64,000 bases of DNA. It comes from an uncultured Candidatus Binatia bacterium (GTDB taxonomy: Bacteria > Desulfobacterota > Binatia > UBA9968 > JAJDTQ01). Below are positions 1 through 64,000 of this stretch, piece after piece; positions within the stretch are counted from its first letter, which is position 1; each line of letters opens with the position of its first letter. A program made the translations under genes and the position numbers. The notes under the pieces are model-generated. The model did not search any database, was not told where the DNA came from, and was given only the letters and a program-made list of their open reading frames with translations. Where the stretch lies: the NCBI GenBank assembly GCA_965214905.1, contig OZ243984.1:3963802-4027801 (forward strand), in the 5' to 3' direction.

Positions 1-2162
1 AAGCGCGAGGTGTCGTGGCAGTCCAGGTACTTGACGATTTCGTTCCCCAACACCCTGGCGCTCTGGCTGCCCACCGTCGGCGCGGTGTCCGCCGCTTCGC
101 TTTCGCCAAGGGCGCGGGCCAGGATCGCCAGCGCCGCCTTCGGCTCCTTGTCCTTGTCGGGCACCATTCCCACTGCATGAAAGCCGAGGGTATCGGCGAA
201 GACGAACGCTCCGCCCTCCGGGTTCGGCAGGAAGGCGGGGAACAGGGCGCCGTCGAGGCCAGCGAACTCGTGACGGAGGTCCCGGGCCTTTTGCCCCTGC
301 TCGAAGGCGGTATGAAGAACGAGGTTGTCGTAGGCGGCCTGCCACGCCACCCGCAGGGGATGGGCGGGCAGGACGATGAGGCCGACGGTGCGCCCGGACA
401 GCGACTGCACTTCGACGGTATTCGCGAGGGCGAGTGCGGAGTTGCCCTTCTCCAACAGGGCGGCCCAGGCCCGCAGGTACTCCTGTACGACGCCGAAGGG
501 CGCAACCGTCTCGTCGTATACCTGGGCAACGCCGCCGCCGCCCGCGCAGAAGCCTTCGGCCATCCTGCGGCTGACCGCCGCCGCGCGCTTCCATGCGTCG
601 CCGTCACCGCGGTCGAACGGCTCGAACTCCGCGGCGCCGGCGCGCTCCCCCGAGCCCCGCACCTTGACCGTCCACCGCCCGATCTCGCCCTGTCTCTTGA
701 TCCATTGCTCTTCGACCTCGGCGATCAGCGCGGGCCGAAAGACCCGGAAGCTCTTGCGTCTTCCCTGTTCGAGCGGCGTTCGCAACAGGACGAAGCCCTT
801 GGAATCGACGGTGACCGAAGGGGCCGACGTCATCGTCGAGACGGCTTCACGGCTCCCCATCTCGGCGAGCCCCTCGCTGAACGTCCGAACCTTCGCGCCA
901 ACCCCGCTGATCTCCGGCTCCGGCGGCTCCCCGAAGCGGACGATGAACTCCTCGCTCTCCTGGGGTTCGATCGCGTCGTTGCCGACCACCTCGACCACCG
1001 CCTTGGCCGACAGCAGCGTGGTTTCGTCCAGCGACGAGAAGTCGTCGTTGCTGAATCGGCATTTCTCTCCGCCTTTCCGTGCGGAATGGGCAACCTCCCG
1101 AACCGCGAGTTCCTCCTCCATGTCGGTCCGGAGGGCGACGCGGTATTCGGCCGCATTCTTATCGAGGTCCACGGGGTCGGTCTTCCATCTGACCTCCAGG
1201 GTCGAAAAGCGGCCGCTCTGGTCCGCGTCCGGCCGCAGGACGAGAGCCGGCGGCTCTTCCGCATCCGCGCCTTCGATCAGCCCGGACCATCTGGCGATGG
1301 CGCCGTTCCGGTTTCGCCAGGAAATGAGCTCGATGTCCCGGATCGACTTCGCCGGGGGCTCGGTTCGAAGCGCGCCGATCCACAGGTCCTCGTGGCCCGC
1401 GAGATCCTCCAATGCGGCGCGTAGCGGCTTCGTATCCACGGAATGGAGGAAACGCTCCAGATCGCCGCTCTCCTGCCCCGAGTTCGGGTCCAGCCGTATG
1501 GACTCGATACGCGCGGCGGGCGCGAGACTGGCGCCGGCCGCGCCCAGCAACCGATCCGTGAACATCCGGGCAGTGTTCAAGCTGTCTGTGGGGTCCGAGT
1601 TCCCGGAATCGAGGACGGGCCAAAGGCCGAGCAGATGCAGATGTGCGCCCGGCGATCCGCCCCCTGATGCAGTCCGGCAAAGGAAGTCGAACTCCGCCCA
1701 TCGCGACACGGCGTAACCGCCGCTGTGTCCCCGCGCCTTCTTGACCGCCTGCTCCGCGTAGCGGCGAACGTCCGCGGAGTGCCGCCGGGTGATCTCGTGG
1801 CTCGTCAGACGTTGCGCTTCCCGGAACAAAGCGGCTTCAGCCACCTCGCGAACGGCGCTGTAGATGCCGTCCATGCCGGCGCCAGCGCGTTCGGTATCGA
1901 CCAGGAGCAGGACGGCATCGCGCTTGGCCTCGCGCATCTCCACGGCCCGGTCCGCGGTGACGGTCCGTAGCTCGTCGCGGTCCTCATCCGCAACCCGCAG
2001 AACCGTCCAGCCGGCGGGCGCAAAGGAGGCGTCGCTCGCAAGCGCTTTGACGACATCGGGGGTCAGGCAACGCGCGAAAGCCATTGCCCCGGTCCGGGGG
2101 TCGCCGAGCACGCGCTTGAACGCTGCCGCAAGCAACCGCCCGTGGAGATCGGTACACTTCAC
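1..2162 (-). CDS. Large hypothetical protein, N-terminal 720 aa only (3' end lies beyond the window); third gene of the NERD-kinase-ATPase operon; positional analogue of DptH
   Basis: Not in the supplied track because it has no stop inside the window. The minus-strand frame (coordinate = 2 mod 3) is open from GTG 2162..2160 down to position 3. That GTG lies 1 nt after the upstream TGA at 2166..2164; an alternative ATG is at 2084..2082. My hand translation reads VKCTDLHGRLLAAAFKRVLGDPRTGAMAFARCL...GLIVLPAHPLRVAWQAAYDNLVLHTAFEQG...ARVLGNEIVKYLDCHDTSR, with ordinary protein composition. The long + strand ORFs 15..1424 and 376..1716 over the same DNA are R/A/P/S-rich shadows. Confidence 0.7.
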   Translation of the reverse strand, partial: MKCTDLHGRLLAAAFKRVLGDPRTGAMAFARCLTPDVVKALASDASFAPAGWTVLRVADEDRDELRTVTADRAVEMREAKRDAVLLLVDTERAGAGMDGIYSAVREVAEAALFREAQRLTSHEITRRHSADVRRYAEQAVKKARGHSGGYAVSRWAEFDFLCRTASGGGSPGAHLHLLGLWPVLDSGNSDPTDSLNTARMFTDRLLGAAGASLAPAARIESIRLDPNSGQESGDLERFLHSVDTKPLRAALEDLAGHEDLWIGALRTEPPAKSIRDIELISWRNRNGAIARWSGLIEGADAEEPPALVLRPDADQSGRFSTLEVRWKTDPVDLDKNAAEYRVALRTDMEEELAVREVAHSARKGGEKCRFSNDDFSSLDETTLLSAKAVVEVVGNDAIEPQESEEFIVRFGEPPEPEISGVGAKVRTFSEGLAEMGSREAVSTMTSAPSVTVDSKGFVLLRTPLEQGRRKSFRVFRPALIAEVEEQWIKRQGEIGRWTVKVRGSGERAGAAEFEPFDRGDGDAWKRAAAVSRRMAEGFCAGGGGVAQVYDETVAPFGVVQEYLRAWAALLEKGNSALALANTVEVQSLSGRTVGLIVLPAHPLRVAWQAAYDNLVLHTAFEQGQKARDLRHEFAGLDGALFPAFLPNPEGGAFVFADTLGFHAVGMVPDKDKEPKAALAILARALGESEAADTAPTVGSQSARVLGNEIVKYLDCHDTSR

Positions 2163-2163
2163 G

Positions 2164-3969
2164 TCAGTGTTCCATCCGGGGCGAGAAGCGGGGCCGCAGC
2201 CGCTTCATCGCCTCGGCGTCGTTCACGCCGACGAGGAGCCCGAGATCCCGCAAGCGGCGTTCCAGAATCGCCCGATTCGATTGCAGAAGCTCGTTGGAGA
2301 TCGTCATGTGCGGGGGCGCCGCATCGATGTGAAATCCGTAGCGTTCCCGGATCGTGTCCAGGAACTCCCGCAAGGAAAGCCGTTTCACTCCCGGCTTGCT
2401 GGCGCGGCGAAGGAGGTGAAGGTGCACCAGGTAGTCCAAGACCGAGTCGGTGAGAACCAGTGACCGGACTTCCCGTTGCCTCCTTCCGCTCCCCGCCGTC
2501 TGCGTCCCTCGGGTGGTTCTTCGCTTGCGCGCCAGCCCGTTCGGGCGCCCGATATTCAGCGTCGAGTCGACCATGGGAATCGTATGGCCTCGTGCCTTTG
2601 TTCCCATCAGCAGCGTCAGGGCGGCTGCGAGACGCCGAATCGGATTGGGTTGACTCTGCTGGTTGCGCAACACGCTCGCCGCTTCCGGGAAGTCCTCGTC
2701 CAGAGCATTCGCGAGCTTTTCGCCGTGCTCATCCATCTGGCGGTGAATGTATGGCGCCTCGTCGTGGCGCTCATGAAGCAACTCGCCGAGCAGATTGATC
2801 CACTCCGTGGCGTACGGTCGGATGGAGTGTTTCTCTTTCTTGATCTTCCGATTGTCCCTCGCCGCATAGTCCAGCAGCCGCAGCATCATCAGGATCTCGG
2901 GGAGGCGCTCGATGCGGCGCATCAGGTCGCCCAGCGACTGCTCGGCCAGATCCCGTAGCTCGCGAACGACACCGTTGGAGCCATCCACGAAGATGCTCGC
3001 CGGCCGCTGGCGCTGTGGCTCGATGACGACCCCGGTCTCCGCCCATCCGAACAGGATCTCGACGACGCTGGTGAGAACCGCCGTCATGCCCGTCGCGACA
3101 CAGGATTCGAGCATGTCGACGAAGGCATGGCGCGGAACGCTCTCCCCATAGGACCGCACGAACCGGCGGATGTCCTCGGAGAACTCCCTTGCCGATTTCT
3201 CGGCAATCGGGCGCTGGTTCGAGATCTGCGCGCTTTCGTTACCCCGTATCTTGTCCGGCGCGGCACCCAGTTGTTGGCCCAGTCGGATCGTCAGGATCTG
3301 ATCGAGTCCGAGGCCTTTATTCTGTTCATCGAACTTGTCCGCCGCCAAGTCGGCGACGGGTCCCTTCCGTTCGACACCGTGGCTGAACGCGCGCAGCAAC
3401 AGGTTCTCTTCGTGGCCCTTGCCGATGGCGAACCAAGTGCGGTCCCCTTCGTTGTTCGGCTTCACGTGGTCGCCCTTCTGGCCCGCGAGCATCGCCACGA
3501 TCATCTCCGGCACGAAACGCAGATGTGTCGTACTCTCGGGAAGATCGATCCAGCTCGCCATGTAGTGGGCCGGCGCCACACGCTGGACCTGTCTATCCCG
3601 GCCGAGATCGTGCCTGGAGTTCTCAAGACAGAAGCAGAGCAGCAGGTCGCCGAGGATCGCTTGTTCCACAGCCTCATCGAAACCGTCGAGGTCGGGACGG
3701 GAAGCGAGTTTCTCCGCGATGCGTTCCACGGTTGCCGCCCGTCTTCGTTCCCGGAAGGTACCGCCGTTCGGAGCGAAGGTCTTGAGGAAATTGCCCCGGC
3801 CCCGGCGCTGTCCGAATCGAAACATGTAGAACACCGCGGGAAGGACCGCCGAAAGCTCGAACGTGTTGAACGAGACCGGCAAAACCTTGTCGTACTGCGC
3901 CGACCACAACTCGTTCGCCATGCGCCGCGACAGCACGTCCTGGACGATGGAACGGGCGCTACTTGCCAT
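2164..3969 (-). CDS. Hypothetical protein, 601 aa; middle gene of the operon (positional analogue of DptG; no motif recognised)
   Basis: Real part of ORF 2164..4248 starts at ATG 3969..3967 (MASSARSIVQDVLSRRMANELW...). This ATG overlaps the upstream stop by 11 nt (ATGGCAAGTAG), indicating translational coupling. Composition is protein-like throughout, and the 93 codons upstream of this ATG are S/R/T-rich junk. The C-terminus ...LSLREFLDTIRERYGFHIDAAPPHMTISNELLQSNRAILERRLRDLGLL looks like a helical/wHTH-type tail. Confidence 0.8.
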   Translation of the reverse strand: MASSARSIVQDVLSRRMANELWSAQYDKVLPVSFNTFELSAVLPAVFYMFRFGQRRGRGNFLKTFAPNGGTFRERRRAATVERIAEKLASRPDLDGFDEAVEQAILGDLLLCFCLENSRHDLGRDRQVQRVAPAHYMASWIDLPESTTHLRFVPEMIVAMLAGQKGDHVKPNNEGDRTWFAIGKGHEENLLLRAFSHGVERKGPVADLAADKFDEQNKGLGLDQILTIRLGQQLGAAPDKIRGNESAQISNQRPIAEKSAREFSEDIRRFVRSYGESVPRHAFVDMLESCVATGMTAVLTSVVEILFGWAETGVVIEPQRQRPASIFVDGSNGVVRELRDLAEQSLGDLMRRIERLPEILMMLRLLDYAARDNRKIKKEKHSIRPYATEWINLLGELLHERHDEAPYIHRQMDEHGEKLANALDEDFPEAASVLRNQQSQPNPIRRLAAALTLLMGTKARGHTIPMVDSTLNIGRPNGLARKRRTTRGTQTAGSGRRQREVRSLVLTDSVLDYLVHLHLLRRASKPGVKRLSLREFLDTIRERYGFHIDAAPPHMTISNELLQSNRAILERRLRDLGLLVGVNDAEAMKRLRPRFSPRMEH

Positions 3970-6900
3970 ACCGTTCCCCCGGCGGTTCGAGCGGAGCGAT
4001 GGACATGCGTTGCAGTGGGGCGGATCCCGAATCGTCGATTCCCACCGAGATCTCGAAGATCGCCTCCTCGCGTATGGGGTTCCAGGCGAACATCCGACGG
4101 TGGTCTTCCTGAACCAGTCTCTGCACGAAGATGGAGAGGTGCGCGAAGGTGTCGTCGGTCGCGATATCGCCCAACTGATAGCCGTCACTGAGGTCGAGGA
4201 GCAGGTGAAACAGCTCGGCGCCAAGACGCAGCCGCTCTTCGCGCCCATCGCGGTAGCGGTAGACCAGGAACGCTTGCCGATGGAGCCGGTCCAGCCCCTC
4301 CCCGCCGCACGTATCGACTTCGAGACGAAAATCGCAAACCGATTTCTCGACCCAGAACGCCGTCTCGGTCGGCGTTCGCGGGGTGATCTTCAGCGGCACG
4401 GCGCCGGGTCGATCCAGCGCCTTGGGCGGGAGGGTTTCGAGGCGGGAGATACCGGCGCAAAGGCGCTCGATCAGCTTGGCGCGTTTGTCAGGATCGTCGT
4501 CGATGGCAAGCGCGCGGAACTCGCGCAAGTGACGCCCTTGGGCCAGATCCAGCGCGAACGGGTCGCCGGTCCATCGTTCCATCTCGTCTTCCGGCCACTC
4601 GAACCAAGCCCGGCGGCGTGCTGCCTCAAGAGACAGCCCTTCATAGCGGGGAAGCCCGCCGTCGCCGTCGATGGACGGCGAGTACAGCAGACGCCGGTCG
4701 ATCTGCGGGTGCGCATCGAGAGCCGGGTCGAAATACACCATCTCCCGCAGCACTTCCCCTTGCCGTCCCGGCGACCGGGGCGCAAAGGCGCGCTCGGAGT
4801 AGGGCTGCGGCGCGCCGGAACCATCGTCGCTCCGGTGATAGTCGCGGCAGAAGTGCATACCGAACAGGATATAGACCAGTGCGCCGCGCAGTTCGCGGAT
4901 CGTGATGTGCGCTTCGCCTCGCAGGTGCACGGCCTGCAGTGCCTCGAACAGCCGCTGTCGGGCACGGCGGCGCACTGCCTCGTCCGCGAGTTCGCCGGGG
5001 CCGAACGTCCGCGCCGCTCGAACGACCTCGCAACGGTCTTGAGCCGAACACGTGCGACAGGGTGTCCATATGTTGGCGGCCCGCTCTCCGCCGTACAAGC
5101 TGTCGACCAGACGATCGAGAAAGCCGGTGTCGATGCGTCTCCTGTCCGCCGTGACGGCACCGACCAGCGAGCGCTGGTTCAGGTCGACGAACCGGATATG
5201 CGATCCGGTAGGCGGGGCTTGGCCCTCGAGAAAGTCGGAAAGGGCCCTCGTCAACGAGGTTTCGCCCCGGCGTTTCTCGATGTTTTCGATCCACTCCAAC
5301 AGACGGCCATCGTTGATCGCCAGCAGGTGGACGATATCCTCGCCCGGCCGGCCGCCCTGGAACGGGGCCAGGAATTCGTCCAGCAGATCGTCGGCGGAAC
5401 GGCCCTTCCAGGACGCGGAACCGTCGAGATTCATGCGTACGGTCAAGCCGTCGTCCAACCCTCCCTCAATGATGCGCGCCGCGGAAGTCCGGTCGCCCAA
5501 TCCCAGGCGTTTGGCAAGGTGTTGGAGGAGGGCGGTCTTGCCGTCGCCGGCATTGCCGCACAGGACCACGAGACGAACACGCCGTGCGACGATGTCGCGG
5601 TAGAGGGCTTGTTCCAGATCCGTTTCGACGTAGGTTCCGGCCGCGAACTCGCTGTCCAGCCCGCGCGTCTCGCGGTTGCCCCAGAGTGACCCGGGATAGG
5701 ATTGCAGCAGCGACTTCAGCCACTCCACTTCGTTCTCTTGCCGCTCGGCGCGTCCGTGCCCTGGAGGGGCCGATTCGGCATGTCCGACTTCAACGACTCC
5801 TTCCGCTTCGCTCGGTGCGATGTCTCCCGTCCGGCGTCCGGCGCGGTGAGCCGGACTCAAGACCGCCAGCGCGTCCGCCGCCGAGGCGATCCGCTTCTCC
5901 CGGACCGGGCTGGTGGCACGGTCCAGGAAAGCGGCCAGCACCGGATATTCCTCACGCTCCACCCCGTCCCAGTTCAACCCGCGCTCCTTGGCGTAGACGC
6001 CGTCGTCGTATCGAAACGGCTCCTTCTCGAACAGCGCATGGAAGAAGCTCGCGGCGAGCGCGTAGAAATCGTCGGACGGAGCGGCCTCCCGGCCTTCGAG
6101 ACAGGACGGCGAGCAGTAGGGAACCGTGCCCGGTGCAGCCATGGGTTCGCCGACCCTCCCCACGAAGTCGTAATCCGTCAGGACGAGGTCGTCTCCGGAA
6201 ACGATCAGGTTACGGGGGCTGACATCGCCATGCACCAAACCATTGCCGTGCAGGACGCCCATCGCGTTGCAGGCCGTGCGCAGCCATCGCACGGCCAACG
6301 CTTCGACCGATCCTTCCTGAAAGTCCTCGGCGAGGATCGGGAACACCCCCGAGTACTCGCTGAGCGGCTCGCCTTCGATCCACGTCATCAGAGCCAGGAA
6401 CTGGTTGTCGCGCCATTCCGGAGCCACTTCGAAGATCGTCGACAAGGCGGAGTGCCGGAGATGCGAATGCGCCAGCTCATAGGCGCGGAGGACCCGCCGG
6501 CCCGTCTCTTCATCGCGAGCGACCTTGGCGACGTAGGTGCCGAGGTCGCCCCCGGTCTCGCGATTGATTTTCACGACCTTGAAGGCGGTTCCCACCCCCC
6601 CCCCCCCCCCCCCCCCCCCGGAACCGAGGCGCGAGACGATGCGATAGTCCTGATCTCGGAAGCGCACAATCTGCTCTTCCGTCCAGAACCGCGCCGGCGG
6701 AGGCGGCGGTTCGGGCATCGGCTCGCCCAGCAGCTCGGACAGCGATGCCTCCATCTCCGCCAAGCTGCTCCGCGCTCCGGGCTGGTCCGCCATCCCCCGA
6801 TCCAGCTCCACCAGGACCTTGGCACTGTCCTCGTTCTGCCGATCCTTGAAGAGCACCGTCAGCGACGCGCAAAGCGAATAGACGTCGGACCGACGATCCG

Positions 6901-8032
6901 CGGCGGCTCGTCCCTGGACGCGAACCTCGGGAGAGACCGCAGCGTCCCGATCCCCTCCCGGTTCGGAGGAAGCCACGGAGACGTCCCCCGGAATCCGGGT
7001 GTAAGCGAAACCGGTCAGGATCGGCGAATTGTCATGTTTCACCAGGATCGTGTTCGGCGTCAGGTTTCGGTGAATCATGGGTTCGGTTTCCGTACTCGCC
7101 CCGTGGAGTTCGCGCAACGCTTGCACGGCGCCGCGGGCGAAACTCGAACGGGCTTTCGTATCCCACGATTCATCCGCGGCGCGCTCCGCGATGCTGGGCG
7201 CGGCGGGATCGGCCACGGTGAAGAACGCGATCTCGTTCGCATATCCCGGTGCTTCCTGGAACGAGTCCACGATGCGCGGCGCCCAACCGTGCCGTTGCAG
7301 CCGTTGCAAAGATTTCCACTCGCGTTCCGCCTTCTCACCGGCGTTCGGGCCATCGCTCGCCGACAGATCGTAAAGATGCAGGAGCACTCGATCCTGCCGG
7401 GAGGCGTGTTTCGCTTCGTAGATCCGATGGAATAGCTCCTCGGGCGGCGTGCGGAGCCGCAGATGCGAGTACCCGGCCAGTCGTTTCAACGCACCGTCCA
7501 GGGCAACGGCGCTCCTGGGTTCCAGGGAGCGTCTCGATGCCCTGATTTGCTGCAAGGACAGCACATTCGGTGAATCGAATCCCAACGCACCGCGCCAGGT
7601 GTTGAACGTATGGAACGAAACGCCGCGAACGGGCTCCCGTCGTTCGAGTCCCTTGACCTTGTCGGCCGTTTCGGTGACCAGAAACGCTCCGTCCACCCGC
7701 GGGAGATCGGGAATCTGCCGGCGCAGCGTCGTGCCGATCTTGCGCGCTTTGTTCGTCACGCGCTCGGCTTCCTGTTCTACGATGTCGGGATTTCGATTGA
7801 CCCATGCCGCGGTCCAGTGCTTGACCTCGATGACCCGAACCCCCGGCGGGCCGATGGCGACGATGTCGATCTCGTCGGATTGGAGACGATGCGTTGCGGA
7901 GAAAGTCAGATTCGTCAGCAGGTGCCACTCGTCATCGCCCGGAACGGAGATCAGGCGCGTCTTGAGCTGGGCGATGGCCTTGCGCTCGCTTTCGTTGACG
8001 GCTGGTCCACATGAAACAATACGTGCTTTCAC
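3959..8032 (-). CDS. 1357-aa multidomain protein: NERD nuclease-like domain + degenerate kinase-like domain + Ser/Thr-type kinase domain + P-loop NTPase (PglW-like N-terminal half, DptF-like C-terminal half)
   Basis: ORF 3959..8032 with a GTG start. N-terminus MKARIVSCGPAVNESERKAIAQLK...DEIDIVAIGPPGVRVIEVKHW matches the NERD pattern. The first kinase-like lobe has IHRNLTPNTILV and TGFAYT, so both the HRD Asp and the DFG Asp are replaced. The second lobe has G-loop LGSGGGGGGGGVGTAFKV, VAK lysine, VHGDVSPRNLIV and LTDYDF. After that come Walker A VVLCGNAGDGKTALL (nt 5538-5564) and HLLAINDGRLL. Cys cluster: CRTCSAQDRC. Confidence 0.9.
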   Translation of the reverse strand: MKARIVSCGPAVNESERKAIAQLKTRLISVPGDDEWHLLTNLTFSATHRLQSDEIDIVAIGPPGVRVIEVKHWTAAWVNRNPDIVEQEAERVTNKARKIGTTLRRQIPDLPRVDGAFLVTETADKVKGLERREPVRGVSFHTFNTWRGALGFDSPNVLSLQQIRASRRSLEPRSAVALDGALKRLAGYSHLRLRTPPEELFHRIYEAKHASRQDRVLLHLYDLSASDGPNAGEKAEREWKSLQRLQRHGWAPRIVDSFQEAPGYANEIAFFTVADPAAPSIAERAADESWDTKARSSFARGAVQALRELHGASTETEPMIHRNLTPNTILVKHDNSPILTGFAYTRIPGDVSVASSEPGGDRDAAVSPEVRVQGRAAADRRSDVYSLCASLTVLFKDRQNEDSAKVLVELDRGMADQPGARSSLAEMEASLSELLGEPMPEPPPPPARFWTEEQIVRFRDQDYRIVSRLGSGGGGGGGGVGTAFKVVKINRETGGDLGTYVAKVARDEETGRRVLRAYELAHSHLRHSALSTIFEVAPEWRDNQFLALMTWIEGEPLSEYSGVFPILAEDFQEGSVEALAVRWLRTACNAMGVLHGNGLVHGDVSPRNLIVSGDDLVLTDYDFVGRVGEPMAAPGTVPYCSPSCLEGREAAPSDDFYALAASFFHALFEKEPFRYDDGVYAKERGLNWDGVEREEYPVLAAFLDRATSPVREKRIASAADALAVLSPAHRAGRRTGDIAPSEAEGVVEVGHAESAPPGHGRAERQENEVEWLKSLLQSYPGSLWGNRETRGLDSEFAAGTYVETDLEQALYRDIVARRVRLVVLCGNAGDGKTALLQHLAKRLGLGDRTSAARIIEGGLDDGLTVRMNLDGSASWKGRSADDLLDEFLAPFQGGRPGEDIVHLLAINDGRLLEWIENIEKRRGETSLTRALSDFLEGQAPPTGSHIRFVDLNQRSLVGAVTADRRRIDTGFLDRLVDSLYGGERAANIWTPCRTCSAQDRCEVVRAARTFGPGELADEAVRRRARQRLFEALQAVHLRGEAHITIRELRGALVYILFGMHFCRDYHRSDDGSGAPQPYSERAFAPRSPGRQGEVLREMVYFDPALDAHPQIDRRLLYSPSIDGDGGLPRYEGLSLEAARRRAWFEWPEDEMERWTGDPFALDLAQGRHLREFRALAIDDDPDKRAKLIERLCAGISRLETLPPKALDRPGAVPLKITPRTPTETAFWVEKSVCDFRLEVDTCGGEGLDRLHRQAFLVYRYRDGREERLRLGAELFHLLLDLSDGYQLGDIATDDTFAHLSIFVQRLVQEDHRRMFAWNPIREEAIFEISVGIDDSGSAPLQRMSIAPLEPPGERYGK

Positions 8033-8090
8033 GATATGCTTACTATCATCACGATATGCTTACTATCATCACGATATGCTTACTATCAAG
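8031..8090. repeat. Three tandem 20-bp direct repeats (ACGATATGCTTACTATCATC; third copy ends AAG) abutting or overlapping the GTG start of the 1357-aa gene
   Basis: Read directly: 8031-8050, 8051-8070 and 8071-8090. AT-rich (35% GC) in a roughly 65% GC background. In gene orientation the unit reads GATGATAGTAAGCATATCGT and contains the -10-like TAGTAA. Confidence 0.95.
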
Positions 8091-8904
8091 ATGCAGGTGC
8101 GGGTGTCCACTCGAAGAAACTCGTTCCTCCTCTCGGCCGGAAACCAGCGGCTTGGCGCCGGCCAACCGTGCGACCTGCAACCACATCGTGCTGACGCTGA
8201 TCCTGCACCGTCGGCGGTGGGACAACGCGGCCGCAGCCCTGCGCTACTTTACCCTGCACCGGAAGGCTGCCTTGCACGCCGTGCTGGCGCCCGCTGAGGC
8301 TCATCGCCGGCCGCTCCCACGATCCGCTCCCGTGTCCGCTCTCGACCCCAGTTCGGCATCCTTGCGCTGGACTGAACTGGCGCGCCTCACCAACAGCCCT
8401 ATCCGGGCAATCAGCCCCGATCATGTTCTCTGCGCCGCCGCACGCTCCAAATCGTCCCACTTGTCCGTCATCGCGTCCGCCCAAGTCTCCCGACGACACC
8501 CCAGGTGCTGCTCCCGCAAAGGATCAACCGACCACTTCGACGGACAAGTTTAGAGCGTGGGATAGTCCTGATCAAAAATTTGTCTGCTATCGCCTTCCAT
8601 TGCGACTGCCAAGGGTGCCACCGACACCGAGCAGGAAGTGCTGGAATCCCTGGAGCGAAACTCTCCGGACGGCTGGCGGACGTGCACCGCGGCGCCTACC
8701 TCGGCTCTTCGCCGAAGCCCGGGTCGCGGCGGACCGGCTCGTGGAACTGAAAATGCGTCACATGAAACTCACAAGCCCCACGCTGCTTGCGCTGGAAGAG
8801 GTGAAGTCGTGGATCGAAGCGATCGAGCAGGAGTTGCCTGACCTGATGTTTTCTCAGGGAGGAAGAACTTTCCTTATCGGAAGGCGCCAAAACAGGAGAT
8901 TGTG

Positions 8905-9069
8905 ATGACTAGGCACTTGACGGCCGTAATCCAACGCGAGGGAGATGGTTACGTCGCGCTGTGTCCGGAACCGGATGTCGCCAGCCAAGGCGTTACCGTG
9001 GCCGAAGCGCGCGGCAACCTGATGGAAGCGTTGGAGTTGTTCCTTGAAACGGCGTCCGACCCGGAGTAG
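8905..9069 (+). CDS. hicB: HicB-family (UPF0150-type) antitoxin, 54 aa, no adjacent HicA
   Basis: Below the 60-aa cutoff of the track. AGGAGA RBS 6 nt upstream of ATG 8905. Translation is MTRHLTAVIQREGDGYVALCPEPDVASQGVTVAEARGNLMEALELFLETASDPE*. It fits the short HicB pattern (...dGgyvA.cPe...sqG.T.eEA..Nl.EAlel.le). Confidence 0.65.
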   Translation: MTRHLTAVIQREGDGYVALCPEPDVASQGVTVAEARGNLMEALELFLETASDPE

Positions 9070-9088
9070 ACAGGATTGACGTACAGTG

Positions 9089-9226
9089 ATGCATGGCGCG
9101 AAGTGGAAGAAGCAAGCGCGTGTCGTGTATCAGTGCCTCTATCGCGTCGTAGGGTGTCCAAAGTACCGCCTGCGAATACTGAAGGGTGCGGTGGCGAAGA
9201 ACCCACATCCGGGACCGGAAGTGTGA
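9089..9226 (+). pseudogene. Remnant of an IS200/IS605-family Y1 transposase (TnpA) N-terminus
   Basis: 45-codon ORF MHGAKWKKQARVVYQCLYRVVGCPKYRLRILKGAVAKNPHPGPEV*. The segment CLYRVVGCPKYRLRIL aligns with the conserved first strand of IS200 TnpA (CKYHIVFAPKYRRQAF in Salmonella IS200, from memory). There is no intact HUH motif or catalytic Tyr downstream; the next frame has only a vague ...[11 protein letters not shown]. Confidence 0.4.
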
Positions 9227-9409
9227 TTTCGGCGGTGATCCGGAGGCCGGGATACAATCACACGCTGGCGTTGCGAATCGACGGCCCCGGAGCTTCCAGG
9301 CCGCGGCGTTACAGAGCCGCGCACCGGTTCGGAGCCAACCACAAACGGCTATCATGAAAGCGGATCGGCGAGCGGGCGGTTCCCATCACCAAACCGGGAG
9401 AAGCGGCGC

Positions 9410-10992
<1,583 letters not shown>

Positions 10993-10996
<4 letters not shown>

Positions 10997-11412
10997 AGCT
11001 CGACTACTCGGCCTTGGAAGATGCGGTCGCTCAGTTGCAGAGGAGCTTCGACTATCTCCACGGCGACCTCGCCCGCACGGATTCCGGCCTGCGGGAGCAG
11101 TTCCGAGCCGCCACCATACAGGCGTTCGAGTTCACCTACGGGCTGGCGGTCAAGATGATCCAGAGGCAACTGGCCCAGGTTGCCGCCAATCCCGATGCCC
11201 TGCGCGAGATGGACTTCGCCGACCGGATGCGCGATGCGGCCGATGCCGGGATCGTTCGTGAGGCCCTGTCCTACATCCGTTACCGGGAGCTGCGGAACAA
11301 GACCTCCCACACCTACGACGCGGATAGGGCGGAGGAGACAGTCTCGGTGATTGACGAGTTCCTGCGCGACATGCGTCTCCTCCTGCAAGAGCTTCGGAGG
11401 CGCAACCCGTGA
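10993..11412 (+). CDS. HEPN-domain protein, HI0074-type nucleotidyltransferase substrate-binding family (toxin-like partner of MNT)
   Basis: Real part of ORF 10588..11412 begins at ATG 10993, giving an ATGA overlap with the hsdM stop. Sequence: [22 protein letters not shown]...[16 protein letters not shown]...[19 protein letters not shown] matches the HEPN Rx4H motif. 139 aa. Confidence 0.8.
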
Positions 11413-12863
11413 AACCGATTGACATCCGCCCAGCAGATCTGGATACGGTTCGGCGCATTCTGAGCGAGCACGTGCCTACCGTGGAGGTACGCGCCTTCGG
11501 ATCGCGGGTGGCCTGGAACGCGCGGGAAACCTCCGATCTCGACTTGGCGCTGATGACGGACGAGCCTTTGAGTGTCGACCGCACGGCAAGGCTGCGAGCT
11601 GCCTTCACGGACTCCGATCTGCCCTTTCGAGTGGACATCGTGGACTGGGCCAGCACGTCCGAGAGCTTCCGGCGGGTCGTCGAAGCGGAGTATGTCGTGT
11701 TACAACCGCCATTCCCCCGGAACCTGGATGCTGAGGGTGGCTGGACATCGATCAATCTCGGTCGGACGTGCATCAAGATCGACAGCGGGGCGACGCCGTG
11801 CGGCGGAAAAGACGTTTGCCAGCCGAGCGGACCGTACGCATTGATCCGAAGCCAGAACGTGCTCAAGGGCGGTTTCCGTCACGAAGATTTGGCGTACATC
11901 GGTGAGCATCACGCTTCCGAACTGTCGAGCAGGGATGTGCTGGACGGTGACGTTCTTCTCAACATCACTGGGGATTCCGTCGCACGAGCGTGTCAGGTCG
12001 ATCCGCATGTCCGTGAACAGCGGACCATCACGCACATCCTCGGCACGCTGGACGACAAGATCGAGATGAACCGGCGGATGAACGCGACGCTGGAGGCGAT
12101 GGCGCGGGCGTTGTTCAAGTCCTGGTTCGTCGATTTCGACCCCGTGCGGGCCAAGATGGAGGACCGCGACACCGGGCTGCCGAAAGAGATTGCCGACCTG
12201 TTCCCCGACCAGTTGGTGGAGACCGCGATCGGCCGGGTACCGGAGGGGTGGGCGGTAGTGTCGTTGACGGAGTTGATGAACGTCAACCCGAAACGCTCGC
12301 TATTGCGAGGGCAAGTCGCACCGTATCTCGACATGGCGAATATGCCGACGCGCGGGCACGTGCCGGATTCCATTGTTGATCGACCTGCCGGATCGGGAAT
12401 GCGATTCACGAATGGCGATACTCTCGTCGCTCGAATCACGCCGTGCCTTGAGAACGGCAAGACGGCCTATGTGGACTTCTTGCGTGCGTCTGAGGTCGGG
12501 TGGGGTTCAACAGAGTATATTGTCCTGAAGCCCAAACACCCTCTTCCCGACGAGTTCGCTTACTGCGTGGCTCGCAGCGCCGGATTCCGGGAATTCGCGA
12601 TCCGGAACATGAGCGGCACTCGCGGACGCCAGCGGGTACCGGCGGCAGCACTGGACGGCTTCGCGATGAGTGCACCCCCGGCGCCAGTAGCCGTGCGATT
12701 CGGGCACATCGCCCGTTCACTGTTCGGCCGCGCCAGATGGGCGGCGCTCGAATCCCGCGCGCTCGCCCACATTCGAGACGCGCTGCTGCCGAAGCTGGTG
12801 TCCGGCGAACTAAGGATAGGAAATGACACGCGAGCCATTGGGAGAACTGCTGGTGTCCGCTGA
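11409..12863 (+). CDS. hsdS: Fusion protein: minimal nucleotidyltransferase (MNT, HI0073-like) N-terminal domain + type I R-M specificity subunit HsdS with a shortened first target-recognition domain
   Basis: 484 aa, with a GTGA overlap with the HEPN stop. Residues 1 to about 98 carry the MNT motif FGSRVAWNARETSDLDLAL (GS-x10-DxD). From about residue 108 the sequence is HsdS-like. TRD1 reads GWTSINLG...DGDVLLNITGDSVARACQVDPHV and runs directly into the central conserved region REQRTITHILGTLDDKIEMNRRMNATLEAMARALFKSWFVDFDPV. A full-length TRD2 and the distal conserved region LPKLVSGELRI follow. Confidence 0.85.
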   Translation: MKPIDIRPADLDTVRRILSEHVPTVEVRAFGSRVAWNARETSDLDLALMTDEPLSVDRTARLRAAFTDSDLPFRVDIVDWASTSESFRRVVEAEYVVLQPPFPRNLDAEGGWTSINLGRTCIKIDSGATPCGGKDVCQPSGPYALIRSQNVLKGGFRHEDLAYIGEHHASELSSRDVLDGDVLLNITGDSVARACQVDPHVREQRTITHILGTLDDKIEMNRRMNATLEAMARALFKSWFVDFDPVRAKMEDRDTGLPKEIADLFPDQLVETAIGRVPEGWAVVSLTELMNVNPKRSLLRGQVAPYLDMANMPTRGHVPDSIVDRPAGSGMRFTNGDTLVARITPCLENGKTAYVDFLRASEVGWGSTEYIVLKPKHPLPDEFAYCVARSAGFREFAIRNMSGTRGRQRVPAAALDGFAMSAPPAPVAVRFGHIARSLFGRARWAALESRALAHIRDALLPKLVSGELRIGNDTRAIGRTAGVR

Positions 12864-12901
12864 AACTCCGACATTTCAGACGGAGACCCTGCTGCCGGTC
12901 C

Positions 12902-14716
12902 ATGGACTCGGCGCGCCGCATACTCCTGAACGGTAACCTTCAAGTGCGACACCCGAGGAAAACCAGGGACACGATCCAGCGGCTGATACGCGCCAGCCTG
13001 GGCGAGATTAAGGCCGACCTGATCCTGACCGGAGGGCGCCTGATCAACGTCTACACCGGCGAGGTCCTGGACGGCGTGGAGATCGCCGCCAGCGGCGGAC
13101 GTATCTGTTACGTGGGTTCCAGCGCGGCGCACACCCGCGGCGAGGAGACCCGGATCATCGACGCCCGGGGCCGGTGGATCGCTCCCGGATTCGTTGACGC
13201 GCATACCCACATCGGTCACTTCTGCCGCCCCTTCGAGTTGTTGCAGGCGTACCTGCCTCACGGCGCCACGGCGCTCATGGCTTCGTGCGACGAGCACACG
13301 GTGGCCTTCGGTCCGGCCGGCATGAAGCTCTTTCTGGACGAGGTCGCCTGCCATCCGCTCCGGGTCTACACCCTGATATCCATGGCGGCGCCCCAGGACC
13401 CGCTGCTGTGCCGGACCGAGTCTCTCTCGGATCAGGAGGTGGCGGATGCTTTGCGGAATCCCCGGGTCCTGGGCCTCGGGGAAGTGGTGTCATGGCTCCG
13501 GCTGGTGCAGGGGGACCCGGAGGTGCTGGCGCGCATCGACATGGCCCTGGGCGCGGGCAAGATCGTGCACGGACACACCGCGGGCGCCCGAGACCGCCGC
13601 CTGAACGCCATCGCCGCCGCTTCCGTGTCGTCGTGTCACGAGCCCATCAGCGGCCGGGACGCATTGGAGCGCCTGCGGCTCGGCTATTGGACCATGCTGC
13701 GTGAGGGATCCTTCAGGCAGGACCTCGAAGCCACCCTCAAACCTCTGCTGGCAGCGGGCGTGGACACCGGCAGACTGATCCTCGTCACCGACGGCATGGC
13801 CCCCGATGACGTGGCTGCCGGCGGCCACATGGACCACGTGATCCGTCGCGCCGTGGAGTGTGGCCTGAGCCCCGTGCGCGCCATTCAAGCGATCACGCTG
13901 CACCCGGCTACGTACTCCGGCCTCGAACAGGATATCGGCGGCCTCGCGCCCGGTCGGTTCGCCGATTTCGTGCTGCTGGACGACCTCGAAACCGTGCGGG
14001 TGGGCGCAACTTTCATCGGCGGCGAGTTGGTGGCCGAGAGCGGCGAGTCGAAGGTAGACGCCGTTCCGCCGACCTTTCCCGGCGACATGGGTCTCAAGAC
14101 CGCCTTCCGCTTGCCGGTGACGGCCGATGACATGAGAATCCGGTGTGAAAACTCGAGTGCCCGCGTCCGGGTCATGGATCTCGTCAATCAGACCATCACA
14201 CGAGAGCGGATCGTCGACGTCGCCTGCGTCGGCGGGGTCATTCCCGCGGACGTCGAGTCCGATCTCCTGAAGGTGGCGGTCTTTGACCGCCGGGAAGGGT
14301 TCAGTCCCGCCTTCGGCTTCATCCGGGGCCTGAGAACCGACATCGGCGCGGTGGGAACCACCGTCAACCTCGACGAGTACACCCTCATGGTGGCGGGCTC
14401 CAGCGATTACGACATGGCCTATTGCGCCAATCTTCTGCTGGAGTCCGGGGGTGGCGTCGCGTTGGTTGACAAGGGCCAAGTCCTCCAGAAGATCCCGTTT
14501 TCCATCGGTGGTCTCTTCTCCCTGGAGCCCTGGCGCGACGTCGGCCACAAGCTCGAAGCCGTGCAGCGAATCCTGAAAGACCGCGGCGCGCCGTTTCCCA
14601 AACCGCTCTATGCCCTCTGCTTCCTGACGTTCGTAACGCTCCCGGAGCTGCGCATCACGGGCCGCGGTCTGGTGCGCGCCAAGGAACGGCGCATCGTGCC
14701 GCTCCTGGCGGAGTGA
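12902..14716 (+). CDS. ade: Adenine deaminase (amidohydrolase superfamily)
   Basis: 604 aa. Sequence: ADLILTGGRLINVYTGEVLDGVEIAASGGRICYVG...IDARGRWIAPGFVDAHTHIG (HxH metal site). Overall length and the C-terminal domain are typical of Ade. Confidence 0.8.
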   Translation: MDSARRILLNGNLQVRHPRKTRDTIQRLIRASLGEIKADLILTGGRLINVYTGEVLDGVEIAASGGRICYVGSSAAHTRGEETRIIDARGRWIAPGFVDAHTHIGHFCRPFELLQAYLPHGATALMASCDEHTVAFGPAGMKLFLDEVACHPLRVYTLISMAAPQDPLLCRTESLSDQEVADALRNPRVLGLGEVVSWLRLVQGDPEVLARIDMALGAGKIVHGHTAGARDRRLNAIAAASVSSCHEPISGRDALERLRLGYWTMLREGSFRQDLEATLKPLLAAGVDTGRLILVTDGMAPDDVAAGGHMDHVIRRAVECGLSPVRAIQAITLHPATYSGLEQDIGGLAPGRFADFVLLDDLETVRVGATFIGGELVAESGESKVDAVPPTFPGDMGLKTAFRLPVTADDMRIRCENSSARVRVMDLVNQTITRERIVDVACVGGVIPADVESDLLKVAVFDRREGFSPAFGFIRGLRTDIGAVGTTVNLDEYTLMVAGSSDYDMAYCANLLLESGGGVALVDKGQVLQKIPFSIGGLFSLEPWRDVGHKLEAVQRILKDRGAPFPKPLYALCFLTFVTLPELRITGRGLVRAKERRIVPLLAE

Positions 14717-16874
14717 TTGCCGCCCGATCCGCCCCAGGGAGGGACGACCCCGGTCGTCCCTTTCCCGCATCGGGCAAGTCGAACCGGAACGTGAGCCCGG
14801 CCATCACCGTGGCGCCTGGAGCCGGCGCCAGGAACGGAGCAGGCTTTCCGGAATCGCTGGCCAGGATACCGTACGTGTTGTATTCCGCGCCGGTCATGTT
14901 CTTAAGGGTCAGGAAAGCCGTCCACCAGCGCCGCGTGTAGGCGATGCGGCCGTTGAGGACAAAGTAATCGTCGAGCTTGGAGAATTCATTGGCCTCGTCG
15001 TTCAGCAGAAACTGGCTGCCCACGTAGGTTCCGGCCAGACCGAAGGTCAGGCCTCGCGCCGGGTGGAAGTTGAGGCCGAAGCCCAGGCGATGGCGCGGCA
15101 CCAGCGGGAACTCGTCGCCTTTGCGGACTCGTTGAAGGCCTCCTGCTCCGAAACGGACCAGATCGGTCTCGAAGGTAGCCTTGGTGACGGTAAAGTTGAT
15201 GAACCCGTCGAACCGTTTTCCGTACCCGCCTCTCAGCGTCAGCTCCACGCCACGTCTGAGCGTATCGGGAACGTTGACGTTCAGCCCGGTAAACGCGGCC
15301 TCATCGGTAACGGCGTAGAGAATCTCGTCCCGCACCGGCATGTAGAAGATCGATGCGGTTGCCTCGAGCCACGGAGGAAGCTTCCATCTCGCGCCGAGCT
15401 CGAAGTTCCGTGAACGCACCGCGTCCAGTTCGGTGACAAAGGTCCTGTAATCGGGCGGCGGACCGAAACCGCGAAACTCGTCCGAGGTAGGCGGGCGGAA
15501 GCCTTGGGAGAAGTTGAAGTAGAACCCCAAGGTATCCGAAGGGTTGTATACAATTCCAGCCTTGGGTGAGACTTGATGGAAGGTCTTTCCGAAGCTGTGG
15601 GTCGGTACATTCTTGTCGGTGAAATCGGTCTGACTCCGGTCGTAACGCAGCCCTGCGGCAATGGACAACTGTGGCAGGACGTCGGCCGTGTCCAGGAGAA
15701 AGACTCCGATTGCGTTCTCGCTCGTCCGGCTGTTTGCGGTATAGCTCCCGGAAGTGGCGCTGCCGAAGCGGTTGTGCCGGTAGTCCACCCCGGTATTGAA
15801 CCGGTGGCCGCGCCCAAGGAGCTTTCCCGCGTAGGTCAACTGGAGCGTTCCGCCTCCCTGGTCGTAGGATCGGTCGCTCAGGGCTTCCGGGTTCGGTCCG
15901 GAGGGAAAGAACGGGCGGCTGATGGTAAAGAGGATGTTTCCCCGCTGGCGGTAAAAGGCATTGAAGGCTCCGGAGAACCCGGGGGCAAGCTTCCGTCTGA
16001 GGTTGAGCGCGAGCAGATCCGATTCGTTCCGGGTGAAGTCCCCGGGCGTCGCGTCGTATCGGCGGCCGTGCTCGCGCATCTCTGACCGGGTCAAGGTCCC
16101 CGCCTGGCGGAGCTTGTTGACCACGCGCGTGTAGGAAAGGCTGAGATCCGTACCGTCCTCGTCAGCGTAGCCCAGTCGTGAGTGGATGCGAGTGCTCCGT
16201 TTCGGGGTGTTCCGGCGCCATCCGCCGGACAGTTCCCGAGTCACGCCGAGGTCGAAGCTCAGATCCATATCCGGAAGTCTACCGCCTGCGGTGAAACGGT
16301 GCCGCTGGCGCGAGTCGCTTCCGCCCGCCGTCTCACCCGCAAATCGGACTGGGTCGCCCGTGCTTTTTCGGGTCGTGATGTTGATGACGCCTGCAAGGGC
16401 GTTGCTGCCGAAGACGGTCCCCGGGCCGTGGATGATCTCGATCTTCTCGATGTCTTCGACGGGAATCAGATCAAAGCTGATGTAGTTGAAGTCGGGCTCG
16501 TTGACGCGGACGCCGTCATGGAACACCGTAACCCCGGGGGTCGGCTGGCCGTTGAAGCCGCGCAGGTCCACGGTTTGCTCGAACTCGTTGCCGATGGAGT
16601 CATACATCACGATGCCCGACTGGTATTGGAGCACCTCCTGGACCGTCCTGGCCCCCAACCTCTCGATTTCTTCGGCCGTGATGACCACGATCTTGACCGG
16701 CACCTTCGTCGCTTCCTCGCGGACGTCGGCGAGTCGGGTGGCCGTAACCTCGATGGGAGCGAGGGTGGTCTCCGGCGCAGGTTGCGGCTTGCTCTCCGGC
16801 GGGGAGTCCGCGGCGCCGGCTTGAACGGTCAGTAGAACAAGGACGGCAATGAGACACGGGGTCGAAAACCTCAT
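14655..16874 (-). CDS. TonB-dependent outer-membrane receptor (BtuB-like by riboswitch context)
   Basis: Real start is ATG 16874 (MRFSTPCLIAVLVLLTVQAGAADS signal peptide), which makes an ATGA overlap with the tonB stop. Plug region: TTLAPIEVTATRLADVREEATKVPVKIVVITAEEIERLGARTVQEVLQYQSGI. Beta-barrel repeats follow. The canonical terminal ...MAGLTFRF (Phe codon 14781-14783) is followed by 41 extra residues before the stop at 14655. Confidence 0.9.
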   Translation of the reverse strand: MRFSTPCLIAVLVLLTVQAGAADSPPESKPQPAPETTLAPIEVTATRLADVREEATKVPVKIVVITAEEIERLGARTVQEVLQYQSGIVMYDSIGNEFEQTVDLRGFNGQPTPGVTVFHDGVRVNEPDFNYISFDLIPVEDIEKIEIIHGPGTVFGSNALAGVINITTRKSTGDPVRFAGETAGGSDSRQRHRFTAGGRLPDMDLSFDLGVTRELSGGWRRNTPKRSTRIHSRLGYADEDGTDLSLSYTRVVNKLRQAGTLTRSEMREHGRRYDATPGDFTRNESDLLALNLRRKLAPGFSGAFNAFYRQRGNILFTISRPFFPSGPNPEALSDRSYDQGGGTLQLTYAGKLLGRGHRFNTGVDYRHNRFGSATSGSYTANSRTSENAIGVFLLDTADVLPQLSIAAGLRYDRSQTDFTDKNVPTHSFGKTFHQVSPKAGIVYNPSDTLGFYFNFSQGFRPPTSDEFRGFGPPPDYRTFVTELDAVRSRNFELGARWKLPPWLEATASIFYMPVRDEILYAVTDEAAFTGLNVNVPDTLRRGVELTLRGGYGKRFDGFINFTVTKATFETDLVRFGAGGLQRVRKGDEFPLVPRHRLGFGLNFHPARGLTFGLAGTYVGSQFLLNDEANEFSKLDDYFVLNGRIAYTRRWWTAFLTLKNMTGAEYNTYGILASDSGKPAPFLAPAPGATVMAGLTFRFDLPDAGKGRPGSSLPGADRAAITPPGAARCAVPWRAPDRGP
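14741..14763 (+). terminator. Stem-loop GGGACGAC-CCCG-GTCGTCCC followed by TTT, 25 nt after the ade stop
   Basis: Perfect 8-bp GC-rich stem at 14741-14748 / 14753-14760, with a short T tract at 14761-14763. It lies inside the C-terminal extension of the convergent receptor ORF. Confidence 0.5.
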
Positions 16875-17722
16875 GGCAATCTTTCTTTCCAATCTTCCTC
16901 CTTCAGCTTGAACACCACGGGGACCTTCACCCAGCTCGATACGGTCCTGGCGCCGTTGCGCGCCGGATGGAATTTCCAGCGCCGGACGGCTCTCACGGCC
17001 GCGGCGTCGAGAAGGTCGAAGCCCGAGGTCCGGTCCACCGTGACCTGGTCGGACCTTCCTCGGTGATCCACATGCACTTTCAACAAGGTGGTTCCTTCCC
17101 ATCCCGCCCGCCGCGCCTTCCTTGGATATTCCGGCTTGAACACCCGCGCGTAGCGCACTCCGGCAAAGGCGACGGCGGTTTCAAGCGCCGGACTCGCCGG
17201 TGTCTTCCGTTCATCGCTTCGAGCACCTTCGACGCCTGCGGCGGTTGCCCGGCCATGGCCGGATTCGTCCGGCGCCTTGCGCGCCGGTGCAGGCACCGGT
17301 GTGACTGTCCGATTCGGCGCCCCGGTGGGCTCAGGCTCCGGCGCCCGGTGCATTCGCCGCACCGGCCGAGCTGGAACTTTCTTCCGCACCGCACGCGCCG
17401 TCTTTCCGGCCGCACTCGGTTCTTGTTGCACTGCCGGCGCAACAGAAGGTTGAGACGGGGGCTTTGCCTGGGTCCGGGATAGCACCCGCGGCCGCTCTGG
17501 AGCTTCCTGCCGTTTTGGGTTCTTGGCGGAGCGCGCGTTCACGGCTTTCCGGGAGGGTCGCTTCGGCTGGTTGGCGTCAGTCCTTGGGGCGTCCAGCAAG
17601 CGGACCCGCAGGGGTTGGAGGGCGTTCTCCCCCCCACCGCCGGTGCTCATGGAAAACGGCAGAAAGAGGAGCGCACCATGAAGCAACGCAGAGCCCAGCA
17701 GGCAATACAGAAGGCGGCGCAT
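16871..17722 (-). CDS. tonB: TonB-family energy transducer
   Basis: Start at ATG 17722 (MRRLLYCLLGSALLHGALLFLPF membrane anchor). A Pro/Lys/Ala-rich linker follows. C-terminal TonB domain: YPRKARRAGWEGTTLLKVHVDHRGRSDQVTVDRTSGFDLLDAAAVRAVRRWKFHPA. Confidence 0.85.
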   Translation of the reverse strand: MRRLLYCLLGSALLHGALLFLPFSMSTGGGGENALQPLRVRLLDAPRTDANQPKRPSRKAVNARSAKNPKRQEAPERPRVLSRTQAKPPSQPSVAPAVQQEPSAAGKTARAVRKKVPARPVRRMHRAPEPEPTGAPNRTVTPVPAPARKAPDESGHGRATAAGVEGARSDERKTPASPALETAVAFAGVRYARVFKPEYPRKARRAGWEGTTLLKVHVDHRGRSDQVTVDRTSGFDLLDAAAVRAVRRWKFHPARNGARTVSSWVKVPVVFKLKEEDWKERLP

Positions 17723-17880
17723 GGAGTGTACCGCCTCACGAACAGATCCGTGAACTTGCCCGCTCGGTGTTCCGCCGGCTGCGATGCACCGAATGAACGG
17801 AGGCAGGAACGGATGCGTCTGCAAGAAAGTACGAGATGGCGAGACCTCCTCTCTCCTCGGAGAGCCTGGTTGCTTTCCGT

Positions 17881-18047
17881 CCCCAGGTAGGTCTCCTGGC
17901 TCATGGGCCGGCCGCTTCGACCACCTTGCCGCCTTCCCATCCTCGGTTCGAGGACAGTGGCATCAGGGCAAGGGTTCCCATTTACAGTGGCGGGACCGCA
18001 CCGGATTTTCACCGGTTTCCCTGTTATCCCGTTAGGGACCTGAGGAC
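17881..18047 (-). promoter_or_regulatory. Cobalamin (B12) riboswitch aptamer upstream of tonB and the TonB-dependent receptor
   Basis: The minus-strand RNA reads GUCCUCAGGUCCCUAACGGGAUAACAGGGAAACCGGUGAAAAUCCGGUGCGGUCCCGCCACUGUAAAUGGGAACCCUUGCCCUGAUGCCACUGUCCUCGAACCGAGGAUGGGAAGGCGGCAAGG...CAUGAGCCAGGAGACCUACCUGGGG. All canonical blocks are present and in order: AGGGAA-GGUG-AA-CC, CCCGC-ACUGU, GCCACUG...GGGAAGGC, and the B12 box AGCCAGGAGACCU. Confidence 0.9.
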
Positions 18048-18105
18048 CGGGCGGCCCGGAAGGCCGCCCAATGCCAGTGGGTTGTATCCGTACCCGGAGG
18101 TCCTG

Positions 18106-19050
18106 TCAAGAAGACAAGGCCGCCGTCATGTCCTTGATGTAGTCCTTGAACCCGGCTTCGACGCTGTACTCGGGCTCCCAGCCGAGCATTTCCTTGGCGC
18201 GGGTGACGACCATGGGCTGCTTCGAGGAGCGCGGTGGCTTCCCGGGGAGGATCTCCACATCGAGCTTCGGCAGCAGCCCCTGGACCATGGCGACCAGATC
18301 ATCGAAGGTCAGCAGCACGCCGGTTCCGATGTTGAAGGTGGTCTCCGCCGGCGCCGGAAGGGTCGCCGCCAGTTCGATGGCGCGTCCCACGTCCTTGAAG
18401 TAGACGTACTCGAAATCCCGTGCGGACTCCTGCGGGATGTTGGCGACGCCGCCCTTGATGCCGGCCTCCACCAGGCTCTGGAGCATCTCGCCGCCGGCCG
18501 AGCCCCCGGCGAAGTGCCCGAAGCCGAACACGTTGGCCAGCCGCAGCACGATGAGCTCGAAGCCGTAGAGCCGCTGATAGGCCTCCACCATGAGTTCCTT
18601 GGCGACCTTGGAGTTGCCGTAGGCGTTGCCGTCGCCGCGGTAGAACCCTTCGCCGATGGGGTCGTCGCCTTCCATGCGGCGGTTGTACACGCCCATGGTG
18701 CTGATCTGGATCAGCCGCTTGACGCCGGTGAGCCGCACGGCCTCGGCCACGTTGACGGTGCCCATGACGTTGATCTGAAGGCCGCTGTATACCGGGTTGG
18801 CCACCGCGCCTCCAATGAGGCCGGCGGTGTGCAGCACGGTATCCACGTCATGGGTCTGCATGGCGTCGATCAGCGCCGGCAGATCCCGGATGTCGCGCTT
18901 GAGGACGGTGACGTCGGTCTTCCCCAGCTTCCGTTCCAGGAAGTCCATTTTGGGCGCCATGTCGAAAAACACGATCTTTTCGCCCCGTTGAAGCGCGCGT
19001 TGCGCGAAGGCCGTGCCCACCAGTCCCACGCCGGTTATCAATGTGCTCAT
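18106..19050 (-). CDS. NAD-dependent epimerase/dehydratase (extended SDR family)
   Basis: Start at ATG 19050 with a GGAGGGGAG RBS. MSTLITGVGLVGTAFAQ (GxxGxxG) and YGNSK (YxxxK). 314 aa. The 486-aa + strand ORF 17836..19296 is its shadow. Confidence 0.85.
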   Translation of the reverse strand: MSTLITGVGLVGTAFAQRALQRGEKIVFFDMAPKMDFLERKLGKTDVTVLKRDIRDLPALIDAMQTHDVDTVLHTAGLIGGAVANPVYSGLQINVMGTVNVAEAVRLTGVKRLIQISTMGVYNRRMEGDDPIGEGFYRGDGNAYGNSKVAKELMVEAYQRLYGFELIVLRLANVFGFGHFAGGSAGGEMLQSLVEAGIKGGVANIPQESARDFEYVYFKDVGRAIELAATLPAPAETTFNIGTGVLLTFDDLVAMVQGLLPKLDVEILPGKPPRSSKQPMVVTRAKEMLGWEPEYSVEAGFKDYIKDMTAALSS

Positions 19051-19270
19051 CAAAGCTCCCCTCCTGTTTTCGTTTCCAAGTACCTGCACCAACCCCGGCG
19101 GCGTGTCAAGGCGCCGGACTTCGCTGCGTTCCGCCGGATGAGACGGTGGCAAAAGCTCCGCGGGCGCCACGGACAAAGCGCGCCGGCGCGTCTGCCGGCG
19201 GCCATCGCCGGCGGGCTGCCTCCGGAGCGGGGCCCCTTGACCGGCGCAGTACCTTCAAGTACGCCGGCCC

Positions 19271-20044
19271 TCACGCCGGCCCGGCGACGGCGATGACCCA
19301 GTCGGCCTCAATGCGCCGCACCACGGCCCGCACGCCGTAGACCTCGGCCATGCGCTCCCGCGTCAGCGTTGTTTCGGCGGGACCGTCCGCGACCATGCGT
19401 CCGTCCCGGATCCACGCAAGCCGGTCCGCGAAACGCGCGGCGAGGGCGGCCTCGTGCAGCACCACCAGGGCGCCGTTGCCGGCGTCGACGTAGGCGCGGA
19501 CGAGGGCCATAACGTGGTGTTGGTGCAGCGGATCGAGGGCCGCGGTGGGCTCGTCGGCGAGCAGGAGCGGCGCCTCCGCGGCCAGGGTCCGGGCAACATG
19601 AGTGCGCGACCGTTCCCCGCCCGAAAGCGTGTCGCACCGGCGGTCGGCGAGGGTATGGAGATCACAGGCGGACAGCGCGCGTTCCACCGAGGCAGCGTCC
19701 TCGCCGCCCAGCCGTCCGGGCGAGGCGCCGTGGGCGAATCGTCCGAGGGCCACCACGTCGCGCACCCGCACCGGCCACGCCAACGGCCGCGACTGCGGCA
19801 GGTAGGCGATGCGCCGCGCCCGCTCGGCCGCGGGGAGCCGGGCCGGGTCGTCGCCGCCCGCGCGGACCGTGCCGCGGCTGCGCTCCACAAGACCCAGCAC
19901 CGCGCGAAGCAGCATGGTCTTGCCGGCGCCGTTGGGGCCCAGCAGGGCGACCAACTCCCCCGGCGCCACCCGCAGGGACACGCCGCGCACCACCTCGTGG
20001 CGCCCCAGCGTCACGTCGACGTCGCACAGCACCAGCTCAGTCAC
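19271..20044 (-). CDS. ABC transporter ATP-binding protein, FecE/HmuV/BtuD type
   Basis: Walker A GPNGAGKTMLL, signature LSGGERSR, Walker B LLLADEPTAALD. The likely GTG start at 20044 overlaps the permease stop by 8 nt (GTGACTGA). The track ORF extends to 20068. Confidence 0.85.
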   Translation of the reverse strand: MTELVLCDVDVTLGRHEVVRGVSLRVAPGELVALLGPNGAGKTMLLRAVLGLVERSRGTVRAGGDDPARLPAAERARRIAYLPQSRPLAWPVRVRDVVALGRFAHGASPGRLGGEDAASVERALSACDLHTLADRRCDTLSGGERSRTHVARTLAAEAPLLLADEPTAALDPLHQHHVMALVRAYVDAGNGALVVLHEAALAARFADRLAWIRDGRMVADGPAETTLTRERMAEVYGVRAVVRRIEADWVIAVAGPA

Positions 20045-21026
20045 TGGACGCCCGCCTCCTCGCCGCAATCCATACGAACACCGGCGCCCCCATCAGCGCC
20101 GCCACCACCCCGAGCCTGAGCTCGGTATCCGTCGGCGCCACCCGTACCCCGAGGTCGGCCACAACAAGCAGGAACCCCGCGAGCAACGCGGACGGCGCCA
20201 GCGTCCGGGCGGGGTCGTGGTTGACCCAGGGGCGCACCAGGTGCGGTGCGACGATGCCGACGAAGCCGATGGCGCCGGCGATGGACACCGCGGCGCCGGT
20301 GGCCAGACCCGCGCCCACCACTATCAGGCGCCGGGTCCGGGGCAGATCGACCCCCACGCCCGCGGCCGTCTCCTCGCCCAGGGTCAAGGCCGAAAGGCTG
20401 CGCCGTCCGGCGAACAGGATCGCCAGACCCGCCACCAGGAAGGGCGCGGCGGGCACGAGGTCGGCGAAGCTCCGGTTGGCGACGGTGCCGAGCATCCAGT
20501 TCAGCATGTCGGACAGGGAAAACGGATGCGGCGCCAGGTTCATCAGCAACGCCATCACGGCGCCGGCGAAACTCGACAGCCCGACCCCCACCAGGATGAG
20601 CGTCACCACCGAGCCCACCCGCGCGGCCGCCACCGTCAGCAGCGCGGTAGCCGTCAGGGCGCCGGCGATGGCGGCCACGGGCAGCGCGACGGCGCCGGCG
20701 TTTGCGAGTCCGTAGTAGAGGACGAAGGTGGCGCCGAGGGCGGCGGTGGCGGATACGCCGAGGACTCCGGGCTCGGCCAGCGGATTGCGCAGCAATCCCT
20801 GCAACGCCGCGCCGGACGCCCCCAGCGCCGCGCCCACCACCAGCGCGGACACGGCCCGCGGCAGCCGGATCTCCCACACCACCACGCGGTCGCCTGCCGA
20901 TGCCCCGCCCAGCAGGGCTGCGGCCACGCGGTCCACGCCCAGGGGGATGGAGCCCACCAGACACGCCGCGGCCAGGGCGACGGCGATGGCGGCCGCCAGC
21001 ACGACGACGACGTTGCGGTCGTTCAT
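20037..21026 (-). CDS. FecCD/BtuC-family ABC permease
   Basis: Start at ATG 21026 (MNDRNVVVVLAAAIAVALAAA...), which makes an ATGA overlap with the upstream stop. Sequence: VWEIRLPRAVSALVVGAALGASGAALQGLLRNPLAEPGVLGVS. About 10 predicted TM segments. Confidence 0.9.
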   Translation of the reverse strand: MNDRNVVVVLAAAIAVALAAACLVGSIPLGVDRVAAALLGGASAGDRVVVWEIRLPRAVSALVVGAALGASGAALQGLLRNPLAEPGVLGVSATAALGATFVLYYGLANAGAVALPVAAIAGALTATALLTVAAARVGSVVTLILVGVGLSSFAGAVMALLMNLAPHPFSLSDMLNWMLGTVANRSFADLVPAAPFLVAGLAILFAGRRSLSALTLGEETAAGVGVDLPRTRRLIVVGAGLATGAAVSIAGAIGFVGIVAPHLVRPWVNHDPARTLAPSALLAGFLLVVADLGVRVAPTDTELRLGVVAALMGAPVFVWIAARRRASSD

Positions 21027-21913
21027 GGCTCCGCCCGCGTCGAAACCTCGCTGTCGAGGGCCGCCAGCGCCGCCACCGCGTCGGCGAGGAACCAGCCGCC
21101 GCACGACGTGGTGGCGCCGTCGAGAGCCGCCAGCGGAACCGACTGCATGGCGCGCCTGGCCACGGGATGCCGGAACAGGGTCCAGGCATCGTCATGATTG
21201 GCGCCGGTTCCGAACGTGGCCTCCGCGATCACGTCCGGCGTCTCATAGGCCAGACGTTCCAGAGGAATCGGTCGCCAGCCGGGCCGGGCCTGGAAGTTGT
21301 CGAGGCCCGCGGCCGTGAACAGGTTGTGCACGAGGGTGCCGGGGCCGGCCGTGAAACCCGCTGGCGTCACGTAGAGCGCGCGCGTACCCGGGGTGCGGAC
21401 CCGCGCCCGTCGGAGCCGCGCATCCATCGCGGCGATCAGCGCTTCCCCCCGTTCCGGTACGCCGAGCCCTCGGGCGGCGTCCCGGATCACTGCCCGAGCC
21501 CCGTCCAGGTCGTCCGCCAAGCCGATTTGCAGCACCGGCACGCCTGCGCGCTCGAAGAACGCCCGGGCATTGGGACCGCCGCCGTAGGAGCGAACCACCA
21601 GGTCCGGTTCGAGGATCAGCACGTCTTCCGCCCGCGGGCGAACCGTCCGCAGTCCCGCCGCCGCGGCGCGCATGTAGGAAAAGGCCGCACCGGCGTTCGG
21701 CGAGACCGCCAGGATGTCCCGGCGGTCGGCGAGGCCGAGCACGAATTGGTCGGCGCAGTAGTCCAGGCTCACGATCCGGCGGGCCGCCGGGCGGGCGGGC
21801 GGCGGCGGTTGGCAGGCGGCGAGAACCGTACATGCCGCCAGCGCCAGTGCGACGGATCTCGCCAATGAGGCCAACCGGTTCCGCCGCCGTCGGATGGAGC
21901 ATGCCGGCCACAT
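21023..21913 (-). CDS. Periplasmic substrate-binding lipoprotein, BtuF/FecB class (cobalamin or siderophore)
   Basis: Probable start ATG 21913 (MWPACSIRRRRNRLASLARSVALALAACTVLAAC, lipobox LAAC). Sequence: RIVSLDYCADQFVLGLADRRDILAV...EDVLILEPDLVV, typical of class III binding proteins. Confidence 0.8.
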   Translation of the reverse strand: MWPACSIRRRRNRLASLARSVALALAACTVLAACQPPPPARPAARRIVSLDYCADQFVLGLADRRDILAVSPNAGAAFSYMRAAAAGLRTVRPRAEDVLILEPDLVVRSYGGGPNARAFFERAGVPVLQIGLADDLDGARAVIRDAARGLGVPERGEALIAAMDARLRRARVRTPGTRALYVTPAGFTAGPGTLVHNLFTAAGLDNFQARPGWRPIPLERLAYETPDVIAEATFGTGANHDDAWTLFRHPVARRAMQSVPLAALDGATTSCGGWFLADAVAALAALDSEVSTRAEP

Positions 21914-22084
21914 CGTCCCTGTTCTACGATTCGAGGCCCGGTGGATTGCCCTGTTCATCGGAGAGAAAAACGAGACACGCCGGGTTCTTCGTGTCGTCGT
22001 TTCCGAAGACTTGAACTTTGACGCCGAGATCGTTTCCCGAAACTGCATGATCGAATACTACCACCCCGCTGATGCGGTGTAAGT

Positions 22085-22250
22085 CCCGGCGAAATTTCCG
22101 GTTTGTCCCTCGTTGCCGCGATGGCGAACAAGGCTTTCCGTATGTCCCTCCCACAAGAACTCCAAGTGGCAGGCATTCACAGTAACCAAGTACGGGCAAC
22201 CTTCGAATCGACGCGCTTGACCCGCTTTGTCCCCCGGCTGGTCGAGAGGA
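22085..22250 (-). promoter_or_regulatory. Possible second, divergent cobalamin riboswitch upstream of the binding-protein/permease/ATPase operon
   Basis: Minus-strand RNA: CCGGGGGACAAAGCGGGUCAAGCGCG...GUUGCCCGUACUUGGUUACUGUGAAUGCCUGCCACUUGGAGUUCUUGUGGGAGGGACAUACGG...AACGAGGGACAAACCGGAAAU. It has recognisable but imperfect counterparts of GGGAA-GGUG-AA, CCCGC..ACUGU, GCCACU..GGGAGGG and a weak B12 box. Confidence 0.35.
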
Positions 22251-22412
22251 GAAGTCGAAGCATTGCATGAGCCGCCCGGGCTTGGACCCGTTAGCGTCCT
22301 ATACCAGGGAGACCGAAGTTTACACCCATGCATCTCTCCGTCACCGGTTTGTCCTGCCGCAACACATGGGCTAGATTCGTCGCTCCACCTCATCCGAAGA
22401 GAAAGAAGTGAC

Positions 22413-22610
22413 ATGATCATTCCAACCGAGCCCATCGGCAGCATTCCCCGCCCCGATTATCTCATCGATGCCGTGGGCGCGCATGGCGCCGGCCGGCTTG
22501 ACGACGCGGGTCTGGCCCACGCCACGGACCGGGCCGTGGCGGAGACCGTGGCGCGCGGGTCGAGGGCGCGAAGCTTGCCGGGGACCATCTCGGCTGATCT
22601 CGCGCCGTAA
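22413..22610 (+). pseudogene. N-terminal remnant (about 45 codons) of a MetE-like cobalamin-independent methionine synthase family gene
   Basis: MIIPTEPIGSIPRPDYLIDAVGAHGAGRLDDAGLAHATDRAVAETVAR matches the start of short MetE/UROD-like proteins (M..pTt.iGS.PRp..L). It then degenerates and stops after 65 aa. The DGE...R core is absent in all frames. Confidence 0.45.
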
Positions 22611-22640
22611 AGGTGAGCGCCGAAAACCACGGAGGACGCC

Positions 22641-22949
22641 ATGCAACGAACCCACGATATGGGCGGAGACCCCGAGGCGGGTCCCATTGACCGCTCGCAG
22701 CACCCGATGGACGACTGGGAAGTTCTCGCCGACGCCTTGAACCAGGTGCTGGGAGTGAAGGGCATCAAGCGCACCGACGAGACCCGGCGGGCGCGCGAGG
22801 ATATGGATTCGGAGGCGTACCTCTCGTTGAGCTACTACGAGCGCTGGACCGCCAGCCTGGAAACGATTCTGGTGGAGAAGGGCTTCATGACCCGCGAGGA
22901 GATCGATCGGAAGGTCGCGGAACTGGAAGAGCAGTGGGGCGAGCCGTGA
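22641..22949 (+). CDS. Nitrile hydratase beta subunit, N-terminal half only (equivalent to thiocyanate hydrolase beta)
   Basis: MQRTHDMGGDPEAGPIDRSQHPMDDWEVLADAL...DETRRAREDMDSEAYLSLSYYERWTASLETILVEKGFMTREEI. It carries the HD(L/M)GG start and the YYERW motif of NHase beta. 102 aa. Confidence 0.8.
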   Translation: MQRTHDMGGDPEAGPIDRSQHPMDDWEVLADALNQVLGVKGIKRTDETRRAREDMDSEAYLSLSYYERWTASLETILVEKGFMTREEIDRKVAELEEQWGEP

Positions 22950-23251
22950 GCCCGGCCACGGGTTTCAGGGACGGTCAGGCGGTGCGGGTGAAGTCCCACT
23001 TCAAGCCGGGCCACGTGCGCACGCCGTTCTACATCAAGGGCAAGACGGGGTGGGTGGAGCGGTGCTACGGCGAGTTCCGCAACCCGGAGTCCCTCGGGCA
23101 CGGCGGCGACGGCCTGCCGCGGGTTCGGCTCTACCTGGTGGGTTTCCACCAGCGGGACGTGTGGGACGGCTATGATGCCGTCAGCAGCGACAAGGTATTC
23201 GTCGATATTTTCGAGCATTGGCTGGAGCCCGCCACGGAAGCGGGCGTTTGA
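22946..23251 (+). CDS. Nitrile hydratase beta subunit, C-terminal SH3-like half (equivalent to thiocyanate hydrolase alpha)
   Basis: FRDGQAVRVKSHFKPGHVRTPFYIKGKTGWVERCYGEFRNPESL...RLYLVGFHQRDVWDG...VFVDIFEHWLEP. A GTG at 22946 gives a GTGA overlap with the preceding stop. The track starts this ORF at 22934. Confidence 0.8.
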   Translation: MSPATGFRDGQAVRVKSHFKPGHVRTPFYIKGKTGWVERCYGEFRNPESLGHGGDGLPRVRLYLVGFHQRDVWDGYDAVSSDKVFVDIFEHWLEPATEAGV

Positions 23252-23268
23252 CCCTCACGGGAGGAACG

Positions 23269-23901
23269 ATGGCACACGAGCACGGTCCGGGCGAAGAACA
23301 TGAAGTCGGCCCCAGGCACGAGTTGAGCCACTGGGCCAAGCGCGCGTACGCCATGCGCGATCTCCTCATCGAGAAGGGCGTTGTGACCGAGGAGGACATC
23401 CGGCAGCAGGCGGAGCTCACCGAGTCCAAGACGCCGGCCAACGGCGCCAGGCTGGTGGCCCGGGCCTGGACCGACCCCGACTTCAAGGCGCGGCTCATGG
23501 CCGACCCCAAGAAGGTGTGCGCCGAGTTGGGCATCGACGCCACCACCCTGAACGAGTTCGTGATCCTGGAAAACACGGACCGGGTGCGCCACATGGTGGT
23601 GTGCACCTTGTGCTCGTGTTATCCGCGTCCCATCCTCGGCCGGCCGCCGGACTGGTACAAGAGCTTCAACTATCGCAAGCGGGCGGTGAACGATCCCAGA
23701 GGCGTCATGCGCGAGTTCGGTCTGGAAGTACCCGACGGCGTGGAGGTTCGGGTGCACGACAGCACCGCGGACATGCGTTATCTGGTGATTCCGGCGCGCC
23801 CGGCCGGCACCGAGAACCTGGGCGTCGAAGAGTTGGAGCCACTGGTGACCCGTGACAGCATGATCGGCGTGACGGACGCCCTGTCCGCCCTGCCGGAATG
23901 A
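23269..23901 (+). CDS. Nitrile hydratase alpha subunit, cobalt type (equivalent to thiocyanate hydrolase gamma)
   Basis: ATG 23269 follows a GGGAGGAA RBS. Metal-binding claw VVCTLCSCYPRPILGRPPDWYKSFNYRKR (CTLCSC is the Co-type motif). 210 aa. Confidence 0.9.
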   Translation: MAHEHGPGEEHEVGPRHELSHWAKRAYAMRDLLIEKGVVTEEDIRQQAELTESKTPANGARLVARAWTDPDFKARLMADPKKVCAELGIDATTLNEFVILENTDRVRHMVVCTLCSCYPRPILGRPPDWYKSFNYRKRAVNDPRGVMREFGLEVPDGVEVRVHDSTADMRYLVIPARPAGTENLGVEELEPLVTRDSMIGVTDALSALPE

Positions 23902-23910
23902 GGAACCGCC

Positions 23911-25086
23911 GTGTTTCACGTAGACTTGTCGCCGTTCGGCGTGGACGTCGAGCGGCTCAGGACCGACCGTCTGAGCCGCCTGCGGAGCATCATGCGCACC
24001 CGCGACCTGAGCGCGCTGCTACTGACGGACCCGTTGAACATCCGCTACGCCACCAACACGGTGTTGTGGCTCAATCTGCGGGCCACGGGGGTGCAGCGCT
24101 TCGCGCTCGTGCCGGCCGACGGCGAGCCGGTGGTGTATGAGCGGCTGTTCGGCAGCGAGCGCGCCGCCGGGCTCAAGAAGGCGGGTCCGGTCCAGGGTTT
24201 CGGCGCCTACATGTTCGGCATGCGGCCGCCGGTGGCCACCGAGCACTTCGTCGGCCTCGTGGCGGACGGGCTGGCGCAGATGGGTTTGACAGGAGAGCGG
24301 GTCGGGGTCGACGCGCTGTGTCTTACCGCGGTGGAGCTCCTGCGGAACAAGGGTTTTGCGGTACTGGACGGACTCCCGGCGCTGGGTGAGGCGCGTCAGG
24401 TCAAGACGCCGGACGAGGTGCAGCTCATCCGCTGGACCAGCCGGGCCAAGGAAGGCGGCTATGATCTGGTGCGGGAAGCCGTCCGCAAGCCGCCGGTGCT
24501 GGAGGAACGCCTGAGCCGCATGATGCTCGAATACCTGCTGGAGCAGGGCTTCGAGGCCGGCAGCGAGTTCATCTCGATCTTCGATTCCTCACAGATGGCG
24601 ATTCGGCCCCATCGCGAGCCCATGGGCATGGACCTGGTGATGACCGAGGGGGACCTGGTCATCTGCGACGCCACCGTGTCCGGTCCCGGCGGCTACTACA
24701 GCGACTTCGCCCGGACGTTCTGCCACGGCGCCCCCTCCAGGGCGGACCGGGACCGCTACGCCGAGGCATACGCCACGCTGCAGGAGGCCATCGGCCATAT
24801 CCGTCCCGGTCCGTGCACTGCGTTGTTCGAGCGCTTCGGCCAGACCTCGACGGCTCGACTCCCGGGTCTGGACGGCTTTCACGGCGTCGGCATGTGCATC
24901 TACGAGGCGCCCTGGCTCCGGGGCTTCGACCCGCCGGAGTACCAAGTCTCCCTGGAAGAGAACATGATCATCGCCCTGGAGATCAACCACCACCCGGTGA
25001 AGCTCGAACACCTGCTCCGGGTCACCGGCGACGGCGCCGAGATCCTCTCCACCTATCCCATGGAACCGGAGCTGGTTCCGGCCTAG
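23911..25086 (+). CDS. M24-family metallopeptidase fold protein (Xaa-Pro peptidase/creatinase-like)
   Basis: 391 aa; GTG start 6 nt after a GAGGAA RBS. Creatinase/prolidase-type N-domain (LRSIMRTRDLSALLLTDPLNIRYATN). Pita-bread domain with DATVSGPGGYYSDFARTF, FHGVGMCIYEAP and IIALEI. Confidence 0.75.
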   Translation: MFHVDLSPFGVDVERLRTDRLSRLRSIMRTRDLSALLLTDPLNIRYATNTVLWLNLRATGVQRFALVPADGEPVVYERLFGSERAAGLKKAGPVQGFGAYMFGMRPPVATEHFVGLVADGLAQMGLTGERVGVDALCLTAVELLRNKGFAVLDGLPALGEARQVKTPDEVQLIRWTSRAKEGGYDLVREAVRKPPVLEERLSRMMLEYLLEQGFEAGSEFISIFDSSQMAIRPHREPMGMDLVMTEGDLVICDATVSGPGGYYSDFARTFCHGAPSRADRDRYAEAYATLQEAIGHIRPGPCTALFERFGQTSTARLPGLDGFHGVGMCIYEAPWLRGFDPPEYQVSLEENMIIALEINHHPVKLEHLLRVTGDGAEILSTYPMEPELVPA

Positions 25087-25808
25087 GCGAGCATCTTCTC
25101 CACGAAGAATTCGGCAGCTCTGTAGGAGCTGCGTACCATGGGCCCGGCGGCGACGCAGCGGAAGCCGAGTTGCCTGCCCTGTTCCTCGTAGTCCCGGAAA
25201 CGCTGGACTGTTTCGATGTTCTGGCCGATGACCTGTGGTGCGGCCTCCACGACCTTCGCGAGTGCGCGGATGTCGCCGCGGAAGTCCGGGATCAGCGTCT
25301 CGATGATCAGCTCCGGGCAGCGGCGCCGGGTCTCACGGATGGTATCGGCGAAGACCCCGGCGCCGCCGTCCTCCAGGTCGTCGCGGTCCACGGAGGTGAT
25401 GACGACGTAGCGGAGTTCCATCCGAGCCAGGGCTTCCGCCACGCGTCGGGGCTCGTCCCGGTCCACGGGAATGCCGGCCTTGGCGGTCTTGACGGCGCAG
25501 AACCGGCACCCGCGGGTGCAGACGTCTCCGAGGATCATGATGGTGGCGGTGCCGGATTGCCAGCACTCGGCCAGATTGGGGCAGCGCGCCTCCTCGCACA
25601 CCGTGTGCAGCTTCAACCCGCGGAAGTTGTCCTTGAGGCGGTTGTAGCCGGTCCCGGAAGGCAGTCGGACCTTCAGCCACGGCGGCTTGTGTCCCGCTTG
25701 CGGGCGTGCGTCGAACATCATTTTCCAGACTATCCCACGCCTCGAGAAAAGGCCACCCATCGCCGCCTCCCCTGATGGACCTGTAGTCCCGTTGACAACG
25801 AGACTCAT
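25083..25808 (-). pseudogene. lipA: Lipoyl synthase (lipA) with an in-frame internal deletion of about 80 aa
   Basis: Both cluster motifs are present (CEEARCPNLAECW; CTRGCRFC), as are VVITSVDRDDLEDGGA, IETLIPDFRG and the C-terminal GPMVRSSYRA. However, NIETVQRFRD joins directly to YEEQGRQLGF (junction about 25190/25191). The segment that in E. coli LipA carries TKSGLMVGLGE and GQYLQPS is missing. Confidence 0.7.
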
Positions 25809-25915
25809 TTCGAGATAGGGAGAAGCTCATGTCACGTTACGGGAAAGCTATTCACGTTACGCGAGAGGCGATGTTCTACGCAAGAGATAATCCCTTGCGT
25901 AGAAACCAAAGTCAT

Positions 25916-25938
25916 CCCCCCCCCCCCCCCCCCCCCCC
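25916..25938. repeat. 23-nt poly-C (poly-G on minus strand) homopolymer in the lipA / giant-adhesin intergenic region
   Basis: Read directly: C run 25916-25938. About 450 nt of strongly C-rich, G-poor + strand sequence follows (to about 26390), up to the adhesin RBS. Confidence 0.95.
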
Positions 25939-26422
25939 ACGGCGGGGGCTCATCAGCCGCCCCATAACGCCCACCCCCCCTTCGCCCCTCCTTCACGCAC
26001 ACCCCACCATCAACGCCCCTCAACACATTCTCCCCCGACCCCTGCTCCACCATCACAGATCTATCCGACTGACCCGGCCCGCTTCCCACCGCTACCAGTG
26101 TTGCGGGTAACACGGCTCCCGCTCCTGTCGCTCCCGTCCCCGCTGTTGTTCCTACTGTCGGCGCAACACGCGCGGACGCCACACTTGTCCCTCTCGAACC
26201 GGAGCCTGCTTGACCGCCATCCCCGCACTACGACGCTGAAACTCACCCCATTCAATGGGACCCTGACCACGGCACCAGCAGCAACCTTCATGGACTGCAC
26301 GACGGCTGACGCCACCGCCTGTGCCAAAATCCTCTCGTTTTGCCGCCATCCGAAGGTCAACCCTTTCGGTTCCCTGTCCACCAGCGGGTAGCAGCACGAG
26401 AAGGGCGCGAAGGAGAGTCGTC

Positions 26423-29400
26423 ATGCGTGCATTGAATAAGTCCAACACCTTTTCCCCACGGTCGTGGAGCATCGCGATCCTACGTGCCTGCCTCGGTTTC
26501 CTGATGAAAAATATGGAAAATACGCAGAAAAGCGAGTTCCCCGGTTTCCTTCCAGATCGACCGTCTCCCTCTACCCATGAGCCACAGACCAAAACCCTAC
26601 ACGGCTCCCACCGGATGCACCCCACTACTTGGGTCCCGCCCACGTCCCGTGGACTCGTCAATCCGATTGGGACACGATTGCCGAATCTTCTCCTGCGGTT
26701 GCCCGTTCTCGTCACCCTCGCCCTGGCAATACTACTGACTACATGGCCGGGACCCGCCCACGCGCAGGAAGCAGCGAACACCAGCCCGAATAGTGGAACC
26801 GCCGCCACGGGCACCCTGGTCATTCAAGGTACAACAGAAACCGACGGTTCTTTGACTGCGAAGGTAGGGGATACCGTATGGGTGACCGACAACAGCATTG
26901 ATGATATCGAGGATGCCGACGGCATGACAGCCGCACGGTTTCGTTACCGGTGGATGCGAGCCCCATCTCCCTCCGGAACTTTCGTGGCCATCGGGGGAGC
27001 AAACTCATCCCTCTATACTCTGTCCTCCGCGGACGAGGAAAAGTGGCTACGGCTACAGGTAGACTTCTACGATGATGCCCGCAACCACGAGGAACTGCTC
27101 GGTCCGGTGATTGCAGTAGCAGGCAACTCCCCCGCCACCGGTGTGCCCACCATCGCCGGTACAACCAAGGTAGGCCAAACATTGGTCGCGTCGACGGACC
27201 GCATCGCCGACGCCGACGGCCTCAACTCGGCACGGTACCGCTATCAGTGGTTGAGAGAAGACTCGGAAAGCGGCATTCAGGCCGTTATCACCGGGGCTAC
27301 CCGGTCGTGGTACACGCTGTTGGATGCCGACTTGGGCAAAATGCTCAGGGTTCGTGTAAGTTTCATCGACGACGCAGGCAACAGCGAAAAAAGACTCAGT
27401 GAGGGCAAGGGTCCCGTGCTGCCCGACACCAGTTCCCCTCCGAGTTCCGAAAGCCAACAAGCCGCTACGGGCCAGCCGATTATTGAAGGTACACCAAGGG
27501 TAGGAGAGGTCCTGTCTGTACGTACTGACCAGATCGTGGACCCGAACGGAATATCTCAGGCGCAATTCACGTATAAATGGTATTATTGGAACGGAAGGGG
27601 TTGGTACGGTTTTTCCGGGGACAGTTCGAGTATATTAAGGGTTGGGAGTTTGTTTCAAGGAAAACACCTCAGAGTAAAGGTGAGCTTTGAGGATGATGCC
27701 GGCAATCGCGAAGAGGTGTACAGTCCTAACGTAAGAGTCGCGTACGAGTCAGACGGCGGGCGACCCGTGATTCTGGGGAGGTCAAGGATTCTGGGGACGC
27801 CAAGGCTAGGTCAGCTGCTTACGGTATCGACCGCGGACATCTCGGATCCAGATGGCCTGACTTCGCCCAATTTTCGGTATCAGTGGCAACAGAGTCTTAG
27901 TCCCCTCAGTAGCAGATACTACAGTCTCTCCGGTGCCACGGCGCCCTCCTTCAGGCCGAGCCGCTATCATGTAGGCTATAGTTTACGCGTGAAAGTAACG
28001 TTTACGGATGACTCGGGAAACACGCATGAGATAACTAGCTACTCGGTGAGGATCGTTACAAACAGCGGTCCTAGAGGAAGGCCGACCATTGAGGGCGCAA
28101 GCGGTCGAGTTGAAGGGAGAGTTGGCGACCTACTTACGGTATCGACCGCCGAGATTGAAGATGACGATGGCCTCACCTCGCCAAACTTCAAGTATCAGTG
28201 GCAGCAATGGCATCGTGGCCGTTGGTCCTATATTCCCGATGCCACGGGGGTATCGTTCAGACCAGGCTTCGAGCTTCAAGGCGGGCGAATACGCGTGGAA
28301 GCAACGTTTACGGATGATTTCGGAAACGTCGAAAATGCAGTTAGCAGCTACCTGACGATATCCTCGAACACTCCTCCTTACGGACGTCCCGTTATACAGG
28401 GCACGGAAAGAATTGGCGCGCGTGACGCAGCGAGAGTCGGTCAGCTGCTTACCGTCTCGACTACTGCAATTCAAGATCGCGATGGCCTCACCTCGCCAAA
28501 CTTCAAGTATCAGTGGCAACAGAGGCGTCGTAGTGATGGCCGTTGGTTCGATATTCGCGATGTCACAGGGGCGGCGTTCAGAGCAGGCCCCGGAAGTCAA
28601 GGAGAGCGTATACGCGTGAAAGTAACGTTTACGGATGATTTCGGAAACGTCGAAACGGTGTACAGTCACAGCAGTCTCTCCAGTGGAGTGGCAATCGTTG
28701 AGAACAGCCGTCCGTTAGGAAAGCCCGTCATACAGGGCACACCGGGACTTGGTCGCTTGCTTACGGTATCGACCGCAGGCATCACGGATGCGGATGGGCT
28801 GTCCTCGCCGATTTTTCGCTATGAGTGGCAATGTGAAAGTAGCTATAGACCGTGTTGGCGCCGCATTGGCTATCAAACAGTGCAGTGGGCCAACGGACCG
28901 ACGTGGTCTACAGCCCATGACTATCACCACTTCCGACTGCGCGTCAAGGTGACATTTACGGATGATTCGGGAAATACCGAAACCCTGTATAGTGAGGAGG
29001 TGTCAGTCCCGCCGTTTGATGAAGCTGAGGGGTATGTATACATAGCGGGCTCGCCGGTTGTAGGGTCGACCCTGACTGCGGCTACGGAGTTGATAAGACC
29101 GGAAGGACTGACCTTTTCGTACGAATGGTTCAGAGCAAACAGCGCGACCGATGATTCATCATCGGCGACACGAATAAGCTCCGATCAGAACTACCAGGTA
29201 GTGGGGGACGACGTTGGCAAGTATATCTTTGTTGTCGCCCGGGTCACCTCTGGCAATTCGGAGGTGGTTCGTACAAGCGCGCGGACACGTATAACTGGAC
29301 CGGCAAACCAGCAAGCTAGTGGAAGTCCTGACATCGGCGACACGGCAAAGGCGGGCGAGGAACTTATTGTGTCCATAGCGAACGTCAGCGACGGGAACGG

Positions 29401-32400
29401 CCTCACTTCGGTAACTTACGGGTATCTGTGGCAGCGGAGGGCTACAAGCGGGGGATTATGGAATGTGGTGCGGGGTGCGGATGCGGAGTCGTATACGCCA
29501 GTAACGGACGATCAAGGCAAATCACTTCGGGCGACAGTGGTTTTTGTCGACGACGCAGGATACACGGAAACGCTGACAAGCAATGAAGTGACAGTGCAGG
29601 ATAGTGTTGTAGCAAGTGGTGCGCCAGTGATTGAAGGGGCAAGAGAAGGGGTCACGAGGGTAGGCGAGATGTTGACGGCGAACCCGTCGGGGATCGACGA
29701 AGGCGCCCCGGAGTTGTCCATCGCCGACGCGAGCGTGGCTGAGGGTGCCGCGGGTGAGAGCGCGACGCTGACGTTCACGGTGACGCTGGACCCGGCGGCC
29801 ACGCAGCCGGTGACGGTGGAGTGGGCGACGGCCGACGGGACGGCGACCGCCGGGACGGACTACACGGCGGTGACGAACGGAACCCTGACCTTCGAGTCCG
29901 GCCAAGACAGCAAGACCGTCACGGTGACGGTGACGGGCGACGACGTGGACGAGCCGAACGAGACGTTCACGGTGACCCTGACGAACGCGCCGGGCGCGAC
30001 GCTCGTGAAGGCGGTGGGGACGGGGACGATCACGGACGACGACGACGCGCCGACGGTGACGTTGGTGCTGACCCCGGACTCGATCAGCGAGAACGGCGGC
30101 ACGAGCAGGGTGACGGCGACCCTAGACCACCCGTCGAGCGAGGAGACGACGGTGACGGTGGCGGTGACGCCGGAGTCGCCGGCGGTAGCGGACGACTACA
30201 GGCTGGTCGGGAACCAGTTGACGATCGCGGCCAACTCCCTGACGAGCACGGGCGAGGTGACGATCACGGCCGTGGACAACGAGGTGGACGCTCTGGACAA
30301 GGAAGTGACGGTGTCGGCCACGGCGGAGAACACGCAGGGGATCACAGCCCCGCCGAACGTGACGCTGACGATCACGGACGACGACGCGCCGGAGTTGGCG
30401 ATCGGCGACGCGAGCGTGACCGAGGGCGACTTGGGCGAGAGCGCGACGCTGGAGTTCACGGTGACGCTGGACCCGGCGGCGACGCTGCCGGTGACGGTGG
30501 AGTGGGCGACGTCCGACGGGACGGCGGAAGCCGGGACGGACTACACGGCGGTGACGAACGGAACCCTGACCTTCGAGCCCGGCCAAGACAGCAAGACCGT
30601 CACGGTGACGGTGACGGGCGACGACGCGGACGAGCCGAACGAGACGTTGACGGTGACGCTGACGAACGCACCGGGCGCAACGATCACGGACGCCACGGGG
30701 ACGGGGACGATCACGGACGACGACGGGCCGGCGGCGGTGACGCTGGTTCTGACGCCGGCCTCGATCGGCGAGAACGGCGGGAAGAGCACGGTGACGGCAA
30801 CCCTGGACCGTCCTTCGAGCGCGGCGACGACGGTGAGGGTATCGGCGGCGCCGGTATCACCGGCGGTGGCGAACGACTACAGGCTGGTCGGGAGCCAGTT
30901 GACGATCGCGGCCAACTCCCTGACGAGCACGGGCGAGGTGACGATCACGGCCGTGGACAACGAGGTGGACGCTCTGGACAAGGAAGTGACGGTGTCGGCC
31001 ACGGCGGAGAACACGCAGGGGATCACAGCCCCGCCGAACGTGACGCTGACGATCACGGACGACGACGCGCCGGAGTTGGCGATCGGCGACGCGAGCGTGA
31101 CCGAGGGCGACTTGGGCGAGAGCGTGACGCTGGAGTTCACGGTGACGCTGGACCCGGCGGCGACGCTGCCGGTGACGGTGGAGTGGGCGACGTCCGACGG
31201 GACGGCGGAAGCCGGGACGGACTACACGGCGGTGACGAACGAAACCCTGACCTTCGAGCCTGGCCAAGACAGCAAGACCGTCACGGTGACGGTGACGGGC
31301 GACGACGCGGACGAGCCGAACGAGACGTTGACGGTGACGGTGACGAACGAGTCGGGCGCAACGATCACGGACGCCACGGGGACGGGGACGATCACGGACG
31401 ACGACGGGCCGGCGGCGGTGACGCTGGTTCTGACGCCGGCCTCGATCGGCGAGAACGGCGGGAAGAGCACGGTGACGGCAACCCTGGACCGTCCTTCGAG
31501 CGCGGCGACGACGGTGAGGGTATCGGCGGCGCCGGTATCACCGGCGGTGGCGAACGACTACAGGCTGGTCGGGAGCCAGTTGACGATCGCGGCCAACTCC
31601 CTGACGAGCACGGGCGAGGTGACGATCACGGCCGTGGACAACGAGGTGGACGCTCTGGACAAGGAAGTGACGGTGTCGGCCACGGCGGAGAACACGCAGG
31701 GGATCACAGCCCCGCCGAACGTGACGCTGACGATCACGGACGACGACGCGCCGGAGTTGGCGATCGGCGACGCGAGCGTGACCGAGGGCGACTTGGGCGA
31801 GAGCGCGACGCTGGAGTTCACGGTGACGCTGGACCCGGCGGCGACGCTGCCGGTGACGGTGGAGTGGGCGACGTCCGACGGGACGGCGGAAGCCGGGACG
31901 GACTACACGGCGGTGACGAACGAAACCCTGACCTTCGAGCCCGGCCAAGACAGCAAGACCGTCACGGTGACGGTGACGGGCGACGACGCGGACGAGCCGA
32001 ACGAGACGTTGACGGTGACGCTGACGAACGAGTCGGGCGCAACGATCACGGACGCCACGGGGACGGGGACGATCACGGACGACGACGGGCCGGCGGCGGT
32101 GACGCTGGTTCTGACGCCGGCCTCGATCGGCGAGAACGGCGGGAAGAGCACGGTGACGGCAACCCTGGACCGTCCTTCGAGCGCGGCGACGACGGTGAGG
32201 GTATCGGCGGCGCCGGTATCACCGGCGGTGGCGAACGACTACAGGCTGGTCGGGAGCCAGTTGACGATCGCGGCCAACTCCCTGACGAGCACGGGCGAGG
32301 TGACGATCACGGCCGTGGACAACGAGGTGGACGCTCTGGACAAGGAAGTGACGGTGTCGGCCACGGCGGAGAACACGCAGGGGATCACAGCCCCGCCGAA

Positions 32401-35400
32401 CGTGACGCTGACGATCACGGACGACGACGCGCCGGAGTTGGCGATCGGCGACGCGAGCGTGACCGAGGGCGACTTGGGCGAGAGCGTGACGCTGGAGTTC
32501 ACGGTGACGCTGGACCCGGCGGCGACGCTGCCGGTGACGGTGGAGTGGGCGACGTCCGACGGGACGGCGGAAGCCGGGACGGACTACACGGCGGTGACGA
32601 ACGAAACCCTGACCTTCGAGCCTGGCCAAGACAGCAAGACCGTCACGGTGACGGTGACGGGCGACGACGCGGACGAGCCGAACGAGACGTTGACGGTGAC
32701 GGTGACGAACGAGTCGGGCGCAACGATCACGGACGCCACGGGGACGGGGACGATCACGGACGACGACGGGCCGGCGGCGGTGACGCTGGTTCTGACGCCG
32801 GCCTCGATCGGCGAGAACGGCGGGAAGAGCACGGTGACGGCAACCCTGGACCGTCCTTCGAGCGCGGCGACGACGGTGAGGGTATCGGCGGCGCCGGTAT
32901 CACCGGCGGTGGCGAACGACTACAGGCTGGTCGGGAGCCAGTTGACGATCGCGGCCAACTCCCTGACGAGCACGGGCGAGGTGACGATCACGGCCGTGGA
33001 CAACGAGGTGGACGCTCTGGACAAGGAAGTGACGGTGTCGGCCACGGCGGAGAACACGCAGGGGATCACAGCCCCGCCGAACGTGACGCTGACGATCACG
33101 GACGACGACGCGCCGGAGTTGGCGATCGGCGACGCGAGCGTGACCGAGGGCGACTTGGGCGAGAGCGTGACGCTGGAGTTCACGGTGACGCTGGACCCGG
33201 CGGCGACGCTGCCGGTGACGGTGGAGTGGGCGACGTCCGACGGGACGGCGGAAGCCGGGACGGACTACACGGCGGTGACGAACGAAACCCTGACCTTCGA
33301 GCCTGGCCAAGACAGCAAGACCGTCACGGTGACGGTGACGGGCGACGACGCGGACGAGCCGAACGAGACGTTGACGGTGACGGTGACGAACGAGTCGGGC
33401 GCAACGATCACGGACGCCACGGGGACGGGGACGATCACGGACGACGACGGGCCGGCGGCGGTGACGCTGGTTCTGACGCCGGCCTCGATCGGCGAGAACG
33501 GCGGGAAGAGCACGGTGACGGCAACCCTGGACCGTCCTTCGAGCGCGGCGACGACGGTGAGGGTATCGGCGGCGCCGGTATCACCGGCGGTGGCGAACGA
33601 CTACAGGCTGGTCGGGAGCCAGTTGACGATCGCGGCCAACTCCCTGACGAGCACGGGCGAGGTGACGATCACGGCCGTGGACAACGAGGTGGACGCTCTG
33701 GACAAGGAAGTGACGGTGTCGGCCACGGCGGAGAACACGCAGGGGATCACAGCCCCGCCGAACGTGACGCTGACGATCACGGACGACGACGCGCCGGAGT
33801 TGGCGATCGGCGACGCGAGCGTGACCGAGGGCGACTTGGGCGAGAGCGCGACGCTGGAGTTCACGGTGACGCTGGACCCGGCGGCGACGCTGCCGGTGAC
33901 GGTGGAGTGGGCGACGTCCGACGGGACGGCGGAAGCCGGGACGGACTACACGGCGGTGACGAACGAAACCCTGACCTTCGAGCCCGGCCAAGACAGCAAG
34001 ACCGTCACGGTGACGGTGACGGGCGACGACGCGGACGAGCCGAACGAGACGTTGACGGTGACGCTGACGAACGAGTCGGGCGCAACGATCACGGACGCCA
34101 CGGGGACGGGGACGATCACGGACGACGACGGGCCGGCGGCGGTGACGCTGGTTCTGACGCCGGCCTCGATCGGCGAGAACGGCGGGAAGAGCACGGTGAC
34201 GGCAACCCTGGACCGTCCTTCGAGCGCGGCGACGACGGTGAGGGTATCGGCGGCGCCGGTATCACCGGCGGTGGCGAACGACTACAGGCTGGTCGGGAGC
34301 CAGTTGACGATCGCGGCCAACTCCCTGACGAGCACGGGCGAGGTGACGATCACGGCCGTGGACAACGAGGTGGACGCTCTGGACAAGGAAGTGACGGTGT
34401 CGGCCACGGCGGAGAACACGCAGGGGATCACAGCCCCGCCGAACGTGACGCTGACGATCACGGACGACGACGCGCCGGAGTTGGCGATCGGCGACGCGAG
34501 CGTGACCGAGGGCGACTTGGGCGAGAGCGCGACGCTGGAGTTCACGGTGACGCTGGACCCGGCGGCGACGCTGCCGGTGACGGTGGAGTGGGCGACGTCC
34601 GACGGGACGGCGGAAGCCGGGACGGACTACACGGCGGTGACGAACGAAACCCTGACCTTCGAGCCCGGCCAAGACAGCAAGACCGTCACGGTGACGGTGA
34701 CGGGCGACGACGCGGACGAGCCGAACGAGACGTTGACGGTGACGCTGACGAACGTGTCGGGCGGGGGCGCGACCATCGAGGATGCCACCGGGACCGGGAC
34801 GATCACGGACGACGACCTTCCGGTGGTGACGGTGGCCGGCGGGGGGATGTGACGGAAGGTGCGGACGCGGAGTTCACGCTGACGCGGTCGAACACGTACA
34901 CGACGGGGACGCTAGCGGTCACGTTCACGGTGACGGACAGCGGCGAGGTAGTGAGGGGCGCGGCGCCGACGCGAGCGATCTTCCCGCCGAACGACTCCAA
35001 GGTGACGGTGGGGGTTGGGACGGATGACGACGAGGTGGATGAACGGGACGCCGTGCTGACGCTGGAATTGGATGACGGCGATGCCTACGACCTGGGTGCG
35101 GCGTCCACAGCCACGGTGACGGTGCGGGACAATGACGACGACAGGCCGATCGAGGGGCCGATATCGCTGACCCTGAACCCCTTGGCCAAGCTGGTTCGCT
35201 ACGGGGTGGGGGAGACGGTGGAGTTGGTTCTGTCGGCGGCCACAGGTGGCACCGGGCCTTATAGGTATAAACTGGAGCCGTTGCCGTCGGGGCTGTCGTT
35301 TGAGGCGGAGACGCGAGTTTTGTCGGGGACGCCGGACACCCCTGGGCTCACGGAGTCGACCTATGAGGTCAGAGACTCGGCGGGCTCGCCGGTCACGGGC

Positions 35401-38400
35401 ACTCTCTACATACGCATCAAGCAGTCGATGTCGATGACCCTGAACCCGCTGGCCAAGCAAAGCTACAGGGTGGGGGAGAGGGTGGAGTTGGTGCTGCCGG
35501 GGGCCACAGGTGGCACGGGGCCTTATAGCTACAGCCTGGGTCCGGTGTTGCCTGCGGGGTTGTCGTTTGACGCGGGGACGCGAGTTTTGTCGGGGACGCC
35601 GACCACCCCTGGGCTGACGCGATTGACCTACGGGGCCACAGACTCGTCGGAGCCGCGGGTCACGGCGACATGCAGCTTCAAGATACGCATCAAGCCGTCG
35701 ATACTGCCGGTGGTGACGGTAGCGGCGGAGGCGGTTACGGTGACGGAAGGCGGGGATGCGGTGTTCGTGCTGACGCGGACGGGGGCGGTGACGGGGGAGT
35801 TGGCGGTGACGTTTGGGGTGACGGGCGGGGATGAGGTGCTGAGGGACAGGGCGCCGACGGGAGTGGTATTCAGAGCCAATGCGCCCACGGCGCGAGTGCG
35901 CCTGGGGACCGTGGACGACTCGGTGGACGAGTTCAATGCGAGGCTGCGGCTGAGGCTGGAGGACGGCGATGCCTACAACCTTGGGGCGGCGGGGGAAGCC
36001 ACGGTGACGGTGCAGGACAACGACGGCGTTCCGGAGCTCACGGCGAGCGATGCCTGGGCGGAGGAGAGCACGGACTTGGTGTTCGAGTTGAGCCTGAGCC
36101 CGGCGAGCCTGGAGCGGGTCACGGTGCAGTACGCGATCACGCCAGGCACGGCGCAGGCGGAGGACTACAGGGGCAGGACCGCGGACACGGTGACCTTCGA
36201 GCCGGAGGATATTAGGAAGGAGGTGAGGCTGGAACTTGTGGACGACGACCTGGACGAGGTGGATGAGACGGTGACGCTGAGGCTTTTCGGTCTTCAGTCG
36301 CTCGGGGCGGCGAAGTTGGGCAGGGACGACGAGGCCACGGGGACGATCGAAGACGACGATGTGTCGCCCAAGGGGACGATAACGATGATCTTGAACCCCC
36401 CGGCCAAGATCATACGCTACGGGGTGGGGGAGCCGGTGGAGTTGATGCTGCCGGCGGCGACGGGGGGCACGGGGCCTTATATCTACACCCTGGGTCCGGT
36501 GTTGCCGAAGGGGTTATCGTTTGATGCGGGCACGCGGGTTCTGTCGGGCACGCCGACCACCCCGGGGCTCACCGAACTGACCTATGGGGCCACAGATGCG
36601 TCGGACCCGCCGGTCACGGTTACGCGGACTTTCAACGTACGGATCAGGCGCACACGGACGAACTCGCTGACCTTGAACCACGTGGCGAAGCAAAGGTACG
36701 GGGTGGGGGAGAGGGTGGAGTTGGTGCTGCCGGCGGCGACGGGAGGCACGGGGCCTTATAGCTACACCCTGGGTCCGGTGTTGCCGAAGGGGTTATCGTT
36801 TGACGCGGGGACGCGGGTTCTGTCGGGCACGCCGACCACTCCCGGGCTCACGCGATTGACCTATGAGGTCACAGACTCGGCCGCCTCGCCGGCCACGGTT
36901 ACGCACACCTTCAACCTACGGATCAGTCGGTCGATACAGCCGGCAAGGTCGTCAGCGAAGGGGGTGGATACGGTGGTGGCGGTGGTGGCGGAGAAGGGCG
37001 CGGTGACGGAAGGAGAGGAAGCGGTGTTCGTGCTGTTGCGCACGGGCGATGCGACGGCGCCGCTGGCGGTGGCAGTGGATGTGGACGAGGTGGGGCGGGT
37101 GCTGGCGGGGGCGGTGCCGAGGGAGGCGGTGTTCGGGGCGAAGGAGAGGCAGGTGCGGCTGCGGGTTGGGACTGTGGACGACGCGGTGGACGAGGCCGAC
37201 GGCAGGGTGAGGGTGCGGGTGATGGCGGGAGGGGGGTACACGGTGGACGCGGCTGCGGGTTGGGCGGGTGTGGAGGTATGGGACAACGACGAGCCGGGCG
37301 AGTCGGTGGCGCTGTGGTCTACGACGATGAGGGTGAGGGAGTTGGGCAAGGGGGTAGGGGCGAGGGGTTCGGACTTGGCGGAGCGGGGGTGGTGGGAGGA
37401 AGGCGAAGTGTACGAACTGGAGCAGTTGCAGTGGTTCGGGTGGCCGCGGGAGCGGGTGAAGGTTCGCTTCAGCCGCCGGCCGGCCATGGCAGAGGAATTG
37501 ACGCTGCGGGCGGGGGAGTTGACGTTGGCTTTGGGGGAGGGGGGCTCCGGGCGGACATTGGTCTGGTCGATGGAGGGAGTTCCGTGGGTGGTGGGGGATG
37601 AGGTGGAGCTTCGCCTGACGCGGACGGCGGCGGTGGTGGAGGCTGCTGCGGGCCTATCGGTGGCGGACGCTCGGGTGAACGAGTCGGCGGGGAGGCCGCT
37701 TGGGTTCCGGGTGACGCTGTCCGAGGCGCAGGCGTCGGCGGTGACGGTGCGCTATGCGACGTCGGACGGCAGTGCGGAGGCGGGTGCGGACTATGTGGCG
37801 GCGTCGGGGGTGGTGCGGTTCGAGGCGGGGGAGAGGGTGAAGACGGTGAACGTGAGGGTGCTGGAGGATGCGCACGACGAGGGGGAGGAGACCATGAGTC
37901 TCACGTTGTCGAGTCCTTTCGGGGCGGAGGTTACGGAGGGCGTGGCGACGGGGACCATCGTCAACACGGACGCGATGCCACGGGCGTGGCTTGGGCGCTT
38001 CGGGCGCACGGTGGCGGGGCAGGTGGTGGAGGCGGTGGAGGGTCGGATGACGGCGGCCCGCCAAGCGGGGGTGGAGGTCACGGTTGCGGGTCGGCGTGTG
38101 GGGGTCGTCGACGAGGCGGGGTTCGGTGACGCCGGGGCTACGGGCGAGCGTTGGCAAGACCGGCTCGGAGACTGGCTTGCGGGCGAGACCGAATCGGAGG
38201 AGCGGACGGTGAGCGGGAGGGAGGTTTTGGCGGGGACCTCGTTTGCGCTGACGAAGGGGACGGCGAAGAGCGGCTTTGTCTCGCTATGGGGGCGGGGCGT
38301 GGTGACGGGCTTCGACGGACGGGACGGGGATCTTTCGGTGGAGGGCGAGGTGACGACGGGTCTGCTGGGGGCGGACTGGAGGTGGGCGGACTGGGGGGCG

Positions 38401-39420
38401 GGTGTGCTGTTGGGGCACAGCCGGGGCGAGGGCAGCCATGAGGGGCAGGGGGCCGGTACGGTGTCGTCGTCGTTGACCGGCATCTATCCCTGGGGGCGGC
38501 ATGAGTTGAACGAGCGGGTGACGGTGTGGGGGGTTGCGGGCTATGGCGAGGGGAAGCTGAGGCTCGAGCCCGAGGGTCAGGCTCGGATCGAGAGCGACAT
38601 GGAACTGAGGATGGCGGCGGTGGGTCTTCGGGGTGTTCTGATGGAGGCGCCGGCGGGAGGGGGCGTCGAGTTGGCGGTGAAGACGGACGCTCTGGTGGTT
38701 CGGACGGCATCGGAGGCGGTGCAGGGAGGCTCGGGCGGGCGGCTGGAGGCAGTGAGTGCAGAGGTGACGCGGGTGCGGTTGGGTCTGGAGGGCACGCGAG
38801 GGTTCCGCACGGAGGGCGGGGGGACGCTTACGCCTTCGCTGGGACTGGGGGTACGCCACGACGGGGGCGATGCGGAGACCGGATTCGGTGTGGAGTTGGG
38901 AGTGGGTGTTGGCTATGCGTCCGGGTCCTCGGGAGTGACGGCAGAGCTCCGGGGCCGTGGGCTGCTCACCCATGGGGCGTCGGGCTTTCGGGAAGCGGGC
39001 CTCTCGGGCTCCCTGGCCTTCGACCCGACCCCGGCCACGGACCGGGGGCTGAGTCTGAGTGTGAGCCAGACCCTGGGTGCGTCTGCGACCGGGGGCGTGG
39101 AGGCGCTCTACGGCCACGACACCCTGGCGGGGCTTGTGGAGGAAGACGAGGCGGGGCCGGTGGGTCTTCTGGGGCGTCGTCGTCTGGAGGCTCGGATGGG
39201 CTATGGTCTATCGGCCTTTGGCGGGGGTTTCACGGGGACGCCGGAGCTCGGCTTCGTGCAGTCGGAGAGCGGTCGGGACTACAGCCTGGGCTGGCGTTTG
39301 CGCCCGGAGGGTCGCAACGCCGGCTCGTTCGAGTTCCGTGTGGAGGGGACGCGGCGCGAGGCCGCGAACGAAGATACACCGGATCACGGGGTGGGCGTGT
39401 GGGTGACCATGCGCTGGTAG
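26423..39420 (+). CDS. Giant (about 4330 aa) type Va autotransporter-like adhesin with about 9 repeat modules of roughly 100 aa, more than 16 Calx-beta domains, He_PIG/dystroglycan-type Ig domains and a C-terminal beta-barrel; interrupted by a 1-nt frameshift at 34841-34852
   Basis: ATG 26423 lies 6 nt after AAGGAGA. Signal peptide ...LLLRLPVLVTLALAILLTTWPGPAHA-QE. Repeat modules carry the ...YQW... and F(T/I)DD(A/S/F)GN.E motifs. Calx-beta consensus: ATLTFTVTLDPAATQPVTVEWATADGTATAGTDYTAVTNGTLTFESGQDSKTVTVTVTGDDVDEPNETFTVTL. He_PIG-like: LPSGLSFEAETRVLSGTPDTPGLT. The last 481 aa (37975-39417) form an autotransporter-type barrel ending VGVWVTMRW*. ORF 26321..34852 stops at ...VAGGGM*, and the continuation ...GDVTEGADAEFTL lies in the frame of ORF 29821..39420. 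Confidence 0.85.
29704..34816 (+). repeat. Tandem array, 7.5 copies of a 681-bp unit (227 aa = two Calx-beta domains); copies 2-8 are nearly identical
   Basis: The unit starts GCGCCGGAGTTGGCG recur at 30386, 31067, 31748 and onward. Identical minus-strand shadow ORFs recur at 30857, 31538, 32219, 32900, 33581 and 34262 (spacing 681). Copies differ only at a few sites (ESATLEF/ESVTLEF, TNGT/TNET, TLTNAPG/TVTNESG/TLTNESG). Confidence 0.95.
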
Positions 39421-39441
39421 GCAGTCGGACCGGAACCGCTG

Positions 39442-39512
39442 CCAGGAGCCTGCGCCGGAGGCATTCACGGCTGCAAGTCCGCTGCCGCGAATTCCTCGGC
39501 GCAGGCTCCTGG
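39442..39512. terminator. Long hairpin: perfect 16-bp inverted repeat CCAGGAGCCTGCGCCG / CGGCGCAGGCTCCTGG with a 39-nt loop, between the convergent adhesin and hydrolase genes
   Basis: Arms at 39442-39457 and 39497-39512, read directly. There is no U tract, so assignment as a terminator is tentative. Confidence 0.3.
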
Positions 39513-39600
39513 GCCACGTGGACGGGAAGAACTCCGCGCCATGCTGCGCCACAGGATTCTCTTTCTTTCCGCACGTCCTTCGTTCGTGCCGGATGGCGGA

Positions 39601-40896
39601 TCAGGGGGTGAAGTATCCGCCGACAATGGCGTCGTGCCAGAGGCGGCACACCGGGGGGATGATGCCGCGCGGTAGATCATCATACGCCAAGCCCCATGTG
39701 TGGACCCCGGCGCCGAGGGAGACACAGGCGACCCTGGGTGGAGGGTCCATGGCCGCGTACAGGGATAGCGAATCCCGGCACCGTTGCAGGGTGACGGTGT
39801 CGTCATCGAGGCCGTGGAGCGAGAGCACGGGCGGGACCGGCTTGGCATCGGGGCCGGAAAGCTCCCGCAGGTAGCCGAGATAACGGGCCACGAGCCGCTC
39901 CTCATCGCCCGCTCCCATCCCGAGGCGCCGGGCGGTGACGCGGGCGGCCTGTTCCAGCGCGGCGGCGCCGTTCTTGTGCACGAAGTCCTCGGCCTTGAAA
40001 TTGGCGCGTTTCCTGCCGACCTCCCATTTCTCCATCGTGAGCTCCATCAGCATGGGCAGCCCGTAGCCCTTGTCCTTCAGCCCTTCGTAGAGATAACGGG
40101 CGGTGTCGCGCCAGGTCCGGAGACGCAGATGGTTGAAGGGGAACTCCCACCGGTCCCCGGTGACCGCGGTGTAGATGTACGCGAACGTCGATGAGCCGTA
40201 TCCCAGCACGCCGGCCACGTTGGCCACCCGTTGCGCGGTGATCATGGCGAAGGGTCCGCCGGTGGAGTGGCCGTGGACGTACAGCGCGTATTCGGATTCG
40301 GGGAACTCGCGTCGGCAGGTCTCCCGCAGCGCTTCCTCGAAGGCCGGGGGCCAAGCCGCCATGCGGTAATAGAACTCGCTTCCTTCACGAGCCACCAACG
40401 AGATGACGGTGCCGTAGCTGGCGCGGCGGGCCTCGTCCCGGGCCACCTCGTACTGGTCGGGGGTGATGCGAGTCTCCCGTGTCCACAGTGGCGTCCGGCC
40501 GGCGCCGTCGGGCTCGAGGGTGTCGCCGGGCCAGTCCCGGGACGGATCCAGCAGGTACAGGCGCCCGGGAAAGGTCATCAGCGTGACCTTGAAGCCGAAC
40601 TTCCCGGCCAGCATCCGGGCCACCGGCTCCAGGGATTTGTAGTCCGACGTGCCGCCGTGCAGCAGGAAGATGCCGGCCTGCCTTCCGTCCGGGGCCTTCG
40701 GAACCCGGACGGGATCCTCGGGCTCGTAGGTCATGGTCCCGATATCCCAGTCCATGTCCAGGGCCTGAATCCGAAAGATGTCTTCGCGGTTCCCGACCGG
40801 AAGATCGGGCAGGGCGAGGGTCTCTTGGGACAATCTGACGACTTCGGGACGGGGGATGCTGTCGGGCGGCGACCAGGCGCCGGTTGGTTCCGTCAT
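39601..40896 (-). CDS. Alpha/beta-hydrolase fold protein, function unknown
   Basis: 431 aa. Nucleophile elbow YVHGHSTGGPF (GxSxG). Sequence FLLHGGTSDYKSLEP. Protein-like composition throughout. Confidence 0.8.
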   Translation of the reverse strand: MTEPTGAWSPPDSIPRPEVVRLSQETLALPDLPVGNREDIFRIQALDMDWDIGTMTYEPEDPVRVPKAPDGRQAGIFLLHGGTSDYKSLEPVARMLAGKFGFKVTLMTFPGRLYLLDPSRDWPGDTLEPDGAGRTPLWTRETRITPDQYEVARDEARRASYGTVISLVAREGSEFYYRMAAWPPAFEEALRETCRREFPESEYALYVHGHSTGGPFAMITAQRVANVAGVLGYGSSTFAYIYTAVTGDRWEFPFNHLRLRTWRDTARYLYEGLKDKGYGLPMLMELTMEKWEVGRKRANFKAEDFVHKNGAAALEQAARVTARRLGMGAGDEERLVARYLGYLRELSGPDAKPVPPVLSLHGLDDDTVTLQRCRDSLSLYAAMDPPPRVACVSLGAGVHTWGLAYDDLPRGIIPPVCRLWHDAIVGGYFTP

Positions 40897-40954
40897 GGAA
40901 GGCCCTCCGATGGTGGCAGTGGCAGTGTCAAACGGTTCAGATGCCCAGGCGTCT

Positions 40955-40992
40955 TTTGGTCCGTAGTAATCTATTTGGTCCGTAGTAATCTA
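40955..40992. repeat. Perfect tandem duplication of a 19-bp AT-rich unit TTTGGTCCGTAGTAATCTA
   Basis: Copies at 40955-40973 and 40974-40992, in the divergent intergenic region between the hydrolase (start 40896) and the amidohydrolase (start 41281). Confidence 0.95.
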
Positions 40993-41154
40993 GCCCGGCG
41001 AGGGCGCCGGTCATGAGTGTCGCGAGGGTGTCGATCAGGCCCGCGACGGAGCCGGGGTCGAGCCGGCTCATGATACGGTCCATAGCACGAGTTGCGCGGA
41101 GAGGCGAAGAGCTCGGCCCGGTCCGCCAAGGCGTTGCCGGCGCCGGTGGTTTTC

Positions 41155-41183
41155 TTGACAATGGCCGCGGAGCAAGCTAATAC
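41155..41183 (+). promoter_or_regulatory. Sigma70-like promoter candidate TTGACA-N17-TAATAC upstream of the amidohydrolase gene
   Basis: TTGACA at 41155-41160, a 17-nt spacer and TAATAC at 41178-41183, about 95 nt upstream of ATG 41281. Pattern match only. Confidence 0.35.
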
Positions 41184-41280
41184 CCGGAACGAGCGATGCC
41201 GGCGCGCAGGCGCCGGGCAATGAGTCGTATCGAGACGGCGCCGGCTCCCTCTACAATCCGGGCCGACCAGGAGGTTTCCC

Positions 41281-42360
41281 ATGGCGAACAAATACCAGAT
41301 CATCGACGGCGACGGGCACGTGGTGGAGGACATGGAGGCCATCACCAGCCGGTTTCCGGAGGCGGTGCAACAGCAGATGCGGTGGTCGAACCCGTTTCCG
41401 CCGCTGGATCACCTGCATTCCGCCAACGCCCACAAGCTCCCGGAGGGCTCGTTCCAGCAGGTGGGCTTCGACGGCTGGGTGGAGTTCCTGGAGGACGTGG
41501 GCATCGACCGGACGGTCCTCTACCCCACCGTGGGCCTGTCCTACGGCAAGGTGGTGAGCCAGGACTGGGCGATTGATCTGGCGCGGTCCTACAATGACTG
41601 GATCGCCGAGAACTACGTGCAGAAGAGTCCGAGATTCCAGGCCGTGGCGCTGATCCCGCTGCAGGAGCCGGATGAGGCGGTGAAGGAGCTGCGCCGGGCG
41701 GTGGAGGACCTGGGAATGTGCGGCGCCATGCTGCCGTCCACGGGGATCCAGTTGCACCTGGGCCACAAATACTATTGGCCCATCTACGAGGAAGCCAACC
41801 GGCTGGGCTGCTGCCTGGGCATCCACGGCGGGGCTCACGAGAACCTGGGCATGGATGACCTGCACCCGTACGCCCCGGTCCACGCGCTGGGCCATCCCTT
41901 CGGGCAGATGATCTCCTTCGGCGGCATCGTTTTCAACGGCATCTTCGACAAGTACCCCAACGTGCGCATCGGTTTTCTGGAAGGGGGCGTGGCTTGGCTG
42001 TTGATGTGTCTGGAGCGCTTCGATCGTTCCTACGAGACCCACATCCAGCACGATCCGCGGGGCGAGTTCCTGCAGCTCGGGGAAGGCGAGAGCGTCAGCC
42101 AGTATTGCAAACGGCACATCGAGGAAGGCCGGATCTTCGTGGGCTGCGAGGGCCACGAGCCCGACTTGGCGCACGCCATCAGGATGGTCGGGAACAAGCC
42201 GTGGGTCTACTCCTCCGATTTCCCCCACGAGGTCAACAACGAGTTCTGCAAGGAAGAGTTGGGCGAGGTGATGGACAGCGAGGAGCTCACCGAAGAGGAC
42301 AAGACCGCGGTGCTGTCCCGCAACGCCGAGCGGTTCTACAACCTGCCGCAGGGCCTGTAG
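41281..42360 (+). CDS. Amidohydrolase_2 family protein (ACMSD/decarboxylase-hydratase-like metal-dependent hydrolase)
   Basis: 359 aa with an AGGAGG RBS. Sequence: IIDGDGHVVE...GIDRTVLYPT...DEAVKELRRAVEDLGMCGAMLPS...GIHGG...SDFPHE. Confidence 0.85.
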   Translation: MANKYQIIDGDGHVVEDMEAITSRFPEAVQQQMRWSNPFPPLDHLHSANAHKLPEGSFQQVGFDGWVEFLEDVGIDRTVLYPTVGLSYGKVVSQDWAIDLARSYNDWIAENYVQKSPRFQAVALIPLQEPDEAVKELRRAVEDLGMCGAMLPSTGIQLHLGHKYYWPIYEEANRLGCCLGIHGGAHENLGMDDLHPYAPVHALGHPFGQMISFGGIVFNGIFDKYPNVRIGFLEGGVAWLLMCLERFDRSYETHIQHDPRGEFLQLGEGESVSQYCKRHIEEGRIFVGCEGHEPDLAHAIRMVGNKPWVYSSDFPHEVNNEFCKEELGEVMDSEELTEEDKTAVLSRNAERFYNLPQGL

Positions 42361-42399
42361 CGGCCCGCGCGATGCCGGAGCGGAGGAGAGGTCTCGGGT

Positions 42400-42660
42400 T
42401 CATCGATTCTCGAGAATCTTCTCCAGCTCCTGTCTGTCCTTCTCCGTTATCCTGCCCCCGTCTTTGCCGCTCACGGGCTTCTCTACGGGAGGCCGGGAGA
42501 AGTCGATTCCCCTGAACCGAAAGGTCGCGAGATCCACGATCTCGTCTCGATAGAGCCATCCCAGCAACAAGACCAGAATGATGACCGGCAGCAGAAGCCA
42601 GGCGCGGCCTCGCTGCTTTCTCTTTCTGCGCGTGCTCGCGCGTTTTCTCTTGGCAGCCAT
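42400..42660 (-). CDS. Small basic membrane-anchored protein (86 aa), unknown function
   Basis: MAAKRKRASTRRKRKQRGRAWLLLPVIILVLLLGWLY..., a single TM followed by a soluble tail. It lies 42 nt downstream of the tctA-like stop on the same strand. No family recognised. Confidence 0.4.
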   Translation of the reverse strand: MAAKRKRASTRRKRKQRGRAWLLLPVIILVLLLGWLYRDEIVDLATFRFRGIDFSRPPVEKPVSGKDGGRITEKDRQELEKILENR

Positions 42661-42702
42661 CCGACGGGCGTTCTTCTCTGCTCAGGGCTCTTGTGAGGCT
42701 TG

Positions 42703-44677
42703 TCAACTCCAGCTCGACAGCAGGAGGGGCTCGGGCCACAGAACATGCAGCAACTCATCAAATACCAGATACAGGTAGCCTTCGGCCAACGCTCCCAAAA
42801 GCACGGCTACGTGCCAGCGGGCGCCGTAGACGAGCGCATAGCCGGCGGTGAACAGGGGCAGGGTCAGGTGGAAGCCGATGAGGATGATGCCGCCCACAAG
42901 CGCGGCGATCCAGAACAGGACCTCCGCGGTGCGGCGGAGGACGTCGGGGGGGCCGGCCGCGGCGACGGGGGTCCGGCGCCTTCGGATACGCAAAAGGTCC
43001 AGACCGACCTGCAGCAGCGCCAGCGGGATGCCGACCCCCGCCAGGGAGTAGACGATGAGCGCGCTCCGCAGCGGCCATTCCAGCGACAGGCTCACGGCCC
43101 AGGCCAGGAGCGCCACGAAGCACAGGGTGAACAGGCTGTTGCCGATACTCAGCCGGGGATCGTCCGCTGCTTCGGCGGAGGCATTGTCCCGCGCCTTCTC
43201 ACGCCGCTTCCGGATCGCCGGCAGCAGGAGGGTGAAGACCACCAGCGCCAGCAACAGCAGCACGGAAGGGCGCAACAGCCAGGCGAAGTCGTAGCGAGCG
43301 ATGGAGAGCCAGAGGTACGTCTCCATCTGGAAGCCCAGGACCACGGCCACGAGCACCGGCGGCCGCGGCCAGTCGAACAGCTTCATGAGGTAGCCGACCG
43401 CGGAGAAGATCAGGAACGCGTACAGATCTTCGTGGGCGTAACTGGCGGCGAACGACGCCGAGGCGCACAGCGTCAGGGTGATCGGCACGATGACGTAGAA
43501 GGGCTGCAGCGAGAGCCGGGCAAAGCTCCCGGCAAAGCCCATGGCCAGGGATGTGGCCATGAGATTGGACAGCACCAGCACCCACACCATGGCCAGCGTC
43601 AGGTGCAGTTGGTCCGTGAGCATACGGCTGCCCGGGTGGATGCCTACGGACACGAAGGCCGCCAGTATGATGGCCAGCGACGTGCTGCCCGGGATGCCGA
43701 AGGCAATGGTGGGAATCAGCGCGCCGCCCTCCTTGGCGTTGTTGGAGCTTTCGGGCGCGATGACGCCGCGCACGTCGCCGGTGCCGAAGCGCTCGCTCTG
43801 TTTCTCGGTCTGGACCGCGTGGGCGTAGGCGAACCAGTCGGCGACGCTGCTGCCGAGGCCCGGAAGCACGCCCACCCACACGCCGATGGCGCTGCAACGC
43901 ACCACCAGCCACCAGTGGCGGAACACGTCCTTGATGCCTTCGACGAGGCCGCTGCCCAACTCCTCGGTCTCGGAGATGCTGCTGCGGCGCACCGCGAGGT
44001 CGATGAGCTCGGGCACGGCGAAGAGGCCGAGGCCGATGAGGATGACGTTGACCCCGTCCCACAGGTACGCGGTGTCCATGGAGAACCGTTCGATGGCGGT
44101 CTTCTCGTCCACCCCCACGGTGGCGATGAGGAGACCGAGGATCGCCGCCAGAAGCCCCTTCACCGGCGCCCTGCCGCTGAGGACGCCGATGGCGCTCAAG
44201 CCCCACAACACCAGGACGAAGAACTCCGGGGAGCCGAAGCTCAGCACCAGCGGGCGCAGGATCGGAAGGGATGCCAGCAGAACGATGGCCCCCAGTACGC
44301 CCCCTAGGGCGGAGGCCATGAACGCGGCGCCGAAGGCGCGCTTTGCCTCGCCCTTGCGGGCCATGGGATAGCCGTCCAGGATCGTGGCCTGGGACCCCGC
44401 GCTGCCGGGCACGGCGATAAGCACCGAGGGAAAGGTGTTGGCCGTGTTGGACACCGCGCCCATGCCCAGCAGGAAGGCGACGGCGTGGTAGGGGCTCATG
44501 GTCAGGCTGAAGGGAAGGACGACGGTGAGGATGAGCAGCACGCCGACGCCGGGGAGCGCCGCGAAAACGCTGCTCAGCAGGACGCCCCCCCACCATCAAC
44601 AGCATGGCCTGAGGCTCCAGGATGCCCAGAAGGCCTTGATACGCGGCCTCAAGCATCACGGCATCCGGAGCAGTCAT
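42703..44677 (-). CDS. tctA: Tripartite tricarboxylate transporter large subunit TctA with a C-terminal TctB-like extension; reading frame broken by a 1-nt insertion in a G7 run (44585-44591)
   Basis: The N-terminus (MTAPDAV)MLEAAYQGLLGILEPQAMLLMVGG lies in the frame of ORF 43199..44758. Removing one G gives ...MVGGVLLSSVFAALPGVGVLLILTVVLPFSLTMSPYH, which continues in ORF 42703..44541. TctA hallmarks: SAGSQATILDGYPMARKGEA. The last 150 aa or so are four extra TM helices (TctB-like). Confidence 0.8.
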
Positions 44678-44853
44678 GCGGCCCGCCGGAGCCCGTTGGA
44701 AGGGGCGCCGGCGGACGGCTGGATTCCGAGAGCCTATGGGATTCCGCCACGCTTCCAAGTAACTGCAGAATTTTTGGGCAGTTACTGCGACTGGCGTTGA
44801 GCCGTGAGGCCCTTGACATGCTCAGAACAACCGAGGACAACGCGTTCCCGTCC

Positions 44854-44890
44854 GTTCGTCCTGAGCGTAGCGGAGCGAAGTCGAAGGACG
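44854..44890. repeat. REP-like dispersed element (reverse copy of the CCTTCGACTTCGCT.CGCT motif also found at 48530-48550)
   Basis: GTTCGTCCTGAGCGTAGCGGAGCGAAGTCGAAGGACG. Its reverse complement shares CCTTCGACTTCGCT(C/T)CGCT with 48530-48550. It sits in the tctC-tctA spacer next to a second hairpin, GTAACTGC-N11-GCAGTTAC (44759-44785). Confidence 0.7.
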
Positions 44891-44898
44891 CCAATGGA

Positions 44899-45954
44899 TC
44901 AGCGCTCGGGAACGCCGTACTTCTTGCGCAGCTTCGACGCGTAGTCGAGGGCTTCCTTGGGCGCATCCACGATCTGCACGATGCGCTTCTCCAGCGTTTG
45001 GCCGGTCATGGAGGTCAGGTCGATGCTGAACTGCTTGCGCGCGATCTTGAGGAACTCGGGATCATGGACGGCCTTCTCGAAGGCTTCGCGATAGGCCTCG
45101 ACGTACTCCGGCGGGGTCTTCGGGGGCAGCGTCTGCCACTTGTCCACGGTGGAGGGCCCCATCCATGACTCGTAGCCCGCCATGGCCAGCTTGCCGATGT
45201 TCTTCTCCGCCATCAACTCCGGGAAGATGGCGACGTCCTTGAACGACGAGCGCGGCGAGTAGCCTTGGGCGTCGCGCGTCCCTTCCTGCGCGATGAGATC
45301 GATCACGCCCGCTTCCTTGAGCTCGTTGATGATGTAGGCGTTCTGCGTGCCCAGGATGTCTATCTCTCCCTGGCTGATGGCCTTGACCAGCGCGCCGGTG
45401 CCCGGGTAGCCCACGATCCACTTGAGGTTCCATCCCAGGAACTCCGCGCCCCAGACGTTCATGGCCTGCCACGCCCGCGCGCCGCTGGTGCCGCCGACGT
45501 TGACCTTGGCCGCGTTCTTGTCGGTCAACCGCTTGTGGGCGTCCTTGCGAACGAACAGCACGCTGCCGCCGCGATGGACGCCGCCGATGGGAATGAACTT
45601 GCGCGGGTCGTACTTGATGACCTTCCTGCGCAGGATGTGGGGTTGCAGCGGGCTCGAGTCGGTATTCATGAAGGTCAGGCCGTCCGGCTCGATGCGGTTG
45701 GCGAGATAGTTGGCCGCCTTGATCTTGCCGCCGCCGGCGCCCATGTACTGGTAGACGAAGCGCGGGTTTCCAGGCAGGTACTTCTTCATGAAACGGTTGA
45801 TGAGCCGGCCGGCGAGGTCGGTGCCGCCTCCGGCATTGGAGGCGACGATCACTCTCACGGTCGTGTCCTCGAAGGATACGTCGGCCAGAGCCGGCGACGC
45901 CGCCAGCGCCCACAGACCGCACGCCAGGATCACCCCTGAAAGAATGCGCGTCAT
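44899..45954 (-). CDS. tctC: Tripartite tricarboxylate transporter substrate-binding protein (Bug/TctC family)
   Basis: Start at ATG 45954 (MTRILSGVILACGLWALAASPALA signal peptide). Sequence: VRVIVASNAGGGTDLAGRLINRFMKKYLPGNPRFVYQYMGAGGG. 351 aa. Confidence 0.85.
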   Translation of the reverse strand: MTRILSGVILACGLWALAASPALADVSFEDTTVRVIVASNAGGGTDLAGRLINRFMKKYLPGNPRFVYQYMGAGGGKIKAANYLANRIEPDGLTFMNTDSSPLQPHILRRKVIKYDPRKFIPIGGVHRGGSVLFVRKDAHKRLTDKNAAKVNVGGTSGARAWQAMNVWGAEFLGWNLKWIVGYPGTGALVKAISQGEIDILGTQNAYIINELKEAGVIDLIAQEGTRDAQGYSPRSSFKDVAIFPELMAEKNIGKLAMAGYESWMGPSTVDKWQTLPPKTPPEYVEAYREAFEKAVHDPEFLKIARKQFSIDLTSMTGQTLEKRIVQIVDAPKEALDYASKLRKKYGVPER

Positions 45955-46025
45955 GTTACTTCTCCTTCCGTAACCGGTGTACTGCCCTCGTCGAGGGCGG
46001 GCCGCTCCCGCTCCCCGGTGATCCG

Positions 46026-46829
46026 TCAGCTTTCGCTGATATCGATCATCACCCCGTCCGGATCCGCGAGTTGATATTCGCCGAACTTGCACTTGGCGAA
46101 CAGATCGAGACGCGCTTCCGCCTCCGGACCCGCGCCCACCGGACCGGGACTCAGGTAGGGATTGCGCTTGGACAGCGCTTCGAGCCTGTCCTTGACCGCC
46201 TGCACGCTCTCCACCTTGAAGCCGATGTGGTCCAGTGCCGGACGCTCGATGCCGGTGCCCGCGTAGTCGGAGATCTTCCAGGGCGCGATGACCAGAGTCA
46301 CCCGTCCGTCGGTCAGATAGGTATTGGGATCGTCGGCGGGTTTCTCCGTCTCCAGCAGGTCGAAGACGTCCCGATAGAACCCGGCGACCCGCTCCGGCTC
46401 CACCGCGCGCAGCACGAAGTGCTTGACGTGCCGCTCGGCTTGCCGGTCGCCGTCCACGTACACGTCGGTACGGTTCTCCATCCCTTCCTGGGAAAGGTCG
46501 AAGACGTTTCCCGCGGGATCATGGGTGCTCAGGCCGGCGAAAGGACGGTTGCTCGGCCGTTTCAGGATGTGCACCTCCGGGTACTTCTCGCGCATGCGGG
46601 CGGCTACGGCCTCGACGTCGTCCACCTCGAAGCCGAAATGGTCGAACCCTCCCTGGCGTCCGGGCCGGCGCGGATTGATGTTGATGCCCACGTAGCCGTC
46701 GCTCACCACCGATGCGCTTTCGATGCGGGCGCGCTCCGCGGTCTTCATGCCGAAGACGGCCTGATAGAACTTCTCCTCGATGGCGTAGTTCTCGCTGACG
46801 ATGGCCAGGTGTTTGATCTTCGTACTCAT
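46026..46829 (-). CDS. Two-domain VOC (glyoxalase/bleomycin-resistance/dioxygenase) family protein
   Basis: Start at ATG 46829 with a GGGAGGGAG RBS. MSTKIKHLAIVSENYAIEEKFYQAVFGM...FDHFGFEVDD...VKHFVLRAVEPERVAGFYRDVF...LDHIGFKVES. Confidence 0.8.
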   Translation of the reverse strand: MSTKIKHLAIVSENYAIEEKFYQAVFGMKTAERARIESASVVSDGYVGININPRRPGRQGGFDHFGFEVDDVEAVAARMREKYPEVHILKRPSNRPFAGLSTHDPAGNVFDLSQEGMENRTDVYVDGDRQAERHVKHFVLRAVEPERVAGFYRDVFDLLETEKPADDPNTYLTDGRVTLVIAPWKISDYAGTGIERPALDHIGFKVESVQAVKDRLEALSKRNPYLSPGPVGAGPEAEARLDLFAKCKFGEYQLADPDGVMIDISES

Positions 46830-47024
46830 GGCTGCTCCCTCCCTTTCATGCGGCTGGTGTTTTTCGGGGGTCTCAAACCGAAGTGGGTGAACCACAATGC
46901 GCAGAAATTCCCGTCTTGGGCAGGCGCGTCGACCGTAGCGGCAGGTCCCGAACCCGCCGCGTGGTTTCGGCCGGGCAGGACCGTCGCAGGGTCCGTTTTC
47001 AAACCCGCCCGCGTCCGTATCACG

Positions 47025-47960
47025 TTAACCCGCCCGCAGGACCAGTTTGCCCCTGGTATGCCCCGTCTTGCTCGCCTCGTGTGCCTTGCGCACTTCCTCC
47101 AGCGCAAACGTCGTATCGACGTGCACCCGAAGCCGCCCCTCGTTGCACAGGCCGGCAATGGCGCGGAGTTGCTCCGGGTCGGCGTGGACGGATACGTGCT
47201 GCGCCCGCACCCCCCGCGCCGCGGCCTTGTCCTGGTCGGGTCGGCCGCGAATAGAGACGAGTGCGCCGCCGCGCTTGAGCGTACCCCAGGACCGTTCCTG
47301 GCTCTCGCCGCCGACGCCGTCCAGCAACACGTCCATGTCTCCGGCGACGTCCTCGAAGCGGACCTCATGGTAATCGATGACGCGGTCGGCGCCCAGTTCG
47401 CGCAGGAACGCCTCGTTGCGGGCCGATGCCGTGCCAGTGACGTGGGCGCCTTTCCATTTGGCGAGCTGGACCGCAACGTGACCCACGCCGCCGGCCGCCG
47501 CGTGAATCAGCACCGTCTGGCCGGGCTGAAGGTCCGCGGTGTCGAACAGGGCCTGCCACGCGGTCAAGGCCGCCAGCGGCAGCCCGGCGGCCTGCGGATC
47601 ATCCATGGTGTGGGGTTTGGCTACGAGGTCCGCGGCCGGCGCGGCGACGTATTCGGCGTAACCGCCGCCTCCCCAGTGCCAGCGCACCATTCCGCAGACC
47701 GCATCGCCGACCTTGAAGTCGGAGACGCCGGCGCCCAGCGCTTCGACCACTCCCGATACGTCCCACCCCGGGATGAACGGAAACGGATCCTCCAGCCGCT
47801 GGGCGACTCCCTCGCCCGCGCAGGTCTTCCAGTCCACGGGGTTGATGCCGGCGGCGTGGATCCGCACCAGCACCTCGCCTTGCTGGGGTTCGGGTGTCGG
47901 CGCCTCCTCGACCTTCAGGCTGTCGAGACCGCCAAACTCGTGTATCCGCACGGCTTTCAT
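47025..47960 (-). CDS. NADPH:quinone oxidoreductase / zeta-crystallin-like medium-chain dehydrogenase
   Basis: MKAVRIHEFGGLDSLKVEEAPTPEPQQGEVLVRIHAAGINPVDWK...VLIHAAAGGVGHVAVQLAK. 311 aa. Confidence 0.85.
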   Translation of the reverse strand: MKAVRIHEFGGLDSLKVEEAPTPEPQQGEVLVRIHAAGINPVDWKTCAGEGVAQRLEDPFPFIPGWDVSGVVEALGAGVSDFKVGDAVCGMVRWHWGGGGYAEYVAAPAADLVAKPHTMDDPQAAGLPLAALTAWQALFDTADLQPGQTVLIHAAAGGVGHVAVQLAKWKGAHVTGTASARNEAFLRELGADRVIDYHEVRFEDVAGDMDVLLDGVGGESQERSWGTLKRGGALVSIRGRPDQDKAAARGVRAQHVSVHADPEQLRAIAGLCNEGRLRVHVDTTFALEEVRKAHEASKTGHTRGKLVLRAG

Positions 47961-48017
47961 GAGGATTGCCTATCCTATCGAGAACGTCGTTGGCAACAGG
48001 AATTTCCCGCAGCCGCC

Positions 48018-48479
48018 CTATGAGCCTTCGCCCTCCGCGTCCCAATCGAACATGCGCCGCCGGCGCCGGGCGTTGAAATTCATGACCTCCAGCAGCAGGC
48101 CGTCGGGATCGGAGAAGAAAGTCGCATAATAATCGGCGGAGTACTGGGTGTAGGCCCGCGGCGCGGATGCCTCGATACCGGCCGCGCGAAGCTCCTTGCA
48201 GGCTCGCTCCACGGCCTGCTCGTCCACCACGCGAAAGCACAGGTGGGACGGGGACCCCGGGCCGGCGCCCGTCTCCGCCGGCGTGCCCGGGTCGTCCCGG
48301 AGCACGACCCAGTAGCTCAGGTGCCGGTTGTCGTAACGCGCTCGCGGCGACACTCTGTCCGACACGGCGCCCTTCCGGAAACCCAGGATCGGCATGACCT
48401 TGTCGTAGAAGGATTCGGCTTCGACAAGATCCCGGACGGGGATGAACAGGTGATCGATACAGATGACTTCAACGGGCAT
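48018..48479 (-). CDS. VOC/glyoxalase family protein (single domain pair, 153 aa)
   Basis: VICIDHLFIPVRDLVEAESFYDKVMPILGF...SHLCFRVVDEQAVERACKELRAAGIE...ATFFSDPDGLLLEVM. Confidence 0.8.
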   Translation of the reverse strand: MPVEVICIDHLFIPVRDLVEAESFYDKVMPILGFRKGAVSDRVSPRARYDNRHLSYWVVLRDDPGTPAETGAGPGSPSHLCFRVVDEQAVERACKELRAAGIEASAPRAYTQYSADYYATFFSDPDGLLLEVMNFNARRRRRMFDWDAEGEGS

Positions 48480-48526
48480 GGCGGTTCCTTCTCCGGGCTT
48501 CGACGTTTCCAGGTAGCTGCGAGCAT

Positions 48527-48775
48527 GCGCCCTTCGACTTCGCTTCGCTGTCCTGGGCCGCCCTCCGACTCTCTCTCCCTCTGGGAGAGGGTTGGGGTGA
48601 GGGTCCCCGGAGCAAGCGCCTCGTTGGGTACGGCGAGAAGTGGAGGGGCAGGGCTATGGGGAGGCCCGCCCTCACCCGGCCTTCGGCCACCCTCTCCCAG
48701 AGGGAGAGGGGTTGGATTCGGGACGGGTCATGCCGGCCTTCGGCCACCCTCTCCCGGAGGGAGAGGGGTTGGATG
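48527..48775. repeat. Cluster of REP-like palindromic elements: one CCTTCGACTTCGCTTCGCT unit plus three CCCTCTCCC-NNN-GGGAGAGGG hairpins, two of them inside a direct repeat of about 45 bp
   Basis: Hairpins at about 48575-48595, 48690-48710 and 48739-48759. GCCGGCCTTCGGCCACCCTCTCCC(A/G)GAGGGAGAGGGGTTGGAT(T/G)CGG occurs twice (about 48677-48722 and 48723-48771). The region is an intergenic gap between two minus-strand operons. Confidence 0.85.
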
Positions 48776-48860
48776 CGGCCTTTTCATGCTTCCGGGGCGG
48801 CCCGGGCGGGGCCATGAGCGTTCATTGCCATCAGGCTCGCCCTGCCGGGTAGGACCGACC

Positions 48861-50214
48861 TCAGTGCGCCCGGCAGGTCCGGTCCCGGCCGCCCCACAGA
48901 TCGGTGCCGCCGATGATGGCGTCGGCGGCGTCCAGGCTCATGGGGTCGGAGGCCGAAACCACGGGGGCGCCCGGGTAGTTGAGAACCTGCAGCCGTTCGT
49001 ATGCGCCCACCACCCGGTCGGCAGGCGGCAGTTCCAGGACGCGGTCGCGGCTGCCGGTGCTCACCACCGCGTCGGCGGTGGCGTCGTAGAAGAGCAGCGG
49101 CGAGTCCGCGCCGTCCTTGCCGCCGTACTCATAGGTCACCAGCACCGTCCTGACCCCCTTCTCCTCGCAGGCGCGCACGGTCAGCATCACCTCCAGGAAG
49201 GCGTTGCCGGAGCCGAGCCAAGGCCACGCCCCTGGACGTGCCGCTCCAGGTGATGAGCGCAGCTTCCGCTCCCAGGGCGCGAGCCACCTGCGCTGCGTTG
49301 TGCGCGGCTACTTCCTTCTCCCGGAAGCTCTCGAAGCGGATGCGCTGCAGGATGACGCCGACGAAATCGAGCCGGTGGCCGTGCTCCCGGGACAGGCGCA
49401 GGACCAGCGGGTGGTTCTGCCAGTCCCAGGTGGTGGGGTAGTAGGCGATGGTCTTCAGGGTGTTGCCGGTGACCGCGCCGTCCAGCAACTCGTTGGGATG
49501 AACCACCGTGGCCAGGGACTCGCGTACCGGCAGTCCATAGTATCCCAATCCGGTGGGCAGGTGCTCCGACTCGGTGATGCAGCCCACGATGACCACGGCC
49601 TTGGGCAGATGCGGATTCCCGTGCGCCGCGCCGTGTGTTTCCACGCCCGCGGGCTCGGCCGCGACCGTGGTCTCGGCCAGCCTCTGGGCCACCCGGTACT
49701 CGGCGGCCTGTATCGCCTGGTGCGCCTCGGCCTCGATCAGGTCCGGAGGAAGCCGCAGGGTCAGGACGAGGTGTGGAAGCCGGCTGAAGCCCGTGAGCTC
49801 GGCCCCCGGCCCCCACATGTCGAGGATGGCGCTTCGCTGGGCGGTGGTTCCGGTGCGGATGGTGCCCTCGTACTCGGCCGTGGTGATGAGCGTCATGCCG
49901 GACAGCCGGTGGGTGCGGCCGGCGCCCACGGGGATCACCGGGTTCGTGATCCCGGGGAACACCTGCCCGTCGCCGTCTACCTTGACCCTGGGCTCCACCA
50001 CGTCGCGGATCCCGGTTACCCGCACCCGTTCGCCGGGACGCGCGATGTCGAGCCTGGTGGAAAGGATGCGGGAATCCCGTGAAGCGATCTCCACCAGCTC
50101 CACCTCGTCCACCTCCAGGGTCCGGCAGGCGTATTGCAGCGTGGCGCCGAACCGAAGATCGTCCACCGGGAAGTCCGCCAGATCCAGGGGCGTAGCGCGC
50201 CGGACGCGGCTCAT
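48861..50214 (-). CDS. Glycine/sarcosine/betaine reductase component B alpha/beta-type subunit (GrdE/GrdG/GrdI-like), broken by a 1-nt frameshift near 49229-49232
   Basis: ATG 50214 makes an ATGA overlap with the stop of the upstream selenoprotein gene. MSRVRRATPLDLADFPVDDLRFG...VVIVGCITESEHLPTGLGYYG... lies in the frame of ORF 49129..51207. The C-terminal part GSGNAFLEVMLTVRACEEKGVRTVLVTYEYGGKDG... lies in the frame of ORF 48861..49190. Deleting one G of the G4 run joins them (...ALITWSGTSRAWPWLGSGNAFLEV...). Confidence 0.7.
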
Positions 50215-51539
50215 GACGCCGCGTCCGGTGTGAACACAGTACTCTCCTCGACCGCTTCTCCGAGCGCCTTGAGCGCGGTCTCGACGATGGACTTGCGCAG
50301 CTTCTCGTCGACTTCCGGCGGCAGGCTCGGATCGCCGCAGGGATGAGGAATCTTCACCCCCTTGACGATGCGGCTGGCGCCGACCTGCTCCGCCAGGGGA
50401 AACATGGCGCTGACCATCGACACGGGGACGCCGGCACGGTCGAGTTCCTTGCTGATCACAGCTCCGCTGCGACTGCAGGTGCCTCACGTGCTCACCAACA
50501 GCGCGGCGTCCACGCTGTTGGCCTTGAGCTCCGCGGCGATTTCCTGTCCCACTCGCCGCATGGCCGCGGGCGAGCCCTGGTTGCCGGGGATGACGTAATA
50601 GGCGGGGTAAAGGTCGTCGTACTTCCCCTCCCGCTGGAGCTCCCGCAGGGCGTCGAGGGGAACGCCGTACAGCGGGTTGGCGTTCATGTTGGCCACGTTG
50701 TAGCCGCCGTGGACCGCTTCCCACATGCCGGGTTCCATGGTCTTCAACTCCGCCACCGGATACTTGCGCCAGAACGTATTGCGAAAGGTCTTGAATCCGT
50801 CGGGGTTTCCCCAAGGCACCACGCCGCTGGTGGTGACCAGGGCGATTTTGGCCTTGCCCACCTGCTTCACCGCGGCGGCAGGGGCCACCCGGTCCCAGGT
50901 CTGCATGGGAACCTCGGTGACGAAGGGCCTGCCCTCGAGCTTGTCGAACAACATGTCGAGGGCGCGGTCGGCCCCTGTTCGACCGCTGCTTTCCTGGACC
51001 CGAATCCCCCGCGGGAGATATCCCTCGTCCTCCGCGGCGCCGATGGGCTCGTTGCGCAGCAGCTTGAGAACGAACCGGCCCAGACCGTCCAGCGCCTGCG
51101 CCATGCCGGCGGCGGTTTCCGCAGTAGGCAGGAGGAAAAGCCTCGGGTCGTGATAGTCCCTGTACGTGTCGACCGCGGGGTTGTCCGCATGCATGGCCGT
51201 GACGCACACGGCGCCGGTCTCGCGCGCCGCCATGTGGCCGATCTCGACGCAGGCGAGGCCGTAGCGGCCAGCGTTGAACGCCGGTCCGAGCACGATGACT
51301 TCCGGCTCGATGGCCGCAAGCTCCCGCAAAAGAGCCGCCCTCGCCTCATCGGGCCGTTCATGGAACCGGTTGTCGCCGAAGTAAATGGTGGGGGCCACCT
51401 CCGCCTGGTCTTGCAGCAGGCGCTGCAAGCCCCGTGACGGCCCGGAAAGGGCGTCGAGCGCTCCCACGGCGACGTCCGCCTTGTCCTCACCCCCGATTCC
51501 GGCAAAGAACTGGTTGACGACGTGTGCCACGCGTTTCAT
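50211..51539 (-). CDS. GrdB/GrdF/GrdH-family selenoprotein (component B selenoprotein of glycine/sarcosine/betaine reductase), 442 aa with in-frame UGA (Sec) at 50486..50484
   Basis: Track ORFs 50484..51539 and 50211..50459 are in the same frame, separated only by a TGA. Reading through gives ...VDAALLVST-U-GTCSRSGAVISKELDRAGVPVSMVSAMFPLAEQVGASRIVKGVKIPHPCGDP..., which is the ST-U-GTC selenocysteine motif of GrdB. N-terminus MKRVAHVVNQFFAGIGGEDKAD is typical. GGGGAGG RBS. Confidence 0.85.
50455..50473 (-). promoter_or_regulatory. Candidate bacterial SECIS hairpin 10 nt downstream of the UGA
   Basis: The RNA reads UGA GGCACCUGCA GUCGCAGC-GGA-GCUGUGAU. This gives an 8-bp stem (two G-U pairs) and a 3-nt GGA loop. 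Spacing is similar to that in E. coli fdhF. Hand-folded only. Confidence 0.3.
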
Positions 51540-51683
51540 GGTTCAGCCTCCCCGTGATTCGCGACTACGGTAACCGAGACCGGGACGGCGCGCAAGGGAA
51601 CGCGAGGAGATGGCCGGGGTGCTCGACGGCCGAGCCTCGGCGTGCACTACGCCGAGCGCATGAAGCCTTGTGGCCCGGATGGA

Positions 51684-52646
51684 CTATGAACCGGAGGCTG
51701 CCACTTGCTGCTTGAGGGCCCGGAAGGTGGATTCGTCCAGACCGGTGGCTGCTTCTATGGTCTCCCAGGGCACACCGACCGCCAACAAGCCCTCCACGAC
51801 TTCCACCTGACCTTCGGCGCGGCCCTTGGCTTCACCTTCGGCGCGGCCCTTGGCTTCACCTTCGGCGCGGCCTTCATCCAGGAGTTGCTGTGCATAGGTC
51901 ATGATCGCGTCTCCTTGGTCCATTCCATGACGCCTTAGCGCCTGCTTATAGGTCTCGATCCTCTCCGGCTCCACCGTGGCCATCACATACAGGGCGTAGC
52001 GACGGACCCGATCCACTCCGCCGCCAGCCTGCAGGCGTTGGACCAGGGACGCCGCGAGTTCCAGCGCCGCTTCCACATGACGGTTGAACGCCACCATCAT
52101 CAGCAACTGCGCGATGCGAGCGTTGACGTCCCCGGCTACCTCTTCGGGCTCCAACGTCGTTTGATCCAGCAACACGTGGGCAAACTGCGGCTGCCAGGGC
52201 CACGACCGCACGGCCTCGGGAAACAAGTCCGCCAACTCCGTCGAATAGCTCCACCCTCGGGGTCCCTGATAGAATACCACCGGCACGATGGGCCGCAACC
52301 GTGTCTGGTCCGGCGCTTGCCGGAGGCTGGCGTCCCAAATGCGGCAGCAATACTTCAACAACCGGAACCGCATCCAACGGTCCGGCGAGGATTGATGCTC
52401 GAACAACAAATACAGCGCCACCGGCTCCTGCGTTTCGGCAAGCTCCACGTGATAGAGCAGGTCGGATTGGCTCTCGCGCAGGTCCTGATCGAGGAAGGTG
52501 CCGTCCTGAAGCGTGAGGGTGGTCCAGTCGATGCGGTCCCGGACCTCCGGGGGCAAGGCGGTCTGCAACAGGCTGGCGGCTTCGGGGGCATCGGAGAAGA
52601 CGGCGCGAAAGAGTTTGTCGTGGGGTTGGTAGAGTTCGTTGGCCAT
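51684..52646 (-). CDS. Rpn-family recombination-promoting nuclease / YhgA-like putative transposase (PD-(D/E)xK)
   Basis: Start at ATG 52646: MANELYQPHDKLFRAVFSDAPEAASLLQTALPPEV...DLLYHVELAETQEPVALYLLFEHQSSPDRWMRFRLLKY. The C-terminal region carries 2.6 copies of a 24-nt repeat (51811-51880) encoding GRAEGEAK. Confidence 0.8.
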   Translation of the reverse strand: MANELYQPHDKLFRAVFSDAPEAASLLQTALPPEVRDRIDWTTLTLQDGTFLDQDLRESQSDLLYHVELAETQEPVALYLLFEHQSSPDRWMRFRLLKYCCRIWDASLRQAPDQTRLRPIVPVVFYQGPRGWSYSTELADLFPEAVRSWPWQPQFAHVLLDQTTLEPEEVAGDVNARIAQLLMMVAFNRHVEAALELAASLVQRLQAGGGVDRVRRYALYVMATVEPERIETYKQALRRHGMDQGDAIMTYAQQLLDEGRAEGEAKGRAEGEAKGRAEGQVEVVEGLLAVGVPWETIEAATGLDESTFRALKQQVAASGS

Positions 52647-52939
52647 GGAGTCTCTTTCGTCGGGCTTGGCCCCTGCATGGCGCTGACGCCATGGCCATGC
52701 AAGGATGCCTTGAACCAAATATACCACGGACAGCGCCGCCGCCGAAGCAGCGGTGCGGGCCAGCCGCCATGGGCGTATCAGAGCACGGACCGGAGAATTC
52801 AGCTACGGACGTCCGGATCCGTGCGTCAAACCCAAGGAAGCACAGTAGCCGCAGCACCCTTGACGCGCCACGATCACCTGACCTATAGGGGAGTCACCTC
52901 GACGATGTGACGCTGAACCGAGATGGGAGGTGGCTCATC

Positions 52940-54160
52940 ATGGAGATGACGACGCAGCAGGAGAACGCGGTTCTCACCCAGGTGGGCCGGGGCACGCCCA
53001 TGGGGGAGTTGCTCCGGCGTTACTGGTGGCCGGTCGGCATCTCGGCCCACCTGAAGGACAGGCCCACGTTCATCCGGGTCCTGGGCGAGGACTTGGTGCT
53101 GTTCCGGGACGGCAAGGGTAGGGCCGGAGTGTTGGGGGCCTATTGCGCGCACCGGCGCGCGAATCTGTGTCTGGGCGACGTGGAGCAGGGCGGCCTGCGC
53201 TGCCGGTATCACGGCTGGTTATACGATATCGAAGGCCGCCTTCTGCAAACCCCCGGAGAGCCGCCGGGAAGCAAGCTCAAGGAGGGCATCCGCCATCTCG
53301 CGTATCCGGTGGAGGAACTGGGGGGGCTCGTGTTCGCGTATCTCGGCCCTGAGCCGGCGCCGCTTCTGCCCCGGTACGATTTTCTGGTCGGTGACGGGGA
53401 GACCTACGTGACGGTGCAGGGACTCCAGGACTGCAACTGGCTGCAGTGCGTGGAGAACGGCCTCGATCCGGTTCATCCGAGCTTCACCCACGGCGGCGCG
53501 TGGCCGGACATCCGCAGCACCGAGCCCGATCTGGGGTTTGAGGAGACCGAGTGGGGGCTGGTCTACAAGGCGTACCGGAAGGCGGACAAGCCGGGAGAGT
53601 TCAACTACCGCGAGCATCACCTGCTCATGCCCGGGATAAGTTGCGGCGGCAGCGGCGGACGGTATCTCAAGGGTCCGTCCGGCGGCACCCCGGTGTCGGC
53701 GGCGCGCTGGAGCGTGCCCATCGACGATACCCATACGCTGCTCATGCGGGTTCGGTTCAAGCCCGCGGACAATCCCGGCAAGTACGAGGGCGATCCGTTC
53801 AGCACCCGCTGGAAGCCCCCGGAGAACTTCATAGAGCCCTACAAGGAGTATCGGGAGTCGGACAATCCGGTACTCGGTTACGATATTCCTCCGCTTCACT
53901 TCATCGAGGACGGCATGGTGGTGGACAGCCTGGGCCCGCGGGTGGACCGGGAGAAGGAGAACCTGTCATCTACCATCGACGACGGCATCATCCGCTTGCG
54001 GAGCATGTACTTGCGGGAGTTGGAGAACGTGAGGCTCGGGCGGGATCCGAAGAACGTCGTCCGGGATCCGAAAAAGAATCGGACGGTGGTCATCACGGCG
54101 TACGAGAGGTGGGTTTCCGAAGCCGAGCGCCAGGAACTCGAAGGCTCGACTCCACCGTAA
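52940..54160 (+). CDS. Rieske [2Fe-2S] non-haem iron oxygenase, alpha-subunit type
   Basis: Rieske motif CAHRRANL...CRYHGW. ATG 52940 lies 9 nt after GGGAGG; the track ORF starts at GTG 52907. The catalytic domain has DCNWLQCVENGLDPVHPSFTH. Confidence 0.85.
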   Translation: MEMTTQQENAVLTQVGRGTPMGELLRRYWWPVGISAHLKDRPTFIRVLGEDLVLFRDGKGRAGVLGAYCAHRRANLCLGDVEQGGLRCRYHGWLYDIEGRLLQTPGEPPGSKLKEGIRHLAYPVEELGGLVFAYLGPEPAPLLPRYDFLVGDGETYVTVQGLQDCNWLQCVENGLDPVHPSFTHGGAWPDIRSTEPDLGFEETEWGLVYKAYRKADKPGEFNYREHHLLMPGISCGGSGGRYLKGPSGGTPVSAARWSVPIDDTHTLLMRVRFKPADNPGKYEGDPFSTRWKPPENFIEPYKEYRESDNPVLGYDIPPLHFIEDGMVVDSLGPRVDREKENLSSTIDDGIIRLRSMYLRELENVRLGRDPKNVVRDPKKNRTVVITAYERWVSEAERQELEGSTPP

Positions 54161-54176
54161 AGGGAGGGGAGAGAAG

Positions 54177-54524
54177 ATGGGCGTCCACCACGTCAACGAG
54201 AACAGTGTGGAGATGACCAAGACCCCAAGGGGACGGACGAAGTTCCTTTACCGAAACGAGAAGGGCGGGGGACCGTCGGTCATGATCCGCCACTGGGGGC
54301 CCGATACCGATATTCCGGTGCACAGTCACCCGTTCAACGAGATGTTCTACGTGCTCGAAGGGGAGGTGGAGATCGGCGACACCCTGTACACCGCCGGCTC
54401 GTGCGTGTTCATAGAAGGCGGGACGCCTTACGGTCCCACGCGGGCGCCCAAAGGCGTCAAGGTGCTGCGATACGCCGAGGCTCATCAAGGATGGAATAGT
54501 CCAGGAAAGGGGGAACGACAATGA
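54177..54524 (+). CDS. Cupin-domain protein
   Basis: 115 aa. PVHSHPFNEMFYVLEGEVEIGD...GTPYGP fits the cupin motifs. GGGGAGAG RBS. Confidence 0.75.
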   Translation: MGVHHVNENSVEMTKTPRGRTKFLYRNEKGGGPSVMIRHWGPDTDIPVHSHPFNEMFYVLEGEVEIGDTLYTAGSCVFIEGGTPYGPTRAPKGVKVLRYAEAHQGWNSPGKGERQ

Positions 54525-55612
54525 AGATACGCAAGCTTCGGGGGTATGCGTTCGCGATGGTCGGGCTCTTTCTCTTCACGGCGCAATCGGCGTACGGAGC
54601 CGGCAACGTGTATGAGCAACTGGTTGCGGCGTCCAAGGCCGAGATGGCAAAGACCGGCGGCAAGCTGAGGATGTCCCTGGACTGGCCCAAGCGGGACACC
54701 CGGAACGTGCTGCCCGCTTTCAGCAAGGCCTACCCGTTCGTCAAGGAGATATCCTACAAGCGAGAGGTGGGCATCGGACCCTTCGGGCAGTTCCTCATCC
54801 AGTTCAAGCAGGGGACGAATCCGCCCTACGACATCATGCACATCGCCAGCGAGTTCCAGGCCCAGTACTGGAAGGAGGGCGCCTTCGTCAAGCCTCCTTT
54901 CAGTTACGAGGAGCTTGCCAGGTTCGTTCCCGCGGACTGGCCCCGGCTGGATCCCAGGGGCATGGACCCCGAAGGCAATTTCCTGTCCACCACGGGCAAT
55001 GCCAGAGGCAACGCGTACAATCCCAAGCTGGTCCCCGAGGGCAAGGAGCCCACGAGTTGGGACGCCTGCCTCGACCCCATGTGGAAGGGAAAGTTCCTGA
55101 TCGACACGCGCAACAAGCTGCAGGCGTTCCAGCATGATCCCAAGGTCCGCGAGAAGCATCTCGCGTGGGTGAAGGGGGTCGTCGCCAACGGCGCCGTGCT
55201 GACTCGCGGGCAGGGCACGATCCTGCGAAAGATCGCCTCCGGAGAATTTCCGCTGGCCTGCGCCGTCAACTATCACACCGCCAACCGGATGATCGACCGG
55301 GGGGTGAAGAACCTCGAGTTCGTGCAGCCGGATCCGGTCCCGCTGGAGATAGGGACGCGGCTCTACGTGGCCAAATGGTCCAGGACGCCCGCGACCACCC
55401 AGCTTTGGGCGTTGTGGATATCCACGGGCGGGCAGGAGGTGCTCGAGAATTACGCCTACCGCGGTTTTCCCTGGGATCCTTCTTCCAGGAAATATCCCCT
55501 GGCCAAGGGGAAGTACATCGCCATCTGCGGCGCGGAATGCGCGCGCAAGTGGGACCACTACAACCGGGAGTTCCAGGAACTGCTGGGATTGCCGGCGGCC
55601 AGGAAGAAATAG
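54521..55612 (+). CDS. ABC transporter periplasmic substrate-binding protein (family 1, iron(III)/polyamine-like)
   Basis: ATGA overlap with the cupin stop. Signal peptide MKIRKLRGYAFAMVGLFLFTAQSAYG. 363 aa. Confidence 0.75.
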   Translation: MKIRKLRGYAFAMVGLFLFTAQSAYGAGNVYEQLVAASKAEMAKTGGKLRMSLDWPKRDTRNVLPAFSKAYPFVKEISYKREVGIGPFGQFLIQFKQGTNPPYDIMHIASEFQAQYWKEGAFVKPPFSYEELARFVPADWPRLDPRGMDPEGNFLSTTGNARGNAYNPKLVPEGKEPTSWDACLDPMWKGKFLIDTRNKLQAFQHDPKVREKHLAWVKGVVANGAVLTRGQGTILRKIASGEFPLACAVNYHTANRMIDRGVKNLEFVQPDPVPLEIGTRLYVAKWSRTPATTQLWALWISTGGQEVLENYAYRGFPWDPSSRKYPLAKGKYIAICGAECARKWDHYNREFQELLGLPAARKK

Positions 55613-55670
55613 CCGCAACGGGAATGGGAACTCATCCGGCGCAGGACTTCACGAAGTAAGAGGCTCGGGG

Positions 55671-56486
55671 TCAGTCGGGCCGGGACAGGAAGTCGCAGAC
55701 CATTCGGTTGAACCGGTCCGCCTGATCCCACTGGACCCAGTGGCCGCATTCGTTGAAAACGTGCAGCTCGGCATCGGGAAGCGCCTTGAGCAGCAACAGC
55801 GCCCTTTCCAGCGCCGCGCCCCGGTCGTTCTTTCCCCAAAGGATAAGCGTCTTGTTCCGGAGCTTCGGAAGCTCTTCCGCCATGGGCTTCCACGAAGCCG
55901 CTTCCCGGCGTTTCAGGATGGCGTCGAAGTGCCGTCCGGAGCTCATTTCATAACGTTTCGACACCAGCTCGTCGGTGACGAGTTCGCGCTTGAAGAGGGT
56001 CTTCAGAGTCATGGCGCGCATGTTGTCGAGCGTGGGGGTGTACTCCCGTAGCTCCTGAGCATGCTTCTTGCCGAGAGCCGCGGCCTCCGACGATCCCGGA
56101 GGCGCCAGCGTGCTGCTGGACGCCAGGACAAGGCGGCCCGCCCGCGAGTCTTCCAGCGCGATCCTCGCCGCCATGTAGGCGCCCATGGAGTTTCCGACGA
56201 GATGGAAGCGCTCCAGCCCCAGCGCGTCGATGAACGCCCGGGCGTGGGCCACCCGGTACTCCATGGAGTAATCCGCGGGGTTGTCGGTGTTTCCGAACCC
56301 GGCTTGGTCGAACGCGTACAGACAGAGGTCGCAAGCGGCGAGGGGCTCCATGTTCAACTGCCAGTTGACGAGGGAGCAGGCCCCGGGCGATCCCCCGTGG
56401 ATCAGCACCACCGGGTGGCCGCTCCCCGCGGCCAGGTAGAAGGTCCTGAGCCCGTCGATGTCCAGGTATCGATGTTCGTTCGCCAC
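55671..56486 (-). CDS. Alpha/beta hydrolase, meta-cleavage-product hydrolase (BphD/MhpC)-like
   Basis: YLAAGSGHPVVLIHGGSPG...FHLVGNSMGAYMA (GxSxG)...ECGHWVQWDQADRFN. 271 aa. Confidence 0.85.
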   Translation of the reverse strand: MANEHRYLDIDGLRTFYLAAGSGHPVVLIHGGSPGACSLVNWQLNMEPLAACDLCLYAFDQAGFGNTDNPADYSMEYRVAHARAFIDALGLERFHLVGNSMGAYMAARIALEDSRAGRLVLASSSTLAPPGSSEAAALGKKHAQELREYTPTLDNMRAMTLKTLFKRELVTDELVSKRYEMSSGRHFDAILKRREAASWKPMAEELPKLRNKTLILWGKNDRGAALERALLLLKALPDAELHVFNECGHWVQWDQADRFNRMVCDFLSRPD

Positions 56487-56543
56487 GACAACTCCTCTGA
56501 ATGCTCCCCAAAGAGCCTCTTGAACCGGGTTCTCCCCTCATAC

Positions 56544-56575
56544 TAGTGTCACCTCACGGTAGTGTCACCTCACGG
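56544..56575. repeat. Perfect tandem duplication of a 16-bp unit TAGTGTCACCTCACGG
   Basis: Copies at 56544-56559 and 56560-56575, in the divergent spacer between the hydrolase (start 56486) and the ABC permease (start 56628). Confidence 0.95.
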
Positions 56576-56627
56576 CGAAAAGGACCAGCCGATTCATTGA
56601 CGTATCTGGGGGCACCGGACGCCCGAG

Positions 56628-58394
56628 ATGAACGCGGTAATATCCAGATCCTCCGCTTCCGGCGGCGCACGGGTCAGGCTCGGATGGGCACGGGAGCATT
56701 GGGTGGCGGTCCTGGGCATCGTGCTGACCCTATGGCTCGTGCTGGCGCCGCTGGCCACCCTTGTCATCTTCAGCTTTCGACTCGGAAACCCCTGGGACCC
56801 CGGCGGGTTCACCCTCGATCACTACACCAGCGCTTATTCGAACCCGCAAACCTGGTCCATGTTCTTCAACACGGCCGTGCTGGCCGGGTTCAGCACGGCC
56901 ATTTCCGTGGCCTTGGCCACCTTCTTCGCCTTTCTCACCGAGCGAACCGACATGCCGTTCCGGAACGTCGCCTGGGGCTTGATACTCGTCCCCATGGCCA
57001 TACCCGGACTGCTCTTTGCCGTGTCCTGGACCTTTCTGCTGTCGCCGCAGATCGGTCTTTTCAACATCTGGATGCGAGGCATCACGGGATGGTTCGGGGT
57101 CGAGTTCACCACGGGCCCGCTGAACATCTACAGCCTTTGGGGCATGGTCCTGCTGGAAGGGTTGAGAGGCGTCACCACGACGTTCCTGATCATGGTGGGC
57201 GCTTTCCGGGCCATGGACCCGAGCCTGGAGGAGGCGGCCCGGGTGGCCGGCGCCTCCGGTCCCAGGACGTTCTTCGGCATCTTCATCCCGCTCCTGACTC
57301 CGGCCATCTTCGGCGCCGCCATGTACAGCTTCATGACGCACCTCGAGTCGTTGGAGATCCCCCTGGTCATCGGCCTGCCGGCGGGGATCCACGTCTTTCC
57401 CACCTATATCTTCTACACCACCCAGCGGTACACGCCTCCCGAGTTCGGGCTGTCCGCGGCCCTGGGCGCCAGCTTCCTCCTGGTCAGCATTCTTCTGGTC
57501 TACGCGTACCGCTACGCCACGAGACAGGAAGGGCGCTTCGCCACCATCACCGGCAAGGGCTACCGGCCGCGGCTCACGGCGCTGGGCAAATGGCGCTATG
57601 CGGCGTTGGCCGTTTTTCTCCTGTACTTTGCCCTGACCATCGCGGCGCCCGGCTTCGTGCTCTTCTGGAGCTCCCTGCTCCCCGTCTACATGCCTCCCTC
57701 GTGGGAGCTTCTGCCGGATTTGACGCTGGAGCACTACCGGGAGGTCCTTTTCGACGGCGACGTTCTCGACGCCACCTTCAACACCCTGGCGGTGGCCCTG
57801 GGGGCCGCTACTCTGACCATGCTCCTTTCCCTCATCGTCGCCTGGATCATCATCCGCAAACGCTTCCGGGGAAGATCCCTGCTCGATGCCGTTACGTTCC
57901 TTCCCCACGCCCTCCCCGGAGTGATCATCGCCATCGCGTTCATGTTCCTGTATTTGCAACCGCCGCTGAACCAGCTGCGGCTTTACGGGACGGTGTGGAT
58001 CATCATGCTGGGACTGACGGTGAGTTACATTGCCTTCGGCAGCCGCAACATGACCGGGGCGCTGGCCCAGGTTCACGTGGAGTTGGAGGAGGCGAGCCAC
58101 GTGTCCGGCGCGAGCTGGCCGACCCTGATGCGGCGGGTCGTGCTCCCGCTCGTCTTGCCGGCTTTCATCGGCGGCTGGATCTGGGTCGCGTCCCATTCCC
58201 TGCGGAACTTCTCCGTCCCGTTGATACTGGCGACGCGGGAGAACCGGGTGTTGTCCGTGGTCATGTGGCACACCTGGGAAGACGGAGATCCGGGACAGAC
58301 CGCCGCCCTCGGCGTGCTGCTCATCGTTGCCCTGGGAGTGCTGACCGTGGGCGGCCGCTGGCTGGTATCCCGCATGAGCCGGCGGCAGTCGTGA
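56628..58394 (+). CDS. ABC transporter permease, duplicated (two-domain) FbpB/ThiP-like
   Basis: 588 aa, about 12 TM segments. Two EAA-type loops (LEEAARVAGASGPRTFFGIFIPLL and LEEASHVSGASWPTLMRRVVLPL). No ATPase gene follows. Confidence 0.85.
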   Translation: MNAVISRSSASGGARVRLGWAREHWVAVLGIVLTLWLVLAPLATLVIFSFRLGNPWDPGGFTLDHYTSAYSNPQTWSMFFNTAVLAGFSTAISVALATFFAFLTERTDMPFRNVAWGLILVPMAIPGLLFAVSWTFLLSPQIGLFNIWMRGITGWFGVEFTTGPLNIYSLWGMVLLEGLRGVTTTFLIMVGAFRAMDPSLEEAARVAGASGPRTFFGIFIPLLTPAIFGAAMYSFMTHLESLEIPLVIGLPAGIHVFPTYIFYTTQRYTPPEFGLSAALGASFLLVSILLVYAYRYATRQEGRFATITGKGYRPRLTALGKWRYAALAVFLLYFALTIAAPGFVLFWSSLLPVYMPPSWELLPDLTLEHYREVLFDGDVLDATFNTLAVALGAATLTMLLSLIVAWIIIRKRFRGRSLLDAVTFLPHALPGVIIAIAFMFLYLQPPLNQLRLYGTVWIIMLGLTVSYIAFGSRNMTGALAQVHVELEEASHVSGASWPTLMRRVVLPLVLPAFIGGWIWVASHSLRNFSVPLILATRENRVLSVVMWHTWEDGDPGQTAALGVLLIVALGVLTVGGRWLVSRMSRRQS

Positions 58395-58457
58395 GCGCGG
58401 CCGGAGGATGGGATTGGTTGACGAAGGAATGGCCGGGAGTTAAGGAAAAGGGGTTGC

Positions 58458-58544
58458 GCCGGGATGGTGGAATAGGTAGACACACGGGACTTAAAATCCC
58501 GCGGGCCTCGGCCTGTGCCGGTTCAAGTCCGGCTCCCGGCACCA
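58458..58544 (+). tRNA. tRNA-Leu (anticodon UAA), class II with long variable arm, CCA encoded
   Basis: GCCGGGA-TG-GTG-GAATAGGTAGA-CAC-A-CGGGA-CTTAAAA-TCCCG-CGGGCCTCGGCCTGT-GCCGG-TTCAAGT-CCGGC-TCCCGGC-ACCA. The 7-bp acceptor stem, 3-bp D stem and TTCAAGT T-loop all pair. Confidence 0.95.
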
Positions 58545-58580
58545 GACTCGCCCGATCAATCCCTGCGCTTCCCCTGTACA

Positions 58581-60515
58581 CTACCCCCGTTCGTAAAGGA
58601 TCTCGCCCGTGGCGCCGGTGTCGTAGCCGCCCAGGGATTGCATCGTCAGCTTGAACTCCTCGGAGCGGATCACCGCCAGCAGCGTGGCGCCGGCCGGTGA
58701 TTCGTAGAACGAACGCAGCAAGAGCAGGTCATACTGCTCGTCGCCCACCGGGACGAAGTCCAGCCCCAGGGCGCCGGCCGCGGAGAGAATCCCCAGGCCG
58801 GTGTCCGCCAGACCGCTGGCAACCGCAACGGCGACCGCCATGTGGGTGAACTCCTCGCGCTCGTAACCCCGGACGGCATTCGCGTCGATGCCGAGTTGCG
58901 CGAGCTTGAAATCCAGCAGCACCCGGGTGCCGGAACCGGGCTGGCGATTGACGAACCGGAGGTCCCGGTCGCCAAGGTCGGCAATGCCGGACAATCCCAG
59001 GGGATTGCCGGCGGGCACGAGCAGGCCCTGCCGGCGCTTGACGCAGTGTACGAGCACCACGGGCAAGTCCGGGATGATCCGCTCGATGTCCCGGACATTG
59101 TAAGCGCCGGTGGCGGGATCCAGCAGGTGGGTGCCGGCCATGTGCGTCTCGCCGCGTCGGATGGAATGCAGTCCGCCGAGACTGCCGACGTTGGCCGTGG
59201 CGATCTTGAGCCGCGGGTCCCGCCGCTTGAGCTGGTCTTCCAGCACGCTGATGGAAAGGTCGTGGCTGCCGGTGCACAGCACGGTGTGCTCGATCTCCTC
59301 GGGTGAACGCAAAAGCTCGACGTCCACCTCCTCGCCGGCGTTGATTCCCTCCACCCTCCCCGGTATCCGCAGGAAGCCGTCCGCGCGCACCATGGTGCTG
59401 ATGACGCCCGCTCCCCGCGCCAGCGGGACGGCCATGAGCCGGTCTTCGACTCTTCCCAGGGTGACGCGGACGAACTCCTCCAGGCCCAGCCGGGAGGGGA
59501 TCTTGCGAGGCGCGACCGCCCGGAGCCTGGGAGGGGCGGCGGAGCCCGTTCCGAGCATGCCTTGCAACGCCGGCTGAAGGATCTCGCGCGCGATGACGAT
59601 GGCGGACACGGGGTAGCCGGGAATGCCGATGACGGGTTTTCCTCCTGCCACTCCCAGGACGGCGGGTTTCCCCGGCATCACATCGATGCCGTGCGCCAGC
59701 AGTTCGCCCTCGCCGGCGATCACCTCCGCGGTGAAGTCGTGTTCGCCGGCGGACGATCCGGCGATGAGGGCGACCAGGTGATGGGCTTTCACGGCCTCGC
59801 GGAGGGTTTGCTTCAGGAGCGCCGGATCGTCGGCGACCGCGGGAAATATGACCGCCGCACCGCCGCACTCGGCCACCATGGCTCCCAGCACGGTGGAGTT
59901 GAAGTCGATGATCTGCCCCGGCCGGGCCGTCTGTCCCGGGGCGGTGATCTCGTCGCCGGTGGGGATGAGGGCCACCTTGGGCCTGGCCTTGACGCGAACC
60001 GTGGTGTGGCCCGCCGCCAGTATCGCCCCCAGGTCATAGGGCCGCAGACGATGGTTGCGCGGCAACAGCAGCTCGGTGGCCACCACGTCCTCGCCCACCA
60101 GACGGACGTTCTGCCAGGGAGCTGCGGCCTCGTCGATGGACACGGCGGCGCCGCCGATCTCGCGCACCTTCTCGATCATGATCACCGCGTTGGCCCAGGA
60201 CGGCAGCGGCTGGCCGGTGTCCAGGTAGGCGAAGCAACCGTCGGTCCGGGTCGTGTCGGTCAGCAGCCGGAGTCGGCGGGGCGCGAATTCCGTGGCCCCG
60301 AACGTGTCCTCCGCCCGCACGCAGATCCCGTCCATGGCGGACCCGTGGTAGTGGGGGGAGGAGGTCCTGGCGAACACCGGCTCGGAAGTGATCCGGTGAA
60401 GGGCTTGGCCGACGTCCACCGTTTCGTCCTCCAGATGCGTCTCAGCGACGCGGTTCAGGAAGAGTTCCCGGGCCGCCTCCAGCGGGGTTTTCTTGAGGTA
60501 GCGTTTTCGGGCCAT
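58581..60515 (-). CDS. moeA: Molybdopterin molybdenumtransferase MoeA fused to a C-terminal periplasmic-binding-protein-like (molybdate/LysR-substrate-type) domain
   Basis: Probable start ATG 60515 (MARKRYLKKTPLEAAREL). MoeA core: SPHYHGSAMDGICVRAEDT...IPTGDEI...GKPAVLGVAGGKPVIGIPGYPVS. The C-terminal 240 aa or so, VLCTGSHDLSISVLEDQL...RFVNRQPGSGTRVLLD, looks PBP-like. Confidence 0.8.
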   Translation of the reverse strand: MARKRYLKKTPLEAARELFLNRVAETHLEDETVDVGQALHRITSEPVFARTSSPHYHGSAMDGICVRAEDTFGATEFAPRRLRLLTDTTRTDGCFAYLDTGQPLPSWANAVIMIEKVREIGGAAVSIDEAAAPWQNVRLVGEDVVATELLLPRNHRLRPYDLGAILAAGHTTVRVKARPKVALIPTGDEITAPGQTARPGQIIDFNSTVLGAMVAECGGAAVIFPAVADDPALLKQTLREAVKAHHLVALIAGSSAGEHDFTAEVIAGEGELLAHGIDVMPGKPAVLGVAGGKPVIGIPGYPVSAIVIAREILQPALQGMLGTGSAAPPRLRAVAPRKIPSRLGLEEFVRVTLGRVEDRLMAVPLARGAGVISTMVRADGFLRIPGRVEGINAGEEVDVELLRSPEEIEHTVLCTGSHDLSISVLEDQLKRRDPRLKIATANVGSLGGLHSIRRGETHMAGTHLLDPATGAYNVRDIERIIPDLPVVLVHCVKRRQGLLVPAGNPLGLSGIADLGDRDLRFVNRQPGSGTRVLLDFKLAQLGIDANAVRGYEREEFTHMAVAVAVASGLADTGLGILSAAGALGLDFVPVGDEQYDLLLLRSFYESPAGATLLAVIRSEEFKLTMQSLGGYDTGATGEILYERG

Positions 60516-60580
60516 GGCAGTTGGTGCGGGCGCGGGCGGGTTTGAAACCCACTCCTGCAAGTGTCTCGCCGGCCGGGGTA

Positions 60581-61816
60581 TCAGAAGAGCAGCACCTCCA
60601 CCTCCTCACCCTGTTCCAGCCCTTCCTGATCGAGGTCGATGCGGACCATTCCGTCGGCCTTGACCAGGGTGAAGATGGCGCCGGACTTGCTCGGCAGTGG
60701 GGAGGCGTGAAGCGTCCGGCCGTCGCTTTCGAGGGTGACCCGTACATAGTCTTCCCGGCCGGTCTGTGAGGAGACATTGGTGTCGAGCACGGCCCGGACG
60801 GTCCTTCGCGGGATGGATGCGGCGGGCCGGCGCTCGCCTCCCAGAGCCCGGATCAGCGGGTCCGCGAACAGATCGAATATCACCAGCGCGGATACGGGAT
60901 AGCCGGGAAGCCCGAGCACGGGTTTCCCGGACGCCTCGGCATAGAGGGTGGGCTTGCCCGGGCTGACGGAGATCCCGTGAAAGAAGACCCTGGCGTCGGG
61001 CAGCGAGCGGATGACCTCCACCGCCATGTCGCGGGTTCCCATGGAACTGCCTCCGGACAGAAGTACGAGATCGCCCCAGGCCAGGCCGCGCTCCAACCCG
61101 CCGCGCAAGGCGTCGCGGTCGTCGGCCACCACGCCGAGGTCGTTCAACTCGGCGCCGCACTCGGCGATGAGCCCCGCCAGCGAGTGCTGGTTGATGTTCC
61201 GCACCTGTCCGGGGCGGGGTTCCCGTTCCACCGGGACGATCTCGTCGCCGGTGGAAATGAGGGTCACCCGGGGCTTCCGGTAGACCGGCACCGACGCTAC
61301 GCCGATGCCGGTCAGCGCGCCGAGGTCGTGAGCCCGCAGGCGCCGGCCCCGAGGGAAGACCGGATCTCCCGTGCGGATATCGTCGCCGACACGGATCACG
61401 TTGAGCCACGGCGGCGCACTCCGCTGGATCTCCACCATGCCGTCGCCGGTCTCGTCGGTGTACTCCACCATCACCACGGCGTCGCTGCCGGGCGGGAGCA
61501 TGCCGCCGGTGGAGATGCGCACGGCCTCCCGGGCGCCGATCCGGCGGGTGACCTCCCGGCCCATCTCCACCGTACCCGCGAGCTTCAGATAGGCGGGCAA
61601 CCCCGGGCTGGCTCCGAAAGTATCCCGGGCGATGACGGCGTAGCCGTCCATGGCGGCCCGGTTGAAGTGGGGCAGGTCCACCTCGGAACGGAGATCCTCG
61701 GCCAGCACGCGGCCCCGGGCCTCGATGGTATCCACGAACTCGGAGTCCACGGGAACAGCCTGCCGCAGAACCTCCAGGGCTTCCGCTGGTGTAACGACCT
61801 GAAAAAAGGCTTTCAA
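60581..61816 (-). CDS. moeA: Molybdopterin molybdenumtransferase MoeA (stand-alone paralogue)
   Basis: 411 aa. Sequence: LPHFNRAAMDGYAVIARDT...ISTGDEIV...LLSGGSSMGTRD...GKPTLYAEASGKPVLGLPGYPVSA. Confidence 0.9.
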   Translation of the reverse strand: MKAFFQVVTPAEALEVLRQAVPVDSEFVDTIEARGRVLAEDLRSEVDLPHFNRAAMDGYAVIARDTFGASPGLPAYLKLAGTVEMGREVTRRIGAREAVRISTGGMLPPGSDAVVMVEYTDETGDGMVEIQRSAPPWLNVIRVGDDIRTGDPVFPRGRRLRAHDLGALTGIGVASVPVYRKPRVTLISTGDEIVPVEREPRPGQVRNINQHSLAGLIAECGAELNDLGVVADDRDALRGGLERGLAWGDLVLLSGGSSMGTRDMAVEVIRSLPDARVFFHGISVSPGKPTLYAEASGKPVLGLPGYPVSALVIFDLFADPLIRALGGERRPAASIPRRTVRAVLDTNVSSQTGREDYVRVTLESDGRTLHASPLPSKSGAIFTLVKADGMVRIDLDQEGLEQGEEVEVLLF

Positions 61817-61894
61817 GTGTCCACCGCGGCGTCGATAAGGTCGGATGGCATGGATAAAGGCATGTGCTATCGGACCGTGGCCGACGCGGCGCCG

Positions 61895-63007
61895 TCAGCG
61901 CTGCGCCAACGGCACGTTGCCGAACTTCTCGCGGATCTCTCCGGCGATGTGCTCGAGAGCCTGCTCCCGCTGATCGTAGAGACGTTTCAACTTTCGCGGT
62001 GCGTGCCTGCCGATGGCGTAGGCCGTCATCAGCGGCACGGCGATGGTGCTGTCCACGTAACACACCACCGAGTCGGGCAGTTGATCGGGATCCACCTTGC
62101 CCCAGCTCACGGCCTCCGCCGGCGTGGCGCCGGAAAGCCCGCCCGTGTCCACCCGTGCGTCGGTGATCTGGATGAAGTAGTCGAACCCCTTCTCCTCGAG
62201 TCCCAGCACTTCCTGGATGTGGGGTTCGGTCTGGAGCAGGAAGTTTTTCGGCGACCCGCCGCCGAGGATCACGGCGGCGCTTCGGCCGCCGGTGCGTTTG
62301 GCCTCGAGCACCAGGGCCGCGGACTCGTTGACGTCGCGCGAGACGTCGAAGCGCAGCCCGTTCCCTTTCAACGCCAGGGCCGCCACGTTCATGCCGATGG
62401 AACTGTCTCCGGGCGAGGACGTGTACACCGGCACCGCGCTGCGGTAGGCGGCCGCCAGTAGCGAGCGCCTTTCGAGCCCGAGGATCTTCTCTCGCTCGTC
62501 GAGATAGCGGCCCACGCGGTAGTGCATCTCCGCCGTGCCCATCTCCTTCTGGAACTCGGGGGCCTTCAGGATCTCGCGAAAGAAGTCGTCGGTGGAGATG
62601 AGCACGTCGTAATCGAAGAAAATGTCATAGATGCGTACGACGCCTTGTTCCCGCAGGTCGACGTCGTCGGCGTCGAAGGCGCCCCGGTGCATGGAAAGAC
62701 CGATGGCGAAATGGGTGTCGTGATAGAGATTCGCGCCGGTGCTGACGATCCAGTCCACGAAACCGTTCTCGATCAGCGGAATGAACGCGGTCATGCCGAG
62801 CCCGGCCGGGGTGAGGGCGCCGGTGATGCTCAGTCCCACGGTGACGTCATCGGCGAGGATCTTTTCGGTGAAGAGCTGACACGCTTCCCGCAGGCGTCCG
62901 CTGTTGTAGGAGACGAAGTTGTCGTCGATGAGATCCACGACCGTGGTCCTGTCATCGATGGGCTTCGGGTCGATCTTCCTGCCGGAAAGGAGTGAAGGCT
63001 TGGTCAT
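61895..63007 (-). CDS. Deoxyhypusine synthase-like protein (DHS / homospermidine synthase family)
   Basis: Start at ATG 63007: [19 protein letters not shown]...[14 protein letters not shown]...[13 protein letters not shown]...[10 protein letters not shown]...[16 protein letters not shown]. Confidence 0.8.
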
Positions 63008-63053
63008 GTCGCGTCGATGGGAGGCAGCCGCCGCCGCGGGATGCTCCGGGAAA

Positions 63054-63833
63054 CTACCATCCCGCGGCCCGGGCCGCCTTGAGCCGCTGCTGCCGGATTT
63101 GCAGATAGGCGTTCCGCGCCGCCCCATAGGGGTCGATGCTCAACTCCAACTGCTCGTAGATCTTCATGTTCAGGGCGCGGCTGTTGACCGTGCCGACGAC
63201 CCTGACGGCCACGGGGACATAGGAGGGCGTCAAATACCCCAAGGGATTCATCAAGGAGTCGGCCGCCTTTCCCAGGCCATCCCTTACGGTGGTGGGCGGC
63301 AGCAGCGGCAGCACCAGATAGGCGCCGTGGCCGAAGCCGTAGAGGCCCAGCGTGATCCCCATGTCCTGATCGCCCGGCTCCAGCCCGAGCTTGTTGGCCA
63401 TGTCGAAGATTCCCGCGATGCCGACGGTGCTGTTGACCACGAAACGCGCCAGTTCGCGGCCGGCGGACACGGGTTTCCCCTGAAGAACGTTGTTGACCAC
63501 CTTCCGGACGACGTCGAGGTTGCCGACGGCATTGCGTATCCCCGTTTGGAACGACGTGGGGACGACCGCGGCATAGGTCAAGGCCACGGGTTTCAACACC
63601 ACCCGGTCGAAACCGAGGTTGAATTCGAAGATGTCGTCGTTGAATCGCTCGAAGGGATCGTAGTGCTGGTCCCGGGTGGACGGCTCATCGTAGCGGGACG
63701 AGTCGTCAACCGTTTCTCCGGCAAGGGTCGGTCCTCCGGGAGCGCTCCCGTCCGGATCCACCTGCGCATGGACCGGCTGGAAAAGGCCCAGATGGAGCAG
63801 CAGGAGCAGGAGTGGGAGCCGTAGGGTTCGCAT
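63054..63833 (-). CDS. mlaA: MlaA/VacJ-family outer-membrane lipoprotein
   Basis: Signal peptide [18 protein letters not shown]. Sequence: [34 protein letters not shown]...[12 protein letters not shown]. Confidence 0.85.
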
Positions 63834-64000
63834 CGGCGTCGAGACGGTGAAAGTTCCGTCGAGATACCACTCCGGCCCTTTGAAATCAAGGGTTTGAAAA
63901 CCATCCCCTGATGGGATACCTTGGCTCGGCGTTCCGTCTGCAAGTCCAAGGAGAGCGGGTCCGTGGAAAAGCCCAACGTGGTCCTGGGCGTGACCGGAGG

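Follow-up and report, generated by a model that had tools for sequence, protein, structure and literature searches.

A large protein encoded by an uncultured Candidatus Binatia bacterium appears to carry two kinase domains in tandem, the first seemingly dead and the second seemingly live, between an N-terminal nuclease and a C-terminal ATPase. This raises the questions of whether the first domain really is a kinase fold that has lost its catalytic residues, to which defence proteins the whole is related, and what a dead kinase may do beside a live one. The gene lies in a stretch of 64,000 nucleotides (contig OZ243984.1), referred to below as the window. A sequence-only reading had placed the kinase pair at 5962–7462, which corresponds to residues 191–690 of an open reading frame on the minus strand; the start fits our boundaries, but about 40 residues are lost from the end of domain 2. 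It also described the two regions as lobes, which is a misnomer, as each is a complete two-lobed kinase domain (about residues 191–445 and 456–728). The features of the gene, termed F here, are as follows.

3959–8032, minus strand: F gene, 1357 residues, GTG start at 8032; NERD, pseudokinase, kinase and DndF/SspF-like core
7478–8032, minus strand: NERD (PD-(D/E)xK) nuclease domain, residues 1–185 (Pfam NERD, E 1.2e-8; D56, E69 and K71 intact)
6698–7462, minus strand: pseudokinase domain (domain 1), residues 191–445 (PDB profile, AlphaFold2 and Foldseek, residue statistics of 90 representatives)
5849–6667, minus strand: Hanks-type (non-RD, HGD) protein kinase domain (domain 2), residues 456–728 (Pfam Pkinase, PDB alignment, conservation)
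6595–6619, minus strand: poly-G run, a 25-nt homopolymer in the Gly-loop codons, encoding a 6-Gly insertion (residues 472–477)
5723–5848, minus strand: disordered linker, residues 729–770 (mean pairwise identity 25%; pLDDT <50)
3962–5722, minus strand: DndF/SspF-like core, residues 771–1357 (P-loop, Cys cluster, C-terminal domain)

The NERD nuclease fold suggested earlier for the N-terminus is upheld by the Pfam match, and D56, E69 and K71 are invariant in alignments of 30 and 67 sequences. The C-terminal part had been called a restriction-type ATPase; it is instead a P-loop domain of the DndF/SspF type, which has been described as nucleotide-kinase-like (PMC10853773). More than 1000 homologues of F were found, the best 120 being 62–90% identical over 88–100% of the query. 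NERD, pseudokinase and kinase are kept together in nearly all the long representatives.

The first kinase domain

Domain 1 is not matched by Pfam Pkinase, which matches only domain 2. A profile of domain 1 compared with PDB sequences gave 545 matches at E ≤ 1, the best 60 of which are all protein kinases or pseudokinases. The top match is CTR1 (E 6e-7), in whose alignment HRN is paired with HRD, TGF with DFG, [SA]PE with APE, and SDVYS with subdomain IX. The AlphaFold2 model of the domain (pLDDT 76, pTM 0.73) shows a complete kinase topology with two lobes, and a Foldseek search of the PDB with this model returned at least 1981 matches at E ≤ 1e-3. All 50 of those listed are kinases or pseudokinases, with PknB the best (8e-11) and B-Raf and the MLKL pseudokinase among them.

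The substitutions that had been pointed out in this domain are all present. HRN replaces HRD (H321-R322-N323, 7064–7072, the codon of N323 being AAC at 7064–7066), TGF is found where DFG is expected (T340-G341-F342, 7007–7015), and the sequence contains no GxGxxG motif and so lacks a glycine loop. The position of the β3 Lys is occupied by H219 and that of the catalytic-loop Asn by T328. Residue statistics from 90 representatives, clustered at 50% identity, show the same pattern: Asp is absent from the five commonest residues at both catalytic Asp positions, these being N/G/R/K/A at the HRD position and T/A/S/I/V at the DFG position, while the catalytic-loop Asn is T or S and the β3 Lys is H. 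Domain 1 aligns by profile as a kinase, and a shifted Lys or Asp that might rescue catalysis is not evident. The domain is therefore predicted to be catalytically dead, with the kinase fold kept and every catalytic residue replaced.

Across 80 retrieved loci from many phyla, the pseudokinase is 51–85% identical to the query. Its mean pairwise identity is 63%, compared to 65% for NERD, 69% for the kinase and 63% for the DndF C-terminus (catalytic domains reach up to 71%), and its conservation is thus roughly equal to that of the enzymatic domains. The most variable part of the pseudokinase is the activation-loop segment (47% identity), which is also disordered (pLDDT <50). We conclude that domain 1 is an intact kinase fold in which all catalytic residues have been replaced, and that it is under purifying selection.

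D222, R237/E238 and H321/R322/N323 are nearly invariant among the 90 representatives, beyond the strict needs of fold maintenance. This constellation could be taken to mean that domain 1 is not inert, and that it is able to bind a nucleotide or to catalyse a reaction of a non-canonical kind, such as one resembling AMPylation. We consider this very unlikely: the glycine loop and β3 Lys are gone, both metal ligands are replaced (Asn by T/S and Asp by T), and a structural role in the kinase core is classic for HR, the APE Glu, the subdomain IX Asp and R421.

The second kinase domain and its poly-G tract

Domain 2 is matched by Pfam Pkinase over residues 476–677 (E 3.5e-16) and aligns with the PDB kinases PknB and PknA (~1e-8); in these alignments HGD falls on HRD, and D620 on the Asp of DFG. 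The motifs reported for it are indeed there, namely the VAK lysine K503 (6524–6526) in YVAKV; HGDVSPRN, with D603 encoded by GAT at 6224–6226 (H601-G602-D603 at 6224–6232 and N608 at 6209–6211); and D620-Y621-D622-F623 (D620-Y-D622 at 6167–6175). K503, D603, N608 and D620 are kept in 71–74 of 75 aligned sequences; no clearly conserved αC Glu was found in the alignment of about 75 sequences. Judged by its retained catalytic Lys, Asp and Asn and its metal-binding Asp, domain 2 looks like a live kinase. Its HGD makes it a non-RD kinase. The activity of such kinases is generally independent of activation-loop phosphorylation, which would fit control by a partner domain.

The statement that domain 2 keeps its glycine loop is only partly right, because the loop is there but reads GS-GGGGGG-GGVG, with an insertion of six Gly. 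Because of this abnormal insertion, the activity of the domain in this genome is uncertain. The insertion is missing from the 144 other retrieved family members with an LGSGG[VI]G loop, making it unique among 145, and the closest relative, whose gene is 92% identical, has GGCGGGGTGGG at the poly-G site. The chance expectation for such homopolymer runs is about 2e-8, and the window contains a second one, a 23-nt poly-C run upstream of a giant adhesin-like gene. A change in tract length of one or two bases truncates the protein at 486–507 residues.

These observations would fit a live kinase, and hence a system, that is switched, impaired or mis-assembled here, the run being either a phase-variation tract that gives the full-length protein or a NERD-pseudokinase stub of 486–507 residues, or else a long-read assembly artefact. 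There is a precedent in Pgl, which is phase-variable through a G tract (PMC4365076), although in Pgl the tract is in pglX whereas at this locus it is in the kinase gene. However, the tract is known from one assembly only, MAG assemblies are unreliable on homopolymer length, no expanded tract was found at this site in JGI metagenome contigs, and there are only two homopolymers of at least 10 bases in 1.4 Mb of related loci. We therefore regard this explanation as possible but somewhat doubtful. If the poly-G run is real, it would add a second example, besides pglX, of a defence system with a kinase that undergoes phase variation.

A three-gene cassette and its relatives

F is part of a cassette with two further genes:

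2164–3969, minus strand: G gene, 601 residues, MAD7/SspG/DndG-like (NCBIfam MAD7, E 1.5e-44; PADLOC mad7 and SspG)
1–2162, minus strand: H gene, first 720 residues, cut by the start of the window (open frame; orthologue comparison)

The end of F and the G gene share 11 nt, and the G orthologue adjoining one F homologue (P0002) carries PF26611 MAD7. The H region is 91% identical in DNA to a related locus (L001) through base 1 of the window. A full-length H orthologue has 1658 residues; it shows a nuclease-like PD..EVK motif and, at the C-terminus, an ATPase of the HerA/FtsK type (HerA/CedB matches). The great majority of the 80 related genome loci, which come from many phyla, carry the F-G-H cassette, and it also occurs in a Rhizobium plasmid defence island. 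In the window an hsdM-like gene lies at 9410–10996 on the opposite strand to the cassette and encodes a divergent methyltransferase (MAD2, 45 bits, cut-off 720); hsdM adjoins the cassette in only 4 of the 80 related loci. We conclude that the F-G-H operon has been conserved in different phyla and that no cognate modification gene goes with it. Among the neighbouring ORFs, those scanned include type I M, HepT/MntA, adenine deaminase and TonB genes; PglX, PglZ and BrxC were not seen among them.

In the core of F, the alignments of 30 and 67 sequences show the motifs GNAGDGKT (Walker A, 5534–5557), LLAIND and MNLDG to be invariant, and C992, C995 and C1001 form a Cys cluster. Matches to PADLOC SspF (E 1.8e-17) and DndF (6e-6) indicate relatedness. 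The core has the canonical Walker A together with a Walker B of the Asn type and an acidic motif in strand 2, the assignment of motifs to strands following the description in PMC10853773. All curated family cut-offs were missed: MAD6 (153 bits, cut-off 460), MAD7 (153, cut-off 410), DptF (TIGR03238; 15, cut-off 50) and PglW (NF033442; 33, cut-off 990). For this reason, we describe the cassette as a relative of the named systems and not as a member of any of them.

The sequence-only reading had implied that the arrangement was novel. This is not the case: a module of NERD, inactive kinase and active kinase is already published for PglW and a subset of DndF (PMC10853773, PMC12839542, PMC4365076), and F is an ordinary example of a kind known from DndF-type and PglW defence proteins. 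In DndF, N-terminal fusions of NERD with an inactive and an active S/T/Y kinase have been described for stand-alone DndFGH systems (Nucleic Acids Res 2024, PMC10853773). F resembles these in its order of NERD, dead kinase, live kinase and P-loop core, and in a core that combines a canonical Walker A and Asn-type Walker B with an ND-like strand motif, a Cys (Zn-like) insert and a C-terminal domain. A G gene and an H of about 1650 residues, which combines a HerA/FtsK ATPase with a nuclease-like motif, likewise follow it, and no modification genes are attached. It differs in its weak similarity to the curated models, in a G gene that scores best as MAD7, and in having poly-Gly inserted into the Gly loop of its kinase.

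PglW (BREX type 2/Pgl of Streptomyces coelicolor; PMC4365076, PMC12839542) shares with F an N-terminal half of NERD, pseudokinase and active Hanks kinase. Its C-terminal half consists of wHTH domains and an inactive STAND domain, whereas F has the DndF core, and the match of F to the PglW model is far below the cut-off. PglW phosphorylates itself, and its K677A mutant no longer confers phage resistance (PMC4365076). MADS (mad1-8 of Pseudomonas aeruginosa), in which mad6-8 are each needed for defence (bioRxiv 10.1101/2023.03.30.534895), provides the best NCBIfam families, MAD6 (NERD plus a kinase-like region) and MAD7, and in this window a type I-like methyltransferase gene adjoins the cassette, as in MADS. 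Here, however, kinase and DndF core form one protein, and the methyltransferase is divergent and rarely adjacent in related loci. The MADS models were matched neither by the H orthologue (NCBIfam) nor by the N-terminal H fragment in the window (NCBIfam, Pfam, PADLOC).

The pseudokinase beside the kinase

The dead-before-live order noted previously is real, with the pseudokinase directly N-terminal to a kinase with intact catalytic residues; across the family the two are always adjacent, pseudokinase first. The comparison with JAK kinases and plant tandem kinases holds for this order of domains. The best Foldseek match in the PDB to a model of residues 1–775 is the pseudokinase-kinase pair of TYK2 (4OLI, E 8.8e-16, 595 columns), but it superimposes with an rmsd of 18.8 Å and TM scores of 0.29/0.40, and the comparison does not extend to the JAK interface or orientation; the inter-domain geometry of the AlphaFold2 model is itself uncertain. 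No FERM or SH2 domain is among the Pfam matches of F, which in place of these or of the plant partner domains has nuclease and P-loop fusions in a prokaryotic context. The TYK2 match gives no sign of common descent with the JAK pair, and the resemblance to JAK JH2-JH1 and to plant tandem kinases is most likely convergent.

The order of the domains and the fold match to TYK2 JH2-JH1 would fit an integrated decoy or sensor as in plant tandem kinases. In such a model the dead domain would be bait: phage-encoded kinase inhibitors or effectors, or phage proteins directed against the Hanks kinases of the host or against the kinase of the cassette, would bind or modify it. This would release the adjacent non-RD kinase, or the nucleases, and the freed kinase would license NERD and the H nuclease. 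The variable, disordered activation-loop segment is also what an exposed interaction site might look like. We think this unlikely, and do not favour it, because the pseudokinase evolves no faster than NERD, the kinase or the DndF C-terminus (63%, compared to 65–71% for the catalytic domains). Its degree of identity across many phyla is unlike that of bait in an arms race, the literature places the fast-evolving sensor in the DndF C-terminal domain (PMC10853773), and no phage partner is known. If true, it would make the protein a bacterial counterpart of the plant tandem-kinase immune receptors. Sensing of infection through phosphorylation, which the sequence-only reading had also suggested, is a hypothesis.

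We consider it probable that the protein is the F subunit of a DndFGH-like cassette against invaders, one that stands alone, has three genes and is akin to the MAD6-7-8 core of MADS, and that the pseudokinase acts as a built-in partner of the kinase. A portable tripartite module of NERD, pseudokinase and Hanks-type kinase, common to PglW, extends a DndF/SspF-type P-loop core at its N-terminus. By analogy, the pseudokinase may regulate or scaffold the neighbouring kinase, keeping it off or in position until an invader is sensed by the DndF core or by the G-H partners. The kinase could then autophosphorylate, or phosphorylate the complex or host proteins, so that the NERD and H nuclease activities would be licensed. 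Alternatively, the kinase might serve as a back-up suicidal effector, as has been proposed in the literature.

The NERD-pseudokinase-kinase module heads several large defence systems (DndFGH-like, BREX type 2, MADS-like and DISARM DrmA fusions). To our knowledge, what is known of it in PglW is limited to autophosphorylation and the requirement for the kinase Lys. The family described here is well conserved (at least 62% identity across phyla, among the matches listed) and forms a compact three-gene cassette, and it therefore offers a good experimental handle on how bacterial pseudokinases control kinases in immunity. Genes annotated as ‘NERD domain-containing protein kinase family protein’, ‘hypothetical protein’ and ‘ATP-binding protein’ can now be recognised as a DndFGH/MADS-related defence cassette. 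We note that the module recurs on DndF, PglW, DrmA (DISARM) and DprA-like scaffolds, the DrmA fusions being from this analysis.

The F protein and its gene cassette

The sequence-only reading described a dead kinase lobe followed by a live one at window positions 5962-7462. This interval corresponds to residues 191-690 of F, which is encoded by a single long ORF, and all of the residues named in that reading were found on translation. The features of the gene and of its downstream neighbors are as follows.

8032..3959, minus strand: F, 1357 residues
F residues 13-81: NERD domain (Pfam E 1.2e-8)
F residues 191-445: domain 1, pseudokinase
F residues 456-728: domain 2, Hanks-type kinase (one Pfam Pkinase match, residues 476-677, E 3.5e-16)
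F residues 771-1357: DndF/SspF-like part (PADLOC SspF 1.8e-17, DndF 6e-6)
7064-7066, minus strand: AAC codon of N323, part of HRN in domain 1
T340-G341-F342, minus strand: at the expected DFG site of domain 1
K503, minus strand: in YVAKV of domain 2
H601-G602-D603 then N608, minus strand: domain 2, with the GAT codon of D603 at 6224-6226
D620-Y-D622-F, minus strand: domain 2
6595-6619, minus (coding) strand: poly-G homopolymer of 25 nt, encoding an insertion in the Gly loop of domain 2
3969..2164, minus strand: G, 601 residues, MAD7/SspG-like, downstream of F and overlapping it by 11 nt
2162..1, minus strand: H, N-terminal 720 residues, the ORF running out of the window start

The NERD nuclease retains an intact D56-E69-K71 motif. 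In the DndF-like part the GNAGDGKT, MNLDG and LLAIND motifs are invariant, as is a Cys cluster, and this region fits the P-loop kinase-like core described for DndF (PMC10853773); no sequence-related solved structure was found for it. The H fragment has no match in Pfam, NCBIfam or PADLOC. A full-length orthologue of H is 1658 residues long and carries a PD..EVK motif and, at its C-terminus, a HerA/FtsK-type ATPase, the latter being its only recognizable part. Both kinase domains of F are fused to a nuclease whose motif is intact and to the nucleotide-binding DndF core, and the partners encoded in the same operon are a DNA-binding protein and a translocase-nuclease.

The pseudokinase domain

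Domain 1 is not detected as a kinase by Pfam, and a single-sequence search gave weak matches, which were protein kinases without exception. A profile of 28 sequences (A2) matched 545 PDB sequences at E≤1, the best being CTR1 (6e-7), and the 60 of these that were listed are kinases or pseudokinases throughout. The CTR1 alignment places HRN at HRD, TGF at DFG, [SA]PE at APE and SDVYS at the subdomain IX Asp. The AlphaFold2 model of residues 185-460 (pLDDT 76, pTM 0.73) consists of N-lobe strands, αC, a hinge, αE, catalytic-loop strands, a disordered activation segment, and αF to αI. Foldseek gave at least 1981 PDB matches to this model at E≤1e-3, with PknB at the top (8e-11); PAK, B-Raf, RIPK2 and the MLKL pseudokinase are among those listed, each aligned over about 280 columns. 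Profile and structure prediction thus agree that domain 1 has a kinase fold. Each "lobe" of the sequence-only reading is therefore a complete two-lobed kinase domain. We also considered an APH/choline-kinase-type or non-kinase fold for domain 1, and rejected it: Pfam APH reached only E 0.09, and the listed profile and fold matches are all of Hanks type. A recent internal duplication as the source of the tandem has nothing in its favor, because the domain 1 profile fits domain 2 (hhalign E 1.6e-4) no better than it fits unrelated kinases (6e-7).

When 1.84 billion representative proteins were searched exhaustively, just 647 relatives of domain 1 came up at E≤1e-3, which makes it a distinct and narrow family. 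Residues were counted in 90 representatives spanning the entire domain. The HRD Asp site is occupied by N in 60 of the 90 (otherwise G, R, K or A), the DFG Asp site by T in 68 (otherwise A, S, I or V), the catalytic-loop Asn site by T or S, and the β3 Lys site by H in 75, while the Gly-rich loop is absent. At the canonical positions, this set gives no indication of a displaced catalytic Asp or Lys. Domain 1 is accordingly catalytically dead, as had been proposed, and the observation that F has a dead kinase followed by a live one holds, well beyond chance.

In the same 90 sequences the residues that mark the kinase core structurally are near-invariant (αC R237/E238, H321-R322, P368-E369, D383 and R421), and so is D222. 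Across 30 full-length homologues of F, pairwise identity averages 63% in the pseudokinase, against 65% in NERD, 69% in the kinase and 71% in the DndF P-loop and lid; the DndF C-terminus averages 63% and the linker 25%. Domain 1 is therefore held by selection, with no decay, and is not unusually fast-evolving. This pattern of conservation does not favor a decoy function, which is possible. It is also possible that domain 1 has a non-canonical enzymatic role.

The predicted active kinase domain and its glycine loop

In domain 2, 75 sequences (74 representatives and the query) were compared. H601 is kept in all 75, G602 and N608 in 74, K503 and D622 in 73, D620 in 72 and D603 in 71; the αC Glu shows no clear conservation. 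PDB alignments to PknB and PknA (around 1e-8) equate HGD with HRD and D620 with the DFG Asp. On these sequence grounds domain 2 is assigned as a non-RD Hanks-type kinase. F thus permanently couples a selected dead kinase fold to a catalytically equipped kinase.

The claim of a live second kinase holds for the catalytic residues and in part for the Gly loop, which reads GS-GGGGGG-GGVG in this genome and LGSGG[VI]G in the 144 other retrieved members that have the loop. The six-Gly insertion is therefore unique among 145. It forms a disordered loop tip in the AlphaFold2 model (pLDDT below 50), and at this site the closest relative, whose gene is 92% identical, reads GGCGGGGTGGG. The 25-nt run may be a phase-variation tract, or else an artefact of assembly. 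A computed change in tract length of one or two bases leads to a stop at 486-507 residues, leaving only NERD and the pseudokinase. No expanded G tracts were seen at the Gly-loop site in the JGI metagenome contigs scanned. Only two runs of 10 bases or more occur in 1.4 Mb of related loci, so that long G/C runs look specific to this genome. This run is the sole unexpected item in the analysis, and calls for read-level confirmation.

We note that the window contains a second homopolymer, a non-coding run of 23 C at 25916-25938, about 380 nt upstream of a giant adhesin-like ORF with Calx-beta/He_PIG repeats.

26321-39420, plus strand: two giant ORFs of 2843 and 3199 residues in different frames, overlapping by about 5 kb

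Calx-beta and He_PIG Ig-like repeats are found in these ORFs, as is a strong skew in both GC and AT. The two probably belong to a single gene of about 13 kb for a surface protein, with a frameshift or an open alternative frame.

Relationship to known systems, and distribution

The architecture found here is already in the literature in exactly this form: PglW consists of NERD, a pseudo-kinase and an active kinase, and a subset of DndF proteins has the identical tripartite arrangement (PMC12839542). All curated thresholds are missed: F scores 153 bits with MAD6 (cut-off 460), 33 with PglW (cut-off 990) and 15 with DptF (TIGR03238, cut-off 50), and G scores 153 bits with MAD7 (NF047733, 1.5e-44; cut-off 410). 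F-G-H is therefore a relative of the named systems and a member of none, and would best be filed under DndFGH-like systems with a kinase-fused F.

The sequence-only reading compared F with JAK kinases. The PDB entry closest to the AlphaFold2 model of residues 1-775 (pLDDT 82, pTM 0.76) is TYK2 JH2-JH1 (4OLI; E 8.8e-16, 595 columns), in keeping with the domain order. The superposition has an rmsd of 18.8 Å and TM scores of 0.29/0.40, and the JAK geometry is thus not common to F. As an analogy the interpretation is reasonable, and it is unproven. PglW autophosphorylates in vitro, and phage resistance is lost in its K677A allele (PMC4365076). We suggest that the pseudokinase may regulate or scaffold the adjoining kinase, whose activity would license or back up the nuclease response, either through autophosphorylation as in PglW or through phosphorylation of targets.

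A tblastn comparison covered 80 genome loci, drawn from Gamma- and Alphaproteobacteria, Acidobacteriota, Latescibacterota, Planctomycetota, Chloroflexota, Spirochaetia, Binatia and others, and the large majority have F-G-H intact. The cassette is also part of a defence island on a plasmid of Rhizobium phaseoli, where PGAP names F, G and H "NERD domain-containing protein kinase family protein", "hypothetical protein" and "ATP-binding protein". The closest locus, in a Gammaproteobacteria MAG, has 91% DNA similarity from window base 1 to 8018, 15 nt inside the F start. Beyond this point the flanks diverge, with lolA in the MAG and unknown ORFs and hsdM in the window. A homology edge at the F start with differing flanks fits a mobile three-gene cassette.

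9410-10996, plus strand: type I hsdM-like methyltransferase, divergent from the cassette
9410-12863, plus strand: the hsdM-like gene, then a HepT-like (NTase substrate-binding) and MntA-like nucleotidyltransferase toxin-antitoxin pair; the final ORF has a weak HsdS-like signal

The ORFs scanned to about 19 kb of the window include no hsdR. MADS defence requires each of mad6, mad7 and mad8 (bioRxiv 10.1101/2023.03.30.534895). The adjacent methyltransferase was considered as an obligatory partner in a MADS-like system, and was left out because such a gene adjoins the cassette in only 4 of the 80 related loci.

NERD-pseudokinase-kinase is also fused to the DISARM helicase DrmA (780-825 bits, cut-off 950) and to a DprA-like domain (homologues P0145, P0155, P0163 and P0122), which makes it a portable head found on several defence systems, not on DndF and PglW alone. 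Five related loci (L054, L055, L026, L036 and L068) have NERD-pseudokinase-kinase genes, but downstream of them neither a DndF core nor G or H is detectable; L054 and L055 are two copies in one Vicinamibacterales genome.

Follow-up and report, generated by a model that had tools for sequence, protein, structure and literature searches.

The window analysed here, a 64-kb stretch of DNA from an uncultivated bacterium, holds at its left end three closely spaced genes on the minus strand, the first of which carries an exceptionally long homopolymer inside its kinase domain (Table 1). Gene 1 encodes a protein in which a NERD domain is followed by an inactive kinase-like region, an active Hanks-type kinase, a DndF/SspF-like P-loop core and a C-terminal region. 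PADLOC SspF matches the P-loop core with E = 2.4e-16 and PADLOC mad6 also matches the protein (3e-16), whereas matches to Pfam NACHT and AAA_16 at aa 808-862 are weak; the MADS kinase MAD6 matches aa 204-561 (E = 8e-45) with a score of 153 bits against a curated NCBIfam cut-off of 460. A variant of DndF that carries NERD plus an inactive and an active S/T/Y kinase ahead of the P-loop core has been described by Rakesh, Aravind and Krishnan (PMC10853773; PMC12839542), and by its sequence gene 1 is this variant. The initial annotation had called the gene “PglW-like,” a description that fits the N-terminal arrangement of NERD, pseudokinase and kinase but not the C-terminal half, which is DndF/SspF-like, nor the neighbours, which are MAD7/DndG-like and DndH-like. 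NCBIfam PglW reaches only 33 bits against a cut-off of 990, PADLOC PglW matches aa 4-83 only, which is the NERD part, and the match does not run over the full length to include the C-terminal wHTH and inactive STAND modules of the described PglW architecture (PMC12839542). None of the genes scanned around the operon is a homologue of PglX, PglZ or BrxC, and the set of neighbours typical of BREX type 2 (pglX, pglZ, brxC/pglY, brxD and brxHI) is not found. Given a PglW score far below the cut-off and neighbours of MAD7-like and DndH-like type, we rejected the assignment of gene 1 to PglW and of the operon to BREX type 2.

Table 1. Features of the operon, of the homopolymer within it and of the second anomalous region in the 64-kb window
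Feature	Position	Strand	Details
Gene 3, DndH / mad8-like	1..2162	-	first ~720 codons (cut by window edge)
Gene 2, MAD7 / SspG / DndG-like	2164..3969	-	601 aa; ATG overlaps gene 1 end by 11 nt
Gene 1, kinase-fused DndF-type protein	3959..8032	-	1357 aa; GTG start
DndF/SspF-like P-loop NTPase core	4856..5629	-	aa 802-1059; Walker A GNAGDGKT; SspF
Active-type Ser/Thr kinase domain	5843..6652	-	about aa 461-730; beta3 Lys (YVAKV), HGDVSPRN, DYD
G25 homopolymer (C25 on + strand)	6595..6619	-	codons 472-479 (GGG x8) and first base of codon 480
NERD nuclease-related domain	7790..7996	-	aa 13-81; PF08378, E 1.2e-8
Perfect tandem triplication of a 20-bp unit (TGATAGTAAGCATATCGTGA)	8029..8088	-	last copy holds GTG start
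C23 homopolymer, non-coding	25916..25938	+	~160 bp inside left end of 13.8-kb insertion
G6 run, frame change of giant adhesin-like gene	34841..34846	+	G7 would give one 4305-aa ORF (26504-39420)

Gene 2 is matched over its full length by NCBIfam MAD7 (E = 8e-45; 154 bits against a cut-off of 410) and by PADLOC mad7 and SspG, and its orthologue has a Pfam MAD7 match. The visible part of gene 3 is 91% identical over 720 codons to an orthologue of 1658 aa, and the DndH, mad8 and HerA/FtsK ATPase matches sit in the C-terminus of that orthologue, the part that falls outside the window. With a DndF/SspF core placed after NERD and the kinases in gene 1, and with a MAD7/DndG homologue directly downstream, the three genes are, judged by domain content and order, an anti-phage operon of the DndFGH type, MAD6/7/8-like. 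Their arrangement supports translational coupling of the downstream genes to gene 1, as had been supposed: besides the overlap of genes 1 and 2, the GTG start of gene 3 comes 1 nt past the TGA of gene 2. From these overlapping stop and start codons, a truncation of gene 1 would be expected to have a polar effect on genes 2 and 3.

The operon shares with extended-DndF DndFGH, SspFGH and the MAD6-8 part of MADS the domain order of gene 1 and the F-G-H gene order and, to judge by the orthologue of gene 3, probably also a HerA/FtsK-type ATPase that closes the third gene. Such modules often stand alone without a phosphorothioation module (PMC10853773; PMC12839542; bioRxiv 10.1101/2023.03.30.534895), and extended-DndF DndFGH systems in particular are often decoupled from any modification module (PMC10853773; PMC12839542). 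We took MADS proper to mean scores above the NCBIfam MAD6 and MAD7 cut-offs and an eight-gene operon with the MAD2 methyltransferase; both of the scores given above fall short, the orthologous loci contain no methyltransferase, and the operon is a distant relative of MADS, not an equivalog. Two related MAG chromosomes carry the three genes on their own between lolA and mgsA/serS. Upstream of the operon in the window, and divergent from it, are a type I hsdM and an MntA-HsdS fusion, with HicB-like and IS200-like debris in between, and a MADS-like partnership of the operon with methylation is possible. No stop codon or frameshift occurs in the 1357 + 601 + 720 visible codons, and dN/dS relative to the closest orthologue is 0.29, 0.27 and 0.38 for genes 1, 2 and 3, respectively, similar to the values for other pairs; at a dN/dS of ~0.3, long-term pseudogenisation of the operon is not supported.

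Exactly 25 C stand on the plus strand between an A (6594) and a G (6620) within the kinase-coding part of gene 1. The tract begins at gene nucleotide 1414, in phase 0 at codon 472, so that the coding strand reads GGG eight times followed by the first G of GTG, and it is translated as LGSGGGGGGGGVGTAFKV. The eight consecutive glycines lie in the protein context YRIVSRLGSGGGGGGGGVGTAFKVV, and the 1357-codon frame is open end to end. The window letters, the open reading frame, the Pfam Pkinase match and an AlphaFold2 model thus all confirm what the initial annotation had read from the letters, namely a 25-nt poly-G in the codons of the glycine loop with the frame intact. By length, the G/C runs of the window fall from 408 at 4 nt to 115 at 5, 13 at 6 and five at 7; none of 8-22 occurs, and only two exceed 7, the C25 tract and a C23 run elsewhere. 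Extrapolation of the run-length decay gives an expectation of ~1e-12 runs of 25, which rules out a chance origin. Across 195 kb of related loci from related long-read MAGs, the longest G/C run is 7. Neither long tract has an RNA element or tRNA nearby, the only ones in the window being a cobalamin riboswitch (17869-18058) and a tRNA-Leu (58458). As a homopolymer inside an open reading frame, G25 exceeds the length of about 8 nt from which a tract can slip, as is expected of a simple-sequence contingency locus.

The domain that carries the tract has the hallmarks of a Hanks-type kinase in its fold, its beta3 lysine, its HxD...N catalytic loop and its DFG-like motif. Pfam Pkinase matches aa 476-677 of the gene 1 protein, and HGDVSPRN and DYD align to HRDVKPxN and DFG of mycobacterial PknA/PknB. 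An AlphaFold2 model of aa 440-790, computed from an alignment of 35 homologues (mean pLDDT 84.9, pTM 0.78), finds its best Foldseek matches in PknG and PknB kinases (probability 1.00). In the model, aa 461-471 form beta1 and aa 481-489 beta2, with a low-confidence loop (pLDDT below 50) between them at aa 472-480, which places the eight glycines at the tip of the ATP-binding beta1-beta2 glycine-rich hairpin. The glycine loop does not have the canonical GxGxxG length, since it holds six Gly more than that of 119 of the 119 listed homologues. Since no family member departs from one loop length, and the model leaves the inserted residues disordered, the in-frame allele seen here probably encodes a weakened kinase and not the wild-type ON state. 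Kinase activity was essential in the one related system examined, as judged by the K677A mutant of PglW (PMC4365076), and deletion of mad6 abolishes MADS defence (bioRxiv 10.1101/2023.03.30.534895).

The family of gene 1 is large and conserved, with 1050 matches, the best 120 of which are 62-100% identical. It had been suggested that orthologues be compared for presence of the tract, and the comparison found it in none of them. Among the matches listed, the loop of all 119 homologues fits LG[SA]G[GSA]xG, in most of them as LGSGGVG, at constant length; four more members of the two closest clusters likewise show no length change in the glycine loop; and seven orthologous DNA loci also encode loops of the GSGGVG type, with G runs at the tract site no longer than 5. 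The DNA of the closest orthologues reads GGC GGG GTG where the window has GGG x8 GTG, with perfectly collinear flanks, and relative to their GGC GGG G the window tract amounts to an addition of 18 nt and 6 Gly. The nearest relatives (at most 90% identity) lack the tract, and the gene 1 protein is the single member of its own cluster. In a search for the same strain in other data, scans of a public metagenome collection with gapped patterns, one across this tract and one across the C23 tract, gave 0 matches, and a plasmid collection gave none either. Conservation of the tract in orthologues is ruled out by these comparisons, and because no homologue has either the tract or a change in loop length, the tract is not a conserved regulatory feature; nothing supports reading it as a conserved, evolved contingency locus.

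What a change in tract length would do to the protein was simulated in silico for G19 to G31. Every out-of-frame length in this range yields a product of 485-508 aa that keeps NERD and the pseudokinase and is without the kinase and the DndF core, in line with the earlier expectation that a slip of +/-1 would truncate the protein before the kinase and P-loop module. The in-frame lengths alter the number of glycines and nothing else, as had been anticipated for changes of +/-3 in the G-loop.

We propose that the tract arose when replication slipped at the pair of glycine codons (GGC GGG G) in the GxGxxG loop, where a C-to-G change would first have made a G7 run that slippage then expanded, growth by 18 nt leading to G25. 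Expansion by slippage is suggested because the additional 18 nt sit on a short G-rich site with collinear flanks, and the pre-existing site and the collinearity with orthologues speak for slippage rather than a chimeric join. A G:C run of this length would not be copied faithfully and would be expected to leave the population with a spectrum of lengths. Cells with an out-of-frame length would make neither kinase nor DndF core and would probably express the coupled DndG-like and DndH-like genes less, whereas cells with an in-frame length would make a full-length protein with a non-native, variable glycine loop and probably a weakened kinase. The locus could thereby turn off or attenuate a costly defence module in a stochastic and reversible manner, possibly with a fitness benefit. 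RNA polymerase slippage is expected at a 25-nt run, which would blur the two states and argues against clean ON/OFF behaviour; the outcome would resemble a dimmer more than a binary switch.

The window has two further anomalies in G/C runs, and both of them are associated with an accessory gene for a surface protein. The C23 tract lies in a 13.8-kb insertion (25758-39597) that is absent from close relatives and carries a giant Calx-beta/Ig adhesin-like gene, and the G6 run marks the point at which the frame of this gene changes. C23 is ruled out as coding sequence by the lack of a GC3 signal across 25750-26050. No consensus match to a promoter or terminator was found around C23, and no terminal repeats were found for the insertion. 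Contingency tracts are classically found in genes for defence and for adhesins. A far-reaching reading would make the G:C tracts of 23-25 nt a genome-wide contingency system that jointly switches the DndFGH-type operon and the 4305-aa adhesin-like protein, with three-way control of the kinase (frameshifted off, or in frame with glycine-loop length tuning its output), and this we hold to be decidedly improbable. Were it true, it would be the first phase-variable DndFGH/MADS-type system, and its switch would have grown out of glycine codons that belong to a catalytic motif. The start of gene 1 is also altered: the 20-bp tandem copies create sigma70-like hexamer pairs (TTGATA-16-GATAGT), and the orthologues have at this place unrelated upstream DNA, an AAGGTG Shine-Dalgarno-like motif and ATG.

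One explanation would locate the anomaly in the data and not in the cell: the true tract may be short (about 7 nt), or its length badly mis-estimated, through one or a few aberrant long reads or through consensus polishing of a heterogeneous homopolymer-compressed region. Occurrence in a single genome is what an artefact would look like, as is the gap in run lengths between 7 and 23 with no intermediates, and the C23 run and the +/-1 frameshift at the G6 run could share a technical cause. The contig names of the relatives resemble metaMDBG or hifiasm-meta output, and metaMDBG compresses homopolymers and rebuilds the bases from reads by POA polishing (PMC11392814), so that if this genome was assembled in the same manner, the printed tract length can be no better than a consensus of what may be a mixed population. 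The size of the discrepancy speaks against an artefact, however, because 18 nt lies far outside the homopolymer error of accurate long reads, which is usually +/-1-2. The 195 kb of the same kind of assembly without a run above 7 suggests that such pipelines rarely make such tracts and so favours a real one. The flanks, exactly collinear with the orthologues, also count against an artefact. Genes elsewhere in the window match their families over the full length (the M24 peptidase has 391 aa, as do its homologues), which points away from an assembly generally ridden with indels. On balance we consider an artefact unlikely.

A real tract could still be a plain lesion, in which the six added glycines have already killed the kinase, the operon is in early decay and slippage, though it occurs, has no functional ON state to return to; selection may have favoured the disarming of a toxic module gained by horizontal transfer. 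The invariant loop length in the 119 listed homologues and four cluster members, together with the model, which shows the inserted residues as a disordered protrusion from the end of the ATP-binding hairpin, fits this account, and so does the remodelled start of gene 1 (GTG for ATG, loss of AAGGTG and the 20-bp triplication). The family does decay, in that gene 1 of one relative is open for only 943 codons and its homology ends at residue 858, and decay or indels are visible elsewhere in the window as an internal deletion of ~250 bp in lipA, the frameshifted giant gene and the IS/toxin-antitoxin debris beside the operon. Nevertheless, about 8 kb of visible operon has no further disabling mutation and a dN/dS of about 0.3, so that any inactivation would have to be very recent; GSGGGG in the window loop still fits GxGxxG and may allow residual activity; and contraction to shorter in-frame lengths is mechanistically possible. 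We regard a simple lesion as somewhat unlikely.

That the tract is instead a real, lineage-specific and hypermutable slippage site, serving as a de facto stochastic off-switch or attenuator of the DndFGH-type operon, we judge to have about an even chance of being correct. The apparently live state of the rest of the operon favours a switch, as do the two other G/C-run anomalies and the precedent of G-tract switching in a kinase-containing defence system in which kinase activity is essential (PMC4365076). Against a selected switch, a catalytic loop of invariant family length is an odd site, the tract is missing from every listed homologue, cluster member and DNA locus compared, and an in-frame state has a one-in-three chance of arising anyway. 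Length also counts against this reading, 25 nt being far beyond the 8-15 nt that is usual for contingency G:C tracts. The initial annotation is therefore confirmed in its observation and partly supported in its interpretation.

The closest precedent, which the initial annotation had named correctly, is the Pgl system (BREX type 2) of Streptomyces coelicolor, in which phase variation is attributed to a G tract in pglX and expansion or contraction of this tract switches phage resistance at 1e-2 to 1e-4 (PMC4365076). Pgl resembles the window operon in having a poly-G within the coding sequence of a defence gene and in possessing PglW, a NERD/pseudokinase/kinase protein that must be active as a kinase for defence to work (PMC4365076). 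It differs in that its tract lies in a methyltransferase gene, whereas that of the window lies in the glycine loop of a kinase and belongs to a DndFGH-type operon; moreover, switching has been shown experimentally for Pgl, and the window tract is known from one genome sequence alone. A literature search found no report of a homopolymer switch for DndFGH, SspFGH or MADS systems.

Phase-variable restriction-modification systems offer a second comparison, since there too a simple-sequence tract in a defence gene produces stochastic ON/OFF states (PMC8713573; bioRxiv 10.64898/2026.01.10.698759). The tract of the window differs from these in being 25 nt long, private to one genome and placed inside a catalytic motif. 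In Campylobacter, Neisseria and Helicobacter, the phase-variable mod, hsdS and type IIG genes carry poly-G or poly-C tracts, usually of 8-15 nt, which are shared between strains, though at different lengths, and sit where a change of length is tolerated. A third parallel comes from symbionts with long homopolymers, where imprecise copying of DNA and RNA yields some in-frame product whatever the length of the DNA; those tracts are poly(A)/poly(T) in AT-rich insect endosymbionts, in contrast to poly(G) in a genome of 4.8 Mb with 66% G+C.

Phase-variable defence genes are already well known from Pgl and from restriction-modification; what is unusual here is how long the tract is, that it falls within a catalytic motif and that the system is of this type. 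If the tract were an artefact, it would still usefully caution against taking long homopolymers in metagenomes assembled from long reads at face value. If it is real, a slippage tract can start from the GGN-GGN codons in the glycine loop of a kinase, and the window points to an uncultivated lineage whose defence and adhesin genes have G:C tracts of unusual length. The annotation of MAGs would be affected, since a consensus drawn from a mixed population may decide whether a gene is called intact or broken. DndFGH/MADS modules are large, probably costly and possibly self-toxic, and a real tract would mean that defence of this type can toggle by simple-sequence slippage, as restriction-modification and Pgl do.

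The second very long homopolymer in the window, a run of 23 C residues, is non-coding, lacks a GC3 signal and lies between the start of lipA (~25720, minus strand) and that of a giant adhesin-like gene (~26504-26615); a short tandem repeat and a hairpin stand ahead of it. It belongs to a 13.8-kb insertion relative to two close relatives (loci L010 and L012), in which the flanks share 85-94% nucleotide identity with the window, the insertion is absent and the gap between lipA and a 431-aa gene is only ~50-160 bp. Because this position in locus L011, from another related genome, is occupied by an AAA_15/DUF2813 gene pair, it looks like an insertion hotspot. Terminal repeats of the 13.8-kb segment were looked for and none were found. 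The adjoining lipA encodes 241 aa, versus 296-315 aa in relatives, and is probably non-functional, since ~250 bp have been lost in frame from its radical-SAM core.

A frameshift at a run of six G residues divides the giant Calx-beta gene into two ORFs that overlap; adding one G would yield a single ORF of 4305 aa with a signal-peptide-like N-terminus. Such a split could represent a phase-OFF state, a pseudogene or a consensus error. Within the gene, copies of a 681-bp repeat, each equal to two Calx-beta units, are 100% identical to one another over long stretches, an identity that implies both recent expansion or homogenisation of the array and a long-read assembly.

Elsewhere in the window, an orphan M+S pair, in which a type VII toxin-antitoxin pair is embedded, adjoins the DndFGH-like operon. 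A single ORF, located after the HepT-like gene that comes behind hsdM, is a fusion of an MntA-like nucleotidyltransferase with an HsdS-like half and is itself followed by an adenine deaminase gene; there is no hsdR in the neighbourhood. Between the operon and hsdM (8100-9400), reading of the sequence points to putative mobile-element debris of the sort common in defence islands: a putative HicB-like antitoxin ORF, a putative IS200-type transposase-like fragment and perhaps an ORF resembling HEPN/DUF86. The kinase-DndF orthologue of a related MAG (OZ243976; L005, 10001-12830) matches over residues 1-858 only and its ORF stops at 943 codons, an independent disruption of this gene family. The cobalamin riboswitch precedes a cluster of TonB-dependent receptor and ABC/FecCD/periplasmic-binding genes and represents ordinary B12 uptake regulation.

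Coordinates of features in the window
Feature	Position	Strand	Details
Low-GC 20-bp unit	8029-8088		three perfect tandem copies
Putative HicB-like antitoxin ORF	~8900-9070	+	called by reading sequence
Type I hsdM, HepT-like (HI0074) gene, MntA/HsdS fusion ORF	9410-12863	+	hsdM 528 aa
Cobalamin riboswitch	17869-18058	minus	113 bits
lipA (lipoyl synthase)	25083-25808	minus	
13.8-kb insertion	25758-39597		
~20-23-bp repeat	25818-25866		2.3 copies
15-nt hairpin	25874-25904		
C23	25916-25938		
Giant Calx-beta/He_PIG/Ig-repeat gene	26321-34852 and 29821-39420		
681-bp repeat	29695-34763		7.5 copies
G6 run	34841-34846		
19-bp duplication	40955-40992		x2, perfect tandem
24-bp duplication	51810-51872		x2.6, perfect tandem
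16-bp duplication	56544-56575		x2, perfect tandem

Taken with the 20-bp triplication, the 19-, 24- and 16-bp duplications hint that slippage or duplication occurs readily in this genome. The kinase gene has its GTG start codon inside the last copy of the triplication; its orthologues start with ATG instead and have a Shine-Dalgarno-like AAGGTG motif. The 20-bp copies make sigma70-like -35/-10 pairs and also two 7-codon mini-ORFs linked through GTGA overlaps, and a change in their number could shift expression of the operon.
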